From positions 1-63,893 of the forward strand of contig JAAESG010000444.1 of assembly GCA_024229615.1 (NCBI GenBank): DNA of 63,893 nt. The letters run 5' to 3'. This document shows, piece by piece, positions 1-63,893 of this stretch. The translations under genes and the position numbers were made by a program. Positions within the stretch are counted from its first letter, which is position 1; each line of letters begins with the position of its first letter. The stretch comes from Gammaproteobacteria bacterium. GTDB lineage: Bacteria > Pseudomonadota > Gammaproteobacteria > GCA-001735895. A model generated the notes under the pieces. That model searched no databases, had not been told where the DNA came from, and saw only the letters and a list, made by a program, of their open reading frames with translations.

Positions 1-2472
1 CCAGATCGGTGGGGCAACCCTGACCGTCAGGGCAAGCCCTTCTTCATTCCAAAAGCCGTCGTTATTTGAGCCTTTTATTCTCAGTGTATGACTCCCATCG
101 GGGATATTGGTGTATCGCCCAAAGCGTCTGCCTCCGGCATAGTACCAATTCGTGTCCACTCCCTCCAGCATATAGGCATACTGATTTTTCTTCGGCAGGG
201 TATAGCTGAGAGCCGAAAACTCGAACTCGAAAAAGTTTTGACGCCAATCCAGGCTTACTTCTTCCAGTCTTTCGGGGACAATTCCGAGGTCGATTGGCTG
301 GCCACCTTGCGTCAACGCACTGAGTACAACAGGCGGAACATATGGGTTTGTAATCAGCTTATCGGGGTAAAAGCTGTTCACACCATTCGTCCCACCAAAC
401 CATAGTTGACCATCTTTTGTTTGCAAGGCACTGCCGTAATAAAACGTATCACCTTGCAAACCGTCACTCCTGGTATAACGTCTTTCAACCGTTTCAGTTG
501 TTGGATTAAATTCTACAACTCCCTGCCCAGTACTTAGCCAGAGATTACCCCCCTCTCCATCAGGAGATGCTTCAGCTTCAAGAATGCCATAAATATCAGT
601 GGGAATACCATGCTCTGTTGAATAGCGTGTAAATGTTTCGGTCTGCGGATGAAATTTATTCAATCCGCCTCCAAGTGCCCCAATCCACAAGGCTCCTGAT
701 CTACGGTTTTGATAAATGGCCGCTATAGCATCGGTGGATAGGCTGTTTAGATCATTTGGATCATGTGTATAATGGACGAATAGCTCTGTCTTTTTGTCAA
801 ACTTGTTTAAACCTCCACCTTCCCAAGATCCAAACCAAATAATATCAGAATTATGGTTATCTTGGACGACTTCCAATGTATACCCCTGATTCGGACCCTT
901 TTGAGGATTCTCCGGGTCAGGTTCGTAAAAGGTAAATGTTTCAGTTTTCTTATTGAACTTCGCAAATCCCAACCCGCCCCGAACCCCCAACCAAAGAATG
1001 TCCGGGTCATTCGGATCTTCAAGCATTTTTGTAAAACTTTCGGCCTTCGTTTCATAACGCTTGATAACACGTCCGCTTTCTTTATTCAGGATAATGAGCG
1101 GACCAGAAAACAGGGATACCCACAAACTCCCTGATGAATCCTCGTACACGCCTAAAACATAATCCTTGTCCAGACTGTCAGGAACATCGGGATTATGTTG
1201 ATACCGTGTAAATACGCCGGTTGTTCGATCAAACGCATTCAGTCCCCCTCCCTGGGTCCCGATCCATATTGTGCCGTCGCCGCCTTCGAGCATGACCGTG
1301 ACCACACTATCACTCAGGCTATTTGGGTTATTTGAATTGTGTTGAGACAATGTAAAATTTTGACTCTTTGCATCGTATTTATCGACGTTTCCGGAATAGG
1401 TTGTAATCCAGAAAATGCCGGAACGGTCTTCATGGACATTCACGACCAAATCATTGCTTAAACTGTTGGGATTATTGGGATCATTTTTGTAATTGGTAAA
1501 TGTTCCTGTGTTTTTGTCGAACAAGGTCAGCCCATTATTCTCTACAAATCCTCCAAGCCAGAGTGTGCCGTCACCATCATCGTACACCAAAGCGATAATT
1601 CCTTTTGTAATGCTCCCGGCATCATGTGGATTGTGCGTAAAATGGGTAAAGGTTTCGCTATTCTTATCAAACTTATCAAGCCCATAATCCGTTGCAATCC
1701 AAAGAATGTGAGGCTCGTCTCTATCCTGAACAGTGCTGTTGATGATGTTATTTTCAGCCCCCAGACTTTTGGGGTTGTCCGGATCGTGTACAAAATGGGT
1801 AAAGGTTTCCGTTTTCTTCTCAAACTTATCCAATCCACCTCCATAAGTTCCTAACCAGAGAATGTTTGGGTCGTATTCATCTTCAGCCATTCGCCACACT
1901 TCGCCAAAACTCAGACTGTTGGAATTATTGGGATCAGGTTCATACCGGGTAAATTGTTCAGTGTTCTTCTCAAACTTATTCAATCCGGCAAAGGTTCCCA
2001 ACCAAAGAATATCAGGGTCATTCCCATCCTGAACAACGTCGAAAACACCATTATCCCCCAGGCTGTTGGGATCATTCGGGTCGTGTTTATAATAAGTAAA
2101 GACTTCCGTTGCTCTATCGAAGCGATTTAAGCCACCACTTGTTCCAATCCAGAAAATATCAGGATTTTCCACATCTTGAATGATTCTCCAGATAGTTCCA
2201 TTTGACAATGAACCGGAACCGGCCCCGTAATTTTTGAATTCATATCCGTCATACCTGAAAATCCCTCCCCCCTCGGTTCCAATCCATAAGAAACCATCAT
2301 TGTCTTGCAGCATCGTCTGACCGCCCGGCGATCCCAAATCGAACACGCGGTCGAATTGCATATCGACAGTATCAGGCGTGTCTGGCCCCTGAGCATAAAC
2401 ATACCACTCCGGGCAGAGCAGCATAAAAATGATCAAAACAGTGATTCTGCTTAATACGATTGCTGATTTCAT
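1..2472 (-). CDS. Exported sensor protein, N-terminal part: signal peptide, 14 two-component-regulator propeller (Reg_prop) blades and a Y_Y_Y domain; the 3' end runs off the window
   Basis: My own minus-strand translation starts at ATG 2472..2470 (MKSAIVLSRITVLIIFMLLCPEWYVYAQG...). The stretches I translated contain no stop and keep the repeat pattern down to position 1. The blade motif recurs 14 times (LWIGTEGGGIFRYD, IFWIGTSGGLNRFD, ILWLGTYGGGLDKFE, ...). The sequence ends in a Y_Y_Y-type segment, YAYMLEGVDTNWYYAGGRRFGRYTNIPDGSHTLRIKGSNNDGFWNEEG. The gene is missing from the ORF track because no stop codon lies inside the window. Confidence 0.85.
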   Translation of the reverse strand, partial: MKSAIVLSRITVLIIFMLLCPEWYVYAQGPDTPDTVDMQFDRVFDLGSPGGQTMLQDNDGFLWIGTEGGGIFRYDGYEFKNYGAGSGSLSNGTIWRIIQDVENPDIFWIGTSGGLNRFDRATEVFTYYKHDPNDPNSLGDNGVFDVVQDGNDPDILWLGTFAGLNKFEKNTEQFTRYEPDPNNSNSLSFGEVWRMAEDEYDPNILWLGTYGGGLDKFEKKTETFTHFVHDPDNPKSLGAENNIINSTVQDRDEPHILWIATDYGLDKFDKNSETFTHFTHNPHDAGSITKGIIALVYDDGDGTLWLGGFVENNGLTLFDKNTGTFTNYKNDPNNPNSLSNDLVVNVHEDRSGIFWITTYSGNVDKYDAKSQNFTLSQHNSNNPNSLSDSVVTVMLEGGDGTIWIGTQGGGLNAFDRTTGVFTRYQHNPDVPDSLDKDYVLGVYEDSSGSLWVSLFSGPLIILNKESGRVIKRYETKAESFTKMLEDPNDPDILWLGVRGGLGFAKFNKKTETFTFYEPDPENPQKGPNQGYTLEVVQDNHNSDIIWFGSWEGGGLNKFDKKTELFVHYTHDPNDLNSLSTDAIAAIYQNRRSGALWIGALGGGLNKFHPQTETFTRYSTEHGIPTDIYGILEAEASPDGEGGNLWLSTGQGVVEFNPTTETVERRYTRSDGLQGDTFYYGSALQTKDGQLWFGGTNGVNSFYPDKLITNPYVPPVVLSALTQGGQPIDLGIVPERLEEVSLDWRQNFFEFEFSALSYTLPKKNQYAYMLEGVDTNWYYAGGRRFGRYTNIPDGSHTLRIKGSNNDGFWNEEGLALTVRVAPPIW

Positions 2473-2473
2473 C

Positions 2474-3450
2474 CGTCGATCCTGTTAGTGGTGAGTTCCA
2501 ATCAGTCGTTCAATGAAACGATGCGATAACGGTGTATACGGGATACTTTTAATTTCTACAACATCAAGAATCCTTAAGTTGGCCCGCCATCGGTGATACT
2601 GAAATAGTGGGTCATTATCAGAACTGAGGTAGCGTGGAGCGATCTGAGTAGAGGTTGCTGTATTGAACATGCGGCACAAAACGACGCCATCAACATCGCC
2701 GGAATGCACACCAAAACCGATGAGACGCCGGGTGGATTGATCGAAGACAACAAGCACCCAGTGGCTCTTCAATAGCCGGGGCGCCGGACCGATCGATTCA
2801 CACCGAAACAGGTCAATGCTCCAGAGGCTATCCTTGGTGTGACCAAAAAAGGTCAACCATGATGGTCCGCCATCACCTGGTATAGGGTGATAGTGTTTGG
2901 CTAGAATCCGCCTGACCAGATCCTTGTCGATATATACCTCGAACGTCCTGGTGATTTCCTGGGCGACTCGACGGCAATCAAAACGCGGGGTACGCTGCTT
3001 TAGTTCTATAATGGCTTTAATGAGTTCTCCTGACGGTCCTTTAGGTCCAGGCTTACCACGACGATTTGATGAAAATAAAAGATGGTATTTGCGTCTTACA
3101 AGCGCTTTATGAAAATTCAGTAGAGTAGACGGCCGGATAATAATCACAGTCCGCAGAATACGGCGTGGGGTAAGAAACAGTGACCAGAGACCGAGCAGGA
3201 AGCGGTCATGTACCAAAAGATTAGGTGAGCGTCGCCGAGATCGATTGATGATGAGGAGTTGTTGTTTTAAAAGCAGGCTGTCGGCGACAACGGCCCTTGC
3301 GCCACCGGGTCCGAGTAGTTTGGCAATTGTAGTCAGCAGATATGCGAGCAATAGCAGCATGTCCCTCATGGCAGGTAATCGTAGACGCAATTGTCGTCAA
3401 AAACAAGATTGTCTAAATGATGGTTAACAAGTAATTATTACGAATTCGCC
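2474..3450 (-). mobile_element. IS remnant carrying a 3'-truncated DDE (rve) transposase gene; it interrupts an integrase gene
   Basis: The right boundary is inferred where integrase homology resumes (about 3451). The left boundary is 12 nt from the sensor gene ATG. No terminal inverted repeat pair is visible, which fits a truncation. Confidence 0.6.
2485..3390 (-). pseudogene. rve-family (integrase catalytic core) transposase, C-terminally truncated
   Basis: 301 aa. The DDE-type core is recognisable (SLWSIDLF ... YLSSDNDPLF ... SHRFIERLIGT). The ORF stops right after the ERLIGT segment, where I recall related transposases continuing for roughly 60 more residues. Confidence 0.65.
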
Positions 3451-3681
3451 ACACACAGGGTTCATGATCTAAAACATACTTTCGGTCGACGATTGCGTGC
3501 AGCCGGTGTGCCGCATGAAACCAGGAAGGTGTTATTGGGACATCGCACCGGCGACATCACCACTCACTACTCGACCCCGGAACTGGAGGAACTGATCGAA
3601 GCGGCTAACAGAGTGTGTGAAGACAGGTCCGGCAATAGTCCGGCACTGGTAATATTAAAGCGAAAGAATGCAGGACAGTAG
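3451..3681 (+). pseudogene. Tyrosine recombinase (phage-type integrase), C-terminal fragment only
   Basis: The in-frame translation RVHDLKHTFGRRLRAAGVPHETRKVLLGHRTGDITTHYS carries the HxxR, LLGH and catalytic Tyr signature of an integrase C-terminus. There is no N-terminal part and no proper start. It ends 31 nt from the 3' end of tRNA-Lys. Confidence 0.75.
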
Positions 3682-3712
3682 GCTGCAAGTCTTTAGTTTT
3701 AACGAGAAAAAA

Positions 3713-3788
3713 TGGTGGGGCGTGGGCGGCTCGAACGCCCGACCACCTGATTAAAAGTCAGATGCTCTACCAACTGAGCTAACGCCCC
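3713..3788 (-). tRNA. tRNA-Lys (anticodon UUU)
   Basis: The reverse complement GGGGCGTTAGCTCAGTTGGTAGAGCATCTGACTTTTAATCAGGTGGTCGGGCGTTCGAGCCGCCCACGCCCCACCA folds as a 76-nt cloverleaf. It has anticodon loop CUUUUAA, TPsiC loop TTCGAGC and an encoded CCA. It is very close to E. coli tRNA-Lys. Confidence 0.95.
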
Positions 3789-4035
3789 CCGGGAAGAACG
3801 GGAATAATACCTATCCTCGTATTGTTTTCAAGCGAATTCTGGATAGGGAATCACTGCAACATGCAGAGATTCCCGTGGCTCATGAATGTGCCGCCATTTC
3901 TCGATCGCATAAACAATCGAAAAATGAATAAAAGCGCAAAATCTCAATCTGCGTTCTCCGTGCTCTGCTGAGTCAGAGCCTGCCCCGGAACCTGCGCGGC
4001 CCGCTAGATCCGGGGACGACTTATGCAGAGCTTTT

Positions 4036-4971
4036 CTAGTTACCTTCCTTGCGGATGCGATCCAGGCGCTTGGTCGCTAAACGGGCGGCAGTCGTGTTTG
4101 GATAACGTTTGCCCAAATCCTGCAGAATCGATTTCGCCTTCGGAAACTGCTTGAGTTCGTAATAAGTATAACCAAGCTTCAGCAACGCATCGGGTACCTT
4201 GTTGCTGCCTGGATGGTCGTTAACCACTTTGCTGAATTCGACAATGCCCTGGTCGAAGTTACGCGTCGCAAAATGCACCTCGCCGAGCCAGTACTGTACG
4301 TTTCCGGCATAACTACTGTTCGGAAATTTCTTCAAAAAAGCATTGAGCTCAGTCTTGGCGTTCTTGTAACGTCCTTCCTTGATCTTATCAAATGCCGATT
4401 GATAGGCTGCTCTTTCTTCGCTCTGTGTCACCGAGGGTGTTTGCGATGCCGATGCGGTTGTCGAGTTAGTGATTGGTTGAGGCACTGTCGCTTCGACAGA
4501 AGGCACTACTGGCTGAGAGTTACCAGTGACTGCCGGAACACTGGTCTGCGGCGCGGGAGCCCGTGCCGCGGCACCGCTTTCAAGCTCGCGCAGGCGGCGA
4601 TCTATATCGAGATACAATTCGCGCTGGCGTTTCTTAATTTCGCCGATATCGTTGGTCTGTACTTCAACCTCACCGCGCAACAGGCTAATTTCCTCGGATA
4701 ATTGATCTACCTGCTGGATCATTTCCAACATCGCCCGATTATCGATCAGACGTCCGAGGCGCGACATCTCGCCTGTCAGGGTCTTCAACTGGGCCTGAGC
4801 GGTCGAAAGCTTGGCCTCGGAACGCTGCGATAACTCGGTCAGGCGTTCGACTCTCAGGGTAAGTTGTTCGGGAGTTAAGGCGCTTTGCGCAAACGCAGGA
4901 GCAGAGGCAAAACCCGACAGTATGAAAACCGACAGAAGACCTGCACGTACCGAATGAGTCGCCGCTTTCAT
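4036..4971 (-). CDS. cpoB: Tol-Pal system protein CpoB/YbgF (cell division coordinator)
   Basis: 311 aa with a signal peptide, a coiled-coil N-terminal half and a TPR C-terminal half (YWLGEVHFATRNF..., LKLGYTYYELKQFPKAKSIL). It lies immediately after pal. Confidence 0.9.
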   Translation of the reverse strand: MKAATHSVRAGLLSVFILSGFASAPAFAQSALTPEQLTLRVERLTELSQRSEAKLSTAQAQLKTLTGEMSRLGRLIDNRAMLEMIQQVDQLSEEISLLRGEVEVQTNDIGEIKKRQRELYLDIDRRLRELESGAAARAPAPQTSVPAVTGNSQPVVPSVEATVPQPITNSTTASASQTPSVTQSEERAAYQSAFDKIKEGRYKNAKTELNAFLKKFPNSSYAGNVQYWLGEVHFATRNFDQGIVEFSKVVNDHPGSNKVPDALLKLGYTYYELKQFPKAKSILQDLGKRYPNTTAARLATKRLDRIRKEGN

Positions 4972-4972
4972 A

Positions 4973-5575
4973 TTAATTCACCGTATAGATCAGTTCGACG
5001 CGTCGATTCTGGCTCCAGGCTTCTTCAGAATGACCCGACATGACCGGCTGTTCCTCACCGTAACTGACGGTTTCTAACTGATCGACCGAAGCACCCTGAA
5101 ACAGGAGTACGCGTCTGACCGATTGCGCGCGGCGATCACCGAGTGCGATGTTGTATTCCCGACTACCGCGTTCGTCCGCGTGCCCTTCGAGACGCACACT
5201 GACTTCTCCGTTGCCGGCGATAAAATCACCGTGGGTTTCGAGAATCGAAATCGACTCGCTGGTCAGCTTCGCGCTGTCAAACTCGAAGTAAATAGTGCGG
5301 TTGGACAGTGTGCCTTCGGATTGTTCCAGCATTTCGCGCGCATCCATGGGCATACCGTCGGCGATCGCGCTGCCATCGGCCGAATCCGCACCATCCAGGC
5401 CCGTGGCGTCGGCACCGCTGCCATCGCCAACTGCTCCGGTGGTCGCCTGCGACTGGTCATCAATCGGCGCACCATCGTCGGTAGGCATCTCGTCCTGCGT
5501 GGTCGCACAGGAAGAAACAAAGATAGCCAGCAATGCGGCAATCATCCATGGTTTCATGAGGTTAAGTAGTTTCAT
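4973..5575 (-). CDS. pal: Peptidoglycan-associated lipoprotein Pal
   Basis: Lipobox FVSSC and an OmpA-like C-domain (EGHADERGSREYNIALGDRRAQSV, NRRVELIY). The position in the tol-pal cluster fits. Confidence 0.93.
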   Translation of the reverse strand: MKLLNLMKPWMIAALLAIFVSSCATTQDEMPTDDGAPIDDQSQATTGAVGDGSGADATGLDGADSADGSAIADGMPMDAREMLEQSEGTLSNRTIYFEFDSAKLTSESISILETHGDFIAGNGEVSVRLEGHADERGSREYNIALGDRRAQSVRRVLLFQGASVDQLETVSYGEEQPVMSGHSEEAWSQNRRVELIYTVN

Positions 5576-5604
5576 AGTTTTCCTGCTCCAGGTGTGTTCG
5601 ATAT

Positions 5605-6909
5605 TTATTTACTTTCAAAGGGACCCCAAACAGGCTCGCGGATATCGCCTGCCTGGTCGGATAATTTATGCCTGGCACGCCCATCTAGCGAGACTGCAAA
5701 CAAAATCCCGTTATTTGCACGAGTGGAAGCATACAGCATCATCTTGCCATTTGGTGAAAACGATGGTGACTCATCCAGCGAGCTATCGGTAAGGACGGTC
5801 AAATTGCCTGTCTCGATTTCATATTGCGCTATTTTATAGCGCCCCCGGTCTCCGTGCACCATGCCAATGAATTTTCCATCTGGCGAAAGACTGGGCGCGC
5901 TATTGTAACGTCCTTCAAAGGTGATGCGTTTCGCCCTGCCCCCTTGCGCCCCGACGCGATAGATTTGCGGTGAGCCCGAACGATCGGAGGTAAAAAATAT
6001 CGACTTGCCATCGCTGCTCCAAACCGGTTCGGTATCGATGCTGCGATGGGTCGTCAGGCGTTTGAGTCGCTTGGTTGCCGTGTTCAGGCTGTAAATATCA
6101 GGACTGCCATCCTTTGACAAAACCAGAGCCAGAAACTTGCCGTCCGGCGACCAGCTGGGGGCGCTATTCAAACCCCTGAAACCCGCCACCTTGGAGCGCC
6201 TCGCCGTCGCCAGGTGCTGAATGTAAATTTCCGGGCGATCGTGCTCAAAAGAAACATAGGCCAGTGATTTACCATCCGGAGACCAGCTCGGCGACATGAT
6301 AATTTCGTCAGACTCGAGCACATTCTGGGCATTAAAACCGTCGGTGTCCGCAACCTGCAGTACATACTTGGGCAAGGTCTTGCTGGGCGCACGCACATAG
6401 GCAATACGCGTGTTGAAAGCGCCACGAGTACCGGTAATCTGTTGGTAGATGAAATCGCTGATTTCATGTGCCCGCCGGCGCAGGTTACGCTTTTTGGCTG
6501 GCATACTGCGACCCAGCAACTGTCTTTGCTTGAGTACGTCGAGCAACTGGAATTCAATTTCGTAGTTGCCTGCGGTCTTTTCCAGCACGCGTCCCACGAC
6601 CAGATAATCCTGACCGGCACCGCGCCAGCGGGCGTATCTTACCTGGTTACTGTAGTGTGGCCTGGCCGGTAATTTCGCGCGTTCCATGGATTTTAAAACG
6701 CCGCTGCGAATCAGGTCGCTGGCGACTATCCCGGCGATATCAACCGGCAGTTTGCTGGCGAGTTTTGAATTGTCGAAGGGCACTACCGCAATCGGCAAGG
6801 CGCCATCCACGCCCTGGGTAATTTCGATCGTCAAGGCCGCATGGGCTTGTTGAAAGACTCCGCAGAGCATGACGATAAACAAATGTGAGACTAGCTTTTT
6901 TAGTTGCAT
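5605..6909 (-). CDS. tolB: Tol-Pal system beta-propeller protein TolB
   Basis: 434 aa with a signal peptide, a TolB N-domain and repeated propeller motifs (SPSWSPDGKSLAY, APSWSPDGKFLA, EPVWSSDGKSIFFTSDRSG, SPSFSPNGKM). Confidence 0.95.
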   Translation of the reverse strand: MQLKKLVSHLFIVMLCGVFQQAHAALTIEITQGVDGALPIAVVPFDNSKLASKLPVDIAGIVASDLIRSGVLKSMERAKLPARPHYSNQVRYARWRGAGQDYLVVGRVLEKTAGNYEIEFQLLDVLKQRQLLGRSMPAKKRNLRRRAHEISDFIYQQITGTRGAFNTRIAYVRAPSKTLPKYVLQVADTDGFNAQNVLESDEIIMSPSWSPDGKSLAYVSFEHDRPEIYIQHLATARRSKVAGFRGLNSAPSWSPDGKFLALVLSKDGSPDIYSLNTATKRLKRLTTHRSIDTEPVWSSDGKSIFFTSDRSGSPQIYRVGAQGGRAKRITFEGRYNSAPSLSPDGKFIGMVHGDRGRYKIAQYEIETGNLTVLTDSSLDESPSFSPNGKMMLYASTRANNGILFAVSLDGRARHKLSDQAGDIREPVWGPFESK

Positions 6910-6918
6910 ATCCTGGCT

Positions 6919-7914
6919 TTACTGTACGTTTGGATTAAACAAAAAGGTTAAATCACGCTCGAACACGGCTGGATCCCCCGGTTTTGGCAGAGGTTCAGCC
7001 TTGTACACCGCATTTTCGATCGAAGCTCGATAAGTCGCGGTACTGCCTCCACAGGCCCCGAAGGTGACATCGAGAATAATTCCACCCGGTCCTTGCACGA
7101 CTTTAACTTCACAGGTCGGCATTTTCCCACTTCCTGCCGGTTTACGCCAATTACGTTCGACTTTTTGTCGAATCGCTAGAGTATAATCCGCGCGTAACTT
7201 ATTAAGTCGGCGTTGATTCTCCTCGGCCCGAAGTTTGGCCTGCAACTCTTCCTCCTGGCGTTTCTGCTCCTCTTCAGCAAGACGACGCGCTTCGTCCGCC
7301 TTGCGCTTTTCCTCGGCGATGCGGGCTTCCTCGGCTTTGCGTTTTTCCTCTGCGGCTTTCGCAACCTCGGCTTTACGCTTCTCCTCGGCCTTGCGCTTCT
7401 CCTCGGCCTTGCGCTTCTTCTCGGCTTTGCGCTTTTCCTCAGCCTGGCGTTTTTTCTCGGCCCTGGCCTTCTCTGCCTTGCGTTTTTCGTCTGCTTTTGC
7501 TTTATCGGCTGCTTTACGCTCGGCTTCTTTCTTGCGTTTCTGTTCAGCTTCTTTCTTGCGCTTTTGTTCGGCCTTTTTTTTCTTTTTTAGTTCCGCTTTT
7601 TTCTTTTCCTCGGCTTTGCGTTTCTTCTCCGCTTCCTTTTTCTTTTTATCGGCGATTTTTTTGGCCTGCTGATCCTTCTTTTTCTTTTCAGCGTCTCGCT
7701 TGCGTTTTTCTTCGGCCTGCTTTTCACGCTGCAAGGCTTCCAGTTGCTTTTGGTCGACCACTTCGGCCTTGACGGTCTTTTCAAGCTGTCCTGTCTTAAT
7801 CAGTTTCGGTTTTTCGATGAAGCTAAAGTTAATAACCATCAAGCCGATGATCAAGGCGTGGAACACGAGCGAAACCATTAACGCGCGTGGGTGTTTGAGC
7901 AACTCTGCAAACAC
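6919..7914 (-). CDS. tolA: Tol-Pal system protein TolA
   Basis: N-terminal TM anchor, a Lys/Ala/Glu-rich helical domain of about 200 aa (AEEKRKAE-type repeats) and a conserved C-terminal domain. It lies between tolR and tolB. Confidence 0.9.
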   Translation of the reverse strand: MFAELLKHPRALMVSLVFHALIIGLMVINFSFIEKPKLIKTGQLEKTVKAEVVDQKQLEALQREKQAEEKRKRDAEKKKKDQQAKKIADKKKKEAEKKRKAEEKKKAELKKKKKAEQKRKKEAEQKRKKEAERKAADKAKADEKRKAEKARAEKKRQAEEKRKAEKKRKAEEKRKAEEKRKAEVAKAAEEKRKAEEARIAEEKRKADEARRLAEEEQKRQEEELQAKLRAEENQRRLNKLRADYTLAIRQKVERNWRKPAGSGKMPTCEVKVVQGPGGIILDVTFGACGGSTATYRASIENAVYKAEPLPKPGDPAVFERDLTFLFNPNVQ

Positions 7915-8330
7915 TATGGCTTGTCCTCGGGTTCGGTCACCAGCCCGACCGAACCCACGTTAGCCTGTTGCAACAACACCAGCGTCGCGACGACATTCTG
8001 ATAAGGTCCATTAGCGTCCCCGCGCACCATCACCGGGCGTTTCGGCGCTTTGATCAACGCCGACTTAACCTGGTTTACGAGTGCTTCGGCACTGATGTCA
8101 CCATCCGGGTTGACTGCGATATTGAGATACATCAAGCCTTCCTTGTCAATCGTAATGACGATCGGTTCGGGGCTTTCCGCATCGAGTTGATTCGCCGGTG
8201 CGGTCGGTAGATCCACATCAACGCCCTGCTTTAGCAGTGGTGCGGTGACCATGAAGATAATCAACAATACCAACATGACGTCGATATAGGGTACGACATT
8301 GATTTCGGAAACTGAGCGGCGTTTCTTCAC
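7914..8330 (-). CDS. tolR: Tol-Pal system protein TolR (ExbD family)
   Basis: 138 aa with the ExbD/TolR signature INVVPYIDVMLVLLIIFMVTAPL. It follows tolQ. Confidence 0.92.
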   Translation of the reverse strand: MKKRRSVSEINVVPYIDVMLVLLIIFMVTAPLLKQGVDVDLPTAPANQLDAESPEPIVITIDKEGLMYLNIAVNPDGDISAEALVNQVKSALIKAPKRPVMVRGDANGPYQNVVATLVLLQQANVGSVGLVTEPEDKP

Positions 8331-8340
8331 TCGATGAGTC

Positions 8341-9015
8341 CTACCTGGGAGACTGGGCCTGGCGCTGCAGGATACCGGTGAACTCTTCGAGGAAATTTTC
8401 GTAACGCACGATCATCGCGTCGATTTCACTGGTGAACTTGTTGTACGCGACGACCGCCGGTATCGCTGCCAGTAAACCCATCGCAGTCGCGATCAGGGCT
8501 TCCGAAATGCCGGGTGCCACCATCGCCAGTGTCGCCTGTTGCACACCGGCCAACGCACGAAACGATTCCATGATGCCCCAGACCGTACCGAACAGTCCGA
8601 CATAGGGACTCACCGAACCGACCGTTGCCAGAAACGGCAAGTTGTTTTCCAGCATTTCTATCTCGCGCGACATCGACACCTTCATCGCGCGGTGGGCCGA
8701 GCGCACCACTTCGCTGTTATCGAGCTCGGCCTTGCGTGCACGTGCAAATTCACGAAACCCGTTTTCGAATATTGCCTCGAGTCCGAAACGCCGCTCCTGG
8801 CGCACACTCAATTGCGCAAACAAATCGCTCAGATTGATACCGGACCAGAATCGACCTTCGAATGTCTTCGCTTCCGATTGCGACTGGCGAATATAGCCAC
8901 GCTTGACATACATCAGCGACCAGGAAAACACCGAGGCCAGGAGTAGCAGCAGCATGACCAGTTGTACCGGAATGCTCGCGTTGAAAATCAGAGTAAACAG
9001 TGAATCGTCAGTCAT
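8341..9015 (-). CDS. tolQ: Tol-Pal system protein TolQ (MotA/TolQ/ExbB channel)
   Basis: 224 aa, three TM segments, conserved C-terminal GLLAAIPAVVAYN segment. Confidence 0.92.
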   Translation of the reverse strand: MTDDSLFTLIFNASIPVQLVMLLLLLASVFSWSLMYVKRGYIRQSQSEAKTFEGRFWSGINLSDLFAQLSVRQERRFGLEAIFENGFREFARARKAELDNSEVVRSAHRAMKVSMSREIEMLENNLPFLATVGSVSPYVGLFGTVWGIMESFRALAGVQQATLAMVAPGISEALIATAMGLLAAIPAVVAYNKFTSEIDAMIVRYENFLEEFTGILQRQAQSPR

Positions 9016-9055
9016 GGTTTTATTACAGGTTGATTTAACGGGTTATATTCGGAGT

Positions 9056-10075
9056 TTAAAGATTGATCTCGCCCTGGGTCGAATGCTTGATTCCGAAATG
9101 CAAATACGCGCGCGATGTTACCACACGTCCTCTCGGGGTACGCATCATAAAACCCTGCTGGATCAGGTAAGGCTCGATGACATCCTCGATCGTACCACGC
9201 TCCTCGCCGATCGCAGCTGCGAGGCTTTCGACACCGACCGGTCCACCATCAAATTTCTCGATCAAAGCCAGAATCAGACGTCGATCCATATGATCCAGGC
9301 CCGATTGATCGACTTTGAGCATATCCAGGGCAGCCCGCGCGATCTCGGCGCTGATAACGCCATCCGCCTTGACCTCGGCATAATCGCGCGCACGTCGCAG
9401 CAGGCGGTTGGCGATGCGCGGGGTACCGCGCGAACGGCTGGCGATTTCCCGCGCGCCTTCTGCTTCCAGTCTGATCTCCAGCAATCCCGCCGAACGCATG
9501 ATAATACGCCCCAGATCCTCGGCACTGTAAAACTCGAGGCGCTGCACGATGCCGAATCGATCGCGGAGCGGTGAGGTTAACAATCCCGCTCGCGTGGTCG
9601 CACCGACCAGAGTAAATGGTGGCAAATCGAGTTTGATCGAGCGCGCCGCCGGCCCCTCGCCAATCATGATATCAAGCTGAAAATCTTCCAGCGCCGGATA
9701 CAGGATTTCTTCGACAACCGGACTCAGGCGATGTATTTCATCGATAAATAAAACATCATGTGCCTCCAGGTTGGTCAGGATTGCAGCCAGATCACCAGCC
9801 TTCTCCAGTACAGGCCCTGAGGTCTGGCGCAGATTGACTTGCATTTCGTTGGCAATAATATGCGACAGCGTTGTTTTACCAAGCCCCGGGGGGCCAAAAA
9901 TTAGTACATGATCGAGCGCCTCCTGTCTTTTAATCGCGGCCTGGACAAAGATGTCCATTTGTTCGCAGACCTCGTCCTGTCCGACATAATCGACAAGCTT
10001 TTTCGGTCGCAATGCCCGATCCTGAGATAATTCCTCGACGATCGCTTCGGCACTAATCAGGCGTTCTTCGCTCAT
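9056..10075 (-). CDS. ruvB: Holliday junction branch migration ATPase RuvB
   Basis: 339 aa, Walker [10 protein letters not shown], Walker B LFIDEIHR; follows ruvA with a 4-nt overlap. Confidence 0.96.
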
Positions 10076-10683
10076 GCTTTAACCGTTGACTGCAATGCTT
10101 TCTTGATCAACTGGGAAGCGCTATTCACCGCCTCGACCTGCTGCTGTGCTCGACTAATCATCTTTTCTGCATCCGCCGCTTTATAACCCAGGGCTTGCAG
10201 GGCTTCAATCGCTTCGCTGGCAATCGGTTGTCCACCCACAGAAACCTGCTGTGCCGGAATCTCGCCGACCAGGGCTTCGATCTTGTCACGCATTTCGATG
10301 ATCAGACGCTCGGCCGTTTTTGTGCCGACGCCGGGCAGCCGGGTTAGCATAGCTATGTCGTTATTGGCGATACAAAGTGCGAACTGCTGATTGTCGATAC
10401 CGGAAAGAATCGTCAACGCCATTTTCGGGCCGACACCATTGATGCGGATGAGCTGGCGGAACAACTTGCGTTCCTGTTCCGTGGTGAACCCGATCAGGCT
10501 GTGGGAATCTTCCTTAACCAGTAAATGTGTCCAGATCGAAATCTGCTCACCGACCTCGGGAAGTTGGTAATAAGTCGTCATCGACACGTCTGCCTCGTAA
10601 CCCACCCCATTACAATCAATAAGAATTTGCGGCGCGCGCTTGGCTGCGAGCATGCCTATCAAACGGCTGATCATCTTCGACAA
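10072..10683 (-). CDS. ruvA: Holliday junction DNA-binding protein RuvA
   Basis: 203 aa with the HhH segments ([26 protein letters not shown]). The ruvC-ruvA-ruvB order fits. Confidence 0.95.
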
Positions 10684-11195
10684 TTTCTCCTGCGCTTGAG
10701 TAAGGCCGGGTCGAGGCCTGTTTTCTGCCGACTAGCGTAAAACTGAGCGTGACAAATGGCAATCGCAAGACCGTCGGCCTCATCGGGCTGCAACGCCTCG
10801 CGGATACCGAGCAGGCGTTGAACCATATGTTGCACCTGATCCTTGTTGGCCGCCCCTGTTCCGACAATCGACTTCTTGACTTCGCGTGCAGCATACTCGG
10901 CAATTTCGAGACCTGCCTGATGCCCGGCACAAATGGCCGCGCCACGCGCCTGGCCCAGTTTCAGAGCCGAATCCGCGTTACGCGCCATAAATACATTTTC
11001 AATGCTCATCTGTTCCGGCTTGTGTTTATGAATAACCGTCTCGATTTCCGCAAATATACAACCGAGGCGTTGAGGCAAACTGTCCCCGCTAACCCTGATG
11101 CTACCACTGGCGATATACTCGATGCGGTTAGCCTGATTGTCGATAAGGCCGAAGCCGGTGATACGCGATCCAGGGTCAATCCCCAGGATAATCAT
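10671..11195 (-). CDS. ruvC: Crossover junction endodeoxyribonuclease RuvC
   Basis: 174 aa; N-terminus IILGIDPGSRITGFG is typical of RuvC. Confidence 0.94.
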   Translation of the reverse strand: MIILGIDPGSRITGFGLIDNQANRIEYIASGSIRVSGDSLPQRLGCIFAEIETVIHKHKPEQMSIENVFMARNADSALKLGQARGAAICAGHQAGLEIAEYAAREVKKSIVGTGAANKDQVQHMVQRLLGIREALQPDEADGLAIAICHAQFYASRQKTGLDPALLKRRRNCRR

Positions 11196-11941
11196 TAAGC
11201 CTCGGCCTCGTATGCTTCCTCAGGAATCTCCGTGTTGTAATAGACATCCTGAACATCATCCGAACTTTCCAGCAGATCGACCAGGCGTAATACCTTCTGC
11301 GCATCTTCCAAATCCAACTCGGCATTGGTAGAGGCGCGCATGGTCAGTTCCGAGTCTTCCGGTTCGAGTCCGGCCTCGGTCATTGACTGTTTCACTGCGA
11401 CATAGTCCTCGGCTGTAGTCAGAACCTCTATGCTGCCGTCTTCGTCGACGATAACATCTTCGGCACCGGCATCAAGCGCGGCCTCCATCACATTGTCTTC
11501 GTCATGCTCGGGTGAATAAAGCAGCACGCCGACATTGCTAAACATGTATGCCACCGAGCCAGTTTGGCCGAGATTGCCGCCTGCCTTGGTAAAGGCGTGA
11601 CGGACTTCGGCAACAGTACGATTGCGATTATCCGACAGGCAATCGACAATCACGGCCACACCCGCAGGACCGTATCCTTCGTAGCGAATTTCTTCGTAGT
11701 CGGAACCATCGAGTTCACCGGCGCCGCGTTTGACCGCGCGTTCGATAGCGTCTTTTGGAACCGACTGAGATTTGGCCTTGTCGACGGCAGTACGTAACGA
11801 AGCATTGGCATCCAGGTCAGACCCGCCTGCCTTGGCAGCCACCACGATTTCCTTTATTAAACGAGTAAACAACTTTCCGCGCTTGGCGTCCTGAGCCTTC
11901 TTACGATGCTGAATGTTCGCCCACTTGCTATGACCCGCCAC
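11195..11941 (-). CDS. yebC: YebC/PmpR family DNA-binding transcriptional regulator
   Basis: 248 aa; begins [28 protein letters not shown], the family hallmark. It lies upstream of ruvC as in many bacteria. Confidence 0.94.
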
Positions 11942-11997
11942 TAGTTTACGACCTCAGTAAAAAATGGCGCTATGTTAGCACTTTTTTTGGAGAAGCT

Positions 11998-12657
11998 TTA
12001 CCAGCCAGGAGGGAGTTTTTTCTCAATAGTGATATGTTTACCTTCTATCGAGATGTAACCGCCGGTTTTTAGCTCCTTGAGGATGCGATGAACCATTTCG
12101 CGAGTAGCGCCGACCCGACTGGCAATATCCTGCTGGGTTAATTTCTCGGTCACCAGTTTTTCGCCGACCTCATCGGCATGCTTGTAGAGCACGCGCACCA
12201 CGCGGTTGTATACATCTTCGAGCGCAAGACTGCTGACCTCTTCGGTCAAATCCTGAATACGATGAATGAGTAAGTCGATGATTTGCATGCTGACCGTTGG
12301 CTTGGCGAGCAGTGTATCCATAAATACCTGGCGCGAAATAATGCCAAAGGTAGAGTCTTCGGTCGTGATAATGCTCGCCTGGCGCGGAATGCCACCCAGT
12401 GGCGCGAGCTCACCGAAAGCCTCGCGCTCACCCAGCGTGTTGATAATAATTTCCTTGCCCTTGTCGTTGTGCAGGAATACATCGACCTTGCCTTGCAAGA
12501 TCACGTAAAAAGAATCGGTTTCATCACCCTGACTGACAATTACGGTATTCTTGGGGAATTGGCGAATGACCGTCTGCGAAGCGATACTTTCGAAGTCGTC
12601 CTCGGTCATCCCTTGAAACAACGTAATTTCTTCTAGTGTCTCGTTTAAGGTTGCCAT
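11998..12657 (-). CDS. Crp/Fnr family transcriptional regulator
   Basis: 219 aa with a cNMP-binding fold (FGELAPLGGIPRQASIIT) and a C-terminal HTH (QQDIASRVGATREMVHRILKEL). Confidence 0.85.
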   Translation of the reverse strand: MATLNETLEEITLFQGMTEDDFESIASQTVIRQFPKNTVIVSQGDETDSFYVILQGKVDVFLHNDKGKEIIINTLGEREAFGELAPLGGIPRQASIITTEDSTFGIISRQVFMDTLLAKPTVSMQIIDLLIHRIQDLTEEVSSLALEDVYNRVVRVLYKHADEVGEKLVTEKLTQQDIASRVGATREMVHRILKELKTGGYISIEGKHITIEKKLPPGW

Positions 12658-12706
12658 GTTTTTTGTTTTATCGCGCGCTGCTCAAGCTGCAATCATTACT
12701 AAATTT

Positions 12707-14269
12707 TCACTGGTAATCAAGGTTAATCGACCAGCTGTCTACGATAACCGACTTTCCGCTCATCACATCGGGTTGTGAAATACCCATTAACTGCAATACG
12801 GTCGGTGCGATTGCAGAAAGATTTTCGCCTTCACCTAGTGTGCGTACCTCGTTATCGATAATCAGGCAAGGCACCGGATGATTGGAATGCTGGGTATGAG
12901 GTTTACCCGATGCCGGATCGACCATTTCATCGCAATTACCATGATCCGCAGTTAACACCACGGCAAAGTTATTCGAAATTGCCGACTCAAGCACCCGCCC
13001 TACTTCACGGTCGAGCACTTCAACGGCCTCGATGATGGCGTCGCGCACAGCGGTATGCCCGACCATATCACCGTTGGCGAAATTCACCACGATGAAATCA
13101 AAACTCGCGGACTGCATCGCTGCGATAACCGCATCCGCCAATTCGGGTGCACTCATTTCCGGTCGCAGGTCATAGGTGGCGACATGCGGCGAATTAATCA
13201 AAATACGCTCCTCACCCGGGTAAGGTGCCTCGCGACCTCCATTGAAGAAAAAAGTAACATGTGCGTATTTTTCAGTTTCAGCACAATGCAGTTGGTGTAA
13301 ACCCGCGTCACTGATGACACTGCCGAGAGTGATTTCGGGACGCTGCGCAGAAAACGCGATTGGCGCTTCCAACCTGGAATCGTAATGTGTCATACAGGTT
13401 ACCCTGATCGGGTTATAGTGCGCACCACGATCGAATTCTGAAAACTGTTCGAGCATAAATGCCGCGCTAATCTGGCGCGCACGATCATTGCGGAAATTGA
13501 AGAAAACCATTTCGTCACCCGCCTGCAGGACTTGCTGCCCGGGCAAACTCGCCGGTTTGACAAATTCGTCGTTTTCACCAACATCGTAACTTTGCTGGAT
13601 AGCGGCCTGTGCCGAGTCCGCGCTAGTGCCACTGGCATAAACGATATTCTCCCAGGCCAGTTTGACACGATCCCAGCGTTGGTCTCTATCCATCGCGTAG
13701 TATCGACCCGACACGGTACCGATAAAACCGCCGTATTCACTCAATAAAGCCTCGAGTTCGGGCAGATAGGACAAGGCCGCCTGGGGCGCCGTATCCCGGC
13801 CATCGGTGATCATGTGTAACTGGGGTACAACCTGGTGTTGTTGGCACAGCCGAATCAACGCAGCGAGGTGATCGATATGGCTGTGCACACCCCCGTCGGA
13901 AACCAGGCCGATGAGGTGCAATGGCCGTTGCCTTGAACCGGCCGCTTTCACGGCATCGAGTAGCGCTGCATTTTTATAAAAACTGCGATCGTCGATAGCA
14001 TCGTCTATCAGGACAAGGTCCTGTTTGACAATTGTGCCACTGCCGATGGTCATGTGTCCGACTTCGGAATTGCCCATTTGGCCAATCGGTAGTCCAACAC
14101 CGCGACCGGAGGCTTCTAACGACGTCATCGGGTAATCGGAAAAATAACGATCGAAATTAGGTGTGTTGGCCTGAGCGATTGCGTTATTGGCCGGTTCGGG
14201 GTTGATGCCGAAACCGTCCAGAATACAAAGTAAAGTCGGACGGCGTGGCGCCCTAATCGTGGATGTCAT
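12707..14269 (-). CDS. gpmI: 2,3-bisphosphoglycerate-independent phosphoglycerate mutase
   Basis: 520 aa with iPGM motifs LCILDGFG, GNSEVGHMTIGSG and ADHGN. Confidence 0.95.
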   Translation of the reverse strand: MTSTIRAPRRPTLLCILDGFGINPEPANNAIAQANTPNFDRYFSDYPMTSLEASGRGVGLPIGQMGNSEVGHMTIGSGTIVKQDLVLIDDAIDDRSFYKNAALLDAVKAAGSRQRPLHLIGLVSDGGVHSHIDHLAALIRLCQQHQVVPQLHMITDGRDTAPQAALSYLPELEALLSEYGGFIGTVSGRYYAMDRDQRWDRVKLAWENIVYASGTSADSAQAAIQQSYDVGENDEFVKPASLPGQQVLQAGDEMVFFNFRNDRARQISAAFMLEQFSEFDRGAHYNPIRVTCMTHYDSRLEAPIAFSAQRPEITLGSVISDAGLHQLHCAETEKYAHVTFFFNGGREAPYPGEERILINSPHVATYDLRPEMSAPELADAVIAAMQSASFDFIVVNFANGDMVGHTAVRDAIIEAVEVLDREVGRVLESAISNNFAVVLTADHGNCDEMVDPASGKPHTQHSNHPVPCLIIDNEVRTLGEGENLSAIAPTVLQLMGISQPDVMSGKSVIVDSWSINLDYQ

Positions 14270-14366
14270 ATGGGTATTTGGAAACTACGATCTGATTAAC
14301 TCTGAATCATACCGTAAAAGCCTGGTCGGGTTAACCAGACGCCATATAATATGTTTGCCTGGGTGT

Positions 14367-14627
14367 TTAAACTTTGATATCGATGATGGTCCCAAGCACC
14401 TGGTTTGCTGCTTCCAGCGATCTGGCGTTGGCGCGCACGGCGCGCACGATTTCATTTTGCTCGACCAGCGCGCGATCGCGCGAACCGGATGCATCACTCT
14501 CTTCCCCGCGGGCGACTTCGGCAACGTTTTGATCGAGCCTGGTCAACTGCTCACGAATACCTTCCTGCGCGTTGCTACTGGCATCGGAGGTCGAGTATGC
14601 GAAATTGGAGGGACCGGTTATGTTCAT
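14367..14627 (-). CDS. Hypothetical small protein (86 aa)
   Basis: The ORF fills an otherwise empty gap and its codon usage resembles its neighbours. It has a low-complexity N-terminus and a helical C-terminus (SLEAANQVLGTIIDIKV). No family was recognised and no clear Shine-Dalgarno is present. Confidence 0.4.
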   Translation of the reverse strand: MNITGPSNFAYSTSDASSNAQEGIREQLTRLDQNVAEVARGEESDASGSRDRALVEQNEIVRAVRANARSLEAANQVLGTIIDIKV

Positions 14628-14735
14628 TATCTAGTGATGAAAGGAAAACAATACTAGTTTAGCTGCTACGCCGGCATTCACCCGGTTTTCAGCCATCTCG
14701 GGGACTAACGGGGCGAATCGGACGATAAACGGTAG

Positions 14736-15275
14736 TCAATAGAGCGAAACTTGTTCCGCTGATGTCTCGATATTGGCGTTAGCCCCTGATTGCTCTGCAC
14801 GCAAATCGGCCAGGTTTTCCGGATTGATATAACTAAGCCTGAGTTTGTAGTTTTGCCAGTCGCTGGCCAGTTCAATTTCGATGCCATCGCGTAACCAGAG
14901 ATACCTGCGGTCCGACACAAAGCGCCCGGCATGCACTTTGGCCACCCCATATTTGGCGTTCAATTCCCGCAATAACGACTTTGAATTCAAACCGTTGAAT
15001 TCGTACTCGGCGAAAGCGAAGCCTTGATCCCGTCTGACGAAACCAAGATATAGATGACGGGAACCGCTGAGTACCGATGAACTGTCATACACGTCATACC
15101 AATCGTCTTCACCGCCTTCTCGTACCAGCACCACACCGGCATTCTTCACTGCACCGCGCAATTCGTCTCGATTGGTGGATTCGAGATCAACGCCGAACAA
15201 TTCCAATGCGGCCACGGGCTGAAACAAGCCGACGGTCAGATACAGCAATATACAAATCCTGCGAGTATCGTACAT
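14736..15275 (-). CDS. Hypothetical exported protein
   Basis: 179 aa with an N-terminal signal-like segment ICILLYLTVGLFQPVAA. No family was recognised. Confidence 0.6.
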   Translation of the reverse strand: MYDTRRICILLYLTVGLFQPVAALELFGVDLESTNRDELRGAVKNAGVVLVREGGEDDWYDVYDSSSVLSGSRHLYLGFVRRDQGFAFAEYEFNGLNSKSLLRELNAKYGVAKVHAGRFVSDRRYLWLRDGIEIELASDWQNYKLRLSYINPENLADLRAEQSGANANIETSAEQVSLY

Positions 15276-15449
15276 ATTGTAGTTATCGGACAGGCAGGCA
15301 ATTTATTGAGATAAAACTGGTCGTGCCGAGACCTGGGGAGCGTTTTTGCGGTTAAATCAACACTCCCGTTTTCCCCCAAAATCGAGCAGAGCTACAACAG
15401 TGACCGAGTTGTCTCCGCGAAAAATACGGCAGGATGAAAACGACAGGGA

Positions 15450-16337
15450 TTAAGTCTTGTCGAGGCCGGCTTCGTCGGCTTCCGCGCGGTCGATCTCGAC
15501 TTCCATTTCCTCATCAGTCAAAGGTTCATGCTCGGCAACGATGGAATTTCCGGATTCCAGATCCTCTTCCTCCTCTTCGTCCTCATCCTCATCATACTTT
15601 CGATCCTTGAAGATAATTTTCGATGCGATCAGCCCCGCTTCGAACAGAACCCACATCGGTAGTGCCAACAACACTTGTGAAATGACATCCGGCGGGGTAA
15701 GCAGCATGCCGATGATAAAAGCGCCGACGATGACATACGGACGCTTTTCGCCGAGCTTTTTCGGCGTTGTGAGACCGATCGCAATCAGGATTATGGTCGC
15801 AATCGGCACTTCGAAGGCCAGTCCGAATCCAAAAAACAGGGCGAGCACAAAATCCAGGTAACGGCCAATATCGGTCGAAATGTTAACGATTTCCGGACCG
15901 ACGCTGGTGAAGAAGCCGAACACCAGTGGAAACACAATGTAGTAGGCGAAAGAAACACCCGCGTAAAACAGTAAAATGCTGGATACCAGCAACGGCCCTG
16001 CGATACGCTTTTCGTTAGCATAAAGACCTGGCGCAACAAATGACCAGCATTGATGCAGGATGACTGGCATCGCCAGGAATACCGAAAGCATTAACACCAG
16101 TTTGAAAGGCGTCAAAAATGGCGAGGCGACATCGATCGCAATCATGTTGGCGCCTTCGGGCAAATGTCGCGTCAACGGCGCAGCCAGATAGACATAAATA
16201 TCGTTGGCCCAGTAAAACATGCCCAGAAAAAGCACCAGTATTGCAAGCACCATACGCACCACGCGATCTCGCAGCTCCACCAGGTGCGACATCAGGCTTC
16301 CGCTTGCGTTCTCTTCCGGAGTATTTTCTTCACTCAT
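15450..16337 (-). CDS. tatC: Twin-arginine translocase subunit TatC, with an acidic C-terminal extension
   Basis: 295 aa with six TM segments and a typical TatC N-terminus (MSHLVELRDRVVRMVLAI). The tail is about 50 aa and rich in D/E. Confidence 0.94.
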   Translation of the reverse strand: MSEENTPEENASGSLMSHLVELRDRVVRMVLAILVLFLGMFYWANDIYVYLAAPLTRHLPEGANMIAIDVASPFLTPFKLVLMLSVFLAMPVILHQCWSFVAPGLYANEKRIAGPLLVSSILLFYAGVSFAYYIVFPLVFGFFTSVGPEIVNISTDIGRYLDFVLALFFGFGLAFEVPIATIILIAIGLTTPKKLGEKRPYVIVGAFIIGMLLTPPDVISQVLLALPMWVLFEAGLIASKIIFKDRKYDEDEDEEEEEDLESGNSIVAEHEPLTDEEMEVEIDRAEADEAGLDKT

Positions 16338-16762
16338 GATTTGACTTTGTCGATTGCATCACCGGAATCAGGCTCTGCGGAAACTGGTTCTGCGGTCGCT
16401 GCAGAATCGGCATCGCCTGCGACGCTGCTTTGCTCGGAGATCGAAGGGGTATCGCCGAGGTCTTCGGTGGTCGGCTCGACGGCATCGGTGACCGTATTGA
16501 CTTCCTTTTCGAAAGCCTTGCCTGCATCACTCATGGAGTCTTTGATGTTATCCAGCTCGCGCTGCTGATCGGCGAGAATCTGGCGCAGTTCGTCGGCGCG
16601 CAATTCCTGTTCGACATCGGCCTTGACGCTGGTCATGAAACGTTTCAGGCGACCAAAGTATTTACCCGCGGTGCGTGCCACCCCCGGTAAACGTTCGGGA
16701 CCAATCACCACGAGAGCAACTATGCCGATCAGCATCAACTCGGTAAAGCCCATATCAAACAT
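16334..16762 (-). CDS. tatB: Twin-arginine translocase subunit TatB
   Basis: 142 aa; begins MFDMGFTELMLIGIVALVVIGPERLP. Confidence 0.92.
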   Translation of the reverse strand: MFDMGFTELMLIGIVALVVIGPERLPGVARTAGKYFGRLKRFMTSVKADVEQELRADELRQILADQQRELDNIKDSMSDAGKAFEKEVNTVTDAVEPTTEDLGDTPSISEQSSVAGDADSAATAEPVSAEPDSGDAIDKVKS

Positions 16763-16815
16763 AGTATTTCTTGCTCGAAACTCGGCTGGGTAGAATATGA
16801 TTTACGGCGTCTGGC

Positions 16816-17034
16816 CTAAACCTTGTCCTCTTCCTTTACCTTACCTTCGATAATCTGTCCTTCAGGTTCAGCCGTATCCTTGTCGGCTTCCTCGTCTTTA
16901 ACTGATTTTTTGAAACTCCTGATTGCGCCACCCAGATCTCCGCCGACATTGCGCAGCTTCTTGGTGCCAAACAACAAGATCACGATCACCAGGATCACCG
17001 CCAGCGACCAGATACTAATTCCACCAAAACCCAT
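16816..17034 (-). CDS. tatA: Twin-arginine translocase subunit TatA
   Basis: 72 aa; contains [25 protein letters not shown]. Confidence 0.92.
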
Positions 17035-17042
17035 TTCTCACC

Positions 17043-17369
17043 TCATTTACTTTGTTCACGCGCGGCTTTTTCGTCGACACCCGAAACACCGAAACGGCGT
17101 TCAAGTTCATCCAGCACAAGCCGTGCATCAAGATTCTGTTGCGCCAACATCACCAGGCAATGAAACCAAAGATCTGCAGTTTCATAAACAATTTGCTGTT
17201 TATCGCCTGATTTTGCGGCAATGATTGTTTCAGCTGATTCTTCACCGATTTTCTTCAGTATGGAATCGAGTCCTTTATGATACAGCCCCGCCACATAAGA
17301 TGAATCGGGATCTGCACCCTTTCTCGACTCCAGTACAGCCATCAGGCGCTGGAGTATATCATCACTCAT
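17043..17369 (-). CDS. hisE: Phosphoribosyl-ATP pyrophosphatase
   Basis: 108 aa of the MazG-like PRA-PH family ([30 protein letters not shown]). It follows hisI. Confidence 0.92.
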
Positions 17370-17749
17370 CGATAAATCTCGTCGGGATTTTTGATAATTT
17401 CTTCATCGATTTCCCATTCTCCATCCTTTAAAGCCCGAAAAAAACAGCGCTGCCGACCCGTGTGGCAAGCAATCCCGCCCATTTGTTCGACCTGAAGCAG
17501 TATCACATCGGCATCACAGTCAACGCGAATTTCTTTGAGTTGCTGTACATGACCCGACTCTTCGCCCTTAAACCAGAGCTTTTGCCTGGATCTTGACCAG
17601 TAGACCGCTCGACCCTGTTCACAGCTGAGTTGCAGGGATTCTCGATTCATCCAGGCCAGCATGAGCACTTTTCCGCTCTGATGATCCTGAGCAATCGCCG
17701 CTATCAACCCATCGTCATTCCAGTTGAGTTGCTCAAGCCAATCAGTCAT
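17366..17749 (-). CDS. hisI: Phosphoribosyl-AMP cyclohydrolase
   Basis: I place the start at the internal ATG ([10 protein letters not shown]...), which overlaps the hisF stop as ATGACTGA. Motifs: [29 protein letters not shown]. The 179-aa track ORF looks like an artefactual N-terminal extension. Confidence 0.9.
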
Positions 17750-18518
17750 CACGCACCTCGATACCCTGAGTCCGCATGAAAGCCTTGGCCTCACTGATAC
17801 GATACTCGCCGAAATGAAAGATGCTCGCCGCGAGCACGGCATCAGCCTTGCCCCGTAGAATTCCATCGGCCAGGTGCTGCAAGTTACCAACCCCACCTGA
17901 AGCAATCACCGGCACTCTGACCGCTTCCGATACAGCTCGCGTCAATTCGTTATCAAATCCAATTTTGGTACCGTCGCGATCCATGCTTGTGAGCAGGATT
18001 TCACCGGCACCGTAAGCATCCATTTTGCGCACCCATTCGAGCGTATCGATACCGGTCGGTTTACGTCCACCGTGAGTGAAAATCTCCCAACGTCCCGGCT
18101 CGCCTTCTGTACTGACGCGTTTGGCATCGACCGCGACAACGATACATTGCGAGCCAAACTTGTCCGCCGCCTCGGCCACAAACTCGGGCTTGAATACCGC
18201 TGCGGTATTGATACTGATCTTGTCAGCGCCGGCGTTAAGCATGCGCCGAATATCGGCTAGTTCACGAATACCGCCGCCCACCGTCAATGGAATGAAAACC
18301 TCGCGTGCCACATCTTCCACCACGTGCACCATGGTGTCACGATCGTCCGAACTCGCGGTGATGTCGAGAAAGGTCAGCTCATCCGCACCTTCCTGGTTAT
18401 ATCGCCTTGCGTTTTCAACCGGATCGCCGGCATCGCGAATTTCGACAAATTTGACGCCTTTGACGACGCGACCATTGTCGACATCGAGGCAGGGGATAAT
18501 ACGTTTGGCTAAAGACAC
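17742..18518 (-). CDS. hisF: Imidazole glycerol phosphate synthase cyclase subunit
   Basis: 258 aa; begins with [19 protein letters not shown]. Confidence 0.96.
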
Positions 18519-19249
18519 TAGTGCTGATCGATATAGGATTGTGCCTCGGGCAGGCTGATAGTGCGCTCATATAGGGCGCGACCGATGATGACACCTTCAA
18601 TGCCGGAGTCCTTGACTTCGTTGAGCTGGAGGATGCATTCCATGTCAGTTACACCGCCTGAGGCGATAACCGGGACACTAATCGCCTCGGCCAACTGTTT
18701 CGTGGCTTCGACATTGACGCCCTCCATCATACCGTCACGGCTGATGTCCGTATAGACAATCGCGGCAACCCCCTGATCTTCGAAACGCAAAGCCAGGTCC
18801 TGTGCGGTATGATCGGAGCCTTCGGCCCAGCCGTGAACCGCCACCAATCCGTCCTTCGCATCGATACCGACGATCACGTTGCCGGGAAACTCGGCACAAA
18901 GCTGGGTAATGAATTCGGGGCGCTTAACTGCCATGGTGCCGATGATGACATAACTGACGCCAGCCTCCAGATAAGATTCCACGGTTTCAATGTTACGGAT
19001 ACCACCACCGATCTGAATCGGTAAATCGGGAAATGAAGTGCAAATCTCTTCGATTACATCGGCATTGACGGGTTCGCCCTCGAAGGCTCCGTCAAGGTCA
19101 ACCAGATGCAAGCGCGTACAACCCTGCGACGCCCATTTGCCGGCCATCGCGACCGGATCGTCGGAAAACACGGTGCTTTCGTCCATGTTACCCTGGCGCA
19201 GGCGCACGCAATGTCCTTCTTTCAAGTCGATTGCGGGTATCAAAATCAT
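18518..19249 (-). CDS. hisA: ProFAR isomerase
   Basis: 243 aa; begins [17 protein letters not shown]. Confidence 0.95.
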
Positions 19250-19893
19250 AGCTGACCATCCCAGTTAACGAAATTGCGTAACAATTGCAAACCTGCATCG
19301 GCGCTCTTCTCGGGATGGCACTGTAACGCGAACAGATTATCCCGTGCAATTACACTACTAAATGCAAAGCCGTAATCGGTAACACCTGCGACCAGATCAG
19401 GATCCGTCACCTCAAGGTAGTAGCTGTGCACAAAATAAAATCGGCTACCGTCCTCGATCGATTGCCAAAGTGGGTGCGAGCGAGCTTGCGCCACACGATT
19501 CCAGCCCATATGCGGAACCTTAAGTTTAGCACCACCCTGGTCTCTATGGTCATCTCCAAAGTACTTCACCTGGCCTTCTAATATGCCGAGGCAAGCAGTC
19601 CCCTGGTTTTCTTCACTATGTTCGATCAGGACCTGCATACCCATACAAATCCCAAGAAAAGGACGTTGCCCTGCCGCGGCAATGATCGCTTCGCGTAAAG
19701 CGTACTCATCGATTGCCCGCATACAGTCACCCGCAGCACCCTGCCCGGGAAACACGACCCGATCGGCCCCCAGCACCTGTTGCGGATCAGCGGTCAGTAC
19801 CACCCGATCTCGATCCTGAGTAACAACTTCAAGGGCGTTGACGACCGAGCGCAGATTACCCATGCCGTAATCGACCACGGCAATTGTCTGCAC
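19246..19893 (-). CDS. hisH: Imidazole glycerol phosphate synthase glutaminase subunit
   Basis: 215 aa with [14 protein letters not shown] and the catalytic GICMGMQ segment. Confidence 0.95.
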
Positions 19894-20486
19894 TATAGAG
19901 TTCCCTTGGTCGATGGAATAACGCCCAGCATACGCTCGTCTTTCGAAACCGCAAAGCGTAATGCACGGCCAAAGGCCTTGAACACGGTTTCGGCGATATG
20001 GTGCGCATTTTGACCGGCGAGACTATCGATATGCAAAGTCACCGGTGCGTGATTGGCAAAGCCCTGGAAGAATTCGTGGAACAGGTCGACGTCGAACTGA
20101 CCAATACGTGGTCGAGCAAACTCAACCCGGTACTCGATGCCCGGCCTACCGGAAAAATCGATAACGACTCGCGACAGCGCCTCGTCCAGTGGCACATAAG
20201 CGTGACCATAACGCATGATGCCCTTTTTATCGTCTAGTGCCTGCTTGAACGCCTGACCCAGGGTAATGCCGATGTCCTCTACCGTATGGTGATCGTCTAT
20301 ATGCAGATCTCCGCTGGCCTTAATTTCCAGGTCAAACGAACCATGCCGCGCGATCTGCTCAAGCATATGTTCGAGAAACGGAATCCCGGTATCGAAACTG
20401 GAGTTTCCGCTTCCATCCAGATTCAGTGAAACACTGATCTGGGTTTCCAACGTGTTGCGACTGACGCTTGCACTACGATCCGACAT
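19893..20486 (-). CDS. hisB: Imidazoleglycerol-phosphate dehydratase
   Basis: 197 aa, monofunctional IGPD ([30 protein letters not shown]). Confidence 0.95.
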
Positions 20487-20578
20487 TGATAACCATTTTT
20501 GCAGCTAGACAGAGGTTGTTGATAATAATCGACATCGGGGCCAAATTCGACCATTAATCGGTCAGTAATTGGAGGCCC

Positions 20579-20741
20579 GGAGTCTGTCGGGTTTAGGGAA
20601 TCGTAACGAGGCGAGTGGGAAATCGAGTCCGTTTTTTCGATCTTTTGAGGCGCATAGTGGGTACTACACAACGAAAAACATCGGAAAAACGGGCCGGTTT
20701 CCCATCGCCACAGCAGATTCTCCCTAAATCCGACAGACTCC
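20579..20741. repeat. Imperfect palindromic element of about 163 bp (long hairpin) between dtd and hisB
   Basis: Arms 20579-20641 and 20680-20741 pair almost continuously. The outer 24 nt (GGAGTCTGTCGGGTTTAGGGAATC) pair with GATTCTCCCTAAATCCGACAGACTCC. Two inner blocks pair as well: GCGAGTGGGAAA with TTTCCCATCGC, and TTTTTTCGAT with ATCGGAAAAA. The apical loop is about 38 nt. Confidence 0.8.
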
Positions 20742-21175
20742 TAGTCGAGGATAAATGTGACCGGACCGTCATTTATCAGATGAACCTTCATGTCGGCAGC
20801 AAACACTCCGCTCTCTACCCGATGGTATCTAGCTCTCGCATAATCGAGCATGGTATCGAAGATCTGCTGACCTTGTTGCGGGCTTGCAGCCGACGTAAAA
20901 CTGGGTCGTCTTCCCTTTTTGGTGTTGGCCGCAAGGGTGAACTGGGGCACTAACAACAATCCGCCACTGATATCAATCAGCGACAGGTTCATCTTGCCCT
21001 CAAGGTCAGAGAAAACGCGATAATTCAACAGGCGGTCGATGCTTTGGTGGGCTTTCGCTTCGTCATCCTCGGACTGCACTCCGATCAAAACCAGGATGCC
21101 CTGACTAATCTCGGCGACGACTTCGTCGGCAACCTCTACACGGGCTTCGCTGACACGTTGTAACAGCGTTATCAA
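20741..21175 (-). CDS. dtd: D-aminoacyl-tRNA deacylase
   Basis: I place the start at TTG 21175, which gives (M)ITLLQRV... (145 aa, the typical Dtd length) and overlaps the pip stop as TTGA. It contains the VPQFTL motif. The longer 153-aa track ORF is unlikely. Confidence 0.88.
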   Translation of the reverse strand: MITLLQRVSEARVEVADEVVAEISQGILVLIGVQSEDDEAKAHQSIDRLLNYRVFSDLEGKMNLSLIDISGGLLLVPQFTLAANTKKGRRPSFTSAASPQQGQQIFDTMLDYARARYHRVESGVFAADMKVHLINDGPVTFILD

Positions 21176-22116
21176 GTAACGATTTCCAGCATCGCATTGC
21201 AACTTTCAACCAGGGCCTTCGAAATTCCGTGCTCGGTTACCGCGTGACCGGCGTCGCCGATAATTTTGAGCTTGGCGTTTTCCCATTCATTTTTAAGTAA
21301 CAAGGCCTGGTCTATCGGACAAACCATATCGTAGCGTCCATGTACGATAAATCCCGGTATATGAGCGATTTTAGGCATATTTTCGATCAACTGATCAGGC
21401 TCCAAAAAACACTTATTACAAAAATAGTGGCATTCGATACGTGCAATACTGAGTGCTATATGCGGGTCGCTAAAATGATCGACGACGTTTTTATCGGGTA
21501 GCAGGGTAACCGAGGATCCCTCCCAGATGGACCAGGCCTTGGCAGCCCCCATACGCACAATTTCATTATTGCTGGTCAGCCTTTGGTAGTAGGCTTTTAT
21601 GATATCGTCACGTTCATCAATCGGAATTGGATCTATAAAGTGTTGCCAGGCTTCGGGGAAAATACGTGCCGCTTCACCATTGAAGAACCAGTTAACATCT
21701 TCGTCACGCCCTAAGAAAATACCCCTAAGAATCAATCCCAGCACCTGTTGGGGATGAGTTTGAGCATAGGCCAGCGCCAGGGTCGAGCCCCAGGATCCAC
21801 CAAATACAACCCACCGGTCAATCTCCAAAAACTCCCGAATCTTCTCGAGGTCGTCAACCAGGTCCCAGGTTGTGTTTTCCTCGAGACTGGCATGCGGCCG
21901 CGATTTTCCACTACCGCGCTGGTCGAACAGAATGATGCGATAAGACTCGGGATCAAAAAAACGACGATGTCCTGGTTCACAGGAACCACCGGGGCCGCCA
22001 TGCAAAAACACGACAGGTAAACCATCAGGATTGCCACACTCTTCCAGATACAGGGTATGAAGATCGGAAATCGGAAAACGCCAGGTCTTACCTGGTTGTA
22101 TGGCGGGGAATAACAT
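21172..22116 (-). CDS. pip: Proline iminopeptidase (alpha/beta hydrolase)
   Basis: 314 aa with HGGPGG and the nucleophile elbow GGSWGSTLAL. Confidence 0.92.
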   Translation of the reverse strand: MLFPAIQPGKTWRFPISDLHTLYLEECGNPDGLPVVFLHGGPGGSCEPGHRRFFDPESYRIILFDQRGSGKSRPHASLEENTTWDLVDDLEKIREFLEIDRWVVFGGSWGSTLALAYAQTHPQQVLGLILRGIFLGRDEDVNWFFNGEAARIFPEAWQHFIDPIPIDERDDIIKAYYQRLTSNNEIVRMGAAKAWSIWEGSSVTLLPDKNVVDHFSDPHIALSIARIECHYFCNKCFLEPDQLIENMPKIAHIPGFIVHGRYDMVCPIDQALLLKNEWENAKLKIIGDAGHAVTEHGISKALVESCNAMLEIVT

Positions 22117-22146
22117 ACGTGTCGCGGATCTCCGTTATAAAATTAG

Positions 22147-22164
22147 TGTAGGACCTGTCCTACA
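22147..22164. promoter_or_regulatory. GacA/UvrY-type upstream activating palindrome, TGTAGG-N6-CCTACA
   Basis: TGTAGGACCTGTCCTACA has the 6+6+6 geometry of the TGTAAG-N6-CTTACA consensus and matches most of its positions. It lies about 70 bp upstream of a TATACT -10-like hexamer (22234-22239) that precedes the GGA-rich sRNA candidate. Confidence 0.6.
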
Positions 22165-22245
22165 TGATCTATCTGTTTTGGCTGACAACCTCGTTGCCTG
22201 CCTTCGATATCAGCCCTGCCTGTGGGGTGCCAATATACTATCACG

Positions 22246-22385
22246 ACAAAGGGAGTGGTCGACAGGCAAGGATGACGCCACCAGTGCACGGATGCACATA
22301 CAGGGAAGTACCTTATTGTCAAAGTCAGTTTTTCTCTCCTCGAGATAGTCCTAGGCCTGGGCAGGAAGCAACCAGGCTTTTTTTT
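22246..22385 (+). ncRNA. Candidate Csr/Rsm-family (RsmY/RsmZ/CsrB-like) CsrA-sequestering sRNA
   Basis: The region has no plausible CDS. It holds five GGA motifs in about 140 nt: AAGGGAG at 22249, AAGGAUG at 22268, ACGGAUG at 22288 (in a UGCA-CGGA-UGCA hairpin loop), CAGGGAA at 22301 and CAGGAAG at 22362 (in the terminator loop). It ends in a GC stem followed by a T8 run. The 5' end is only estimated from the -10 hexamer. Confidence 0.6.
22355..22385 (+). terminator. Rho-independent terminator of the sRNA candidate
   Basis: Stem GCCTGG / CCAGGC with loop GCAGGAAGCAA, followed by TTTTTTTT (22378-22385). It can only function on the plus strand. Confidence 0.7.
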
Positions 22386-22409
22386 ACTTGGAATCGATAC
22401 AGGCACGAT

Positions 22410-23216
22410 TTAAAATCGACTGAAATCAAATAGTTCGCGGTCGAGCAAATGCGACGGTGACACCTTGCATAGCGAACTCAAAATACTCTCGACCCTGCCA
22501 GGATAAGTGTCATCCCACTGACGCAACATTGCCTTCACTGCCTGGCGCTGTAACTTCGGCTGTGAGCCGCAAAGGTTGCACGGAATAATGGGAAATTCCC
22601 GTCGCACGGCATACTGTTTAATCAGAGTCTCACGCACATAGGCCAGGGGGCGAATCACCGTGTTACGCGAGTCATCGCTTTTCAGTTTCGCCGGCATCGC
22701 TTTCAGATGGCTGTTGTAGAACATGTTCAGGAACAGGGTTTCGACGATGTCGTCGGCATGGTGGCCCAGCGCAATCTTGCTGGCACCGAGCTCAACCGCG
22801 GTATTGTATAAAACCCCGCGGCGCAATCTGGAACACAACGAGCACGTGGTTTTACCCTCGGGTACCAGCCGTTTGACCACGCTGTAGGTATCCTCTTCAA
22901 CGATGTGGTATTCAATCCCAAGAGAATCCAGGTAATCAGGTAGTACCCGTTGTGGAAAACCGGGCTGTTTCTGATCCAGATTCACGGCAATCAATTCAAA
23001 CTCGATCGGAGCAGATTTCCGTAACCTGAGCAGCATCTCGAGCATGCAGTAGCTATCAGCACCACCCGACAGGCAGACCATGACTCGATCTCCTTCTTCG
23101 ATCATATTGAAATCGCTAATCGCGCGGCCAACGCTACTGCGAATTTTGCGTTCAAGTTTTTCAGGGCGCAAAGTTTCCAGCGCGCTCGTGTCAACTTCCC
23201 TGGGTTCGCTGCTCAT
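22410..23216 (-). CDS. ttcA: tRNA 2-thiocytidine(32) synthetase TtcA
   Basis: I place the start at the internal ATG (MSSEPREV...), just after the trkH stop. Motifs: PP-loop CLSGGADS and the Cys motifs [10 protein letters not shown] and PCNLCGSQ. Confidence 0.9.
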
Positions 23217-23220
23217 CGAT

Positions 23221-24672
23221 TTATTTTTTCCAGAATGCCGGCGTAAACAAGACCAGTAGAGTGAATATCTCGAGACGCCCCAGCAGCATAGCAACACAAA
23301 GTATCCATTTGGCGGGATCGTTGATCGACGCAAAGTTACGCCCGACGTCACCGAGACCGGGGCCGAGATTATTGAGGCAAGCGGCCACTGCCGAGAACGC
23401 AGTTTCCTGATTGAGACCGGTCGCCATCAGCAGCAAAATCATCAGGGCTGAAATCGCAAAATAGGCCGCGAAGAAGCCCCAAACCGCTTCAATGACATTT
23501 TCTGGCATGGCCTTCTTGCCGATCTTCACTGCAATTTGTGCGTTCGGATGAACCAGTCGCCTCAGCTCCCGAACTCCCTGCTTGACCAGTAACAGAATTC
23601 GAATCACCTTGATACCGCCACCGGTCGACCCCGAACAACCGCCGATAAAACTGACATAGAGCAGCAACACAGGTAAGAAACCGGGCCAACTGTAATATTC
23701 AGCGGTGGTAAAACCCGCAGTCGTACCGATCGAAACCACCTGGAACAAACCCTCAATAATCGATTCGGTGGTCGTATCGAAGGTATGCATCAATTGCAGG
23801 TAACCGATGGTAATCACGCTGACAATGACCAGCACCAGAATGTAGGTACGAAACTCGGCATCGCGCTGGTAAGGTTTCAGCGAGCGGTGTCGGAAAGCGG
23901 TGAAGTGAATCGCAAAATTGACCCCGGAAAGCAGCATAAAAACGATCGCGATGAATTGAATTGCGGTACTGTTGAAATAACCGATGCTGGCGTCATGCGT
24001 GGAAAATCCACCGATTGCGACAGTCGAAAACGAATGCGACATCGCGTCAAAAAATGACATCCCGGCAAGCCAGTAGGCGAAGCAGCAAGCCATGGTAAGA
24101 CCCAGATAAATATACCACAAGGCCTTTGCAGTCTCGGTGATACGCGGCGTTAGCTTGGTATCTTTTACCGGGCCCGGGGTTTCGGCGCGAAACAATTGCA
24201 TGCCGCCAACGCCGAGCATCGGCAATACCGCCACGGCGAGCACGATAATCCCCATGCCGCCGAGCCATTGCAGTTCCTGGCGGTATAATAATAATGAGTG
24301 TGGTAAATCATCGATGCCGACTATGACGGTTGCCCCGGTTGTGGTGATCCCGGATATGGATTCGAAGACAGCATCGGTGATCGATATATCGTACACCCCG
24401 GACAGGTAAATCGGCAATCCACCGGCGACGCCCAGCACCGTCCAGAACAAAACCACGACCAGGAAACCGTCGCGCAGGCGCAATTCCTTTTTCTGATTGT
24501 AGACCGGCAGGAAGAGTAAAAACCCTGCAATTATGGTCAATACGAAGGCTTCCACGAATGGCAGCACCGCACCATCACCATAGATCAGGCCCGTCACGAT
24601 TGGCGGTAACAAGGTAGTACTGAAAACCATCATCAGTAAACCCAGGATGCGCAGAATAACCAGAAGTTGCAT
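23221..24672 (-). CDS. trkH: Trk system potassium uptake protein TrkH
   Basis: 483 aa polytopic membrane protein with repeated selectivity-filter-like GxTxTG segments ([21 protein letters not shown]). Confidence 0.92.
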
Positions 24673-24691
24673 TTATATGACCGGGTGACGC

Positions 24692-26068
24692 CTAGAAGTA
24701 GGTAATACCGACCTGGAACAGTTTTTCGACTGCCGCGATCTTCTTTTTATCGGTCAGGAACAGGATCACATGGTCCTCGGATTCGATCACGGTATCATGG
24801 TGCGCGATAATAACGTCATCGCCGCGCACGATCGCGCCAATACGCGCGCCCTCGGGCAACTTGATCTCCTCGATCGGTCGTCCGACAACCTTGGATGATG
24901 TCCTGTCACCATGTGCAATGGCCTCGATCGCCTCGGCCGAGCCTCGGCGCAAAGCGTGTACCGCGACCACGTCGCCACGTCTGATGTGCGCCAGCAATGC
25001 ACCTATGGTCACCTGGTGTGGCGAAATGGCTATGTCAATCAATCCGCTCTCCACCAGATCGACATATGCCGCCCGGTTAATCAATGACATGACTTTCTTC
25101 GCGCCCATACGCTTGGCCAGCATCGATGACAGAATATTGGCTTCGTCATCGTTTGTGAGTGCACAGAAAACATCCATACATTCAATATTCTCTTCGATCA
25201 ACAAATCCGGGTTGGCCGCATCTCCCAGCAGCACGATGGTTGAATCCAGCACCGCTGAAAGCTGGTGCGCACGTGCCGGGTTAGTCTCGACAACTTTGAC
25301 CTGGTAATTTTTTTCCATCAGTGCGGCGAGCTGTCCGCCAATATTACCGCCGCCCGCTAACATGATGCGCTTGTTTGGTTTTTCGAGCTTGCGTATTTCA
25401 GAAATTACCGTCGGTATATGTTCGCGCGCGGCCAGAAAGAATACTTCGTCCCCGACTTCTATCACGCATGAGGCACAGGGTTCAATCGATTTACCTTCAC
25501 GGAATATGGCCGCTACCCGCATATCTACACCTGGCACTACTTCACGCATGGTTTTGAGTTCGCGCCCGACCATCAAACCATCGTGGTATGCCTTGACCGC
25601 AACCAGCTGCACCCTGCCCTCGGCAAAATCGAGCACTTGCAGGGCGCTGGGATGTTCGATCAAATGGTATATATAGTCCGTCACCAGAGATTCCGGGCTT
25701 ATCATGAAGTCTACCGGGATAGAATCCTCTGCAAACAGGCCAGGCCTGCCGAGGTATTCCGGTGAACGGATACGCGCAATCTTGGTGGGCGTGTGAAATA
25801 ACGATGAAGCCACCTGGCACGCGATCATGTTGATTTCGTCGCTATTGGTCAAGGCGATGAGCATATCCGCATCGTCGGCGCCGGCGTCTTCGAGTAACCC
25901 CGGGTAGGAGCCGTTGCCACAGATGGTGCGTAGATCGAGTCGATCCTGCAAATCGGAAAGGATTTGCTGGTTGGTATCGATCACCGTGATTTCATTGCTC
26001 TCTTCCCTGGCGAGTTCGGTTGCCACCGTTGAGCCTACCTGCCCGGCGCCTAATATAATGATATTCAT
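24692..26068 (-). CDS. trkA: Trk system NAD-binding peripheral protein TrkA
   Basis: 458 aa with two RCK/Rossmann N-domains ([14 protein letters not shown] and [14 protein letters not shown]). Confidence 0.94.
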
Positions 26069-26072
26069 ATTG

Positions 26073-27323
26073 TTATTGTTTTTTGGTCTGTAATCCCAGT
26101 GATTTCAATTTCCGATACAGGTGCGTTCTCTCCTGTCCGACGCGTCGAGCCAGCTCCGAAATATTATTCCCACTTAACGCCAGATGCCTGGACAGATACT
26201 CGCGTTCAAATACTTCCCTCGCCTCCCTCAGATCAAGATCCATATCGATCGTAATTTGCAGCTGGTTGTCAGCCTCGGAGCCTGAGCTGGTAACAAGACG
26301 CAGGGTCTGCTCGATTTCCGGCAATTCGATATTATCCGCATCGCTATTACTCAGTATCGCTTTGACGAACTGTTTGAGCTGACTGATATCACCCCTCCAA
26401 TGATGGTTACGCAACAGGTTTTGCGCGGCGACATTGAAATGTCGATACGGCAACTGTTCATAATCGCTATACCAGTTGACATAGTATTCCAGCAGCTCGG
26501 GTATATCCTCGATGTGATCGTCGAGGGATGGAATTGTAATCGCATCCTGCCACATACCGGCTATTTGCGTATGGACAGCGGCGTTGTTTATCAGTTCGCC
26601 ATGTTTCAGGCGGCTCGATACGATAAAACGAAACCTGGATTCGGAATTCAGAATTCCATCAAGAAGTTCTGCCTGCTGCTCCATCGCAAGATCACAAATT
26701 TCCTCGACGTAGAGATTGGCCCGCAAAGGTACCAACTGCCGAAGGTCCTGCGTGCTATCGAACACCTCCAGTCCAACTTCCGGTCCACTGAGATAATCGG
26801 CCCACACCCGTCTGCCACTGCCGTTCGGGCCGGTGAAAAAAACGGCATGATTTGATTCCCGCAATTCCTGCATGCGTTGTTTCAAAGCCCGCACCAGCGG
26901 ACTATTGCCAACGGGTTCTTCCTGCCTGCGCCAATTTTCCCGAAGCTCAGCCGCAACACTGCTCGCCAGAGCCGATTTCACGGTGCTCAGCAACTTCGCC
27001 ATGGACAGGGGTTTTTCGACAAAATCGATTGCGCCGTAGCGGGTCGCTTCGACTGCGGTTTCGACGGTACCGTGGCCAGACATCATGACGACGGGACAAT
27101 GATCTTCACCCGTAGACTTCCATTGTTTGAGTAAAGTTACTCCATCCACATCGGGCATCCAGATATCGAGCAACACGAGATCGGGATCGGAAACACGCCG
27201 CAGATCGTTCGCGGCTTTGGCATGTTCTGCCACGTCGACCAGGTATCCTTCGTCTTCCAGGATATCCTTGAGCAAAAAACGAATATCCGGTTCGTCATCG
27301 ACCACCAGGATGCGCGCACTCAT
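26073..27323 (-). CDS. NtrX-like response regulator: receiver, degenerate AAA+ domain and Fis-type HTH
   Basis: 416 aa. The receiver is [11 protein letters not shown]...[13 protein letters not shown]. The central domain has GPNGSGRR where a Walker A GESGTGKE is expected, no GAFTGA segment, and LYVEEI in place of Walker B. The C-terminal HTH is [24 protein letters not shown]. Confidence 0.8.
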
Positions 27324-29524
27324 GGCATCACCTTAGTTTTCAACGACTTGATCTCGGTACCTGCCTCGGACTCATTGGCGGCGATCGACACCGGTAAACT
27401 GATACTAAATTTTGCGCCGCCCCGGCGCGCCTTACCGACGCGTATATAGCCGCCATGTTCATCGACGATCTTTTGTACTATGGCAAGCCCGAGCCCGCTA
27501 CCTGTAGTCTTGGTGGTTACGTAAGGATCAAACAGATTGTGTGCAACCGCTGTTGCGATCCCTTCACCACTGTCCTCGACCGTAAACTCAACCCAGTTGC
27601 GTCCGGATTTTTCGATAGATTCTGTTTTCAATCTGATCCAACCACTACCCTCCAGGGTTTCAAGACTGTTCTTAATCAGATTGTGCACCAATTGTCGCAA
27701 ACGCACATCGTCCGCTTCAATCACGGCAATCGACTTATCAAGCTTCAATTCGATAATGACTTCGGCATTATCTTCGTGATACAGCACTACAATTTCTTCG
27801 AGCATAGCATTGAGATCGACCATTTGCGGCTGTTGCATCGGTGAGCGCGCGTATTCGGTAAAAGCGTTCACCATCGACTTCATCGCTTCTACCTGATGTA
27901 CGATAGTCTGCGTATATCTGTCCAGCATAGTCTGCTTGTCAGCCGTAACCTCACCCGTCAGCTTGCGCTGAAGCCTTTCCGCCGAGAGTTGAATCGGAGT
28001 CAGCGGATTCTTGATTTCGTGCGCCAAACGACGCGCCATCTCGCTCCAGGCGGATTCCTTTTGCGCCTGAATCAGTTCGGTCAAATCATCCACAACGATA
28101 ACCTGCTCGCGGCGTTCATCACTTTGCGACAGTATGGTCGTGCCACGCAAGCGAAGAATTTTCTTACCACCCTGGATAAAAATCACAATCTCCTCGTGCC
28201 ATTCATCGTGGCCACTTAAATGGGTCCGCACAGCATCGAAAAAAGGTGCCATCAGCGGGTATTCGCGTACCACATCGGTAATATAGAGTTCGGTAAAGAA
28301 GTAGCTGTCGACGTTGAATATAAGACAGGCAGCCGGATTACCACTTTTGATAAACCCGGTCTCATTGATGATCAGCACACCCGAGGTAATATGCTCCATC
28401 ACCGATTCCAGATGGTTTTTTTGTAACGCCTCCATGCGCTGACTTTGCTCGGCGATGGCACGACTGCGCGATATCTTGCGCGTCATCGTATTGAATGAGC
28501 GCAGCAGGAACCCGAGCTCATCACTACCCGACAGCGGAAGCTGCATTTCGTAGTCACCGGCAGCAACCGCCCTGGTACCCTCGACCAGGTCATTGATCGG
28601 CGCCACCAGCTTGCGCGCAGCGACAAACGCGAGCCAGATCGCGGACAGAACACTCAACAGCCAGATGATCGATAGCGCCAGGGTAAAACTTGTTTTCAGC
28701 GGATCTCGCAACACTGCCAGTTCCTTGTAGCGATCGTAAGCCTCCTGCACGCCAACGGTCAGTTCATTCAGTCGATCGGTAAAGGGAAATTGTGCTTGCA
28801 AGGTTTTCGCCGGCTCGGTCGCGTCCTGGCTTTGCACCAGAATGACAATCTGGATGGCGAGCCCATAGACCGGGTCCTCGACCAGTTTCAGGTAGGGCCT
28901 GTCTATATCCAGATCACCAATGTCCGCGAGCGGCAATGCTTCCGGCAACTCGGTCGAGTCGATACTGCTGGAGGCAATGATCGAATTGAGATGGTCGTAC
29001 AGGGTAACTTCATTAGCACCAAATTGTTCGCGTACGCCATCGAGATAGGCGATCAGAATCTCATTATCGATTGCGGAAATCTCGGTAGCGATGTCGCGCG
29101 TCTTGTTGAGTGCATCGCGTTTACGCAAATCGACCGCACTGCGGCCGAGTTGCAGGGAATCTTCCAGCGCAGTTTCGATACCGACGTCAAACCAACTGTC
29201 GATGCTTCGATGCAGAAAACTCAGCGAGAAGTAATAGACAACGCTAACCGGGATGATGGTCAGCAACACGAAGACCCCGATCATGCGCGCGGTCAAGTGC
29301 GATCCGATCGTTTTCAGGCGATACTGCACGATCAGCTTGTATACGTTGTATACGATCAGGCCGGTCAGTGCGACCAGGCCGAGCGCATTGAAGAATACCA
29401 GCCAGTTGTAGTACTTGCCGAAAGTAGCCGCCTGCGAGGTTGCGTCGCTAATCGTATATAGAGATACCATCAACAACAAAACCAGCACCAATATCGAAGC
29501 CGTATTGCGAAACGCACTACTCAT
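27320..29524 (-). CDS. NtrY-like sensor histidine kinase (multi-TM, HAMP, PAS, HisKA, HATPase)
   Basis: 734 aa. H-box HEIKNPLTPIQLSAERL, G-box GSGLGLAIVQKIVDEHGG, N-terminal TM bundle. It overlaps the regulator gene by 4 nt. Confidence 0.85.
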   Translation of the reverse strand: MSSAFRNTASILVLVLLLMVSLYTISDATSQAATFGKYYNWLVFFNALGLVALTGLIVYNVYKLIVQYRLKTIGSHLTARMIGVFVLLTIIPVSVVYYFSLSFLHRSIDSWFDVGIETALEDSLQLGRSAVDLRKRDALNKTRDIATEISAIDNEILIAYLDGVREQFGANEVTLYDHLNSIIASSSIDSTELPEALPLADIGDLDIDRPYLKLVEDPVYGLAIQIVILVQSQDATEPAKTLQAQFPFTDRLNELTVGVQEAYDRYKELAVLRDPLKTSFTLALSIIWLLSVLSAIWLAFVAARKLVAPINDLVEGTRAVAAGDYEMQLPLSGSDELGFLLRSFNTMTRKISRSRAIAEQSQRMEALQKNHLESVMEHITSGVLIINETGFIKSGNPAACLIFNVDSYFFTELYITDVVREYPLMAPFFDAVRTHLSGHDEWHEEIVIFIQGGKKILRLRGTTILSQSDERREQVIVVDDLTELIQAQKESAWSEMARRLAHEIKNPLTPIQLSAERLQRKLTGEVTADKQTMLDRYTQTIVHQVEAMKSMVNAFTEYARSPMQQPQMVDLNAMLEEIVVLYHEDNAEVIIELKLDKSIAVIEADDVRLRQLVHNLIKNSLETLEGSGWIRLKTESIEKSGRNWVEFTVEDSGEGIATAVAHNLFDPYVTTKTTGSGLGLAIVQKIVDEHGGYIRVGKARRGGAKFSISLPVSIAANESEAGTEIKSLKTKVMP

Positions 29525-30114
29525 GATTCAGGACGCTCGACCGCCCATTCATACCAGCCACTTTGTAAATCCCAGTCGTTATCCCATAAAGAGTTGGATT
29601 TCAATGGTAGCGGTAACTCGTCTGTATCGATACCAAACCGTATACGCGCATAATAATCTTTGTCGGCCGCCAGGTTGTTGATATCGAGCATGGGATAATT
29701 GTAAACCACTTCTATCGAATGCACCGCTGCTTTGCGATTATCGAAATAGGTTCGTTCCGAGCTATTAACGTCGAGCACCACGAAGGAATCGAGCATTGGT
29801 TGATGATGCAACAGGTACTGCTGCTTGAGCGAGACCACTTTTTCGTCGAACCAATAGCTTTTTTCCGAACGAATTTCGACTTCGAACATGACGGGTACCG
29901 CAAACCCCTGGTCGATCGCGATGGCGATATAATTCGGCATCGCGCTGTCGACCATGAGTGAAAGCATCAGGACATCCTGCTCCAGTTCGAATTCGGCGTG
30001 TTCGACAATAAAGGGATCACGATTCTGCGCCGCCAGCGGCGGCGCCATTGTTAACATCAGTACCAGACCCAACAAGGTCGATCGGTAACGTTGAACTGTT
30101 TCGAAATTCGTCAT
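29521..30114 (-). CDS. DUF4390 domain-containing exported protein
   Basis: 197 aa with a signal peptide. It sits between rsmB and the NtrY-like kinase. I recall that placement as typical for DUF4390 proteins, but I did not check it. Confidence 0.7.
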   Translation of the reverse strand: MTNFETVQRYRSTLLGLVLMLTMAPPLAAQNRDPFIVEHAEFELEQDVLMLSLMVDSAMPNYIAIAIDQGFAVPVMFEVEIRSEKSYWFDEKVVSLKQQYLLHHQPMLDSFVVLDVNSSERTYFDNRKAAVHSIEVVYNYPMLDINNLAADKDYYARIRFGIDTDELPLPLKSNSLWDNDWDLQSGWYEWAVERPES

Positions 30115-31439
30115 ACCTGAACCGGTTTTTCAAGAAGCGCATAATAAAAACCATCCATGTTGTCGCTTCCCGTTAGTATCTGGCGTCCCTGCGCCCGAGG
30201 CACACCCCAGCCAGGCTCACCCAGATCCATTTCGACTGCGTCGGCATGACGCTGAAGAAACTTGGAAACCTGGATTTCATTTTCATCCTTGAAAACCGAG
30301 CAGGTGCTGTAAAGCATTCTTCCGCCAGGTTTAAGGACACGCCACAACGTGTCCAGAATCTTTCGCTGTTGCGCCAGCAACGGCATTATATCGCTTTCGC
30401 GGCGTAATAGTTTGATATCCGGATGCCTGCGCATCACTCCACTGGCCGAACAGGGGACATCGGCAAGAATACAATCATATTGCTTACCACTAAACCAGGG
30501 TTCCGGAATAGCCGCATCGCCAACTAAAATCTGTGCTGACTTGTCAATTCGATGCAGGTTTTCGCGCAATCGCTGCAACCTGGATTCATTGCTATCGAGC
30601 GCATCGAGGTCGATATCCGGGTAGCGTTGCAACAGATGTACCGCCTTTCCTCCCGGCGCGGCACAGGCATCGAGTACCCGTGCTCCGGCTTCACAGCCAA
30701 GCACTTCGGCGGCGAGTTGCGCAGCGGCATCCTGCACGCTCAGCCGGCCCTGTTCAAAACCGGGTAACTGATTGACATCACAAGGCGCCACGAGTTCGAT
30801 GGCACTTGGAACCACGGGGTGTTTACTTGCCCCAATCCCGTTTGCACGCAAAGTTTCTATCATTTCATCAAGGCTGATTCGATCGACATCGACACGTAAG
30901 CACATCGGTGGCCGCAGATTACCCTGGAGTAGTACCTGTTCGGCCTGATCACCCCAGTCACGCCGAATTCGTGCCAGTATCCAGTCCGGGTAGGCCAGCG
31001 CCTGGGCGTTGCTGTCCAACTCCACCTGGTCGCGGATAACTCCGCGTAGTACCGCGTTTATCAAGCCTCGTGCCCAGGCCTTTTTTTGCAACAGCGCCAG
31101 CTTAACGGTTTCATTGACCGCCGCATGGGCTCCGGTGTTCATGATCAACAATTGATATAACCCCAGCACCAGAATGATCTCTATATCTCGATCGCGTGCC
31201 CTGAGTGGTTTTTGCAAACGCCGGGTAAGCAATACGGACAAGGAGAAATACCATCGGCAAAAACCGAAAACCAGTTCACGGGCAAGTGCCAGATCCCGTT
31301 TCTCAGCAGTTAAGGATTGATACCAGTCGCTACCGAATACGTCGTCAAGCGAACGACCGCGCTCAACAACCTGCTGAATTACCTGTAACGCGATCCAGCG
31401 TGGATTAGAGGTATTCGTCACTGTGCCCCCAACAGGCAT
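30111..31439 (-). CDS. rsmB: 16S rRNA (cytosine967-C5)-methyltransferase RsmB
   Basis: NusB-like N-domain, SAM motif DACAAPGGK and catalytic YSTCS. The start is either ATG 31439 or, perhaps more likely, GTG 31421, which overlaps the fmt stop as GTGA. The 502-aa track ORF is an N-terminal over-extension. Confidence 0.9.
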   Translation of the reverse strand: MPVGGTVTNTSNPRWIALQVIQQVVERGRSLDDVFGSDWYQSLTAEKRDLALARELVFGFCRWYFSLSVLLTRRLQKPLRARDRDIEIILVLGLYQLLIMNTGAHAAVNETVKLALLQKKAWARGLINAVLRGVIRDQVELDSNAQALAYPDWILARIRRDWGDQAEQVLLQGNLRPPMCLRVDVDRISLDEMIETLRANGIGASKHPVVPSAIELVAPCDVNQLPGFEQGRLSVQDAAAQLAAEVLGCEAGARVLDACAAPGGKAVHLLQRYPDIDLDALDSNESRLQRLRENLHRIDKSAQILVGDAAIPEPWFSGKQYDCILADVPCSASGVMRRHPDIKLLRRESDIMPLLAQQRKILDTLWRVLKPGGRMLYSTCSVFKDENEIQVSKFLQRHADAVEMDLGEPGWGVPRAQGRQILTGSDNMDGFYYALLEKPVQV

Positions 31440-32353
31440 CCGTTCAGACTCCTGGCGTTGAGCGCCTGTGACGCGCTGCATCGGCTGCGGCCGGCAAACT
31501 GCAGCTCGGTTACTTGCAGCACCGAATCGGCACAGCTGACATAAATTCCGCGGGCATCGTGCGCTACGACCAGGCCAGGTTTGCGTGCCTTGAAATCGAG
31601 GCTGAGCGCAGCCGACCAAACCCGCAGATTATCGTTTTTCAGCCGGGTATGACTAACCGGCCAGGGATTGAAAGCGCGAACCTCCCGCGCCAAAACTGCT
31701 GCCGGTTTGTTCCAGTCTATTTCAGCCTGCTGTTTGACGAGTCGTGGCGCATAGGTGGCCTGCGTATCATCCTGGGGCCGCGCCTGCCGCAAAGCCTGCT
31801 CGATATCGCGTAAAGATTCCTGCAGCAGTTCAGCACCCAATGGCGCCAACTCATCGTGGAGTCTGGCCGCATTCCAATCGGGCTCGATGGCGACCTTGCG
31901 GTTCGCGATCATCGCACCCGTGTCGAGTCCCTCGTCCATCTTCATCAGGGTCACACCCGTTTGTTCATCGCCGGCCAGAATCGCTTGCTGGATCGGCGAC
32001 GCACCACGCCAGCGAGGCAACAGCGAGGCGTGGATATTGACGCAACCAAAGCGCGGGGCTGTGAGTATCGCCGCCGGCAACAAAAGACCATAAGCAGCGA
32101 CTACCATCAGGTCTGCATTCAACGCTCTCAGGCGATCGACCTCTTCCTCGGACGCAAAACTGTCTGGCTGTCGAATCATAAGGGCAGATTCAAGCGCACG
32201 AATCTTGACCGGACTTGGATGGACTTTTCGTCCCCGGCCCGCGGGACGATCCGGCTGAGTGTAAACCGCAACCAGCTGATGTTTACAACGCAGCAATGAT
32301 TCCAGCGCCGGTACGGCAAACTCCGGGGTCCCTGCATAGATAATCTTGAGCAT
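31418..32353 (-). CDS. fmt: Methionyl-tRNA formyltransferase
   Basis: 311 aa; contains HASLLPRWRGASPIQ. The def-fmt order fits. Confidence 0.96.
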   Translation of the reverse strand: MLKIIYAGTPEFAVPALESLLRCKHQLVAVYTQPDRPAGRGRKVHPSPVKIRALESALMIRQPDSFASEEEVDRLRALNADLMVVAAYGLLLPAAILTAPRFGCVNIHASLLPRWRGASPIQQAILAGDEQTGVTLMKMDEGLDTGAMIANRKVAIEPDWNAARLHDELAPLGAELLQESLRDIEQALRQARPQDDTQATYAPRLVKQQAEIDWNKPAAVLAREVRAFNPWPVSHTRLKNDNLRVWSAALSLDFKARKPGLVVAHDARGIYVSCADSVLQVTELQFAGRSRCSASQALNARSLNGCLLGAQ

Positions 32354-32366
32354 TGGTTTAGTGAGA

Positions 32367-32873
32367 CTAGCCAGCCTTCTGCTTTTCCATTTTCAGCAAC
32401 TTGCTGCGAATACGGTTGCGTTTAAGATTTGACAGGTAATCGACGAACAACTTGCCGTCGAGGTGATCCATTTCGTGCTGGATGCAGACCGCTTCGATAC
32501 CTTCGGCCTCAAACTCGGACAAGGTTCCGTCCTGGTCACAGGCGCGCACGCGGATATGGTCTGCCCGTCTTACCTTTTCATAAAACCCTGGAACAGAGAG
32601 GCAACCCTCGTCCATTTCCTCGTCCCCATCGGCCTGCAGAATTTCGGGATTAACAAGACACCTGGGTTGGTTATGCGTCTCCGAAACATCCATTGTCAGC
32701 AGACGAATGTGCCGATCAACCTGCGTCGCGGCGAGTCCTATACCCGGGGCTTCATACATGGTTTCGAACATATCGCTAACCAGTTGGCGGAGGCTCTCGT
32801 CGAATTCGTCGACTGTTTTTGCGACTGTTCTAAGACGCGGATCGGGAAAATGTAAAATATTTAATAAAGCCAT
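32367..32873 (-). CDS. def: Peptide deformylase
   Basis: 168 aa with the three PDF motifs [14 protein letters not shown] and HEMDHL. Confidence 0.97.
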
Positions 32874-33011
32874 GGTTAACTACTTCAAGAAAAGTTACAA
32901 CTAGTTGTTCCAAGTTAATGATTATACTAGAATCTTTCGGGCCAAAAAGCTTGTAGTCGGGTATTTTTAGTCTACAATCCTTCAATTAGTACCGCATTTT
33001 CAGGGGTTTTC

Positions 33012-34199
33012 ATGCCTACGATCGACAATAGACAGCTTTTAAAAGGAATGTTTCTGCTATCAGGCATATTGCTGATCGCGGCCTGTGCTGAACCACCCCC
33101 GCCCTATTCGGTCGTTTATGAGCCCGAGACAGCACCCGAAGTCGTCACCGTCAAGGCCGCCATTCAGGAACCTGAACCAGAACCTGCCGAAAACATCGTT
33201 TACGAACCGGAGTTCCCCGAAACCTATATTGTACAAGAAGGCGATACGCTATGGGATATCTCTACCGTTTTTCTACGCGATCCGTGGTACTGGCCTGAAA
33301 TCTGGTTTAAAAATCCTCAGGTTGAAAATCCACATCTGATTTATCCGGGCGATACCCTCGCCATCGTTTACATCGGTGGAGAGCGCAGGGTACAGATTTT
33401 GTCGCGCGGCGCCGATGGATCGGTCCTCTCACACACGGAAGATGGGCTCAGTATCGTAAAGGTCAACCCCAGGGTCCGCTTGAAATCGATCGATGCGACC
33501 ATTCCGTCGATACCGATCGAATCCATCCGTCACCTGGTCGAACGCCCGATCATAATCGATGCGGATACGCTGGAAAATTCAGCCTATGTTCTGTCCAGCC
33601 TCGATAACCATCTGATCAACAGTATCAATGACAAACTCTACGTGCGTAAGCTTGATACCAAAGGCGGCAATGGGCGTTACCACATTTATCGTCCTCACAA
33701 GCCTCTTTTCGACCCTATTACAAACGAGTTGCTGGGCTACGAGGCGCTATACATCGGTGAATCCAAGCTTCTGCTGCGTGGCGATCCGGCATCGGTCAGG
33801 GTAACCAATTCGGAACGCGAAATTCTGCGTGATGATCGCGTCATGCCGATGGACAACACCAATTTCGAACGCGATTTCTATCCCAAGCCTCCGAGCACCA
33901 AGGTCAGCGGGGAAATCGTCGCACTGCTGGACGCTATATCACAAACTGGACTGTATCAAACCATTGCGATCAACCTCGGTAGTCGAGATGGTGTCGAAAG
34001 CGGCAATGTTCTGCGGATTCGCCGCTTCGGTGATGTTGTGCGCGATAAAAACGAAGCCAACCCGAGGTTTTACGTCAAGCTGCCCGACGAACAGGTCGGT
34101 ATGGCAATGATCATTCGTTCCTTCGAAAAAGTCAGCTACGCGCTGATCATGGAAGCCGATTTCCCAATCAGTATCAAAGATTACGTCGAATCCCCGTAG
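33012..34199 (+). CDS. LysM peptidoglycan-binding protein (TsaP-like, divergent from def)
   Basis: 395 aa with a signal/lipoprotein-like N-terminus (LLIAAC) and a LysM domain (YIVQEGDTLWDISTVFLRDPWYWPEIW). The position between def and dprA matches the Pseudomonas/Neisseria TsaP locus. Confidence 0.8.
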   Translation: MPTIDNRQLLKGMFLLSGILLIAACAEPPPPYSVVYEPETAPEVVTVKAAIQEPEPEPAENIVYEPEFPETYIVQEGDTLWDISTVFLRDPWYWPEIWFKNPQVENPHLIYPGDTLAIVYIGGERRVQILSRGADGSVLSHTEDGLSIVKVNPRVRLKSIDATIPSIPIESIRHLVERPIIIDADTLENSAYVLSSLDNHLINSINDKLYVRKLDTKGGNGRYHIYRPHKPLFDPITNELLGYEALYIGESKLLLRGDPASVRVTNSEREILRDDRVMPMDNTNFERDFYPKPPSTKVSGEIVALLDAISQTGLYQTIAINLGSRDGVESGNVLRIRRFGDVVRDKNEANPRFYVKLPDEQVGMAMIIRSFEKVSYALIMEADFPISIKDYVESP

Positions 34200-34293
34200 A
34201 GCGCTTCTACACAGCAAGATAAATAACACGCTAGCACCAGGCAACTGCCTGGTGCTATAGTATTCGGGTCTGAAATGGAATCTTGAGACTCAC

Positions 34294-35394
34294 ATGCAAA
34301 AGGATTTGCTAGCCGATTTTCTGCATCTTTATCATAGCCTGGGCTCTCGGCACAGAATTCTTCCAGCGCTGCTTGATCAATTCTCGGGTAACCCTTCAAT
34401 CCTCCTGGCCAGTAACACCCATGCGCTAAAGTCAGCCGGACTCAAGCAGTCCGAAATCAATCAAATCAGATCGCCGCAACATCCCTGGGTGAGCAAAGAT
34501 CTGACCTGGGCCGAAACGGGCCACCACTACCTGATTTGCTTCGACGATGATAGCTATCCCGGGTTGCTGCGCCAAATCAGCGATTTTCCTACCCTGCTTT
34601 ATGCCGCCGGCAATCCTGGCCTGTTACAGGAACCGCAAATTGCCATTGTCGGCAGTCGCAACTGTACCCCGGGTGGAGCGCAGAATGCATTCGAGTTTGC
34701 TTCGCAACTCGCCAGTGCCGGTCTCACCATAACCAGCGGGATGGCGCTTGGCATAGATTCCGCAGCACATCGTGGCGCCTTGCAAGTCGACGCCAACACT
34801 ATCGCCGTAACCGGTACCGGATTAGACCTGATATACCCGCGGCGCAATCTCAGGCTAGCCGATGCAATCCTCGAACGGGGATTGCTCGTTTCAGAGTTTC
34901 CACTGGGAACGGAAGCGAGACCGACCAATTTCCCTCAACGCAACAGAATTATCAGCGGGCTTGCGCTGGCAACACTGGTGGTCGAAGCCGCCGAGCGCAG
35001 TGGCTCACTCATCACCGCACGCCTCGCGGCGGAACAGGGGCGTGACGTTTTTGCCGTTCCGGGCTCGATTCACAATCCGCAAACTCGCGGTTGTCATCAA
35101 CTGATTCGCGACGGCGCAACGATTACTGAAACTCCATTGGACATTGCCACCGAAATTAGCAGTCTGATCGGCTTTGTCCTGGAACAGCAATCCAATGGCC
35201 GCGGCGAACACTCGGTACCGCTCGACAGCGCACATCGAAACCTGCTCGAAGTGATCGGTTACGACCCGGTAAACTGTGACATACTTGTGCAACGCAGTGG
35301 CTTGACCATCGACAAGCTTTCATCCATGCTATTATTACTTGAGATTAATGATTTAATTCAATCTGCGCCTGGCGGCTGCTTCGTCAGGATCTAA
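34294..35394 (+). CDS. dprA: DNA-protecting protein DprA (Smf)
   Basis: 366 aa with the Rossmann-like core GMALGIDSAAHRGAL and RNRIISGL. Confidence 0.93.
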   Translation: MQKDLLADFLHLYHSLGSRHRILPALLDQFSGNPSILLASNTHALKSAGLKQSEINQIRSPQHPWVSKDLTWAETGHHYLICFDDDSYPGLLRQISDFPTLLYAAGNPGLLQEPQIAIVGSRNCTPGGAQNAFEFASQLASAGLTITSGMALGIDSAAHRGALQVDANTIAVTGTGLDLIYPRRNLRLADAILERGLLVSEFPLGTEARPTNFPQRNRIISGLALATLVVEAAERSGSLITARLAAEQGRDVFAVPGSIHNPQTRGCHQLIRDGATITETPLDIATEISSLIGFVLEQQSNGRGEHSVPLDSAHRNLLEVIGYDPVNCDILVQRSGLTIDKLSSMLLLLEINDLIQSAPGGCFVRI

Positions 35395-35406
35395 ACTGAG
35401 GTATTC

Positions 35407-35889
35407 ATGAAAGAAGGCGTTATAGACGTTCTGATGTACATATTTTCGAGCTATGCGGACCAGGACGAGAATCTGCCCGAAGATCGTGATGGCATTGATG
35501 CCGATCTGCGTGACGCAGGCTTCGAGCCCATCGAGATCGACAAGGCTTTCGAATGGCTGGATGGGTTGGCGCAGGTTGAAGATGATACCGGTAGCGACCA
35601 GTCCGAAATCGCAACGCGGATTCTGGCGCCGGAAGAGCGTGCTCGTCTGGCTTACAACGCACATGGATTTTTACTGTTCCTGGAGCAATCCGGAGTACTA
35701 ACACCACGCTTGCGCGAAATGGTGATTAACCGTGTCATGGCACTCGAATCGGACTCCGAAGTCGATATTGAGGAACTCAAGTGGGTCGTCATGATGGTGT
35801 TGTTCAATAGCTCGGAAGAGCAGGATGAAAACGCTTTGATGCACTACGAGGATATCGTATTTGCAGATCAACCCGCCGTTTTTCACTGA
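35407..35889 (+). CDS. smg: Smg (DUF494) protein
   Basis: 160 aa; begins MKEGVIDVLMYIFSSY. It follows dprA as in most gammaproteobacteria. Confidence 0.9.
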   Translation: MKEGVIDVLMYIFSSYADQDENLPEDRDGIDADLRDAGFEPIEIDKAFEWLDGLAQVEDDTGSDQSEIATRILAPEERARLAYNAHGFLLFLEQSGVLTPRLREMVINRVMALESDSEVDIEELKWVVMMVLFNSSEEQDENALMHYEDIVFADQPAVFH

Positions 35890-35931
35890 GAGCGGCAAGT
35901 GTCAATCATCGTAGTGGACCAGTAGCACCCA

Positions 35932-38358
35932 ATGGCCAGCCACCTAGTCATCGTCGAATCTCCAGCCAAGGCGAAAACCATTGAAAAATACCTGGGCAAG
36001 GACTTCAAGGTCCTGGCTTCTTACGGTCATGTGCGCGATTTGATCCCGAAGGAAGGCGCGGTAGAAACCGACAACGGTTTTAAAATGAACTACACCGCGG
36101 TAGAGCGCAATCAGAAGCACATCGCCAATATAAAAAAAGAACTGAAAAAAGCCGATTCGATCTACCTCGCCACTGACCCGGATCGCGAAGGTGAAGCCAT
36201 TTCCTGGCACCTGTACGAATTGCTACGCGAAAAGAACTTGATGAAGAACAAGAAGGCTTTCCGTGTCGCTTTCTACGAAATCACCAGGCAGGCCGTTTCC
36301 GAGGCGATTGCCAGCCCACGCGAAATCACCATGGACCTGGTTAACGCGCAACAGGCGCGGCGCGCACTCGATTACCTGGTTGGATTTAACCTGTCACCGT
36401 TGCTGTGGCGCAAGATCCGCCGTGGCCTGTCGGCTGGTCGGGTACAAAGTCCGGCATTGCGCATGATCGTCGAACGAGAACTCGAGATCGAGGCTTTCAA
36501 TCCCCAGGAATACTGGAGTATTGAATCGGATAACAGCCTCGATGGCCAGGCCTTTAGCGCCAAGCTCAATAGGTTGGGTGGTGAAAAGGTAAAGCAATTC
36601 ACGATCACCAATGCGGAGCAGGCAAACGCGGCACACAGAAGCTTAAGCGAAGCGGCCCAGGGCAAGTTAAGGGTTGCCAAGGTTGAAAAGAAACAGCGCA
36701 AGCGCAACCCGGCAGCACCGTTTACCACATCTACACTGCAGCAGGAAGCCGCGCGCAAACTCGGATTTGGTGCGCAGCGCACAATGCGTACCGCACAACG
36801 ACTTTACGAGGGAATCGACGTTGGTGCCGGACAAGTAGGTCTTATCTCATATATGCGTACCGACTCGGTGACCTTATCGAACGATGCACTGCTCGAGATT
36901 CGTGAATTTATCGCGGAAAAATTTGGTGAAAACAATTTGCCGGAAACAGCGCGTGAGTATAAAACCAAATCCAAGAATGCTCAGGAAGCGCATGAGGCGA
37001 TTCGGCCCACCAGCGCCCGCAACGAACCTTTCAAGATCAAGGAACACCTCGGTGATGACGAATTCCGTCTCTACAGCCTGATCTGGAAACGCACCATGGC
37101 TTGCCAGATGATCCACGCAACACTGGATACGGTCTCGGTTGACCTCGCCTGTGGCGACGACAGTACATTCAGGGCAAATGGCTCTACCATCCGAGACCTG
37201 GGCTTCATGCGGGTATACATCGAGGACAGGGATGAACCCAAGAAGAAGGATGACAGCAAGGAAAACATTCTGCCGCCGCTTGTCGAAGGCGACATGGTCG
37301 ATCTGAAGGAAATCAGGCTGGAGCAGCATTTTACCGAACCACCACCGCGTTTCAGCGAAGCTTCGCTGGTCAAGACCCTCGAAGAATACGGCATTGGCCG
37401 ACCTTCAACCTATGCCTCAATCATCACGACACTGCTCGATCGGGAATATGTCGAGCTGGAAAGCAAACGCTTCCACCCAACCGATGTCGGGCGCGTGGTG
37501 TCGCGCTTCCTGACCCAGCATTTTCCACAATATGTCGACTACGACTTCACCGCTCAGCTCGAGGACACGCTCGATGAGATTTCACGCGGCGAGGCTGAAT
37601 GGCTTCCGTTGATGGAAGAATTCTGGACCGCTTTCAAGAAGCTCGTCGACGACAAGATGGAAAATGTCACGCGCGATGAAGCCATTCAATCACGTCAACT
37701 GGGTGCTGACGAAAAAACGGGTAAACCGATTTCGGTACGCATGGGCCGCTACGGACCCTTTGTACAAATCGGCACGCGGGAAGATGAAGATAAACCGCGC
37801 TTTGCCGGTCTCAGGCCGGGCCAGAAAATGGATTCGATTACGCTCGAGGAAGCGTTCGAGCTTTTCAAACTGCCACGCGAGCTCGGCGTGTCGTCCGAAG
37901 GTGAACAGATTTCCGCCAATATTGGACGCTTCGGTCCCTATATAAAATACGATTCAAAATTTGTCTCGCTCAAGGTCAAGGAAGGCGACGATCCTTACAC
38001 GGTTACATTAGAGCGCGCCCTGGAATTGGTGGCAGAAAAGAAAGAGTTTGACGCCAATCGCGAAATCAAGGTCTTCGAAGGTACCGATATTATTATCCTG
38101 CGTGGTCGTTACGGACCCTACATTACCGATGGTGTAAAAAACGCGCGTATTCCCAAAGATGTGGAAGATCCGTCAACCCTGGACCTGCAAACTTGCCAGG
38201 AATTGATCGAAAAGGCGCCTTTACCCAAATCAAAGAGGAAAAAGGCGGCCGTCAAGAAAAAGGCCGCTCCCAAAAAATCAGCCCGCAAAAAGAGCGCCAA
38301 GAAAAAAACGGTCAAGAAAACAGCTGCCCAGCCAAAGGCAATCGCCGACGCCAGCTAA
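35932..38358 (+). CDS. topA: DNA topoisomerase I (type IA), with a Zn-ribbon-less C-terminus
   Basis: 808 aa. Toprim N-terminus LVIVESPAKAKTIEKYLG and active-site Tyr context SYMRTDS. The C-terminus has three GR(Y/F)GP(F/Y) repeats and a Lys-rich tail instead of Cys4 ribbons. Confidence 0.95.
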   Translation: MASHLVIVESPAKAKTIEKYLGKDFKVLASYGHVRDLIPKEGAVETDNGFKMNYTAVERNQKHIANIKKELKKADSIYLATDPDREGEAISWHLYELLREKNLMKNKKAFRVAFYEITRQAVSEAIASPREITMDLVNAQQARRALDYLVGFNLSPLLWRKIRRGLSAGRVQSPALRMIVERELEIEAFNPQEYWSIESDNSLDGQAFSAKLNRLGGEKVKQFTITNAEQANAAHRSLSEAAQGKLRVAKVEKKQRKRNPAAPFTTSTLQQEAARKLGFGAQRTMRTAQRLYEGIDVGAGQVGLISYMRTDSVTLSNDALLEIREFIAEKFGENNLPETAREYKTKSKNAQEAHEAIRPTSARNEPFKIKEHLGDDEFRLYSLIWKRTMACQMIHATLDTVSVDLACGDDSTFRANGSTIRDLGFMRVYIEDRDEPKKKDDSKENILPPLVEGDMVDLKEIRLEQHFTEPPPRFSEASLVKTLEEYGIGRPSTYASIITTLLDREYVELESKRFHPTDVGRVVSRFLTQHFPQYVDYDFTAQLEDTLDEISRGEAEWLPLMEEFWTAFKKLVDDKMENVTRDEAIQSRQLGADEKTGKPISVRMGRYGPFVQIGTREDEDKPRFAGLRPGQKMDSITLEEAFELFKLPRELGVSSEGEQISANIGRFGPYIKYDSKFVSLKVKEGDDPYTVTLERALELVAEKKEFDANREIKVFEGTDIIILRGRYGPYITDGVKNARIPKDVEDPSTLDLQTCQELIEKAPLPKSKRKKAAVKKKAAPKKSARKKSAKKKTVKKTAAQPKAIADAS

Positions 38359-38370
38359 CATTTGCCTGTT

Positions 38371-38928
38371 ATGAGTCCCTGGGCGTTAAATCGATTCATC
38401 CACGCGGTATCACAGGGTGCTGTTTTCGGTTATCCAACCGATACCACCTGGGGATTCGGCTGCCATCCACTAATCGCCGCAGGCGTGAATCGTATTCTGC
38501 AGATTAAAAATCGCAGCCCGGAAAAAGGCTTGATCCTGTTGTCCTCCAGGCTTGAGTATTGTGCGGCGTATACCGGTGCTGACACCAATCTGCTTAAGTC
38601 CATTCAATGCAATGCAGAAAATCCCACTACCTGGATAGTGCCCGCGAGCGATTTTTGCCCACCCTGGATTCGTGGCAACCATGCAACGGTTGCGATCAGG
38701 ATCACCGATCATCCGTTTCTGCGTACGGTCTGCGACCGGCTCGAGGCACCGATTGTTTCAACCAGTGCCAATCGCAGCGGTAAAACCTGTGTACGCAATG
38801 CATTACAAATGCGCAAGCAGTTCGACGACGAGCTCGATTTCATCGTCACCGGATTCGACACGGGCGGCAGCCAGCCAAGTGAGATAAAATCGCTGGATTG
38901 CGGTACAACCCTGAGGAGCAATCATTGA
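38371..38928 (+). CDS. tsaC: L-threonylcarbamoyladenylate synthase TsaC (YrdC family)
   Basis: YrdC-domain motifs [12 protein letters not shown] and STSANRSG. The start is ATG 38371 or TTG 38362. Confidence 0.88.
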
Positions 38929-39842
38929 TGGACATCGATATCGAAGCCGTAGTCAGTTATTTGAATAGACTGCAGGCGAGCATTACCGGTGAACTGCAGA
39001 CCATCGATGGCAAAGTGGAATTCAAGGTCGATTCCTGGCAACGTGAAACCGGGGGTGGTGGGCGCAGCATGGTACTGCGTGATGGTGCCGTGTTCGAACA
39101 GGCTGGAGTCAACTTCTCGCAAGTCTATGGAGACAATTTACCAGCCTCGGCAACCGCGCATCGGCCCGAACTCGCGGGTCGCATCTTCCGCGCCATGGGA
39201 GTATCGCTGGTCATTCACCCGCACAACCCTTACATCCCGACTTCACATGCCAACGTGCGCTTTTTTGTCGCCGAGAAAGCCGGTGAAGATCCTGTTTGGT
39301 GGTTCGGCGGTGGATTCGACCTGACCCCTTACTACGGATTCGACGAAGATTGCGTGCATTGGCATCGTATCGCCAAACAGGCTTGTGATCCTTATGGCAT
39401 CGAACGTTATACCGAGTACAAGAAATGGTGTGACGAATATTTTTATCTGAAGCATCGAGGCGAAGCGCGGGGAATCGGTGGCCTTTTTTTCGACGATTTG
39501 AACCATCCGGACTTCGAACAAGCCTTTGCTTTTATGCGCAGCGTCGGCGATCACTACATACCCGCCTACAAGCCGATAGTTGAACGTCACCGGGTAGACG
39601 AATTCGGAGAGCGGGAAAAGAATTTCCAATTGTATCGCCGCGGCCGCTACGTCGAATTTAATCTGGTCTATGATCGGGGAACTCTGTTTGGTCTGCAATC
39701 CGGAGGACGCACCGAATCGATCCTGATGTCACTGCCGCCGGTGGTAAACTGGCGTTACAATTATCAGCCTGAAGCGGGCAGCGAAGAGGCACGGTTGACT
39801 AACTATTATCTCAAACCCCGCGACTGGCTCGCCGAAGACTGA
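38928..39842 (+). CDS. hemF: Oxygen-dependent coproporphyrinogen III oxidase
   Basis: I place the start at ATG 38928, which has GAGGAG 9 nt upstream and overlaps the tsaC stop by 1 nt. Motifs: [20 protein letters not shown] and [10 protein letters not shown]. Confidence 0.94.
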
Positions 39843-39844
39843 TC

Positions 39845-40267
39845 ATGCAAACAGAGTTCCCAGAAATCGAAGTTAGCAACGAAAGCGATGATTTCACCAA
39901 GTGCGACCTTTGCGGCAACTCGAAATGTTGCACCTATGTCACCCAGCAGATCGACACACCCCGCTCCAAATATGATTTCGAAATATTGCTGTGGCAGGTA
40001 TCACATGCCGGCGTTGCAGCCTACAAGGATGATGATGGCTGGTTCGTCTTGTTTGAATCACGCTGTCAGCACTTGCTCGTCGACGGGCGTTGCAATATTT
40101 ACCACATTCGTCCAACCATCTGCCGATCCCACAGCAACGACTATTGCGAATACGATGCTCCGGCCGAAGATGGCTTCGATCTCTATTTCCCCGACTACGA
40201 TGCCCTGTTGCAATACTGCAAGAGAAAATTCAAACGCTGGAGTACCGGTAACTCTCCACCCGGGTAA
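39845..40267 (+). CDS. YkgJ family cysteine-cluster (CxxCxxCC-type) protein
   Basis: 140 aa with CDLCGNSKCC, then CQHL...GRCNIYHIRPTICRS. Confidence 0.75.
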   Translation: MQTEFPEIEVSNESDDFTKCDLCGNSKCCTYVTQQIDTPRSKYDFEILLWQVSHAGVAAYKDDDGWFVLFESRCQHLLVDGRCNIYHIRPTICRSHSNDYCEYDAPAEDGFDLYFPDYDALLQYCKRKFKRWSTGNSPPG

Positions 40268-40278
40268 ACACAGGTCTA

Positions 40279-41046
40279 TTGATGAGCAGAGCGACTAAAT
40301 ATCAAATTTTGATCGCCATTTGCGTTGTCGCCACCGTCAGTGCTTTTTTTGTACCCCGCATTGCCCAGGATCCTCTCTATCATCAGTTTGCCGATCAAAA
40401 CAGCCTGTTCGCAATACCAAACGCGTTAAATGTCCTTTCCAACCTGTTGTTTGGCTGGATTGGTATCGAAGGCCTCTATCGCCTGATCGTAAAGAAGTCA
40501 CTACAGATCAACCCGGCATCTTACCCTGCCTACTTCAGTTTCTTCCTGGCGCTGACATTGATTGCCGCCGGTTCCGGTTACTACCATTGGTTTCCCGACA
40601 ACCAGACCCTGATCTGGGATCGATTACCGATGACGGTCGCTTTCATGTCGTTTTTTACCATTCTGATCGCTGAACGTATTTCTGAGTCGCTAGCCAGAAT
40701 TCTGTTTCCACTACTGCTCATGTTGGGAATAGCCAGTATTGTCTACTGGCATCTGAGCGAGATGGGCGGTCAGGGTGATTTACGTCCCTACGCGTTGGTT
40801 CAATTCCTGCCAATCCTGTTGACGCCGTTGATTCTGCTGATGCTGGGTTCGCGTTACACGCGCAACGCAGATTTATGGTGGTTTCTCGCCTTCTACTTGC
40901 TGGCGAAAATTTTCGAAGCACTCGACGCTGAAATCCTTGAAATACTCGGGGTAATGAGTGGGCATAGTCTCAAACACATTGCTGCCAGTATCGGTTGTCT
41001 CGTGTTTCTACGACACCTGCGCTTCAGAAGTCTCACGGGACAATGA
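40279..41046 (+). CDS. Ceramidase-like (alkaline phytoceramidase family) integral membrane protein
   Basis: 255 aa with about 7 TM segments. The N-terminal segment YHQFADQNSLFAIPNALNVLSNLLFGWIG resembles bacterial ceramidase-domain proteins as I remember them. The assignment is tentative. Confidence 0.5.
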   Translation: MMSRATKYQILIAICVVATVSAFFVPRIAQDPLYHQFADQNSLFAIPNALNVLSNLLFGWIGIEGLYRLIVKKSLQINPASYPAYFSFFLALTLIAAGSGYYHWFPDNQTLIWDRLPMTVAFMSFFTILIAERISESLARILFPLLLMLGIASIVYWHLSEMGGQGDLRPYALVQFLPILLTPLILLMLGSRYTRNADLWWFLAFYLLAKIFEALDAEILEILGVMSGHSLKHIAASIGCLVFLRHLRFRSLTGQ

Positions 41047-41540
41047 GAAAAATCCTGGTCAGCGCCTGTCTGCTCGGCAATCCGGTTCGTTACGATGGCA
41101 ACTCGAAAGCACTAAACCATCCCCTGCTCGATCAGTGGGTTGAGCAGGGTCGCATCGTCAGCTTCTGCCCCGAAGTAGCCGGTGGACTACCCGTACCCCG
41201 GGCCGCGGCTGAGATTTTAGACGGCGATGGCAACGCCGTTTTTGACCGTGACGCAAGAGTAACGACCCGAAACGGGCAGAATGTTACCGACTACTTCGTT
41301 GCTGGTGCCAGACGGGCACTGGCACTGTGCCAACAACACAATATTTCGCTAGCGGTGTTGACTGAGTCGAGCCCTTCCTGTGGCAGCAAGCAGATATATG
41401 ATGGCAGTTTTACGCGCGCTCCAATGCCCGGTGTAGGTGTGACCACGGCATTGCTACAGAGAAACGGCATTTTAGTGTTCAGTCAACATCAACTGGATGC
41501 CGTAGTCAGGCAGCCGGAATTCGCTGGTCCCGAAAAATAG
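41043..41540 (+). CDS. DUF523 domain-containing protein (TudS-like)
   Basis: I place the start at ATG 41043 (an ATGA overlap with the upstream stop). MRKILVSACLLGNPVRYDG and SFCPEVAGGLPVPR are typical of DUF523. Confidence 0.8.
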   Translation: MRKILVSACLLGNPVRYDGNSKALNHPLLDQWVEQGRIVSFCPEVAGGLPVPRAAAEILDGDGNAVFDRDARVTTRNGQNVTDYFVAGARRALALCQQHNISLAVLTESSPSCGSKQIYDGSFTRAPMPGVGVTTALLQRNGILVFSQHQLDAVVRQPEFAGPEK

Positions 41541-41777
41541 CTGGCATCGGTGGATTGAACCTTATAATGTCTGGTTTTTGTCATTGCGATGCTGCCCTGC
41601 CCTGAGTCGCTTGCTACTTCCCCTTCAGCTGTTCATTGTTAGCCTAAAATTACAGCTTGTAATTTTTCTGATTCGAAGTATAAACAGGCGCTTGACCGAA
41701 GCGTGGTTGTCGAACCCGTTTTCTGACGGCTGACTAGTTCCACAAGAAAGGCTTTGATATAAACCCGGACAGTTCCC

Positions 41778-42347
41778 ATGAAGCAGGGTAATCATTCAGC
41801 AGATTCCATCATCAATTTCATCCTGGAAATATTTGCCCAGCGTGGGGCACAGGAATATATGGGAGAAACGGTCCCCATGTCGCAACACATGGAACAATCT
41901 GCAGCCTGTGCGGTGGCTGATGGCGCGCCTGATAGCCTGGTTGTCTCCGCGCCGTTGCACGACATCGGCCATTTTGTCGGCAAACATCCGATCGAAGCGC
42001 TTGAAAACGGAATCGACAACAACCACCAAACAGTGGGTGCACGCTATCTCGAAGCCTGTTTCCCTGCTTCGATTTGTGAGCCGATTCGCTTACACGTGTC
42101 CGCCAAACGCTATCTTTGCGCCACCAACAACGGGGATTTGGGGCGTCTGTCCGATGCCTCGGTTAGCTCGCTCAATATCCAGGGCGGTCCAATGAACCGG
42201 GCTGAAGTTGTCGCCTTCGAAACTAATCCCTATCACCAGGATGCCGTCCGGTTGCGGCTTTACGATGACGACGGCAAGGCTGCCGGCCTGACGATCAAAC
42301 CGGTAACCGAGTATCACAGGCTGCTCGAATCCTGCGTCTCGATTTAA
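41778..42347 (+). CDS. HD-domain protein, PhnZ-like (mixed-valent diiron oxygenase family)
   Basis: 189 aa. YMGETVPMSQHMEQSA...LHDIGH...H..D spacing resembles phosphonate-degradation HD oxygenases. No 2OG-dioxygenase partner lies nearby. Confidence 0.55.
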   Translation: MKQGNHSADSIINFILEIFAQRGAQEYMGETVPMSQHMEQSAACAVADGAPDSLVVSAPLHDIGHFVGKHPIEALENGIDNNHQTVGARYLEACFPASICEPIRLHVSAKRYLCATNNGDLGRLSDASVSSLNIQGGPMNRAEVVAFETNPYHQDAVRLRLYDDDGKAAGLTIKPVTEYHRLLESCVSI

Positions 42348-42399
42348 TGCGTTTTGACTTCGCTCGCTTTTCACCCAGGCACCGGTCGGAGGCACAGAA

Positions 42400-43098
42400 A
42401 TGAAATACCAGGGCGTACTATTTGACAAGGACGGCACCCTGCTCGACTTCAACCGCACCTGGTTGCCGATTTATCGTTTCGCCGCGTTAGAATTTGCAGA
42501 CGGCGACAGCTGGCTGGCAGACCAACTGCTCGAGCAACATGGTTTTGACTCCGGCAGACATCGATTTCTCGGTGGCAGCTTGCTGGCAGCGGGAAATAAT
42601 CGACAGATAGCCGATGCCTGGGCAGCACAGCTTGATAAGCAGGATCGGGTCGAATCAATCAGTACGCGTCTTCACGACATATTTCACGATTTAGGGGCCA
42701 AACACGCGGTGCCGGTAGACCAGCTGAGCGATACGCTGAGGGAACTGAAGCAATCGGGTCGCAAACTCGGCGTGGCAACCGCCGATAGCCACCAGGGCAT
42801 CATCAATACACTGCAATCCTTCGATGTACTGAACGAATTCGATTTTCTTGCCGGTTACGATAGCGGCCATGGCGTCAAGCCCGAGGCCGGCATGGTGCTC
42901 GCATTTTGTGCCCAAACAACGTTACACCCAGACAACGTGGTCGTTGTGGGTGACAATCGCCACGACATTGAAATGGGTAGAAATGCCAGCGCAGGGCTCT
43001 GCGTAGGAGTATTGACCGGCACCAGCAGTCGCATCGATCTGGAATCCATTGCCGACATCGTGCTCGACGATATCAGTGCATTAGCAGACGTACTCTAG
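42400..43098 (+). CDS. HAD-IA family hydrolase
   Basis: 232 aa with motif I FDKDGTLLD, motif II VATAD, and KP...GDNRHD. Confidence 0.85.
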   Translation: MKYQGVLFDKDGTLLDFNRTWLPIYRFAALEFADGDSWLADQLLEQHGFDSGRHRFLGGSLLAAGNNRQIADAWAAQLDKQDRVESISTRLHDIFHDLGAKHAVPVDQLSDTLRELKQSGRKLGVATADSHQGIINTLQSFDVLNEFDFLAGYDSGHGVKPEAGMVLAFCAQTTLHPDNVVVVGDNRHDIEMGRNASAGLCVGVLTGTSSRIDLESIADIVLDDISALADVL

Positions 43099-43306
43099 CC
43101 CGCGTCTCTCACCACCCTTCTACTGCGACGACGCTAGCCGCACCCTGCCTGCATTGGCTCGGTCAGAGCGCTCGGCATAGTGTCAACTATGCCTGCGCAC
43201 CCTCCGAACATTGGTTGCCGGTAACTGCAAGCAATGTTCGGAGTGGTCGCAAATACAGCCAGGGCACGACCTCTCGCTACGAAAGGTGGTGAGAAATGCG
43301 GGCTAG
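43095..43306. repeat. 212-bp TIR-flanked, highly structured intergenic element (MITE/REP-like)
   Basis: The 22-nt terminal inverted repeats are CTAGCCCGCGTCTCTCACCACC and GGTGGTGAGAAATGCGGGCTAG (20 Watson-Crick pairs, one GU, one mismatch). Internal hairpins lie at 43174-43193 (8 bp) and 43204-43241 (14 bp with one mismatch). There are three copies of a GC(A/G)CC..CC(G/T)(A/G)(A/C)CATTGG-like unit. Confidence 0.75.
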
Positions 43307-44157
43307 CCGACTACCGGTAGTGGCCCGGGTAATCCCCACTCGCACCAGGAACCATCGTAAACCGCGAGATTCTGGTAGCCGATATATTGAGCTGCGAAGG
43401 CGATAATGCAGGCGGTCACGCCCGATCCACAGCTACAGATGGTATGCGTATTATTACCGATCATGGGCGAGAAAATCTCATCGAGCTCGCCTCTGGATTT
43501 CAATAGTCCATGTTTGAACAGATTCGCAAACGGCAAATTCACAGCGCCGGGCATATGCCCTCGACGCAAGCCTGGGCGAGGCTCTTCCGCGACACCACTA
43601 AAACGCGGTCCGGGGCGGGCATCGAGCACACAGATCGAATCGTCTGCAAGCGCAGCTGACACAGCTTGCGCATCAGCGATAAAACTTTCGTCCATTCTTG
43701 CAACGAAGTCTCCCGCCACGTAAACGGGTTCTTCAGAACGACTCTCGATCGGATATTCCGCCTCTTCCCAGGCGACCAGACCACCATCGAGCAAAGCGAC
43801 GTTTTCAAAGCCCATCGCACGTAACATCCACCAGCCTCTGGGGCTCGAGAACATGCCCATACTGTCATAAAAAACAACCACACTGGTTTGCTTTAACCCA
43901 AGCGCCTGCAGCTCGCGCGTAAAGATCTGCTCATCTGGCATCATGTGAGGCAAATCCGAATCAGGCGCACAGATTTTTCCATCAAAATCAAAAAATCTGG
44001 CACCTGGGATGTGTTCTTGCTGCCACTCTTTTAACCCGTCACGACCGGTAGCCGGCATGTGCCAGCTGGCGTCGAAAATGATCAGATCTTCGTGCTCGAG
44101 ATGCTGTCGCAGCCAGCCCACGCTGACCAGTGAATCGGGAAGTTTTAATGCTGTCAT
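43303..44157 (-). CDS. sseA: 3-mercaptopyruvate/thiosulfate sulfurtransferase (tandem rhodanese)
   Basis: 284 aa with two rhodanese domains and active-site loop CGSGVTAC. Confidence 0.88.
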   Translation of the reverse strand: MTALKLPDSLVSVGWLRQHLEHEDLIIFDASWHMPATGRDGLKEWQQEHIPGARFFDFDGKICAPDSDLPHMMPDEQIFTRELQALGLKQTSVVVFYDSMGMFSSPRGWWMLRAMGFENVALLDGGLVAWEEAEYPIESRSEEPVYVAGDFVARMDESFIADAQAVSAALADDSICVLDARPGPRFSGVAEEPRPGLRRGHMPGAVNLPFANLFKHGLLKSRGELDEIFSPMIGNNTHTICSCGSGVTACIIAFAAQYIGYQNLAVYDGSWCEWGLPGPLPVVG

Positions 44158-44246
44158 CGATAGTTCTACCTAGTCTGAGTCGCGCAACATATCCAATTGT
44201 GCCGCGGCTGGCAAGTGACCCCCTGTGTCGCTATAGTGAAACCGCT

Positions 44247-45119
44247 ATGTTCAAACTTTCTCAACGCAATAGTGGCATGGTCTTCGCCCTGATGACCGCC
44301 TGCGGTCTCGGTGGGATTACTACCCAGGCAAAAATTTACTATGCCGATGGTGGCAATGCATTAACCCTGATGCTGGCACGATTTGCAATATCGTCGCTGG
44401 TATTCGGATTGTTTCTACTCATTCGGCGGGAACAGTTCAAGGTAAATCTGAAGCAACGACTGCCGTTGATATCCATCGGTATCGTCTGGTCCGGCGCAAT
44501 GATCTTCTATCTGATGGCGGTCGAAACCATTTCGGTAAGCCTGGCGGTTTTAATTCTATATGTATATCCACTACTGGTTCTTGCCTATTCGATTTTCAAG
44601 CGCCAGTTATCAGCATCACCGGGGCTGATCGCCCTGTTCTGCGCCACCTTCCTCGGTCTTTACCTGGCACTGTCCGGTGGCAGCATAACGGTTGACGTGA
44701 AGGGTATCCTGTTTGCTGCATTGGCAAGTTGTGGTGCCGCCTATACGTTTCTCTGTGGCGCCCGGGTTGCGCCGGTGATGTCTCCACTGCTGATGACCTT
44801 CTGGACCAATGCAGTCGGTTTACTGATGATTATTCCGCTGATGGTGGACAGTCTTGCCTTACCGACTGCGCCCCCAGGACTCATCGCGCTCATCCTGGCA
44901 ACTGCCTTTTACCTGGTCGCGATTCTTAGCCAGTTCGAGGCCCTGGCCCGACTACCGGCGTCGCGAGCCGCCTTCCTGCTAAACCTGGAGCCCGTGATAT
45001 CGATCCTGTTGGCTTACCTCGTTTTAAATGAAACCCTCAGTGTGATCCAGGCCAGCGGCGTCATCCTGGTTATATCAACCATCGTACTGTCCTTGCGTTT
45101 TAAATCTGCTACGGCTTGA
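44247..45119 (+). CDS. DMT (EamA) family transporter
   Basis: About 290 aa with 10 TM segments. I place the start at the internal ATG (MFKLSQRNSG...), because the track's 5' extension overlaps sseA. The start is uncertain. Confidence 0.8.
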   Translation: MFKLSQRNSGMVFALMTACGLGGITTQAKIYYADGGNALTLMLARFAISSLVFGLFLLIRREQFKVNLKQRLPLISIGIVWSGAMIFYLMAVETISVSLAVLILYVYPLLVLAYSIFKRQLSASPGLIALFCATFLGLYLALSGGSITVDVKGILFAALASCGAAYTFLCGARVAPVMSPLLMTFWTNAVGLLMIIPLMVDSLALPTAPPGLIALILATAFYLVAILSQFEALARLPASRAAFLLNLEPVISILLAYLVLNETLSVIQASGVILVISTIVLSLRFKSATA

Positions 45120-45171
45120 TACAGACAGGGGTTTCAGGCATGGTCGTTTCTTTTTCAATGAGACAGCTGCC

Positions 45172-46146
45172 ATGAGCAAAGCCATTCGAATTCATCAGAC
45201 CGGCGGACCCGAAGTATTGACCTGGGAAGATATCAAGGTTGGCGACCCGGGCCCCGGGCAGGTTCGACTACGCCAATCGGCCTGTGGGCTCAACTACATC
45301 GATATCTATGGTCGTAGTGGCATGTACCCGGTAGGTGATTTACCAGCGGTCATCGGAATGGAGGCCGTAGGCGCAGTCGTTGCCGTAGGTGATGGTGTCG
45401 AAGGTTTGAACAATGGAGATCGCGTGGCCTACCCAATGACCCTGGGCGCCTATGCCGAGGAACGCCTGATTGACGCAGATAAACTGGTATCCATCCCGGG
45501 CAGTATCGGAGACGAAACCGCAGCCGCGATGATGCTTAAAGGTCTCACCGCACATTATCTGCTGTTCAGAACTTACCCAGTACAGGCTGGTGACAGCATT
45601 CTGGTTTATGCCGCGGCTGGCGGGGTTGGGCTGATTTTATGTCAATGGGCCAATCTGCTCGGCGTCGAAGTCATCGGTTGTGTCGGTTCCGAGGAAAAAG
45701 CACAACTCGCGAAAGACAACGGCTGTCATCACACTATCCTCTACCGAGATGAGGACATTCCTGGCCGCGTGCGTGAAATCACCCGAGGTAGCGGGGTTGC
45801 GGCGGCCTATGACTCAATCGGCAAAGCCACCTTTGAGGCTTCGCTGGATTGTTTGCGCCCGTTTGGCGTATTGGCGACCTATGGCAACGCGAGCGGTCCG
45901 GTCGACCCCTTCAGCCCTGCAATACTGGCAGGCAAGGGCTCGCTATATGTTACGCGCCCAACGCTGGCGACACATACCTCTACCCGGGAACTGCTCGAGC
46001 AAGGCGCACAACGTTTAATCGATGTCGTCGCTACAGGACAGGTCAAAATCAGTATCAACCAGACACACTCCCTCAGCGACTGCGCAGAAGCGCATCGCCA
46101 GCTTGAAGCGCGTGAAACAACCGGATCAACGGTTCTAAAAATATGA
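45172..46146 (+). CDS. qor: NADPH:quinone oxidoreductase (zeta-crystallin-type MDR)
   Basis: 324 aa of the GroES-like plus Rossmann MDR family, with nucleotide motif AAAGGVG. Confidence 0.88.
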   Translation: MSKAIRIHQTGGPEVLTWEDIKVGDPGPGQVRLRQSACGLNYIDIYGRSGMYPVGDLPAVIGMEAVGAVVAVGDGVEGLNNGDRVAYPMTLGAYAEERLIDADKLVSIPGSIGDETAAAMMLKGLTAHYLLFRTYPVQAGDSILVYAAAGGVGLILCQWANLLGVEVIGCVGSEEKAQLAKDNGCHHTILYRDEDIPGRVREITRGSGVAAAYDSIGKATFEASLDCLRPFGVLATYGNASGPVDPFSPAILAGKGSLYVTRPTLATHTSTRELLEQGAQRLIDVVATGQVKISINQTHSLSDCAEAHRQLEARETTGSTVLKI

Positions 46147-46527
46147 CCAAAAACTGACTTACCAGTACAGTTTTCTTTCAACTCGAGATTTCACACAAGG
46201 GGCCTGGATTTTGCTCGAAACTCGATTCTTTCGGAAACCCAAATCATCACATATTTATTATACTTTATAGCATATTAATCAATAGCTTAAGAGTTAATCT
46301 TCAGCTCACTTCAAAACAGTCAATAATACAGCGTGATGCACTGCACAATTTACTTGTGAACTACTTCACAGTCGGTCATTTTTGCAAAATCTGTTATGCC
46401 TAACTGTTATGCATATATTTCAATAAAACTGAATCTGTTACTGTTGCCTTAGCTACCTATAATTGCCGTCATGAATTAACACCGCTGCGGGATTGATACG
46501 GCCGACAGCCTTTACAGGAGCAACACC

Positions 46528-46773
46528 ATGAGCACATTAAAAGCAAAGCAGTTTCATTTGATCGAAGATCTGGATATCGCCGCGTTAACCCTCGCAATCA
46601 TCGAGCGAGTTGAAAACGTCTCTAAAGCCACCATCAGCATGATTCGGACCTGGGTACGTCGTTCAAACGATCGCCGCATGCTAGCTCAAATGAATGAGCG
46701 CATGCTATCCGACATCGGCCTGACCAGGCACGACATCGACGTGGAAGTAGCCAAACGCTTCTGGCAGAAATAA
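46528..46773 (+). CDS. DUF1127 domain-containing small protein
   Basis: 81 aa. The C-terminal RRSNDRRMLAQMNERMLSDIGLTRHDI is the DUF1127 signature. It has its own terminator. Confidence 0.8.
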   Translation: MSTLKAKQFHLIEDLDIAALTLAIIERVENVSKATISMIRTWVRRSNDRRMLAQMNERMLSDIGLTRHDIDVEVAKRFWQK

Positions 46774-46783
46774 TAACCCTTGC

Positions 46784-46815
46784 AACCGGTGTGAAATTCA
46801 CGATTCACACCGGTT
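46784..46815 (+). terminator. Stem-loop terminator after the DUF1127 gene (possibly bidirectional)
   Basis: 12-bp perfect stem AACCGGTGTGAA / TTCACACCGGTT with an 8-nt loop, followed by the T-rich GTTTCGGTTT. It lies between convergent genes. Confidence 0.7.
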
Positions 46816-46870
46816 GTTTCGGTTTAAAAGGAAAGTCAGGAAGCGCAACAGCATCTTCTCGAAACGATAT

Positions 46871-47635
46871 TTATTGTTTCAAGCGATAACCGGTTTTAAA
46901 CATCCACCACACCAATAGCAGGCATGCCAGCAAAAACAGGCATATCATCGCCAGGCTGACGCCTACGCTAACATCCGCGACCTCGAAAAAACTCCAGCGA
47001 AAACCGCTGATCAGGTACAGCACCGGATTAAACAGGGTGACTGTTTGCCAGGCAGGCGGGAGCATGCTGACCGAATAAAAACTGCCTCCCAGAAACACCA
47101 ATGGCGTAATCACCAGCATTGGAATCAGTTGTAGTTTTTCAAAATTGGTCGCCCACAGCCCGATAATGAAACCGAACAGCGCGAAAGACACGCAGGTCAA
47201 CACCAGGAATAGCAACATTATAAATGGATGAGCGATATTCAGGTCGACAAACAGGTTCGCGGTAATCAATATGATAATTCCCAGAATCATCGACTTGCTG
47301 GCTGCCGCCCCGACATAACCAACCAGAATTTCAAAAAACGATATTGGCGCCGACATGACCTCGTAAATGGTGCCGGTAAACTTGGGGAAAAATATACCGA
47401 AGGATGCGTTAGATATACTTTGTGTCAACAGAGACAGCATCACCAATCCTGGAACGATAAAAACGGCGTAAGGAACACCTTCGATCTGTTCTATCCTCGA
47501 TCCAATAGCCGCGCCGAATACGACGAAATAAAGTGAGGTTGAAATCACCGGTGAGGCAATGGTTTGCAACAGCGTATGCCAGGCGCGCAACATTTCGTAT
47601 TTGTATATGACCCGGATGGCCTGATAGTTAATCAT
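46871..47635 (-). CDS. ABC-2 type transporter permease
   Basis: 254 aa with 6 TM segments; overlaps the upstream ATPase gene by 4 nt. Confidence 0.88.
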
Positions 47636-48555
47636 TTCGTGCTCACCAAACTGACAAAAATTTCTTCCAGCGAACTCTGACTGGACTTCAGATCTTTCAA
47701 CGACAATCCAGTCTCGTGCAAAGTCTGCAGCAGGGTCGTGATTCCGGTTCGATCACCCTGGGTGTCGTAGGTATAGATCAAATGATTGCCGTCGGCAGAA
47801 ATTTCCAGATTATAGTCGGCAAGCGCCGCGGGTATTTCTTCTATGGATTGCCGGAGCTCGATCAACAGTTGCTTCTTGCCGAGTTTACGCATCAAATCCA
47901 GCTTGCCTTCAACCAGTAGCAACTGGCCCTGACTAATAATACCGACGCGATCGGCAATCTCCTCGGCTTCTTCAATATAGTGCGTTGTCAAAATGATGGT
48001 CACGCCCGATTCATTCAGGCGCCGCACCATTTTCCACATATCCTGACGTAACTCGACATCGACCCCGGCGGTGGGTTCGTCGAGAAACAGGATACGCGGT
48101 TCGTGCGATAACGCCTTGGCGATCAATACCCGTCGGCGCATGCCCCCGGATAGTTCTCTGAGTTCGCTATCGCGTTTATCCCAAAGCGACAAATCCTTAA
48201 GCAACTGCTCGAGATAGGCGGGATTGGGTGATTTGCCGAACAGTCCCCGGCTGAAGTTCACCGTATTCCAGACGGTATCGAAAGCACCCAGGGTTAGCTC
48301 CTGCGGAACCAGGCCAATCAAATCGCGGGTGACACGGTAATCGGTGATGATATCGTGACCTGCCACACTCACCGCGCCGGTACTGGCCGACACGATTCCG
48401 CAGATAATCGAGATCAGCGTGGTTTTGCCGGCACCGTTGGGTCCGAGCAGAGCTAAAATTTCACCTTCGTGGATTTCGAGGTCAACGGTACTCAGTGCCT
48501 GATGTCCACTGTCGTAAACCTTGGACAGGCCTTTAATACTTACGATGGATTGCAT
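47632..48555 (-). CDS. ABC transporter ATP-binding protein
   Basis: 307 aa; Walker [10 protein letters not shown], signature LSGGMRRR, Walker B LFLDEP. Confidence 0.93.
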
Positions 48556-48677
48556 CGAGGGATTTTACTATTAGATAACGGGATTGAATATCAGAAAATA
48601 TGGGGCTTGCGGGTTTAGCTTTCAACACCTGTTTGATAAATTTATACTATGTCGTACAGAAAACTGAGGACATGTGC

Positions 48678-49133
48678 ATGACAGTACTCCGCTTACATTC
48701 CGAACCAGTGCAGGAAGGCTGGCTCGACCTCTATGGGCATCTCAATGAAGCCTATTATCTGGTGCCATTCTCTAACACAACCTGGGTCATGCAGGACCAC
48801 TTCGGTATCGGCAGCGAGTATTTTGATCGCAGCGGTTGCGCAATTTACACCGTCGAAGCCCATTTGCGCTATTTGAACGATGTGCGCTTCCCGGCGACGC
48901 TCGAAATCGAAACGCTGATGCTGGGTAGCGATGCGAAAAAAATCTGGTTCGCACACCAGATGCTGGTCGACGGGACGCTCTGTGCCACGGCAGAGTTCAT
49001 GACCCTGCACTACAACACGCGCGAAAACCGCACCATGGAAATGCCAGAAGAAATTCAAGCCGGATTAAAGGCCGCCGAAGCGATGCAGTTACCCGATTGG
49101 GTCGGTCGGCAGATTAGCCTGGTCAGGAAGTAG
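48678..49133 (+). CDS. 4HBT-fold acyl-CoA thioesterase family protein
   Basis: I place the start at the second ATG (MTVLRLHSEP...), which has GAGGA 7 nt upstream. The layout looks like a hot-dog fold (GHLNEAYYLVPF, YTVEAHLRYL). Confidence 0.75.
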   Translation: MTVLRLHSEPVQEGWLDLYGHLNEAYYLVPFSNTTWVMQDHFGIGSEYFDRSGCAIYTVEAHLRYLNDVRFPATLEIETLMLGSDAKKIWFAHQMLVDGTLCATAEFMTLHYNTRENRTMEMPEEIQAGLKAAEAMQLPDWVGRQISLVRK

Positions 49134-49782
49134 CAACATGCAGGGCTACGTTCAGAAAAACACCGAACTCCTGCGCGACATTACAACTGACACGAGCATG
49201 CACTCGGCCCTGTCGATCCCGGAAAGACTGCGCCCTGGTCACCGGAAACACGCCTTCATGCCAGATCCCCGGATGGATATACAATCCCTGACTGCCATCG
49301 CAATATAGCGCCACGATGTTTTCAAGCGCCAGGTCATCGCCCGGCAACGCGGCCGGAACCACGAACGGCTGATGGTCCAGTGGGTAAAACAATTGCCCGC
49401 CATCGGGGTGATAGTTCATATGCCAGAGCAGCACGCGTTCAGGATTCCCCGCGATATCATTCGGACTGGCATGACCCGGGTTATTCGACCATCCCAATAT
49501 ATAATGCCCATCCACTGCATCGTTGCGCCCATGCAACACCTCGCCCTGCCATTCGCTGTGAAACACCCCCTCGATGACTCCACCTTCGTCACCAGTGCCG
49601 AGGTCGACGGGGCGCCAGCCCTGTGCTGGCCATTGCACGATTTCAATTTCAAATTCTTCAGGGTCGGTTACCAGTTGGCCATAACCTTTGACGGTGTCAT
49701 CGCTAGCAACAAGCAGCGGTACGTCATACCAGGGTAATTGTTCGGGTACATCAGGTGACAGATAGTCTATGGCTTGCGACAT
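49123..49782 (-). CDS. Ureidoglycolate lyase family (AllA-like cupin) protein
   Basis: I place the start at the internal ATG (MSQAIDY...), 1 nt after the SDR stop. The pattern NYHPDGGQLFYPL..FVVPAA...GLYIHPGIWHEGVFP parallels the AllA H..Q.F.P...vvv...G..y....WH layout. Confidence 0.6.
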   Translation of the reverse strand: MSQAIDYLSPDVPEQLPWYDVPLLVASDDTVKGYGQLVTDPEEFEIEIVQWPAQGWRPVDLGTGDEGGVIEGVFHSEWQGEVLHGRNDAVDGHYILGWSNNPGHASPNDIAGNPERVLLWHMNYHPDGGQLFYPLDHQPFVVPAALPGDDLALENIVALYCDGSQGLYIHPGIWHEGVFPVTRAQSFRDRQGRVHARVSCNVAQEFGVFLNVALHVATS

Positions 49783-49783
49783 A

Positions 49784-50488
49784 CTAAAAGCTTTCCACCC
49801 AGGGGCGCAGGTCAATTTCGTGTGTCCAGGCGCTACGGTGCTGCTTCAACACAGCCATATAGGTATGCGCGATGGCATCAGGTTCGAGCGCGGCATCGTT
49901 CGCATTGGTAGACGCGTCTTCAATTCCAAGGTCCCGCCCGGGAGAGGCGATCCCGCCATCGATGATGAAATGAGCAACGTGGATATTTTCGGGTCCCAGT
50001 TCTCGTGCGAGACTTTGCGCCAGCCCTCGCAAGGCAAACTTTCCCATCGCAAATGGCGCAAAACTGGGGAAACCCTTGACGCTTGCGGTCGCACCGGTAA
50101 AGAAAATAGCGCCGCCGCCTAGCTGAGTCATGTCGATCGCGGCCTGCTGTGCGACCAGGAAAGCACCGTAAGCGGTTTGCATCAATGAATTCAGCACCAG
50201 TTCGGGATCGAGTTTGGAAATGGGCCCCGCGGTGTAGGCGCTAGCGTTGTAGAGCACGACATCGGCCCTGCCTGCTGCCTGCTGCATTTCAGCAAACAGA
50301 TCGCGTACCGAGTCAACCGAAGTTGCATCGCAAGTGATCGCCTGCGCGTCGATTTGAGCACACAGTGGTTCGAGCTTGCCGATATTTCGCGCCGCCAGCA
50401 CAACCTTGTAGCCATCTGCAGCGAGAGCTCGCGCGAATGAGGCACTATTGCCGCTGCCCGCTCCAACGATTAAAGCAATCTTTGACAT
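49784..50488 (-). CDS. SDR family oxidoreductase
   Basis: 234 aa with the N-terminal dinucleotide motif VGAGSGNSASFARAL and short-chain dehydrogenase length and layout. Confidence 0.85.
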   Translation of the reverse strand: MSKIALIVGAGSGNSASFARALAADGYKVVLAARNIGKLEPLCAQIDAQAITCDATSVDSVRDLFAEMQQAAGRADVVLYNASAYTAGPISKLDPELVLNSLMQTAYGAFLVAQQAAIDMTQLGGGAIFFTGATASVKGFPSFAPFAMGKFALRGLAQSLARELGPENIHVAHFIIDGGIASPGRDLGIEDASTNANDAALEPDAIAHTYMAVLKQHRSAWTHEIDLRPWVESF

Positions 50489-50817
50489 TCTCGCCTCCTT
50501 TTCACTCTCGATTATCGGTGAGATATTAAAACGCCAGGACGGTATTTTGTATAGCGGAATTTATAACAGCGTTTTTCTAACAAGATTGAATGAGATCAAT
50601 AAGCCAAGCACCATTAACCGGGTCGCTGGAGCCAGGTGGTTGCAGATTTCAGTTACCATCGAGGATAAAAACCTGCTACTTACCTCATTTTTCTCTAAAC
50701 TAGATTAATTATATCGGGTAAATATATGTAAAATAATAATAACGTCAACACCACCTATAAGCGGTATTCGGTTTTACTGGAATTCCTCAGCGACTTTCCG
50801 GGGTTATAAAAGTCCAA

Positions 50818-51339
50818 CTAATTGGGCATCTGATCGAATTGCCGATACCTCTGCCAGATCAGACAGACCGCTTCGGTCAGCTCCAGGTCACCTGCTACAA
50901 CACGCGTATCCATAAGCCCGGGATTGATCCATAGGCCATCGTCGATTTCATCCGGTTGTAACACCAGAGGACCATCGAAGCCATATCGATACACCATGCA
51001 ATGTTCGTTGCCGGTGAGCACCGACGCAGCCATTTTGAACAATGGCTGAAGAGGATGATCGGCTACAATTCCCAGTTCCTCATGAATTTCACGATGGGCA
51101 CAGTCGAGGTAATCCTCACCACTATCCACGTGTCCGGCAGCCGAGGAATCCCATTTGCCTGGTTGTTCATCCTTGTTCAGCGAACGTTTCTGCAGGAATA
51201 GTTCCCCTGCGCTGTTGAAAATGAGAATATGAACCGCGCGATGCATCAAACCCTCGGCGTGAATCTGGCCGCGGGTTTTCACCGCAACGACATTGTCTTC
51301 CTCATCGACTACGTCGAGCAATTCCTGGCTGACTGACAC
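50818..51339 (-). CDS. NUDIX hydrolase
   Basis: Nudix box GHVDSGEDYLDCAHREIHEELG. I place the start at GTG 51339, which has GGAG 7 nt upstream. The TTG at 51360 is the longest alternative. Confidence 0.85.
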   Translation of the reverse strand: MSVSQELLDVVDEEDNVVAVKTRGQIHAEGLMHRAVHILIFNSAGELFLQKRSLNKDEQPGKWDSSAAGHVDSGEDYLDCAHREIHEELGIVADHPLQPLFKMAASVLTGNEHCMVYRYGFDGPLVLQPDEIDDGLWINPGLMDTRVVAGDLELTEAVCLIWQRYRQFDQMPN

Positions 51340-51485
51340 AGGCTTTCTCCGTGAGTGCAAAGATGTCGAAGTCTAACCTTGTTGATCAAAAAATCGAATT
51401 GCCTTTGCTCGATTAATGGGGAATCATTCTCCACAGGGCCTACGTCGCCGAATAACCTAACAGTCAGACTAAGCGGGAGCCGCTC

Positions 51486-52094
51486 ATCGAAACGGAATTA
51501 TTTGTTTCATTTGTAATATTTGGAATTATCGCTGCGGTCACCCCCGGGCCGAACAACGTCATGCTGACGACGACGGGATTAAACTTCGGCGTGCGACGCG
51601 GTATCCCGCATTTGCTCGGCATCTGCATCGGTTTTCCAGTGATGCTGGCGCTGATCGGCCTGGGATTCGCGACGCTGTTCCAGCTTTACCCGGTTCTGCA
51701 CGAAGCCATCAAGATCGTCGGTATCGTCTACCTGCTTTACCTGGCCTGGAAAATCGCCAGCGCCAGCGGTGGCGTCGCCGAAATCAACCAGTCGAAGCCG
51801 ATTAACTTCTGGCAGGCTGCCGCCTTTCAATGGGTCAACCCCAAGGCCTGGATTATGGGCAGCAGCGCCCTCGCCGCCTATACCTCTTTGGATGATAATT
51901 TCTTCATGCAGGTGGTAATCATCTGCGTGACCTTCACGATCATCACGTTTCCCTGTGCCGGTGTGTGGTTGGTGTTCGGGGCCGCTTTAAAACGCTTATT
52001 GAAAGATCCTGGTCACCTCAGGATCTTTAACATTGTCATGGCCCTGTTACTGGTTGCTTCGATTCTGCCGGTAGTCTGGGAGATGCTGACCTGA
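51486..52094 (+). CDS. LysE/RhtB family amino-acid exporter; the N-terminus lacks a canonical start codon
   Basis: Family homology (ELFVSFVIFGIIAAVTPGPNNVML) begins upstream of the first ATG (51561). The frame is open from 51456 with no ATG, GTG or TTG. An ATC at 51486 sits 6 nt after GGGAG. Confidence 0.6.
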   Translation: METELFVSFVIFGIIAAVTPGPNNVMLTTTGLNFGVRRGIPHLLGICIGFPVMLALIGLGFATLFQLYPVLHEAIKIVGIVYLLYLAWKIASASGGVAEINQSKPINFWQAAAFQWVNPKAWIMGSSALAAYTSLDDNFFMQVVIICVTFTIITFPCAGVWLVFGAALKRLLKDPGHLRIFNIVMALLLVASILPVVWEMLT

Positions 52095-52670
52095 ACAGCT
52101 TTGTAACAATTACCGGGGACAAGTTTGATATTAATTGAAAGTGCAGCCGATGAGACAGTTGCCGACTCGAGAGTCGACAACTATCGCTAGTGATTATTAC
52201 TGGGCAATTTCCGCATTTTTCCCGATTCGCTTCTGCCTCCACAGACCTCCAAGCCTGTGTAACTACAACCTGCGACTAGTTGCTGGCAAATTGACGCATC
52301 AGCAGATTGAAAAAGTTCCCATGTGATTCCTGTTCTTTGGCTACGCGCTGTTTTGCACTGGTTTGTTGTACCTCATATTTACGTGGGTGTTGCAGGTGAT
52401 CGCTGACAATGGATTCGACGCCCTGGGCAAACATCAAAGCGGGATTATTTGTATGAATTTGCTGGTTTCTGACTCTTCTCATTTTGGGTGCCTCGTTGTG
52501 GATTTGTTGTTTCGACGGAGTCATTCTCGCGAGCCGTCGTTAATTCCCTTGCCGAATCACGTTAAATCGCCCAAAATAATCATTAAATAATCATTAAATT
52601 TTATAAATACCTGATTTATAAGAATTTAAATGCATAAAAATATGTAAGGAGTCCGCTTCAAGGGGACCTG

Positions 52671-55600
52671 GTGTCTAAATTTGAGCTAATTTTACTGGGG
52701 CATTTTGATTGTTTGCTACCATCGGGGCAGCGAATTTCGTTATCCATGCGCAAGGCCGAAGTACTTTTGGCTTATCTGGCGCTTGTACCCGGAATCCGCC
52801 ATCCTCGTGAGCGTTTAATCAACCTGTTATGGAGCGACCGCGGCGAGGAGCAGGCTCGAAACTCTTTACGCCAATGCCTGAGCGCGATTAAAAAGTCACT
52901 GGGTGACGGTGCAGACCTGATTTTGCTGGTCGATCGAAGCGCGGTGACACTGAAGCCAGAGTTGATCGACGTCGATGTGCACGAGTTTGAACACCTCGCC
53001 GCATCGGATGATTTCGAATCCCTGACCACCGCCATCGAACTTTACCAGGGTGAATTTCTCGAGGGTATTACGTTACGCGACGTAAGCGGGCAGGAATGGC
53101 TGGATAGCCAACGCGGCCGATTCAAACACCAGTTCATCGAAGTATTGCTGAACCTGACGCAAACGCAGCTACTCAGCCACGATTTCAATACCGCGATAAA
53201 ATCTTCCGAACGCCTCGTCAAACAGGATCCATTGGGAGAGTCGGGCTGGCGCCTGTTGATGCGCAGTTACTTCGAAAATGGAGATCGCAGCCATGCCTTA
53301 CAGGCTTACAAACGTTGCCAGAATGTATTGCGTGACGAGCTCGATGTCGACCCGGAAGCCGAAACCGCGCAGTTGCGCGATCGGATCGCAAATGGCGGAA
53401 CCAGTCCCACACCGAAAGCAGTACCAAAAAAAGCTTCGGTCGATACCCCGCCGACAACCGATCACAGTATCGCTGTGTTACCGTTTGACAATCTCTCCGG
53501 TGACCCCGAGCAGGAATATTTCAGTGACGGCATCACCGACAGCATTATCCTGAACCTGTCACGATTTCGAGGACTGCAGGTTAAGTCCCGCAATTCCAGT
53601 TTTGCATTCAAGCAACAAATCAAGAACCTCGGTGAAATTTACAGAGAACTCAATGTCGACTACATCGTCGAGGGCAGTATCCGCAAATCGCCGGAGCGTA
53701 TCCGCATCATGGTGCAATTACTCGAAGCCGGGAGTGGCAACCAAATCTGGGGTAAACGTTACGATGCTGAAATCGAAAATCTGTTTGACCTCGAAGAAGA
53801 ACTGAGCCGTAGTATCGCCGCGACAGTGACAGGTCAGATCAAATCTGACTTGCAACGCATCGCGATTTCCAAGGGCGCTGCACATCAACAGGCCTATGAC
53901 TTGCTGCTACAGGGAATTTATCACAGTAATATAAGTACCCCACAAGATTGTGCAGTCGCAATCGAAAAGCTGAATCAGTGCCTGGCTTTGGATGCGAACA
54001 ACGCGCTGGCCCATGCAACACTTTACTCATGCCACGAGATGAACTGGATCGATCGCTGGGCATCGAATTTCGAAGCTTCCCGAAAACTGTGCGAAGTACA
54101 TGCAACAAAAGCACTCGAGCTGAATCCCGAGCTGGGCCAGGTTCAGGTGGTTTATGCCGAGCACCTGATTTTTAACCGTGATTACGACGAGGCCGAGGCC
54201 CACCTGAAAAAAGCGCTCGGAATTAATCCGAACGATTCCGAGGCCATCGCCGCCCTGGCGCTAAATCTGAGCTGTCAGGGGAAATTCAAAGCGGCCCTGG
54301 AACAGGCCAGGCTCGCGATACGACTCGACCCCTATCACACCTGGGCCAGGTGGATTTTGACTGAAGCCCAGTTTTTTTGCAGACAATACGAGGAGGCGCT
54401 GGACACTATTGCCGAGACTGGCAACCCACCCGGCTTTCTCCAGATATACAAGATTGCTGCCAATATCAGCCTTGACCGCATGGACGCGGCACGCGAGATA
54501 CTGAAGAACTTTCTCCACAACTGCCGTAATAGTATGTTGTCAATGCCGCGAGATATCGACGAATGGCTGGCTTACTCTCGCGACAATGCACCTTTCGCCA
54601 ACCCCGGGTTTAATCAGGAAATTATTGATTACCTGGTGCAGGCCGGGCTCGAGGATCATTTGACGGCCTCGCAACAGCAGGATGATTCAAGCCTACAACC
54701 GAGTATCCTGGTATTGCCATTCAGCAATCTGTCCGGCGATCCGGAACAGGAATATTTCAGCGACGGCATCAGCGAAAGTATTATCCTGAATTTGAGCTCG
54801 TTCAGCGGCCTCGAGGTTAAATCGCGCCATACCAGCTTTGCCTTCAAGGACAACTCCAAAAGTATTGCCGATATTGCTGCTGAGCTCGACGTGCAATTCT
54901 TCGTCGAAGGCAGCGTGCGCAAGCGCGACGAGCAAGTACGCATCACCGTGCAACTCGGGGATACCGCTAGCGGTAATCAGATATGGGGCAAGCGTTTTGA
55001 TGCAGCCCTGGACGAACTGTTTTCGCTCGAAGAAGAACTGGTGCAAACCATTGCCGGTACCATCAGTGGCCGCATCGATCATGAAATCAAAACCACATCG
55101 ATACAGAAACCGGCCAAAAATCTAAAAAGCTACGATTACCTGATGCGAGGCTGGTATCACGGCGAACGCTTTACCCCGGAAGATACCTTCGCCGCCGTTG
55201 ATCAATTCAATCGATGCCTCGAGATCGACCCTAATAATGTCGAAGCACATACGATGTTATCGGCGGTTACCAATGTCCTGCTTTACGAAAACTGGACCGA
55301 TGATCGGCAGCAAGCGAAATCCATCGCTAAAAAACACATCTTCAAAGCGCTGGAACTCGAGCCAAATCATGCGCTCGTACATGCTTTCATGGCAGAGCAC
55401 TACCTGTTTGCGAAAGATTTCGAGAAATCCATGTTTCACGCCAATAAAGCGATCGAACTCAATCCGGCTCTGCCCGACGGATATTCATACAAAGCCTACG
55501 TCCTGAGTGTCACCGGAAACACCGGGGAAGCCTTCCCGGTTGCCGAAATCAGCATGCAAATAGATCCCTATCATTACTATATGGGCTGGAACGCCGGCGA

Positions 55601-58310
55601 GGTCTACCGGAACGCGGGTCAATTCGAACGCGCCATCGATGCATTTCGTTCGATTCCGTTACTACCGGCCAGCATCCTGGCTGAAATTGCTACCTGCCAG
55701 CTCGGACTCGGCCAGCTCGACGAAGCCAAATCCACGATGGCCGAGTATCGTCGGATTGCGCGGCAACAGATGCCCAATTTCCCGACCTCCGTCGAAGCCT
55801 GGCGCTCACTATGGGATGAAAACGAGCCCTTCGAATCAAGCCAGGACTTCGATGCCTTCTTTGATCTATTGCTGCAGGCAGGATTGTGCAACGACATTGA
55901 CTCACAGGATGACATACCCTCAATCGCGGTATTACCGTTTGAAAACATGAGCGGCGATCCGCAACAGGAATATTTCAGCGACGGCATTACCGCAAGCATT
56001 ATTCTGAGCCTCGGGCTGTTTCACGGCATCGGCGTGAAATCCCAAAAATCCAGCTTCGCCTTCAAGCAGAGTTCCCTGTCTTCGGTGCAAATCGCCGACG
56101 AGTTGAAAGCCGACTATCTGGTCGAGGGCAGCATTCGTAAATCATCTAGCAGGGTTCGTGTTTCGGTGCAACTCATCGAATCGGCTAGTGGGAATCAAAT
56201 CTGGGGTAAGCAGTACGACGCCGAACTGGAGGACATCCTCGAACTGGAGCAGGAACTCAGTCAATCCATCGCCGCGACGATTAGTGGTCGCCTTGGTCAC
56301 AAGATTCAACAGTCAGCGGTACGAAAACCCGCAAAAGACATGAAGAGTTATGACTACCTGATGCGTGGCCTTTACCATTTTGGCCTGTTCACCTGCGAGG
56401 ACATGGTGATCGCCAGGGAGCAGATCCACAAATGCATCGACATCGATCCCGATAACGCAATCGCCCACACCAACCTCGCAGTCGCTTACGACGTAGAACT
56501 TCTCGAAAACTGGGCTTCGGACCGTAATCTGGCTGAAAATCTGGCAGGCAGACACTTCGAGATTGCACTGCAGCTGGAACCCGACGACGCCCTGACCCAC
56601 GCTTACCTGACGGAGCATCTGATCTTTCTGGGTGACTTTGAAAAAGCCGAGTTTCATGCCGACAGGGCAATTGAATTGAATCCCACCGCATCGGAAGGAT
56701 ACGTGGCCAAAGCCGATCTGCTCAGTTATAGCAGACGAGCAGACGAGGCAATCCACTATGCAGACCAGTGTCTGCAACTCGATCCGCATAGCGTTGGCTC
56801 GGGCTGGGTCGCGGGGGACGTGTATCGAAATTCAGGCCAGTACCGAAAAGCGATAAAAACCTTCCGTTCGATTTCGCATCCACCGCCGAGTATACAAGGA
56901 CTGATTGCAGTCTCGTTTGTACAACTCGAATTGCTCGAGGAAGCGCGAACTGAAATGAAGCTGTATCAAAAACTGGCAAAACAGCAAATGCCCAAATACC
57001 CGAGCAATACCGAGGAATGGCGTCAACTTTGGGGGCAAAGCGCTCATTATTTATTCCGCGATGACTTCAATGCCTTTTTCACTCAGCTGTTACAAGCGGG
57101 ACTATGCGATGATCTTGAGGATGCGGATAGTGATCTGCCTTCGATTGCGGTACTGCCGTTTGAAAACATGAGTGGCGACCCGGAGCAGGCGCATTTCAGC
57201 GACGGCATTACCACCGACATCATTGCAACCTTGTCCAGGTTCAATCACATACGCACGGTCTCGCGTTACTCGATCTTGCAATATAAAGACCAGCACGTAT
57301 CGATCCCCGAGATCGCACAACAACAAAATGTACGCTATATCCTCGAAGGCAGCGTGCGCAAGAGCGGCGACAGCATTCGGGTCAGTGCCGAATTAATCGA
57401 CTCAAAGGATCAAAAAATATGCTGGAGCGAGCGTTTCGATCGCGATCTCAATGATCTTTTCAAGGTTCAGGACGAGATTACCATGAGCATCGCGCTGGCG
57501 ATGAAAGTGCATCTCGATGACGGTGACATGGCCTTGCATCGATCGATCGGCACTACCAACGTCAGGGCCTGGGAACTGGTGATGGCGGCGGTCGATCTGC
57601 AGGACACTTATATCAGGGAGAGTATTATCGAATCGCGCGGCATGGCGAGACAGGCTATCGAACTCGATTCCGGCTACGCCTACGCGTGGGTTTGTCTCGC
57701 CTGGACTTACTGGCAAGAAATATATTGCGGCTGGAGCGATTCGATCGAAGCGGGGATGAATGAAGCGACCCAGGCCAATCAGCAGGCGCACGAGATCAAC
57801 CCGGAATACTCTGAAGCCTGGAGCCAGGCTGCCCTAATCCACATGATGAATCACGATGCGAATAAAACGATTGCGGCCTGCAGCAAGGCGATCGAGCTCG
57901 AACCCGGCAATGCCGAAGTACAGGCATTAATGGCCTTTTGTCTGATCTTTACCGGCGACTATGAGCAGGCGCGAATGTATAATCGAGGTATGTTGAAGCT
58001 GTGCCCGGTGTTACCCAACTGGTATTACCTGATTGACGGCCAGATCGAGCAACTTGCCGGAGATCTAGTTTCAGCCATCGATACTTTCAAACAGGGTGTT
58101 GCGATCGAACCGGATTCTCCACTGTGCCGGTTTTATCTGATTCACGCACTGATGCAACAGGGCGACGAAGTCGCAGCGAAAACGCTGGCGCAGGAAATCA
58201 GGGTGCTCGACAAGAATGTGACCGGCAAAGGACTGGTGCGGGCATTTTCGATGGATGAGGGTTTGCGCAAACAATTCCAGGTCCATTTGGAAAAGTTTGA
58301 CCTGTACTAG
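52671..58310 (+). CDS. Giant SARP/BTAD-type transcriptional regulator with four tandem TolB-N-like plus TPR sensor modules
   Basis: 1879 aa with a GTG start (GGGGA 5 nt upstream). The N-terminus is a winged helix plus BTAD domain (LYQGEFLEG...DPLGESGWRLLMRSYFENGDRSHALQAYKRC). Four modules begin at aa 266, 678, 1084 and 1491. Each opens with SI(A/L)VLPF.N.SGDP(E/Q)Q.(Y/H)FSDGI, followed by EGS(I/V)RK...(I/V)R(I/V) and TPR repeats. No obvious TM segment is present. Confidence 0.85.
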   Translation: MSKFELILLGHFDCLLPSGQRISLSMRKAEVLLAYLALVPGIRHPRERLINLLWSDRGEEQARNSLRQCLSAIKKSLGDGADLILLVDRSAVTLKPELIDVDVHEFEHLAASDDFESLTTAIELYQGEFLEGITLRDVSGQEWLDSQRGRFKHQFIEVLLNLTQTQLLSHDFNTAIKSSERLVKQDPLGESGWRLLMRSYFENGDRSHALQAYKRCQNVLRDELDVDPEAETAQLRDRIANGGTSPTPKAVPKKASVDTPPTTDHSIAVLPFDNLSGDPEQEYFSDGITDSIILNLSRFRGLQVKSRNSSFAFKQQIKNLGEIYRELNVDYIVEGSIRKSPERIRIMVQLLEAGSGNQIWGKRYDAEIENLFDLEEELSRSIAATVTGQIKSDLQRIAISKGAAHQQAYDLLLQGIYHSNISTPQDCAVAIEKLNQCLALDANNALAHATLYSCHEMNWIDRWASNFEASRKLCEVHATKALELNPELGQVQVVYAEHLIFNRDYDEAEAHLKKALGINPNDSEAIAALALNLSCQGKFKAALEQARLAIRLDPYHTWARWILTEAQFFCRQYEEALDTIAETGNPPGFLQIYKIAANISLDRMDAAREILKNFLHNCRNSMLSMPRDIDEWLAYSRDNAPFANPGFNQEIIDYLVQAGLEDHLTASQQQDDSSLQPSILVLPFSNLSGDPEQEYFSDGISESIILNLSSFSGLEVKSRHTSFAFKDNSKSIADIAAELDVQFFVEGSVRKRDEQVRITVQLGDTASGNQIWGKRFDAALDELFSLEEELVQTIAGTISGRIDHEIKTTSIQKPAKNLKSYDYLMRGWYHGERFTPEDTFAAVDQFNRCLEIDPNNVEAHTMLSAVTNVLLYENWTDDRQQAKSIAKKHIFKALELEPNHALVHAFMAEHYLFAKDFEKSMFHANKAIELNPALPDGYSYKAYVLSVTGNTGEAFPVAEISMQIDPYHYYMGWNAGEVYRNAGQFERAIDAFRSIPLLPASILAEIATCQLGLGQLDEAKSTMAEYRRIARQQMPNFPTSVEAWRSLWDENEPFESSQDFDAFFDLLLQAGLCNDIDSQDDIPSIAVLPFENMSGDPQQEYFSDGITASIILSLGLFHGIGVKSQKSSFAFKQSSLSSVQIADELKADYLVEGSIRKSSSRVRVSVQLIESASGNQIWGKQYDAELEDILELEQELSQSIAATISGRLGHKIQQSAVRKPAKDMKSYDYLMRGLYHFGLFTCEDMVIAREQIHKCIDIDPDNAIAHTNLAVAYDVELLENWASDRNLAENLAGRHFEIALQLEPDDALTHAYLTEHLIFLGDFEKAEFHADRAIELNPTASEGYVAKADLLSYSRRADEAIHYADQCLQLDPHSVGSGWVAGDVYRNSGQYRKAIKTFRSISHPPPSIQGLIAVSFVQLELLEEARTEMKLYQKLAKQQMPKYPSNTEEWRQLWGQSAHYLFRDDFNAFFTQLLQAGLCDDLEDADSDLPSIAVLPFENMSGDPEQAHFSDGITTDIIATLSRFNHIRTVSRYSILQYKDQHVSIPEIAQQQNVRYILEGSVRKSGDSIRVSAELIDSKDQKICWSERFDRDLNDLFKVQDEITMSIALAMKVHLDDGDMALHRSIGTTNVRAWELVMAAVDLQDTYIRESIIESRGMARQAIELDSGYAYAWVCLAWTYWQEIYCGWSDSIEAGMNEATQANQQAHEINPEYSEAWSQAALIHMMNHDANKTIAACSKAIELEPGNAEVQALMAFCLIFTGDYEQARMYNRGMLKLCPVLPNWYYLIDGQIEQLAGDLVSAIDTFKQGVAIEPDSPLCRFYLIHALMQQGDEVAAKTLAQEIRVLDKNVTGKGLVRAFSMDEGLRKQFQVHLEKFDLY
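53466..58307 (+). repeat. Four in-frame tandem coding modules of about 1.2 kb inside the giant regulator gene
   Basis: Module starts lie at nt 53466, 54702, 55920 and 57141, with periods of 1236, 1218 and 1221 nt. Modules 2 and 3 align over their whole length at protein level (KSYDYLMRG, AIELNP, QAGLC.D...PSIAVLPFENMSGDP). The nucleotide sequences have clearly diverged. Confidence 0.85.
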
Positions 58311-59821
58311 CCTTTGTGAACCGGTCCCAACGGTTCCAGACGCACACCGGCGCGCAGATTCTTATACTCAAGATCAGCCAGTTTGCAGGGATGAATACCC
58401 GGCGCGATGACGACCAGTGTCTCGGTTGCAATCGGGTCGAAGTCGGCGCGAAAATGGACCGTACTTTTGACCGCAACGATTTTCTGCGCAGACGGTTCGA
58501 TGCCAAGATGACGGATCATCGCCTGATCGAGGCACTGTGAACGCGAGCTACCGACGACTATACGCACTTCGGAATGGTCATCAACCACTCGTAATAACGC
58601 CATCTTCCCCAGCTGCGCCTTCGAATTCAGATTCATCGCACCGGTGTAAGTGAAACGACCGTCACCGAGGGCTTCCACTGCATATTGCGCCGGGTAAGGC
58701 TCGATTCCGGGCAGGTCGGATTTCCCGCCCAACGCGGTATCGAGCACCGCGCCAACACCCGCCGCATGCGCCATGTTAGCCACTTGCGGGTCGTAGATGA
58801 CCGCGATCACCGCCTGGCGCGCGCCGTTTCGCACCATCGCTTGCAGCAATCCGGTCGTATCCGAGGTACCGCCGGCGCCCGGGTTATCCTGTGCATCTGC
58901 AAGCACCACCGGTTTGTCAGAAGTATTGGCCATCGCACGTGCTACGGCGGCATCGGGCTCGAGCAATTCGAAATTGAAGTCGGCTTCGGCCGTCAGCACC
59001 TGTTGATAAATTTGCTCGGCAGCCGCCTCGACTGCATCGACATTGTCCCCATAAGCGACGACCGCAGCGCCACATTCCTCGATATCGGCGGGCGGAAAAC
59101 CGGTCGCGAAGTCGACATTGGTCAATCCTGACCGGGTGCTCAACTCCGCCACGGCCTGGTAAACGGATTTACAGGGATCGAAATCGGTACACTGCGAAGA
59201 CAAGGGGAACAGGAAGGGAATTTTTCGCATCGCCTTATGCGACGGAGAGCCGGACAGAATCGTGTAGAGCAAACCACAGGCACGTGCGCCCGTCGCGGCC
59301 ATGTCGAGATGCGGGTAAGTTCGATAAATCGCCATCGCATCGCTACATGCCACCATGCCCTCGGTAACATTGGCGTGCAGGTCGAGACTGATCACGATCG
59401 GCAAATCGGGCCCGACAAGCTCCCGTACGTGCCGCAATAGTTCGCCTTCGCCATCTTCGAGATGTTCCACCACCATGGCACCGTGCAAATCGAGATAGAT
59501 AGCATCCACCGATTGCATATCGCGCAAACCGTTAATGAATACTTCCACAACTCTTTCAAACGCGTCTCGCGTCACGTAACTGCTCGGCTCAGCGGAACAC
59601 CAGCATAACGGATGCAGTCGATAGCCAGCCTGTTGCGCACCGTCGATGAATCCGGACAAGGGTATATTAAGACCGCTCATGGTTTCGAACAGACTCTCCC
59701 CGACCGTCAAACCGGGCCAGCTGTCGGCGCGCTCAAAAGCCTCGAAAGGCGCCAGGTGCGGTGCAAATGTATTGGTTTCGTGTTGAAACCCGCCAACGGC
59801 GATCAATTTTCTATCAGGCAT
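58307..59821 (-). CDS. M81 family metallopeptidase (MlrC-like)
   Basis: 504 aa. The N-terminal KLIAVGGFQHETNTFAP matches the MlrC N-domain hallmark. Its stop overlaps the giant regulator's stop in the 4-nt sequence CTAG. Confidence 0.8.
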   Translation of the reverse strand: MPDRKLIAVGGFQHETNTFAPHLAPFEAFERADSWPGLTVGESLFETMSGLNIPLSGFIDGAQQAGYRLHPLCWCSAEPSSYVTRDAFERVVEVFINGLRDMQSVDAIYLDLHGAMVVEHLEDGEGELLRHVRELVGPDLPIVISLDLHANVTEGMVACSDAMAIYRTYPHLDMAATGARACGLLYTILSGSPSHKAMRKIPFLFPLSSQCTDFDPCKSVYQAVAELSTRSGLTNVDFATGFPPADIEECGAAVVAYGDNVDAVEAAAEQIYQQVLTAEADFNFELLEPDAAVARAMANTSDKPVVLADAQDNPGAGGTSDTTGLLQAMVRNGARQAVIAVIYDPQVANMAHAAGVGAVLDTALGGKSDLPGIEPYPAQYAVEALGDGRFTYTGAMNLNSKAQLGKMALLRVVDDHSEVRIVVGSSRSQCLDQAMIRHLGIEPSAQKIVAVKSTVHFRADFDPIATETLVVIAPGIHPCKLADLEYKNLRAGVRLEPLGPVHKG

Positions 59822-59830
59822 TGGTAGCTC

Positions 59831-60658
59831 TCAGTTTCCCACCCGGGTTAGTAGTGCTTCGGCATTACGGTATGCGATATTCTCGGCCAGCAGGGGCGGT
59901 AGTTGCGTCAACCAACCGCGCACCCAGTCGGCATACTCGGAGACATAAAACCAGCGCTCAGGCGTATAGGTATCCGTACCGAGTAAAAAACGGGCCGGGA
60001 AAGCCTCGAACAAACTGCGCCAGCGATCCTCGATCGTACCCTGAAAAGCGAATTCTTCACGAAACGACAGATCGGCCCACAGGTTCGGGTAGCGATCCAT
60101 TGCCGCAGCAATAGTCTCTGGAGATTCAAATCCGGCATGTGCCCACAGCACCAGCGCGTCGGGATGCGCACGAAAAATCCGCTGTAGCGCATCCATGTCG
60201 ACATGCGCGTGAAGAAAAAGGTTGTACTGCTGTGCCAGCGCCAGCAAATGCTGGGGCACGGGTAGTTCGATTTGTTCACCATCGGCATGAAACTCACCGA
60301 TACCGGCATAGCGATGGGCTTCCAGTCTGTCCGACAGCATCCCCTTCACGGAATCGTCGTGTATCCAGCTCGAAAGTTCGCCACGTTTACGGTACGGCCG
60401 CAACACCGGCACCACCAGATCCGGCGCACTGCGATAGAGCTTTTGCGTACCCTCATCGCTCGAGCTCGATACCAGTGCCTTTTTTATTCCGGCGCGGCGT
60501 AATAGTTCGACGGCAGCCTCGGGGGAAAGAACTTCCCAGGCATCGTGGCTATAGTGAATATGTGCATCGATCAGGGGTAATTCTTCGGCAATAGCAGAGA
60601 CAGCGTGTCCTGCTAACACTATGGTTGTCAAAAGCAATAATTTAAATCTCGTTGGCAT
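59831..60658 (-). CDS. Exported amidohydrolase-fold (TIM-barrel metal-dependent hydrolase) protein
   Basis: 275 aa with a signal peptide (LLLLTTIVLAGHAVSA), an N-terminal metal motif IDAHIHY, and later HAHVD / WAHAG / GTD residues. Confidence 0.75.
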   Translation of the reverse strand: MPTRFKLLLLTTIVLAGHAVSAIAEELPLIDAHIHYSHDAWEVLSPEAAVELLRRAGIKKALVSSSSDEGTQKLYRSAPDLVVPVLRPYRKRGELSSWIHDDSVKGMLSDRLEAHRYAGIGEFHADGEQIELPVPQHLLALAQQYNLFLHAHVDMDALQRIFRAHPDALVLWAHAGFESPETIAAAMDRYPNLWADLSFREEFAFQGTIEDRWRSLFEAFPARFLLGTDTYTPERWFYVSEYADWVRGWLTQLPPLLAENIAYRNAEALLTRVGN

Positions 60659-61556
60659 GCGCTTGGTCCTCCCCTGTCTTGCTTTTACCGATCAAGTACA
60701 GCGACCCAATCAACAACAGTACGCTGAGCCACATCCAGGAGCTCGGGCGTTCAGCAAATATCACAATACCCCACAACACGCCGCTGATCACCATGAAGTA
60801 GTTCGCGTTTGAAGTGAAAATCGGTCCCTTGATCCGGATCAGTTCGAAGTAGAGGTATATATCGATCAGTGATATCGCCGCCATAAACAGTATTGCACTA
60901 TGCCCCTGGTTCCATGACTGTACGTCTTGCCACTGCCAGTTGAACATCGAAAACATGACCAGTAAAAAACTTCCACACAACGCTTCACCACAGGCAACCT
61001 GGTAGGAATCTGAATCAGGTGGCCAGTAACGCGCGGTAAAATTATGATGGATCGCGTAGCAGACCGGCACCACCATGGCTAACAGTAACCAGTGCCAGGC
61101 GACAGCCTCGCTAAGGTGTGCATCGGGCAACAGGATCGCAAATATTGCAATGGCGCCGAGTATAATACCGGCGACCCTGGATGAGTTAATGACATCGGTT
61201 TTCAGTATCCAGGCAAACAGCAGAGTCGCCAACGGCGCCATGCTGACGATTAGCGTCAACACACCGGCCGGCATATGCGCGATGACCAGCACCTCGGCGA
61301 TCATCGGCACCAGGTATCCGGAAAGCGCGCACACCAGGTAAAAGATGATGTGCCTGAGACTGAAGAGAGGTCTACGTCGGCGTAGCAGCGCAATCGCACT
61401 CATACCGATCGCGACGCCAACCGTCGCCAGGGTCAAAATCCCGGGGTAGGAAATGCCCGACAAGGCCGCGATTTTCAGCATCGAAAAGTAAAGACCCCAG
61501 CTACCGCCCAGGAATACCAGATAAAGAATCGGACGCGGCCCGGGAGTCGACCCCAT
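60642..61556 (-). CDS. DMT (EamA) family transporter
   Basis: 304 aa with about 10 TM segments. It is the first gene of a three-gene minus-strand unit with the amidohydrolase and the M81 peptidase. Confidence 0.82.
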   Translation of the reverse strand: MGSTPGPRPILYLVFLGGSWGLYFSMLKIAALSGISYPGILTLATVGVAIGMSAIALLRRRRPLFSLRHIIFYLVCALSGYLVPMIAEVLVIAHMPAGVLTLIVSMAPLATLLFAWILKTDVINSSRVAGIILGAIAIFAILLPDAHLSEAVAWHWLLLAMVVPVCYAIHHNFTARYWPPDSDSYQVACGEALCGSFLLVMFSMFNWQWQDVQSWNQGHSAILFMAAISLIDIYLYFELIRIKGPIFTSNANYFMVISGVLWGIVIFAERPSSWMWLSVLLLIGSLYLIGKSKTGEDQAHANEI

Positions 61557-61606
61557 GCTTGCCTTCGAACAATGAAACAGTCTGCAAGACTACAGCAGGG
61601 CCGAAC

Positions 61607-62767
61607 TCATTGATAGCCATCCGTCAGGGTGCGTAAAAATGCCGCTAAATCCTGTATTTCTGCCGCGCTCAGGTTCAGATTTCCAATGTTGCCGGCATTG
61701 TCGACGTTTTGCGCGACTTCCGGGATCACCGCGTCGACATCTCGCCGGTTGTAAAAATCAATGACCGCTTCAATACTGTCAAAAACACCGTTATGCATAT
61801 AGGGCGCAGTAGCGCCAATATTTCGTAGAGTCGGTGTTCTGAATTTTCCATTTTGATCCGCTTCGTTCAGTACCGCACCGAGTCCGCTATCAACAAAAGC
61901 GCTACCGTCAGGATTCAAGTCCACGGAAAGAGCCAGGAAGGGATTACTGGGATTGGGCGGAACGCCGATGTTCTTGTATTCGAAGTCACTGAAAATCGAG
62001 TTGGGTCCGGCGCGATGACAGCGGTTGCAATTTGCCTTTCCATTGAACAAATTACGACCGTTTTGCTCGGCCAGGGTAAAGACCTCGGTCCCCGCCATCA
62101 CCGCATCGAACTTGGAACTAAACGGTGAAAAAAAAGAACTGCGCTCAAACTCGGCAATGGCTTGTGAAATCTGCTGGTAAGCCTGGTCGACATCATCCAG
62201 GGCGTTATCGCCGAATACAGCAGCAAATTCACTGGCATAGGTCGAGATACGCAGTTGCTCGATGACCGCATCCCTGTCCGTCATATTCATTTCCAGAATA
62301 CCCAAAAATGGTCCCTGGGCCTGTAGTTCGAGGGTACTCGCACGGCCATCCCAAAACTGCCCACCTTCGTAATGACCACCGCCACCGCCACCGCCACCGC
62401 CACCGCCAAATACGAATCGAAATTCAGGTATGAATGCGGCATAACTTGCGGTCGGCGCATTACGAGCACCGAATCGACCCGTGACCGCACCTTCCGATAC
62501 GGGAAAATTCGAATCTGGATCAGCGAAGCCAGCGGTCGGCAAATGGCAACTGGCGCAGGATTGGCCCACCGGATTAGACAGGTTCTCGTCGAAATAAATC
62601 TCGCGCCCCAGCGCAGCCAGTTCCGATGTGGTTTCAGATGAAGTGCTACCTTCGTCTGAATTGTCACCGGAGCCATTCAAACCGCATCCGCTTAACAGCA
62701 AGACAAAAAGCAGGCAGATGGCAATACAATAATCAAGTTGCGACAGTGAAAAATTGAAATGTTTCAT
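61607..62767 (-). CDS. Di-haem cytochrome c peroxidase (CCP/MauG family) lipoprotein with a poly-Gly insert
   Basis: 386 aa. Lipobox LLLSGC, two haem-binding motifs (CASCH and CNRCH), the conserved FWDGRA and PYMHNG. An 11-Gly run precedes FWDGRA. Confidence 0.9.
   Translation of the reverse strand: MKHFNFSLSQLDYCIAICLLFVLLLSGCGLNGSGDNSDEGSTSSETTSELAALGREIYFDENLSNPVGQSCASCHLPTAGFADPDSNFPVSEGAVTGRFGARNAPTASYAAFIPEFRFVFGGGGGGGGGGGHYEGGQFWDGRASTLELQAQGPFLGILEMNMTDRDAVIEQLRISTYASEFAAVFGDNALDDVDQAYQQISQAIAEFERSSFFSPFSSKFDAVMAGTEVFTLAEQNGRNLFNGKANCNRCHRAGPNSIFSDFEYKNIGVPPNPSNPFLALSVDLNPDGSAFVDSGLGAVLNEADQNGKFRTPTLRNIGATAPYMHNGVFDSIEAVIDFYNRRDVDAVIPEVAQNVDNAGNIGNLNLSAAEIQDLAAFLRTLTDGYQ
62376..62407. 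repeat. Hexanucleotide tandem repeat (CCACCG)5, i.e. (GGTGGC)n on the coding strand
   Basis: Five perfect head-to-tail copies plus a partial one. It encodes the G11 run inside the peroxidase gene, and one-unit slippage stays in frame. Confidence 0.9.
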
Positions 62768-62924
62768 ACGGCACCTCTTCTGAATCGTTAATTCAGTATT
62801 GGCGGCAACCGTGCAAGCAATGTGTAAACAATGAGGAAGCTATTTTTAGTCGTGCCAAATGTGAAAAAGTTAACCCGAAATCACTACGACTCGGGTCAAC
62901 TCTGGATTTAGAAGAGGGATTAAT

Positions 62925-63281
62925 CTATTCAGTAGATGCCGGCCTTTGTGGGTGCCGGCGACGTTGCTGATGCAATTCGTGCATATAGTTTTCAAATTGG
63001 TAAAGCTGCTCGTGGTTCAGCACACTCAATAAGGCTTCGCGATGCTGTTGACGCATTTGTTGCCTTTCACTTCGATCCTGTTTGCGTTGTTGATGCTGTG
63101 CTTTCATCTCATTGTGGTGCTGCTGCACCAGCGCGGTCAATTTTGAGGCCTGTTCGCTATCGAGCTGCAGTTCATCGATAATTTCTGTGAGATCGGGACT
63201 GGTCTCTGAACCGGGTTGCATGGCCTGAACCGATAAACTGCCAAACAGCGCTACTACCAGCAGCAAGATGGTGGGTTTCAT
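62925..63281 (-). CDS. Spy/CpxP/ZraP-like periplasmic protein
   Basis: 118 aa with a signal peptide (LLLVVALFGSLSVQA). The helical, Q/R/H-rich body has LTxxQ-like segments (LDSEQASKLTAL; LNHEQLYQF). It lies directly downstream of a BaeR/CpxR-like regulator. Confidence 0.6.
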   Translation of the reverse strand: MKPTILLLVVALFGSLSVQAMQPGSETSPDLTEIIDELQLDSEQASKLTALVQQHHNEMKAQHQQRKQDRSERQQMRQQHREALLSVLNHEQLYQFENYMHELHQQRRRHPQRPASTE

Positions 63282-63364
63282 TGGATACTCCTGATTTGGT
63301 TTAAGGAAACCCGAGTATCCTCAAAATCTGTGCAAAGATAATGCAAACAATATGAAAGCAGTTG

Positions 63365-63893
63365 TTATTCGAATTTGTAACCCGCACCGTAAACCGAATG
63401 AATCGGATCTTCGTCGAGTCCCAGCTCAAACAGTCTTTTACGTAGCTTCTTGATGTGACTGTCAATGGTGCGATCGGTCACTATTCGATTATCCGCATAG
63501 ATCAGAGACATCAAATGATCCCTGGAATATATTCTTCCCGGACTATCGTGAAGCGCTTTAAACAGGCTGAATTCAACCTTGGTCAGATCGATATGCTTTC
63601 CCTTGAATCCGACTCGTAAAGCATCTACATCGAGCTTTAGCCCGGAATTTCCCAGCCCTGTCTTTTCAACGCGCCGCAAAATATTTTTGATTCTTGCAAT
63701 CACTTCGCGTGGACTAAAGGGTTTGCAGACATAGTCGTCCGCACCCAGTTCCAGACCAATCAGGCGATCAATCTCATCGACTTTGGCCGTGAGCATCATA
63801 ATCGGCAAGTTTGAGAACTGACGCACCTCCCTGCAGATTGTCAGGCCGTCTTTGCCAGGTAGCATCAGGTCGAGAATGAGGAAGGCCGGCTCA
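63365..63893 (-). CDS. OmpR/PhoB-family response regulator (BaeR/CpxR-like); the 5' end lies outside the window
   Basis: The receiver C-terminal part is FLILDLMLPGKDG...KPFSPREV. The winged-helix domain is IVTDRTIDSHIKKLRKRL...VYGAGYKFE, closest in my memory to BaeR. Confidence 0.9.
   Translation of the reverse strand, partial: EPAFLILDLMLPGKDGLTICREVRQFSNLPIMMLTAKVDEIDRLIGLELGADDYVCKPFSPREVIARIKNILRRVEKTGLGNSGLKLDVDALRVGFKGKHIDLTKVEFSLFKALHDSPGRIYSRDHLMSLIYADNRIVTDRTIDSHIKKLRKRLFELGLDEDPIHSVYGAGYKFE

Follow-up and report, generated by a model that had tools for sequence, protein, structure and literature searches.

A predicted small RNA gene with a GacA/UvrY-type upstream box between pip and ttcA in uncultured marine Gammaproteobacteria

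The intergenic region between pip and ttcA

The window (the whole stretch of 63,893 nucleotides analysed here) carries two minus-strand genes, pip and ttcA, separated by a gap of 293 bp (22117-22409), as the earlier note had stated, with dtd, hisB, hisH, trkH and trkA as the other genes around the locus. The ttcA reading frame overlaps trkH and its match to NF007972 begins at residue 55; the true start probably lies downstream of the GTG at 23351. An exact-protein look-up returned no record identical to the window's pip product. Reading frames of 82, 89 and 87 amino acids span the gap and were rejected as genes because the homologues of this DNA keep no frame open across it, which agrees with the earlier judgement that the open reading frames of the gap are implausible. 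What the gap does hold is a series of plus-strand elements (Table 1), divergent from pip and convergent with ttcA.

Table 1. Features of the pip-ttcA locus, in window coordinates
Feature	Position	Strand	Remarks
pip (prolyl aminopeptidase)	21172..22116	-	TIGR01249, 416.6 bits (NCBIfam); divergent neighbour of the RNA
Shine-Dalgarno sequence of pip, GGAGAU	22133-22128	-	
18-bp inverted repeat TGTAGGACCTGTCCTACA	22147..22164		Predicted variant GacA/UvrY-type upstream activating site
Conserved promoter island GCTGACAAC	22181..22189	+	Fixed register between box and -10
Conserved promoter island CGATATCAG	22205..22213	+	From homologue alignment
-10 hexamer TATACT	22234..22239	+	Kept as TATACT, TATATT or TATTCT in nearly all homologues
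Predicted small RNA, ~140 nt	22244..22385	+	5' end placed by inference 5-8 nt after the -10; 3' end at the T8 run
5' hairpin CGAC-AAAGGGAGUG-GUCG	22244..22261	+	GGA 22252-22254 in the loop
AAGGAUG site	22268..22274	+	GGA 22270-22272; in 18/23 homologues; unpaired probability 0.48
Hairpin GUGC-ACGGAU-GCAC	22284..22297	+	ANGGAN hexaloop; GGA 22290-22292, unpaired probability 1.0
CAGGGAAG site	22301..22308	+	GGA 22304-22306; in ~12/23 homologues; unpaired probability 0.57
Invariant pyrimidine-rich tract GUUUUUCUCUCCUCGAGAUA	22328..22347	+	Anti-Shine-Dalgarno-like; best-conserved RNA element
Rho-independent terminator	22354..22385	+	GC stem, loop with AGGAAG (GGA 22364-22366), T8
ttcA (tRNA 2-thiocytidine synthetase)	22410..23351	-	NF007972, 443.9 bits (NCBIfam); convergent with the RNA

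The inverted repeat at the pip end had been described as an 18-bp palindrome with GacA/UvrY geometry, and it is indeed present, with the half-sites TGTAGG and CCTACA in a 6-N6-6 arrangement. The pattern GTAGG-N6-CCTAC has a single exact site in the 64 kb window, namely this palindrome. Compared with the canonical GacA/UvrY box TGTAAGN6CTTACA (PMC3171408, PMC8523701), 10 of the 12 half-site positions match, and Marinomonas has a reported GacA box with the variant half-site TGTAGG (PMC8523701). Among 22 in-register homologues conservation covers the outer 6+6 bases, the inner ones being variable; invariant stem bases around a variable centre are the behaviour of a protein-binding site. The repeat was also flagged by a terminator scan as a minus-strand terminator and rejected as such, since the homologues lack a T-run and the stem is invariant in sequence, not covarying. 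Hybrid boxes, with canonical half-sites, are found at loci L068 (TGTAAGCCTTTTCCTACA) and L113 (TGTAGGACTGCTCTTACA). As judged from sequence, the repeat is most likely a variant form that the GacA/UvrY box takes in this lineage.

A TATACT hexamer, placed by the earlier note about 70 bp downstream of the palindrome, begins 69 nt after it. No -35 element can be recognised upstream, which suggests an activator-dependent promoter, and a simple sigma-70 scan requiring both hexamers made no call at this position. The spacer flanking the island GCTGACAAC is about 58-63% conserved in the homologue alignment. Three other promoter arrangements were considered and rejected: a sigma-54 promoter (TGGCAG-N5-TAGCA in L001), as homologues do not keep its GG and GC dinucleotides, the window having TGCCA and ATCA; CTGACA as a -35, because of its 46-nt spacing to TATACT; and a second promoter formed by CTGACA and GATATC, which offers no usable -10. 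At the far end of the gap, the terminator had been proposed to work on the plus strand only, and its GC stem (22355-22360 with 22372-22377) and T8 (22378-22385) were confirmed, the minus strand having no U-tract. Double, compensatory changes occur in four of the five stem pairs tested, and 98.3% of the alignment cells are paired.

Conservation of the RNA gene

Homologues of the RNA were found in 24 distinct sequences from uncultured marine Gammaproteobacteria, to which two more distant ones (L002 and L010) were added through a covariance model; all are single-copy and adjoin pip. The alignment, A1, comprises 23 sequences, and the covariance model of the RNA, R1, scores 142 bits at the window RNA and detects L002 and L010 de novo; it gives no further copy in the window. 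The start of the box lies exactly 95 nt before the conserved 5' end of the RNA, where CACGAC begins, in 21 of 23 sequences. A pattern internal to the RNA matched 82 metagenome stretches, 18 of which score with the covariance model. All 18 have a TATACT-like -10, and 17 have the exact GTAGG-N6-CCTAC box, the exception being L113 with its CTTACA variant; wherever the flank is present, the box lies 109 nt (108 in L108) upstream of GGTCGACAG. Among the matches listed, none of those of GC-rich coding type was seen to carry a box. The pyrimidine-rich element was likewise followed from the side of the neighbouring gene: UCUCCUCG is retained in 9 of 10 pip-ascertained genomes with readable intergenic sequence.

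The case for a genuine feature rests most strongly on conservation, and not on the count of motifs; judged on these sequence comparisons 22244-22385 is a real, conserved, non-coding and unannotated small-RNA gene. Its predicted fold is no more stable than that of shuffled sequences (z=+0.46, RNAfold), and RNAalifold on the 23 sequences returned nothing beyond the terminator and two tiny helices. The 5' hairpin and the second hairpin, drawn by hand, fit the alignment, with almost no covariation in either. The stem of the 5' hairpin is nearly invariant (97.8% paired), so that no covariation is available, and it is absent from the minimum free energy structure of the window RNA; its GGA is the only one common to all family members.

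In other lineages the pip locus carries GGA-rich RNAs. At L013, L016, L057, L062 (Thiohalocapsa) and L068 the same or a hybrid box (TGTAAG...CCTACA) is followed by pip-linked RNAs with 6-16 GGA motifs and terminators, the enrichment in GGA having P values from <0.0005 to 0.06, and L071 has hairpins with GGA loops at a pip-linked locus. The C/U-rich tract of L068, AAUCACCUCC, lies at a position equivalent to that of the window.

GGA motifs, the CU-rich tract and competing readings

The five GGA motifs counted by the earlier note in about 140 nt were found, beginning at 22252, 22270, 22290, 22304 and 22364. As a bare count, five in 144 nt is not enriched (dinucleotide-shuffle mean 3.4, P=0.2). 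All five stand in an AGGA/ARGGA context (shuffle mean 1.2, P=0.003), and five such sites are the maximum among 144-nt tiles on the plus strand of the window. With one motif per 29 nt, the RNA is less dense than published CsrB examples, which have one per ~20-22 nt, and the same study admits members of low density if their upstream site and genomic surroundings are conserved (PMC1488887). In many coding stretches of the window, at least seven GGA occur per 144 nt.

The expectation that at least two GGA motifs sit in hairpin loops was borne out by RNAfold for those at 22290 and in the terminator loop (unpaired probability 0.96-1.0), and these two hairpins are the only ones retained in the centroid structure. 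The other three are ambiguous (0.18-0.57), so that two of five lie robustly in loops, and over the family the GGA motifs have a mean unpaired probability of 0.53, the background being 0.47. As modelled, the GUGC-ACGGAU-GCAC hairpin is the most CsrA-site-like element of the RNA; its loop GGA occurs in 17 of 23 homologues, 77% of its cells are paired, and it shows one compensatory change (GCGC/GCGC in L003). The terminator-loop GGA is not conserved across the family. The number of AGGA/ARGGA motifs ranges from 0 to 6 among members (none in L008, one each in L004, L107, L110 and L162), and multivalency is therefore not maintained by selection.

Four of the five features by which Kulkarni et al. 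2006 recognised CsrA-regulating RNAs were found in full or in part, including an intergenic location (here the pip/ttcA gap), a conserved 18-bp upstream UvrY/GacA site and a rho-independent terminator; the other two features of their list are a dense set of AGGA/ARGGA motifs and repeated GGA in loops or unpaired parts of the predicted structure (PMC1488887). The Rfam models for CsrB (RF00018), CsrC (RF00084), RsmZ (RF00166), RsmY (RF00195) and RsmX (RF02144), by which the class was to be checked, gave no match, none reaching the gathering threshold and none E<=10 on 22050-22480; the syntenic GGA-rich RNAs have no Rfam Csr/Rsm match either. A tblastn search with CsrA and RsmA found no csrA in the window or in 162 loci (~1 Mb), and a Pfam scan of ten window ORFs of ~190-230 aa found no response regulator among them. 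The claim that the locus shows the defining anatomy of a CsrA-titrating RNA holds for the box, the A(N)GGA motifs and the terminator, with support from the comparative data, and was overstated with respect to motif density, loops and Rfam. Taken together, the RNA is probably a small, low-valency Csr/Rsm-type RNA of a new family that binds CsrA under GacA-type control, and the family possibly has a second function.

Such a second function is suggested by the CU-rich tract, which is invariant and precedes the terminator. It was missed by the earlier note, and a sponge model gives it no role. A different reading starts from this element and regards the RNA as a trans-acting base-pairing sRNA in which CUCUCCUCGAG is a seed occluding ribosome-binding sites, the GGA motifs being relics of a Csr ancestor or secondary and transcription perhaps still GacA-dependent. 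The tract is the best-conserved part of the RNA, and members with zero or one AGGA/ARGGA motif retain the promoter, 5' hairpin, tract and terminator. C/U-rich tracts recur at the equivalent position in the distant syntenic RNAs, and the sole Rfam resemblances, all insignificant, are to sRNAs composed of a CU tract and a terminator (RF02278 for the window, RF02837 for L057 and L068). Against this, no target with extended complementarity was found in the window or the family loci, and the best duplex (-21 kcal/mol) forms with a decayed repeat region rather than with a gene start. In L001, L105, L111 and L113 the tract has a 10-nt match within pip, and this candidate target was rejected because the window does not keep it. 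The tract is also partly paired in a predicted small UCUC/GAGA hairpin (unpaired probability 0.39), and the family consensus still has four CAGGGA sites within its first 65 nt. The GacA/UvrY regulons examined to date are also known to be made up almost wholly of CsrA-binding RNAs. A primarily base-pairing RNA is regarded as unlikely.

Convergence of the RNA with ttcA suggests another way of acting, in cis, by antisense pairing or transcription interference against minus-strand read-through from ttcA to pip and not through CsrA. Since the terminator hairpin lacks a minus-strand U-tract, ttcA transcription could read through into pip, and inspection showed no convincing pip promoter in the stretch from the box to ttcA. 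In L003 and L007, however, the RNA is equally conserved although it is followed by sequence unlike the ttcA 3' end of the window and L001, L013 has a different gene between the RNA and pip, and the GGA contexts and the box are left unexplained, all of which makes a cis role highly improbable.

LuxR solos of Xanthomonas and its relatives, which are plant-associated (XccR/pip), regulate an adjacent pip via a lux-box-like palindrome, the lux box of Vibrio fischeri being TGTA-N6-TACA. The idea that there is no independent RNA here, the palindrome being a pip operator of this or a similar type and the conserved DNA a pip promoter or leader, can draw on this precedent and on the position of the box 30 nt from the pip ATG, with a spacer of 26-30 nt within the clade, but it is hardly tenable: in other lineages the box is separated from pip by 73-138 nt or even by an entire gene (622 nt) and its distance to the -10 of the RNA takes discrete values while that to pip spans 26 nt to 622 nt, the conserved block runs 240 nt past the box to a plus-strand-only terminator with compensatory changes, and the locus has neither the TGTA-N6-TACA core, its spacing being TGTA-N10-TACA as in GacA boxes, nor a LuxR-type gene flanking pip.

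Proposed mechanism and comparison with known systems

In the reading of the locus as a low-valency Csr/Rsm-type RNA gene, transcription would begin at an activator-dependent promoter with the TATACT -10 and no -35. The TGTAGG-N6-CCTACA repeat would be centred ~91 nt upstream of the predicted start and would be bound by GacA; as the box is taken to be a GacA/UvrY variant, a two-component system of the BarA/GacS-UvrY/GacA type most likely switches the RNA on. The transcript would offer as many as five A(N)GGA motifs, one each lying in the ANGGAN hexaloop hairpin, the 5' hairpin and the terminator loop, and would most likely bind one or two CsrA/RsmA dimers, whereby CsrA-mediated translational repression would be relieved. 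The CU tract might pair with Shine-Dalgarno/GGA sequences or serve as a site for turnover or for a chaperone. It may even be, though the balance is against it, that a Gac-controlled RNA has here moved away from the role of a multivalent CsrA sponge and towards another mechanism or a dual one, in which UCUC-UCCUC-GAGA pairs with GGA/Shine-Dalgarno sequences and the residual GGA hairpins bind CsrA. An anti-GGA/anti-Shine-Dalgarno element of this kind would pair with mRNAs or other Csr RNAs at the very sites that CsrA recognises, so that Gac output in this clade would work in part between RNAs and not purely by protein titration.

The RNA represents an sRNA family outside Rfam coverage, from uncultured and environmentally abundant marine-sediment Gammaproteobacteria, and the variant box TGTAGG-N6-CCTACA could serve to find the Gac regulon in their genomes. 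A pip-linked locus for Csr-type RNAs appears to be conserved over several gammaproteobacterial lineages, and no earlier description of it was found in a limited literature search. The decay of GGA sites beside an invariant CU tract offers a testable case for the evolution of Csr/Rsm RNAs and bears on whether Gac output can work by base-pairing.

One comparison is with the syntenic RNAs of the other lineages (L013, L016, L057, L062, L068 and L071), which share divergence from pip, the same or a hybrid box, a terminator and a C/U-rich tract before it. Their GGA motifs are far denser (one per 18-27 nt), the box of L013, L057, L062 and L068 is centred nearer -70, and R1 detects no homology in sequence between them and the window family (E>0.1). 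Resemblance to RF02278, a toxic small RNA of Betaproteobacteria, lies in the succession of a CU-rich motif (UCUCUCC) and a terminator; the match, which rests on these two elements, is insignificant (15.9 bits against a gathering threshold of 50, E=1.2) and the RNA is not a member of that family. McaS of E. coli is a dual-function sRNA that base-pairs with mRNAs and binds CsrA via GGA motifs, and is not known to be controlled by a GacA/UvrY box. It would be a precedent for a short RNA with few GGA motifs and a separate base-pairing region, though its sequence is unrelated and a dual function is hypothetical for the RNA described here.

With the CsrB/CsrC-type RNAs of Enterobacteria, Vibrio, Shewanella and Marinomonas, the RNA has in common an intergenic location, a UvrY/GacA box, AGGA/ARGGA motifs, a terminator and a conserved context, which are the defining criteria in PMC1488887 and were applied also in PMC3171408 and PMC8523701. 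Those RNAs are 350-420 nt long with 16-22 motifs, whereas the window RNA has ~140 nt and five, and their synteny is with syd or yihA/yihI instead of pip/ttcA. Closer in size class, at about 110-140 nt, are RsmX, RsmY and RsmZ of Pseudomonas (RF02144, RF00195, RF00166), which likewise have an 18-bp 6-N6-6 GacA box upstream of a promoter without a good -35, A(N)GGA motifs, some of them in the loops of short hairpins, and a rho-independent terminator, and which show a GGA as early as the first ~10 nt. The Pseudomonas RNAs carry roughly 5-8 motifs, compared with five in the window RNA and the fewer, 0-6, of its family. Their half-sites are TGTAAG/CTTACA, in contrast to TGTAGG/CCTACA in a box centred at about -91 here, and they lack the invariant CU-rich tract that distinguishes the pip-linked RNA.

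Homologues of the RNA gene

Comparison with homologous loci identifies a real, unannotated sRNA gene in the pip/ttcA gap. Scanning genomes with the pip protein gave 80 loci. Close relatives (uncultured Gammaproteobacteria MAGs throughout, with pip identities of 71-89%) can be aligned upstream of pip only across the box (an 18-bp inverted repeat), a pair of promoter islands, the -10 and the predicted RNA. A metagenome scan with an RNA-internal pattern (GGTCGACAG-N50-80-CTCTCCTCGAG) returned 82 stretches, 18 of them true homologues scoring 68-142 bits with R1, a covariance model built from aligned homologues; L122 is a marginal match (16 bits, E=0.04), and the others, GC-rich coding-type sequence with no R1 score, were treated as chance matches. 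All 18 homologues have a TATACT-like -10, and 17 carry an exact GTAGG-N6-CCTAC starting 109 nt (L108: 108) upstream of GGTCGACAG, the exception being L113, whose right half-site is CTTACA; the box was not seen in the chance matches, among the matches listed. Since neither box nor -10 is in the search pattern, their linkage to the RNA is independently tested.

Distinct homologous sequences number 24. The box starts 95 nt before a conserved CACGAC in 21 of 23 sequences (the remaining two have 94 and 96 nt), across a spacer only about 60% conserved. No open reading frame is kept across homologues, and the terminator stem shows double compensatory changes in four of five pairs (98% of cells paired), covariation above all shuffled and slid controls. 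R1 also detects two loci outside the model-building set, L010 (37.6 bits) and L002 (36.2 bits); it finds a single copy per contig, with no second copy in the window, where exact GTAGG-N6-CCTAC likewise occurs once in 64 kb. The earlier note's account of the gap is correct to 1-2 bases. As candidate -35, -10, sigma-54 or IHF sites, the promoter islands mismatch each consensus.

Features of the pip/ttcA gap and of the wider window
Feature	Position	Strand	Remarks
pip	21172-22116	minus	TIGR01249, 416.6 bits
ttcA	stop at 22410	minus	NF007972, 443.9 bits
pip/ttcA gap	22117-22409		293 bp
Box TGTAGGACCTGTCCTACA	22147-22164		sequence read
Promoter island GCTGACAAC	22181-22189		conserved, fixed register, box to -10
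Promoter island CGATATCAG	22205-22213		conserved, fixed register, box to -10
-10 TATACT	22234-22239	plus	
GGA triplets (n=5)	22252, 22270, 22290, 22304, 22364	plus	
CU tract GUUUUUCUCUCCUCGAGAUA	22328-22347		
Terminator GC stem	22355-22360 with 22372-22377	plus	
Terminator T8	22378-22385	plus	
Degenerate direct repeats	600-2300		at least 7; period 147-156 nt (multiples of 3); 61-76% identity
Transposase/integrase-like ORF	2485-3390	minus	adjoins repeats
tol-pal-like cluster	4973-10683	minus	OmpA-family/Pal-like and MotA/TolQ/ExbB-family proteins, ruvA (Pfam)
Crp-family regulator	11998-12657	minus	Pfam
Very large ORF	52671-58310	plus	1879 aa

The tol-pal-like cluster, where putative ruvB, TolA, TolB and TolR were assigned by ORF position and by a Lys/Ala/Glu-rich repeat, and the Crp-family regulator form an ordinary housekeeping context. 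The repeat region, its ORFs all broken (at most 100 aa), resembles the decayed remains of a gene whose protein carried repeats of about 50 aa.

GGA motifs, fold and the CU tract

RNAfold places the GGA at 22290 in the loop of GUGC-ACGGAU-GCAC and that at 22364 in the terminator loop, and the centroid structure keeps only these two helices; taken as a whole, the RNA folds no more stably than shuffled sequence does (z = +0.46). Bare GGA triplets, five in 144 nt against 3.4 in dinucleotide shuffles (P = 0.2), are no more than chance, and coding regions of the window hold up to 7-11 per 144 nt. The density peak (11 per 144 nt, 15430-15620, minus strand) lies in the 3' part of ORF 15450-16337, so raw counts are not diagnostic. 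In context the motifs do exceed chance: all five stand as AGGA or A[CGU]GGA, used in defining CsrA-regulating RNAs (PMC1488887), against a shuffle mean of 1.2 (P = 0.003), and five is the maximum for the window's plus strand.

Among 23 aligned sequences, GGA presence differs between the four internal sites: it is found in the 5' hairpin loop in all 23, at site 2 in 18, in the hairpin-2 loop in 17 and at site 4 in about 12, while the terminator-loop GGA is sporadic among homologues. AGGA/ARGGA counts run from 0 (L008) and 1 (L004, L107, L110, L162) to a maximum of 6, and GGA-poor members still have an intact promoter, 5' hairpin, GGUCGACAGGCA, CU tract and terminator. The pyrimidine-rich CU tract is the most conserved RNA segment, a ranking that holds with pip-ascertained genomes alone and thus avoids search-pattern bias; it is anti-Shine-Dalgarno-like and, as modelled, could fold into a small UCUC/GAGA hairpin that displays UCCUC. 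The uneven GGA conservation, this tract and the two unexplained promoter islands do not fit a simple sponge model. A base-pairing RNA with the tract as seed is a possible but rather unlikely alternative. The tract's only Rfam resemblances, none significant, point to sRNAs carrying both a CU tract and a terminator. No convincing target turned up in the window and family loci. Cis-antisense action or transcriptional interference against ttcA-pip read-through, both genes lying on the opposite strand, is highly improbable.

The box and syntenic RNAs at pip

Among homologues the outer GTAGGAC and CCTACA hardly change, while the central bases are variable and often unable to pair, as expected of a protein-binding DNA site and not of an RNA hairpin. 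The GacA/UvrY-type geometry claimed earlier for the palindrome holds: its 6-N6-6 layout, kept in homologues, is identical to that of TGTAAGN6CTTACA (PMC3171408, PMC8523701, PMC1488887), with 10 of 12 half-site positions shared. A TGTAGG half-site is already termed a GacA box in Marinomonas (PMC8523701), and hybrid boxes (TGTAAGCCTTTTCCTACA in L068, TGTAAGCCTTTTCCTACG in L057, TGTAGGACTGCTCTTACA in L113) bridge both forms.

In the window clade 26-30 nt separate the box from the pip ATG; in other lineages the distance is 73-76 nt (L057, L068), 112 nt (L062), 135-138 nt (L016, L010) or, with a gene intervening, 622 nt (L013). In these six loci a -10-like hexamer and RNA start follow about 62-88 nt downstream. 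Because the pip distance shifts while the RNA start still follows, the box belongs to the RNA promoter and is primarily not an element of pip. A pip operator with no RNA is scarcely credible.

Upstream of pip in L013, L016, L057, L062 (Thiohalocapsa) and L068, the box precedes predicted 160-300-nt RNAs ending in terminators, with 9 (shuffle P = 0.016), 16 (P < 0.0005), 7 (P = 0.015), 11 (P = 0.001) and 6 (P = 0.06) GGA, respectively. None of these RNAs matches Rfam, so the Rfam negative for the window says little on function; published criteria accept conserved genome context in support (PMC1488887). The 3' parts of the L013, L057 and L068 RNAs share CUCAAUCACCU(C/A) directly ahead of the last hairpins; in L068, AAUCACCUCC is identical to the anti-Shine-Dalgarno sequence at the 16S rRNA 3' end. 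This could be the equivalent of the window CU tract. In L071 (Chromatiales MAG; reverse complement, ~4040-4160), three perfect GGA-loop hairpins (GUCGGAAAGGAUUCGAC, CCGGAUGGAUCCGG, CCUCGACGGAUCGAGG) stand upstream of pip, with only a half-box (..AAATTCCTACA) ahead of them. In L020 (Pseudomonadota MAG157; reverse complement, 2351-2530), a run of AUGGAU-loop hairpins (CCGACAUGGAUGUCGG, GCGGCAUGGAUGCCGC, GGAAUCCAUGGAUGGAUUCC) about 650 nt past the pip 3' end appears, from its sequence, to be another Csr-like RNA not recognised by Rfam.

Probable function and classification

The most likely reading, held with moderate confidence, is a Gac-activated RNA that binds CsrA and relieves CsrA repression. 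A GacS/GacA-type system would switch on the promoter through GacA binding at the box, and the ~140-nt RNA, from its predicted start, would bind one or two CsrA dimers via the 5' hairpin, hairpin 2 and neighbouring A(N)GGA sites. Of this picture, the existence of the gene, its promoter architecture, the terminator, the motif context and the synteny are shown, and GacA binding, CsrA binding and the transcription start are predicted. The earlier view that the locus has the anatomy of a CsrA-titrating sRNA stands for three of five Kulkarni-type criteria (PMC1488887), namely intergenic position, terminator and upstream site. For motif concentration and for GGA in loops the picture is mixed (five AGGA/ARGGA in 144 nt in the window copy, 0-6 among homologues; two of five GGA in centroid-stable loops). 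The RNA matches none of the Rfam Csr/Rsm models. The candidate most likely belongs to the Csr/Rsm kind, although its valency is unusually low and its invariant CU-rich element unexplained; it is predicted to work like the small Rsm-type RNAs, yet forms a separate family.

Follow-up and report, generated by a model that had tools for sequence, protein, structure and literature searches.

The regulator gene at positions 52671..58310 (+ strand) of the window, the term used here for the whole 63,893-nucleotide stretch of contig JAAESG010000444.1 (GCA_024229615.1) that was analysed, is a real four-module gene, and its 1879-aa product is a DNA-binding activator with four repeated sensor-like units, in which DNA binding and sensing are predicted properties. 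It belongs to an uncharacterised subfamily that we define here, consisting of a SARP head, n modules (each TolB_N-TPR) and an M4-type cap at the end, together with a divergent gene of 67-71 aa and four phased C[GA]TTAA[AT][AT] repeats, all of which the window locus possesses. Because the same architecture occurs with two to seven modules among the best 120 hits, the four-module form is one state of a copy-number series and not a singular architecture. The reading we favour, and regard on balance as probable, is that the protein is a SARP activator acting on the repeats beside the small gene and tuned by an accessory, recombining sensor array, a function that we infer.

The regulator is encoded in one open frame of 5640 nt without interruption, from a GTG start to a TAA stop, with a Shine-Dalgarno-like AAGGGGA 5 nt 5′ of the start and an N terminus, MSK(F/L)ELILLG, that agrees with its homologues. 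A hydropathy scan of the protein revealed no TM segment (the top 19-residue Kyte-Doolittle mean, 1.49, falls within globular domains), no signal peptide was found in it, and it is predicted to be cytoplasmic. The gene comes from an uncultured gammaproteobacterium, and family members are found in uncultured marine-type Gammaproteobacteria. PADLOC defence models did not match the regulator, the small protein or the M81 neighbour.

The SARP head (aa 1-245; 52671..53405, + strand) comprises an OmpR-type winged helix (about aa 20-84) contiguous with a BTAD domain (aa 115-239). The BTAD domain characteristic of the SARP family is detected by Pfam PF03704 with 86.7 bits (cutoff 22.1), and the Pfam winged-helix model Trans_reg_C scores 20.7 bits, under its cutoff of 26.2, so that the DNA-binding assignment rests on the structural match and on conservation. 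In a phmmer search against the PDB, the head matches AfsR (1e-7) and EmbR (5e-6), aligned over aa 19-242, and its AF2 model (pLDDT 84.9) superposes on AfsR 8k60 with a TM score of 0.79-0.80 and an rmsd of 2.7-3.0 Å over about 250 residues; alignment and superposition both cover the contiguous winged helix and BTAD that define a SARP. The recognition-helix segment W54..R57..Q61-A62-R63..S65-L66-R67 is invariant across 63 homologues, and pN/pS for the head against a four-module orthologue is 0.15/0.71. Behind the head lies a low-complexity linker (aa 246-263; 53406..53459, + strand) that is predicted to be disordered (pLDDT <50) and is only 18% identical to that of the orthologue; a natural head-only variant stops at this linker.

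The remainder of the protein is made up of four modules encoded on the + strand, M1 (aa 262-673; 53454..54689), M2 (aa 674-1079; 54690..55907), M3 (aa 1080-1486; 55908..57128) and M4 (aa 1487-1879; 57129..58307), which open with the motif SIAVLPF/SILVLPF at aa 266, 678, 1084 and 1491. In M1, an α/β domain (265-387) is followed by a hinge (389-403) and a TPR-like region (406-672) that forms helical pairs in the model. An HMM of the α/β domain finds four domains in the regulator ORF, with hits in M2 and M3 among them (E 8e-72 to 9e-69), and no domain outside it in a six-frame translation of the whole window. Summed over the regulator, the Pfam TolB_N model (PF04052) reaches 53.9 bits (cutoff 22.4), which identifies the fold as TolB_N-like, and Pfam also finds FlgO. 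In Foldseek, the M1 α/β model (pLDDT 90.4) aligns with the TolB N-domain at a TMq of 0.70-0.74 and an rmsd of 3.3-4.3 Å, and also resembles PelC (TMq 0.55-0.64), LpoB, FlgT and CsgG; in profile searches of the PDB, the α/β domain matches FlgO (E 0.004) and PelC (E 0.012). The helical part is assigned to TPRs by TPR_19 (152 bits), TPR_17, TPR_14, TPR_2 and TPR_1, all above their Pfam cutoffs. PDB searches with whole modules were dominated by generic TPR proteins. M1, M2 and M3 end in ...LVQAGLEDH, ...LLQAGLCND and ...LLQAGLCDD, and M4 is a divergent terminal cap that lacks the AGL tail and ends in ...HLEKFDLY. The preliminary description, made from the letters of this DNA, had read a SARP/BTAD head and four complete TolB-N-like/TPR units in a single ORF, had given the same four motif starts and the QAGL(E/C).D and HLEKFDLY endings, and had placed the protein in the cytoplasm for want of a TM segment; Pfam, HMM, structural models and the hydropathy scan bear out this anatomy throughout.

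M2 and M3 share 51% aa identity (BLASTP E 2e-154), M1 is 38-39% identical to M2 and to M3, and M4 is 27-28% identical to the other modules in a MAFFT alignment (31% over a 289-residue HSP by BLASTP, with E 1e-42 for M1-M4). At the nucleotide level, identity between modules is 42-57%, the longest exact common stretch is 25 nt, and third codon positions are only 32-38% identical and therefore saturated. Every module is under purifying selection, with pN far below pS in comparison with the four-module orthologue (0.28/0.72 for M2, 0.28/0.76 for M3 and 0.19/0.70 for M4). This divergence indicates that the copies are old, and too diverged to have arisen through collapse or expansion of repeats during assembly, in line with the earlier proposal that they are old and maintained and not an artefact. 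Misassembly of the four-module ORF, or a repeat gene that is decaying or has expanded selfishly and has no maintained function, would account for the lack of any record elsewhere in an exact-sequence look-up of the regulator protein, for a relative (L020) that is fragmented into an 805-aa ORF and small ORFs, and for an M1 unlike that of four sister assemblies (see below), which a chimeric join via the shared motif could mimic. Such an origin is nevertheless hard to reconcile with modules that share no more than 25 identical nt and all show pN far below pS, with dozens of intact four-module homologues, and with a separate assembly (L021, GCA_024449935.1) in which the regulator ORF is also 5640 nt long and has four modules; we consider it extremely improbable.

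Module number varies widely across the family. The closest 120 clusters carry two (29 clusters), three (43), four (26), five (15), six (6) or seven (2) modules, in contrast to the earlier supposition that one unit is typical with this head, and a profile search of 1.84 billion representatives found two units in 100 of 141 representatives outside the earlier hit set. The M4-type module is the last one in nearly all complete homologues. The novelty originally claimed for the multi-module form thus holds only in part: such forms are common in databases, and our full-text literature searches on multi- or single-module SARP/TolB_N/TPR regulators found no description of them. Apparent literature matches concerned TolB β-propellers or Streptomyces SARPs. 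At the syntenic locus, the gene order is LysE, then, further on, the small gene divergent from the regulator, and the regulator convergent with an M81 peptidase gene that is followed by EamA. In this one setting, there are 0 modules in L017/L018 (two samples), two in L015/L016, three in L014 and L019, four in the window, L011 and L021, five in L012 and L002, and seven in L001 and L003. In a tree of the heads, the 0-module form is nested among five- and seven-module forms. A database search with the head alone returned only short proteins and fragments, the head-only orthologue included. The module family has 52,447 representatives at E<=1e-30, and module arrays are also fused to a class III cyclase, a Ser/Thr kinase and an OmpR-type wHTH, the pattern expected of an input module.

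A segment one module long (aa ~275-690; 53491..54740, + strand), bounded by the SIAVLPF..DGI motif of M1 and the same motif of M2, differs from the corresponding segment in strains that match this contig at 97-100% identity over most of the flanking sequence. The TPR part of M1 is ~55% identical in nucleotides and 47% in amino acids, and both flanks are 97-100% identical. The window segment differs from that of four sister assemblies, which were found via the small-protein sequence, and its M1 allele is found only on this contig. By these alignments, the M1 cassette appears to have been exchanged from motif to motif between near-identical strains. A bolder version, which we put forward only tentatively and think somewhat unlikely, is that of a plug-and-play factor, in which populations would reshuffle input cassettes at a 23-residue motif, with head, DNA site and small gene kept fixed.

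The regulator and the small gene are separated by a control region of ~190 bp that is present at every locus examined and has 75-85% mean column identity across loci, whereas the proteins there are only 54-85% identical. Within it lie four phased direct repeats, C[GA]TTAA[AT][AT] (52538..52599, + strand), whose 8-bp units start at 52538, 52560, 52581 and 52592, with spacings of 22, 21 and 11 bp. They are conserved in 7-8 loci, including the head-only locus, they stay at four whatever the number of modules, and no second phased cluster exists in the 64-kb window (shuffle mean 0.01). The sites recognised by SARPs overlap the −35 element and consist of direct repeats at a spacing of 11 or 22 bp, with contacts to the first 8 bp of each (PMC10936776). 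The geometry of the repeats fits this rule, which makes them a candidate SARP box. Repeat 4 (TTAAAT, 52594-52599) would occupy the −35 position of a putative regulator promoter, with a 17-bp spacer to TATAAG (52617..52622, + strand), a weak −10-like hexamer assigned by eye. A putative −10-like hexamer for the small gene, GAGAAT (52523..52528, − strand), likewise weak and picked out by eye, lies 9 bp from repeat 1; GA(G/C)AAT is present in 7/7 loci, and alignment columns C39, A40, T41, T42, T44, C45 and G46 at this site are invariant. Neither a consensus σ70 promoter nor a terminator was found within 52200-52720, and the former is expected to be absent, since the promoter would be activator-dependent. 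No Rfam family was found in the intergenic region. As all repeats share one orientation, at most one promoter could have the canonical SARP polarity.

The convergent M81/amidohydrolase/DMT unit had been suggested in the preliminary description as a target. In the 64-kb window, candidate repeats occur only upstream of the regulator itself and no phased repeats accompany the M81/amidohydrolase/EamA unit, which we reject as a target on these grounds. At one locus (L013), the M81 linkage is lost and the small gene kept, which makes M81 appear to be part of the conserved surroundings and not a demonstrated target.

The small gene (52276..52482, − strand) is divergent from the regulator and encodes 68 aa (MRRVRNQQIHTNNPALMFAQGVES...NFFNLLMRQFASN) of no known family. 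A gene of this type (67-71 aa) adjoins the regulator at every locus examined, a non-syntenic one included. Its protein family comprises at least 316 clusters, all unnamed or annotated as hypothetical protein, and has 63% mean column identity with strongly conserved termini. The small protein has no match in Pfam, PADLOC or the PDB, and a single non-significant one in NCBIfam (E 0.079, 12.6 bits, cutoff 158.8). The linkage to the regulator, which extends to the non-syntenic locus, raises the prospect that the modules bind the 68-aa product, possibly one per module, in a titration feedback in which the number of modules would set the threshold. Short peptide termini are common ligands of TPR domains, those of the small protein are strongly conserved, and in AfsR-afsS a SARP is likewise paired with a small protein. 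Where the locus encodes a regulator without modules, however, the small gene is intact and conserved, and its function is therefore independent of the modules; we judge such titration quite improbable. The small gene resembles an output more than it does a ligand.

In the mechanism that we favour, the core would consist of the head, the ~190-bp control region and the divergent 68-aa gene. Head protomers would occupy the four repeats next to one another, in the manner of AfsR on its 22-bp box, and the bound heads would activate the regulator promoter, the small-gene promoter or both. By analogy with AfsR, whose NOD/TPR region is inhibitory, the modules would be input units that bind a ligand or partner and gate the head. 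The array is probably dispensable for the core job, because a syntenic natural orthologue has 0 modules. It would change by in-register recombination at the conserved motif SIAVLPFxNLSGDPEQEYFSDGI, and recombination there would yield both the 0-7 copies and the exchange of whole cassettes between near-identical strains.

The modules could instead serve as a structural scaffold or oligomerisation platform that brings several heads onto the four repeats, without acting as sensors, in which case the tandem copies would achieve covalently, as a pseudo-oligomer, what single-module relatives do by homo-oligomerisation. For several of the nearest structural relatives of the α/β domain, the deposited structures are rings or ring complexes (a PelC dodecamer, an LPHT ring), the FlgO entries hold 58-174 chains each, and CsgG is a nonamer. 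Furthermore, four DNA repeats need several head protomers, and TPRs are classical protein-protein modules. The 0-module orthologue nevertheless retains the four repeats and the small gene, so that occupancy of the repeats does not require modules; the DNA site stays the same across module numbers from 0 to 7, and the fusions of the same modules to cyclase and kinase follow the pattern of input domains. We regard a pure scaffold as possible but rather unlikely, and retain the gated activator with an accessory sensor array as the working model.

To our knowledge, SARPs have been studied almost only as activators of antibiotic clusters in actinomycetes. The C-terminal extensions of actinomycete SARPs are of few types, namely none, TPR, NOD-TPR, FHA and LAL. 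The regulators described here form a populous gammaproteobacterial SARP branch with a different extension, a repeated sensor-like unit that is present in 0-7 copies at one locus and whose fold is otherwise known from periplasmic proteins. This variation amounts to a natural deletion series for asking how C-terminal domains affect a SARP head, and the system supplies a candidate DNA site that is defined in sequence, and a small protein that, as a candidate output, recalls the AfsR-afsS pair. As the module family exceeds 50,000 representative clusters (E<=1e-30), a functional handle on it would annotate much sequence. If the plug-and-play reading were true, the sensor repertoire would be tuned at strain level, and, provided that the signal or partner recognised differs from module to module, the array would represent a new way to diversify the inputs of one promoter.

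The nearest known counterparts are AfsR of Streptomyces coelicolor and EmbR of M. tuberculosis, whose head fold of winged helix (ODB) and BTAD is common to the regulator. Large SARPs of the AfsR type also have a C-terminal extension with TPRs, bind direct repeats 11 or 22 bp apart over the −35 element to which the candidate repeats are alike, and, in the case of AfsR, are paired with a small-protein gene, afsS, as the regulator is with the 68-aa gene. In contrast to AfsR, the extension here consists of tandem TolB-N-like and TPR units in 0-7 copies, the host is a gammaproteobacterium where that of AfsR is an actinomycete, a biosynthetic gene cluster context is absent, and the small gene, unlike afsS, is unrelated to any named family. 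Pfam finds neither NB-ARC/NOD nor AAA in the regulator, which sets it apart from the SARP-NOD-TPR architecture of AfsR, and no FHA; the AfsR model NF053617 gives 42.6 vs 1430 bits and covers only the head.

Single-module wHTH/BTAD/cyclase-TolB-N-like-TPR proteins contain the same module, with the motif SIAVLPFxNxSGDPExxYF(S/A)DG. They are named in databases 'tetratricopeptide repeat protein', 'BTAD domain-containing putative transcriptional regulator' or, at JGI, 'TolB-like protein/SARP family activator', and they include TIGR04510-type cyclases, whose model scores 37 bits on the regulator (cutoff 400). No described function for these relatives was found in the literature. The single-module proteins P0392 (672 aa), P0421 (695 aa) and P0331 (599 aa), and distant two-module relatives too, end in ...(K/Q/R)AGL.., which agrees with the AGL C terminus given for this family in the preliminary description. 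The regulator differs from them in having four units in series and a distinct M4-type cap as its end.

CadC and HilA/EilA similarly join a winged-helix activator to a region of α/β domain and helical repeats. The modules match NCBIfam HilA (positions 165-405) and CadC (positions 218-453) in part, and Pfam CadC_C1 scores 26.3 bits on the regulator, but the family models PRK10153 (65.8 vs 400 bits) and PRK12370 (103 vs 589 bits) remain far below threshold, which places the regulator outside the CadC and HilA/EilA families. A specific relationship to CadC was rejected, given the sub-threshold family scores and an α/β profile search of the PDB without CadC; CadC is absent from the PDB profile matches listed (E<=10) and from the 50 Foldseek matches listed. 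CadC has a periplasmic sensor behind a TM helix, which the regulator lacks, and CadC and HilA/EilA have a single unit where the regulator has four. The α/β fold of each module is that of the TolB N-domain, PelC, LpoB, FlgO-FlgT and CsgG group. TolB, PelC, LpoB, FlgT and CsgG are mostly periplasmic or outer-membrane proteins, and because the solved relatives at the top of the Foldseek ranking are mostly of this kind, the fold has no cytoplasmic functional precedent among them. The Tol-Pal TolB model TIGR02800 reaches 83.6 vs 343 bits and matches the N-domain only, so that the regulator is not a TolB protein: in contrast to TolB, it carries the fold in a predicted cytoplasmic setting, without a β-propeller, and four times in one transcription factor.

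The regulator gene (52671..58310, forward strand) is one open frame of 1879 codons with a GTG start and a ribosome-binding-like AAGGGGA 5 nt upstream of it, and the encoded N-terminus, MSKFELILLG, aligns with those of its homologues. In Pfam, BTAD scores 86.7 bits (aa 115-239) and Trans_reg_C gives a weak match (aa 20-84), alongside TolB_N/FlgO/CadC_C1-type matches and many TPR families. As the preliminary description had proposed, the ORF carries four units (M1 to M4): all matches of the alpha/beta domain HMM in the window, exactly four, fall within it, and the motif S-I-(A/L)-V-L-P-F starts at aa 266, 678, 1084 and 1491. The units are clearly homologous (M2-M3, 51% identity, E 2e-154; M1-M4, E 1e-42), with 42-57% unit-to-unit nucleotide identity, saturated third codon positions (32-38% identity) and a longest common exact stretch of ≤25 nt. 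They are therefore old rather than recently duplicated, as had been suggested, and cannot result from expansion by an assembler; that the four-module ORF is an artefact is extremely improbable. Indeed, segment-by-segment comparison with a four-module orthologue gives pN/pS values of 0.15/0.71 for the head (aa 1-245), 0.11/0.64 for M1, 0.28/0.72 for M2, 0.28/0.76 for M3 and 0.19/0.70 for M4, and since pN lies far below pS in each segment, all four units are maintained by selection.

The regulator combines a SARP-fold head with four maintained modules behind it. In an AlphaFold2 model of the head and module 1 (63 aligned homologues, mean pLDDT 84.9), the head consists of a winged helix and an all-helical BTAD. 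A disordered linker then spans aa 246-263, a five-stranded alpha/beta domain aa 265-387 and a flexible hinge aa 389-403, and aa 406-672 form about fourteen TPR-like helices. In Foldseek searches the head matches the SARP domain of AfsR (8k60, 8hvr; TM 0.79-0.80, rmsd 2.7-3.0 Å) and also EmbR, and sequence matches agree. The alpha/beta domain modelled separately (pLDDT 90.4) resembles the TolB N-terminal domain with TMq 0.70-0.74, which bears out structurally the earlier label "TolB-N-like". Further matches are PelC, GNA1162, LpoB, FlgT and CsgG, and a PDB profile search with this domain weakly retrieves FlgO and PelC. There is no stretch of TM-level hydrophobicity in the regulator, as previously noted, nor was a signal peptide found.

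A 68-aa ORF, hereafter the small gene (52276-52482, reverse strand), lies immediately upstream of the regulator and divergent from it. It adjoins the regulator at every locus examined, including a non-syntenic six-module locus (L013) and a zero-module locus (L017). Seven small-protein sequences align with 63% mean column identity and conserved termini and, judged at this level, the small gene evolves as a protein-coding gene. Its family comprises at least 316 clusters, all unnamed or called "hypothetical protein", and searches yield zero matches in Pfam, PADLOC and PDB and one non-significant match in NCBIfam. In some relatives (L014, L015-L017, L019, L020) the small ORF is followed downstream by genes of the same direction, in a set that varies between loci. 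An aldehyde dehydrogenase comes first (L015 and L016 have nothing else of the set); at most of these loci a phosphonate-binding-domain histidine kinase, a GerE-type response regulator and DsrE come next, and at some the set also includes a peroxiredoxin and an MBL-fold protein. In the window, the stretch from LysE to the small ORF (52095-52275) contains none of this set. Nearby CDO, TauD, EamA and LysE genes suggest, tentatively, a link to the metabolism of organosulfur compounds or amino acids.

The ~190-bp region between the small gene and the regulator is 75-85% identical across loci, the proteins being far more diverged. Within it are four direct repeats, C[GA]TTAA[AT][AT], on the forward strand (52538-52599; starts at 52538, 52560, 52581 and 52592), which are spaced by 22, 21 and 11 bp, are conserved in all related loci, and form a candidate SARP box. 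This phased cluster is unique within the 64-kb window (4 phased pairs versus a shuffle mean of 0.01). A SARP site consists of direct repeats at intervals of 11 or 22 bp, and in each 11-bp unit the protein contacts the first 8 bp; the site overlaps the −35 element, with the 3′ repeat about 8 bp from the −10 (PMC10936776). For the regulator, a putative −10, TATAAG (52617-52622, forward strand), places repeat 4 (TTAAAT) exactly at the −35 position with a 17-bp spacer, and an invariant GA(G/C)AAT (52523-52528, reverse strand), 9 bp from repeat 1, is the presumed counterpart upstream of the small gene. The region contains no consensus sigma-70 promoter, as expected of activator-dependent promoters, and has zero matches in Rfam.

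Searching 5.8 billion proteins returned 506 matches at E≤1e-10. Among the best 120, lengths are quantised (about 1065, 1480, 1885, 2290, 2710 and 3090 aa), HMM counts give two modules in 29 clusters, three in 43, four in 26, five in 15, six in 6 and seven in 2, and the multi-module proteins are nearly all from uncultured Gammaproteobacteria. The module family numbers 52,447 proteins at E≤1e-30 in an exhaustive profile search covering 1.84 billion representatives; of 141 representatives outside the first homologue set, two units occur in 100 and a single unit in 16. The preliminary description had given single-unit proteins ending in an AGL tail as the norm. Such proteins do exist, SARP-headed ones of 672-695 aa among them, and the ...(K/Q/R)AGL.. 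C-terminus is found in single-unit and distant two-unit relatives; multi-unit forms are nevertheless not exceptional, as two to seven modules are widespread. Having four modules is, on its own, ordinary in the subfamily. Homologues are named only "tetratricopeptide repeat protein", "BTAD domain-containing putative transcriptional regulator" or "TolB-like protein/SARP activator", and we found no paper describing multi-module or single-module regulators of this kind; the subfamily is populated in databases but unstudied. Typing every homologue module against M1-M4 reveals an array grammar, in which the last module is almost always M4-type and is preceded by M1-, M2- and M3-types in variable number (M1-M4, M1-M2-M4, M1-M3-M4, M1-M1-M2-M3-M4, M1-M1-M1-M1-M2-M3-M4).

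This variation occurs at one locus. Related genomes keep the order SDR, NUDIX, LysE ... small gene, regulator, M81/MlrC peptidase, (CCP), EamA, with the small gene divergent from and the peptidase convergent with the regulator, and M81 orthologues are 69-75% identical. The regulator has seven modules in L001 (CP070646.1, 3118 aa) and L003, five in L002 and L012, four in the window, L011 and L021, three in L014 and L019, two in L015 and L016, and none in L017 and L018. In these last two, which are independent samples, the regulator is a head-only SARP of 245 aa whose end falls within the linker, 18 bp short of the M81 gene, and the head-only locus keeps the four phased repeats. M1 of the window is orthologous to module 4 of the seven-module proteins (76-77%), in which M1-type paralogues inserted behind the head make up the additional units. 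A tree built from the heads, which are 72-85% identical, interleaves the forms with 0, 2, 4, 5 and 7 modules, and copy number has thus changed repeatedly. Together, the head, the repeat region and the small gene constitute an invariant unit, for whose persistence the modules are dispensable. The zero-module orthologue also argues against two other roles for the array as obligatory functions: a scaffold or oligomerisation platform, which is possible but doubtful, and titration of the small protein, which we consider improbable.

In the window, the regulator gene and the gene for the 504-aa M81/MlrC peptidase share 4 nt at their stop codons (58307-58310), as in L001, L003, L011, L012 and L015; the gap is 18 bp in L017 and 188 bp in L014. 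No terminator fits between the overlapping genes, so transcriptional interference is possible. In L020 (328-kb contig, syntenic locus) the regulator is broken into an 805-aa ORF (6394-8811) and small ORFs of 82, 156 and 167 aa downstream of it, reflecting either a pseudogene or indel errors of long-read assembly. Clusters P0137 (308 aa) and P0089 (1138 aa), both recorded on a 47,759-bp longest contig, may be one regulator split into head and module parts by a frameshift or gene calling. At the window's edge, the listed ORF of an OmpR-type response regulator gene (63365-63865, reverse strand) has only the C-terminal part of the receiver domain; its L015 counterpart is a response regulator and PhoQ-like kinase pair. 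G+C is lower at 1-2000 (0.449) and 46001-48000 (0.459) than elsewhere (about 0.52).

Module identity also differs between close strains. A locus with an identical small protein occurs in four independent NCBI assemblies (L021-L024), with flanks mostly 97-100% identical to the window (L023 and L024 average about 94%). The L021 (GCA_024449935.1) regulator has the same length, 5640 nt, and departs from 97-100% identity only between about 53491 and 54740 (aa ~275-690), where the alpha/beta domain falls to 70-80% and the TPR part to about 55% in nucleotides (47% at the amino acid level). This block is one module long and both its borders lie inside the SIAVLPFxNLSGDPEQEYFSDGI motif of M1 and M2. 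The window cassette, M1a, is closest to modules such as 3 of 3 in cluster P0032, 2 of 5 in P0004 and 1 of 4 in P0013 (80-86%), and the sister-strain cassette, M1b, to 3 of 4 in P0025, 2 of 5 in P0019 and 1 of 2 in P0074 (about 67%). Cassette exchange would fit this difference. Five- to seven-module relatives contain several M1-type units in tandem; should these include both cassette types, a longer ancestor that underwent two different in-register deletions would account for the difference as well. No other record matches the window's protein exactly, and the difference is possibly an assembly chimera formed through the shared motif.

We propose that head protomers bind the phased repeats and, once bound, would drive transcription from one or both of the divergent promoters. 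The module array would act as an input or regulatory region gating the head, by analogy with AfsR, whose NOD/TPR region is inhibitory (PMC10936776), and with the same modules on cyclases and kinases; module arrays occur also on class III cyclases, a Ser/Thr kinase and OmpR-type heads. Changes in module number and identity would presumably arise by recombination at the conserved SIAVLPFxNLSGDPEQEYFSDGI motif.

The points of interest are the series of zero to seven modules at one locus and the strain-level cassette difference, along with the conserved small gene and the SARP-box-like repeats. The regulator has the testable features of the SARP family, namely the head fold and BTAD. Identity with TolB, CadC or HilA was rejected on scores far below the family cutoffs and missing required topology. 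TolB, PelC, GNA1162, LpoB, FlgT and CsgG are mostly periplasmic or outer-membrane proteins, whereas the regulator is predicted to be cytoplasmic. The head fold is like that of AfsR (TM 0.79-0.80), but AfsR has a NOD and the regulator has none, and assignment as an AfsR-type large SARP was rejected on this ground.
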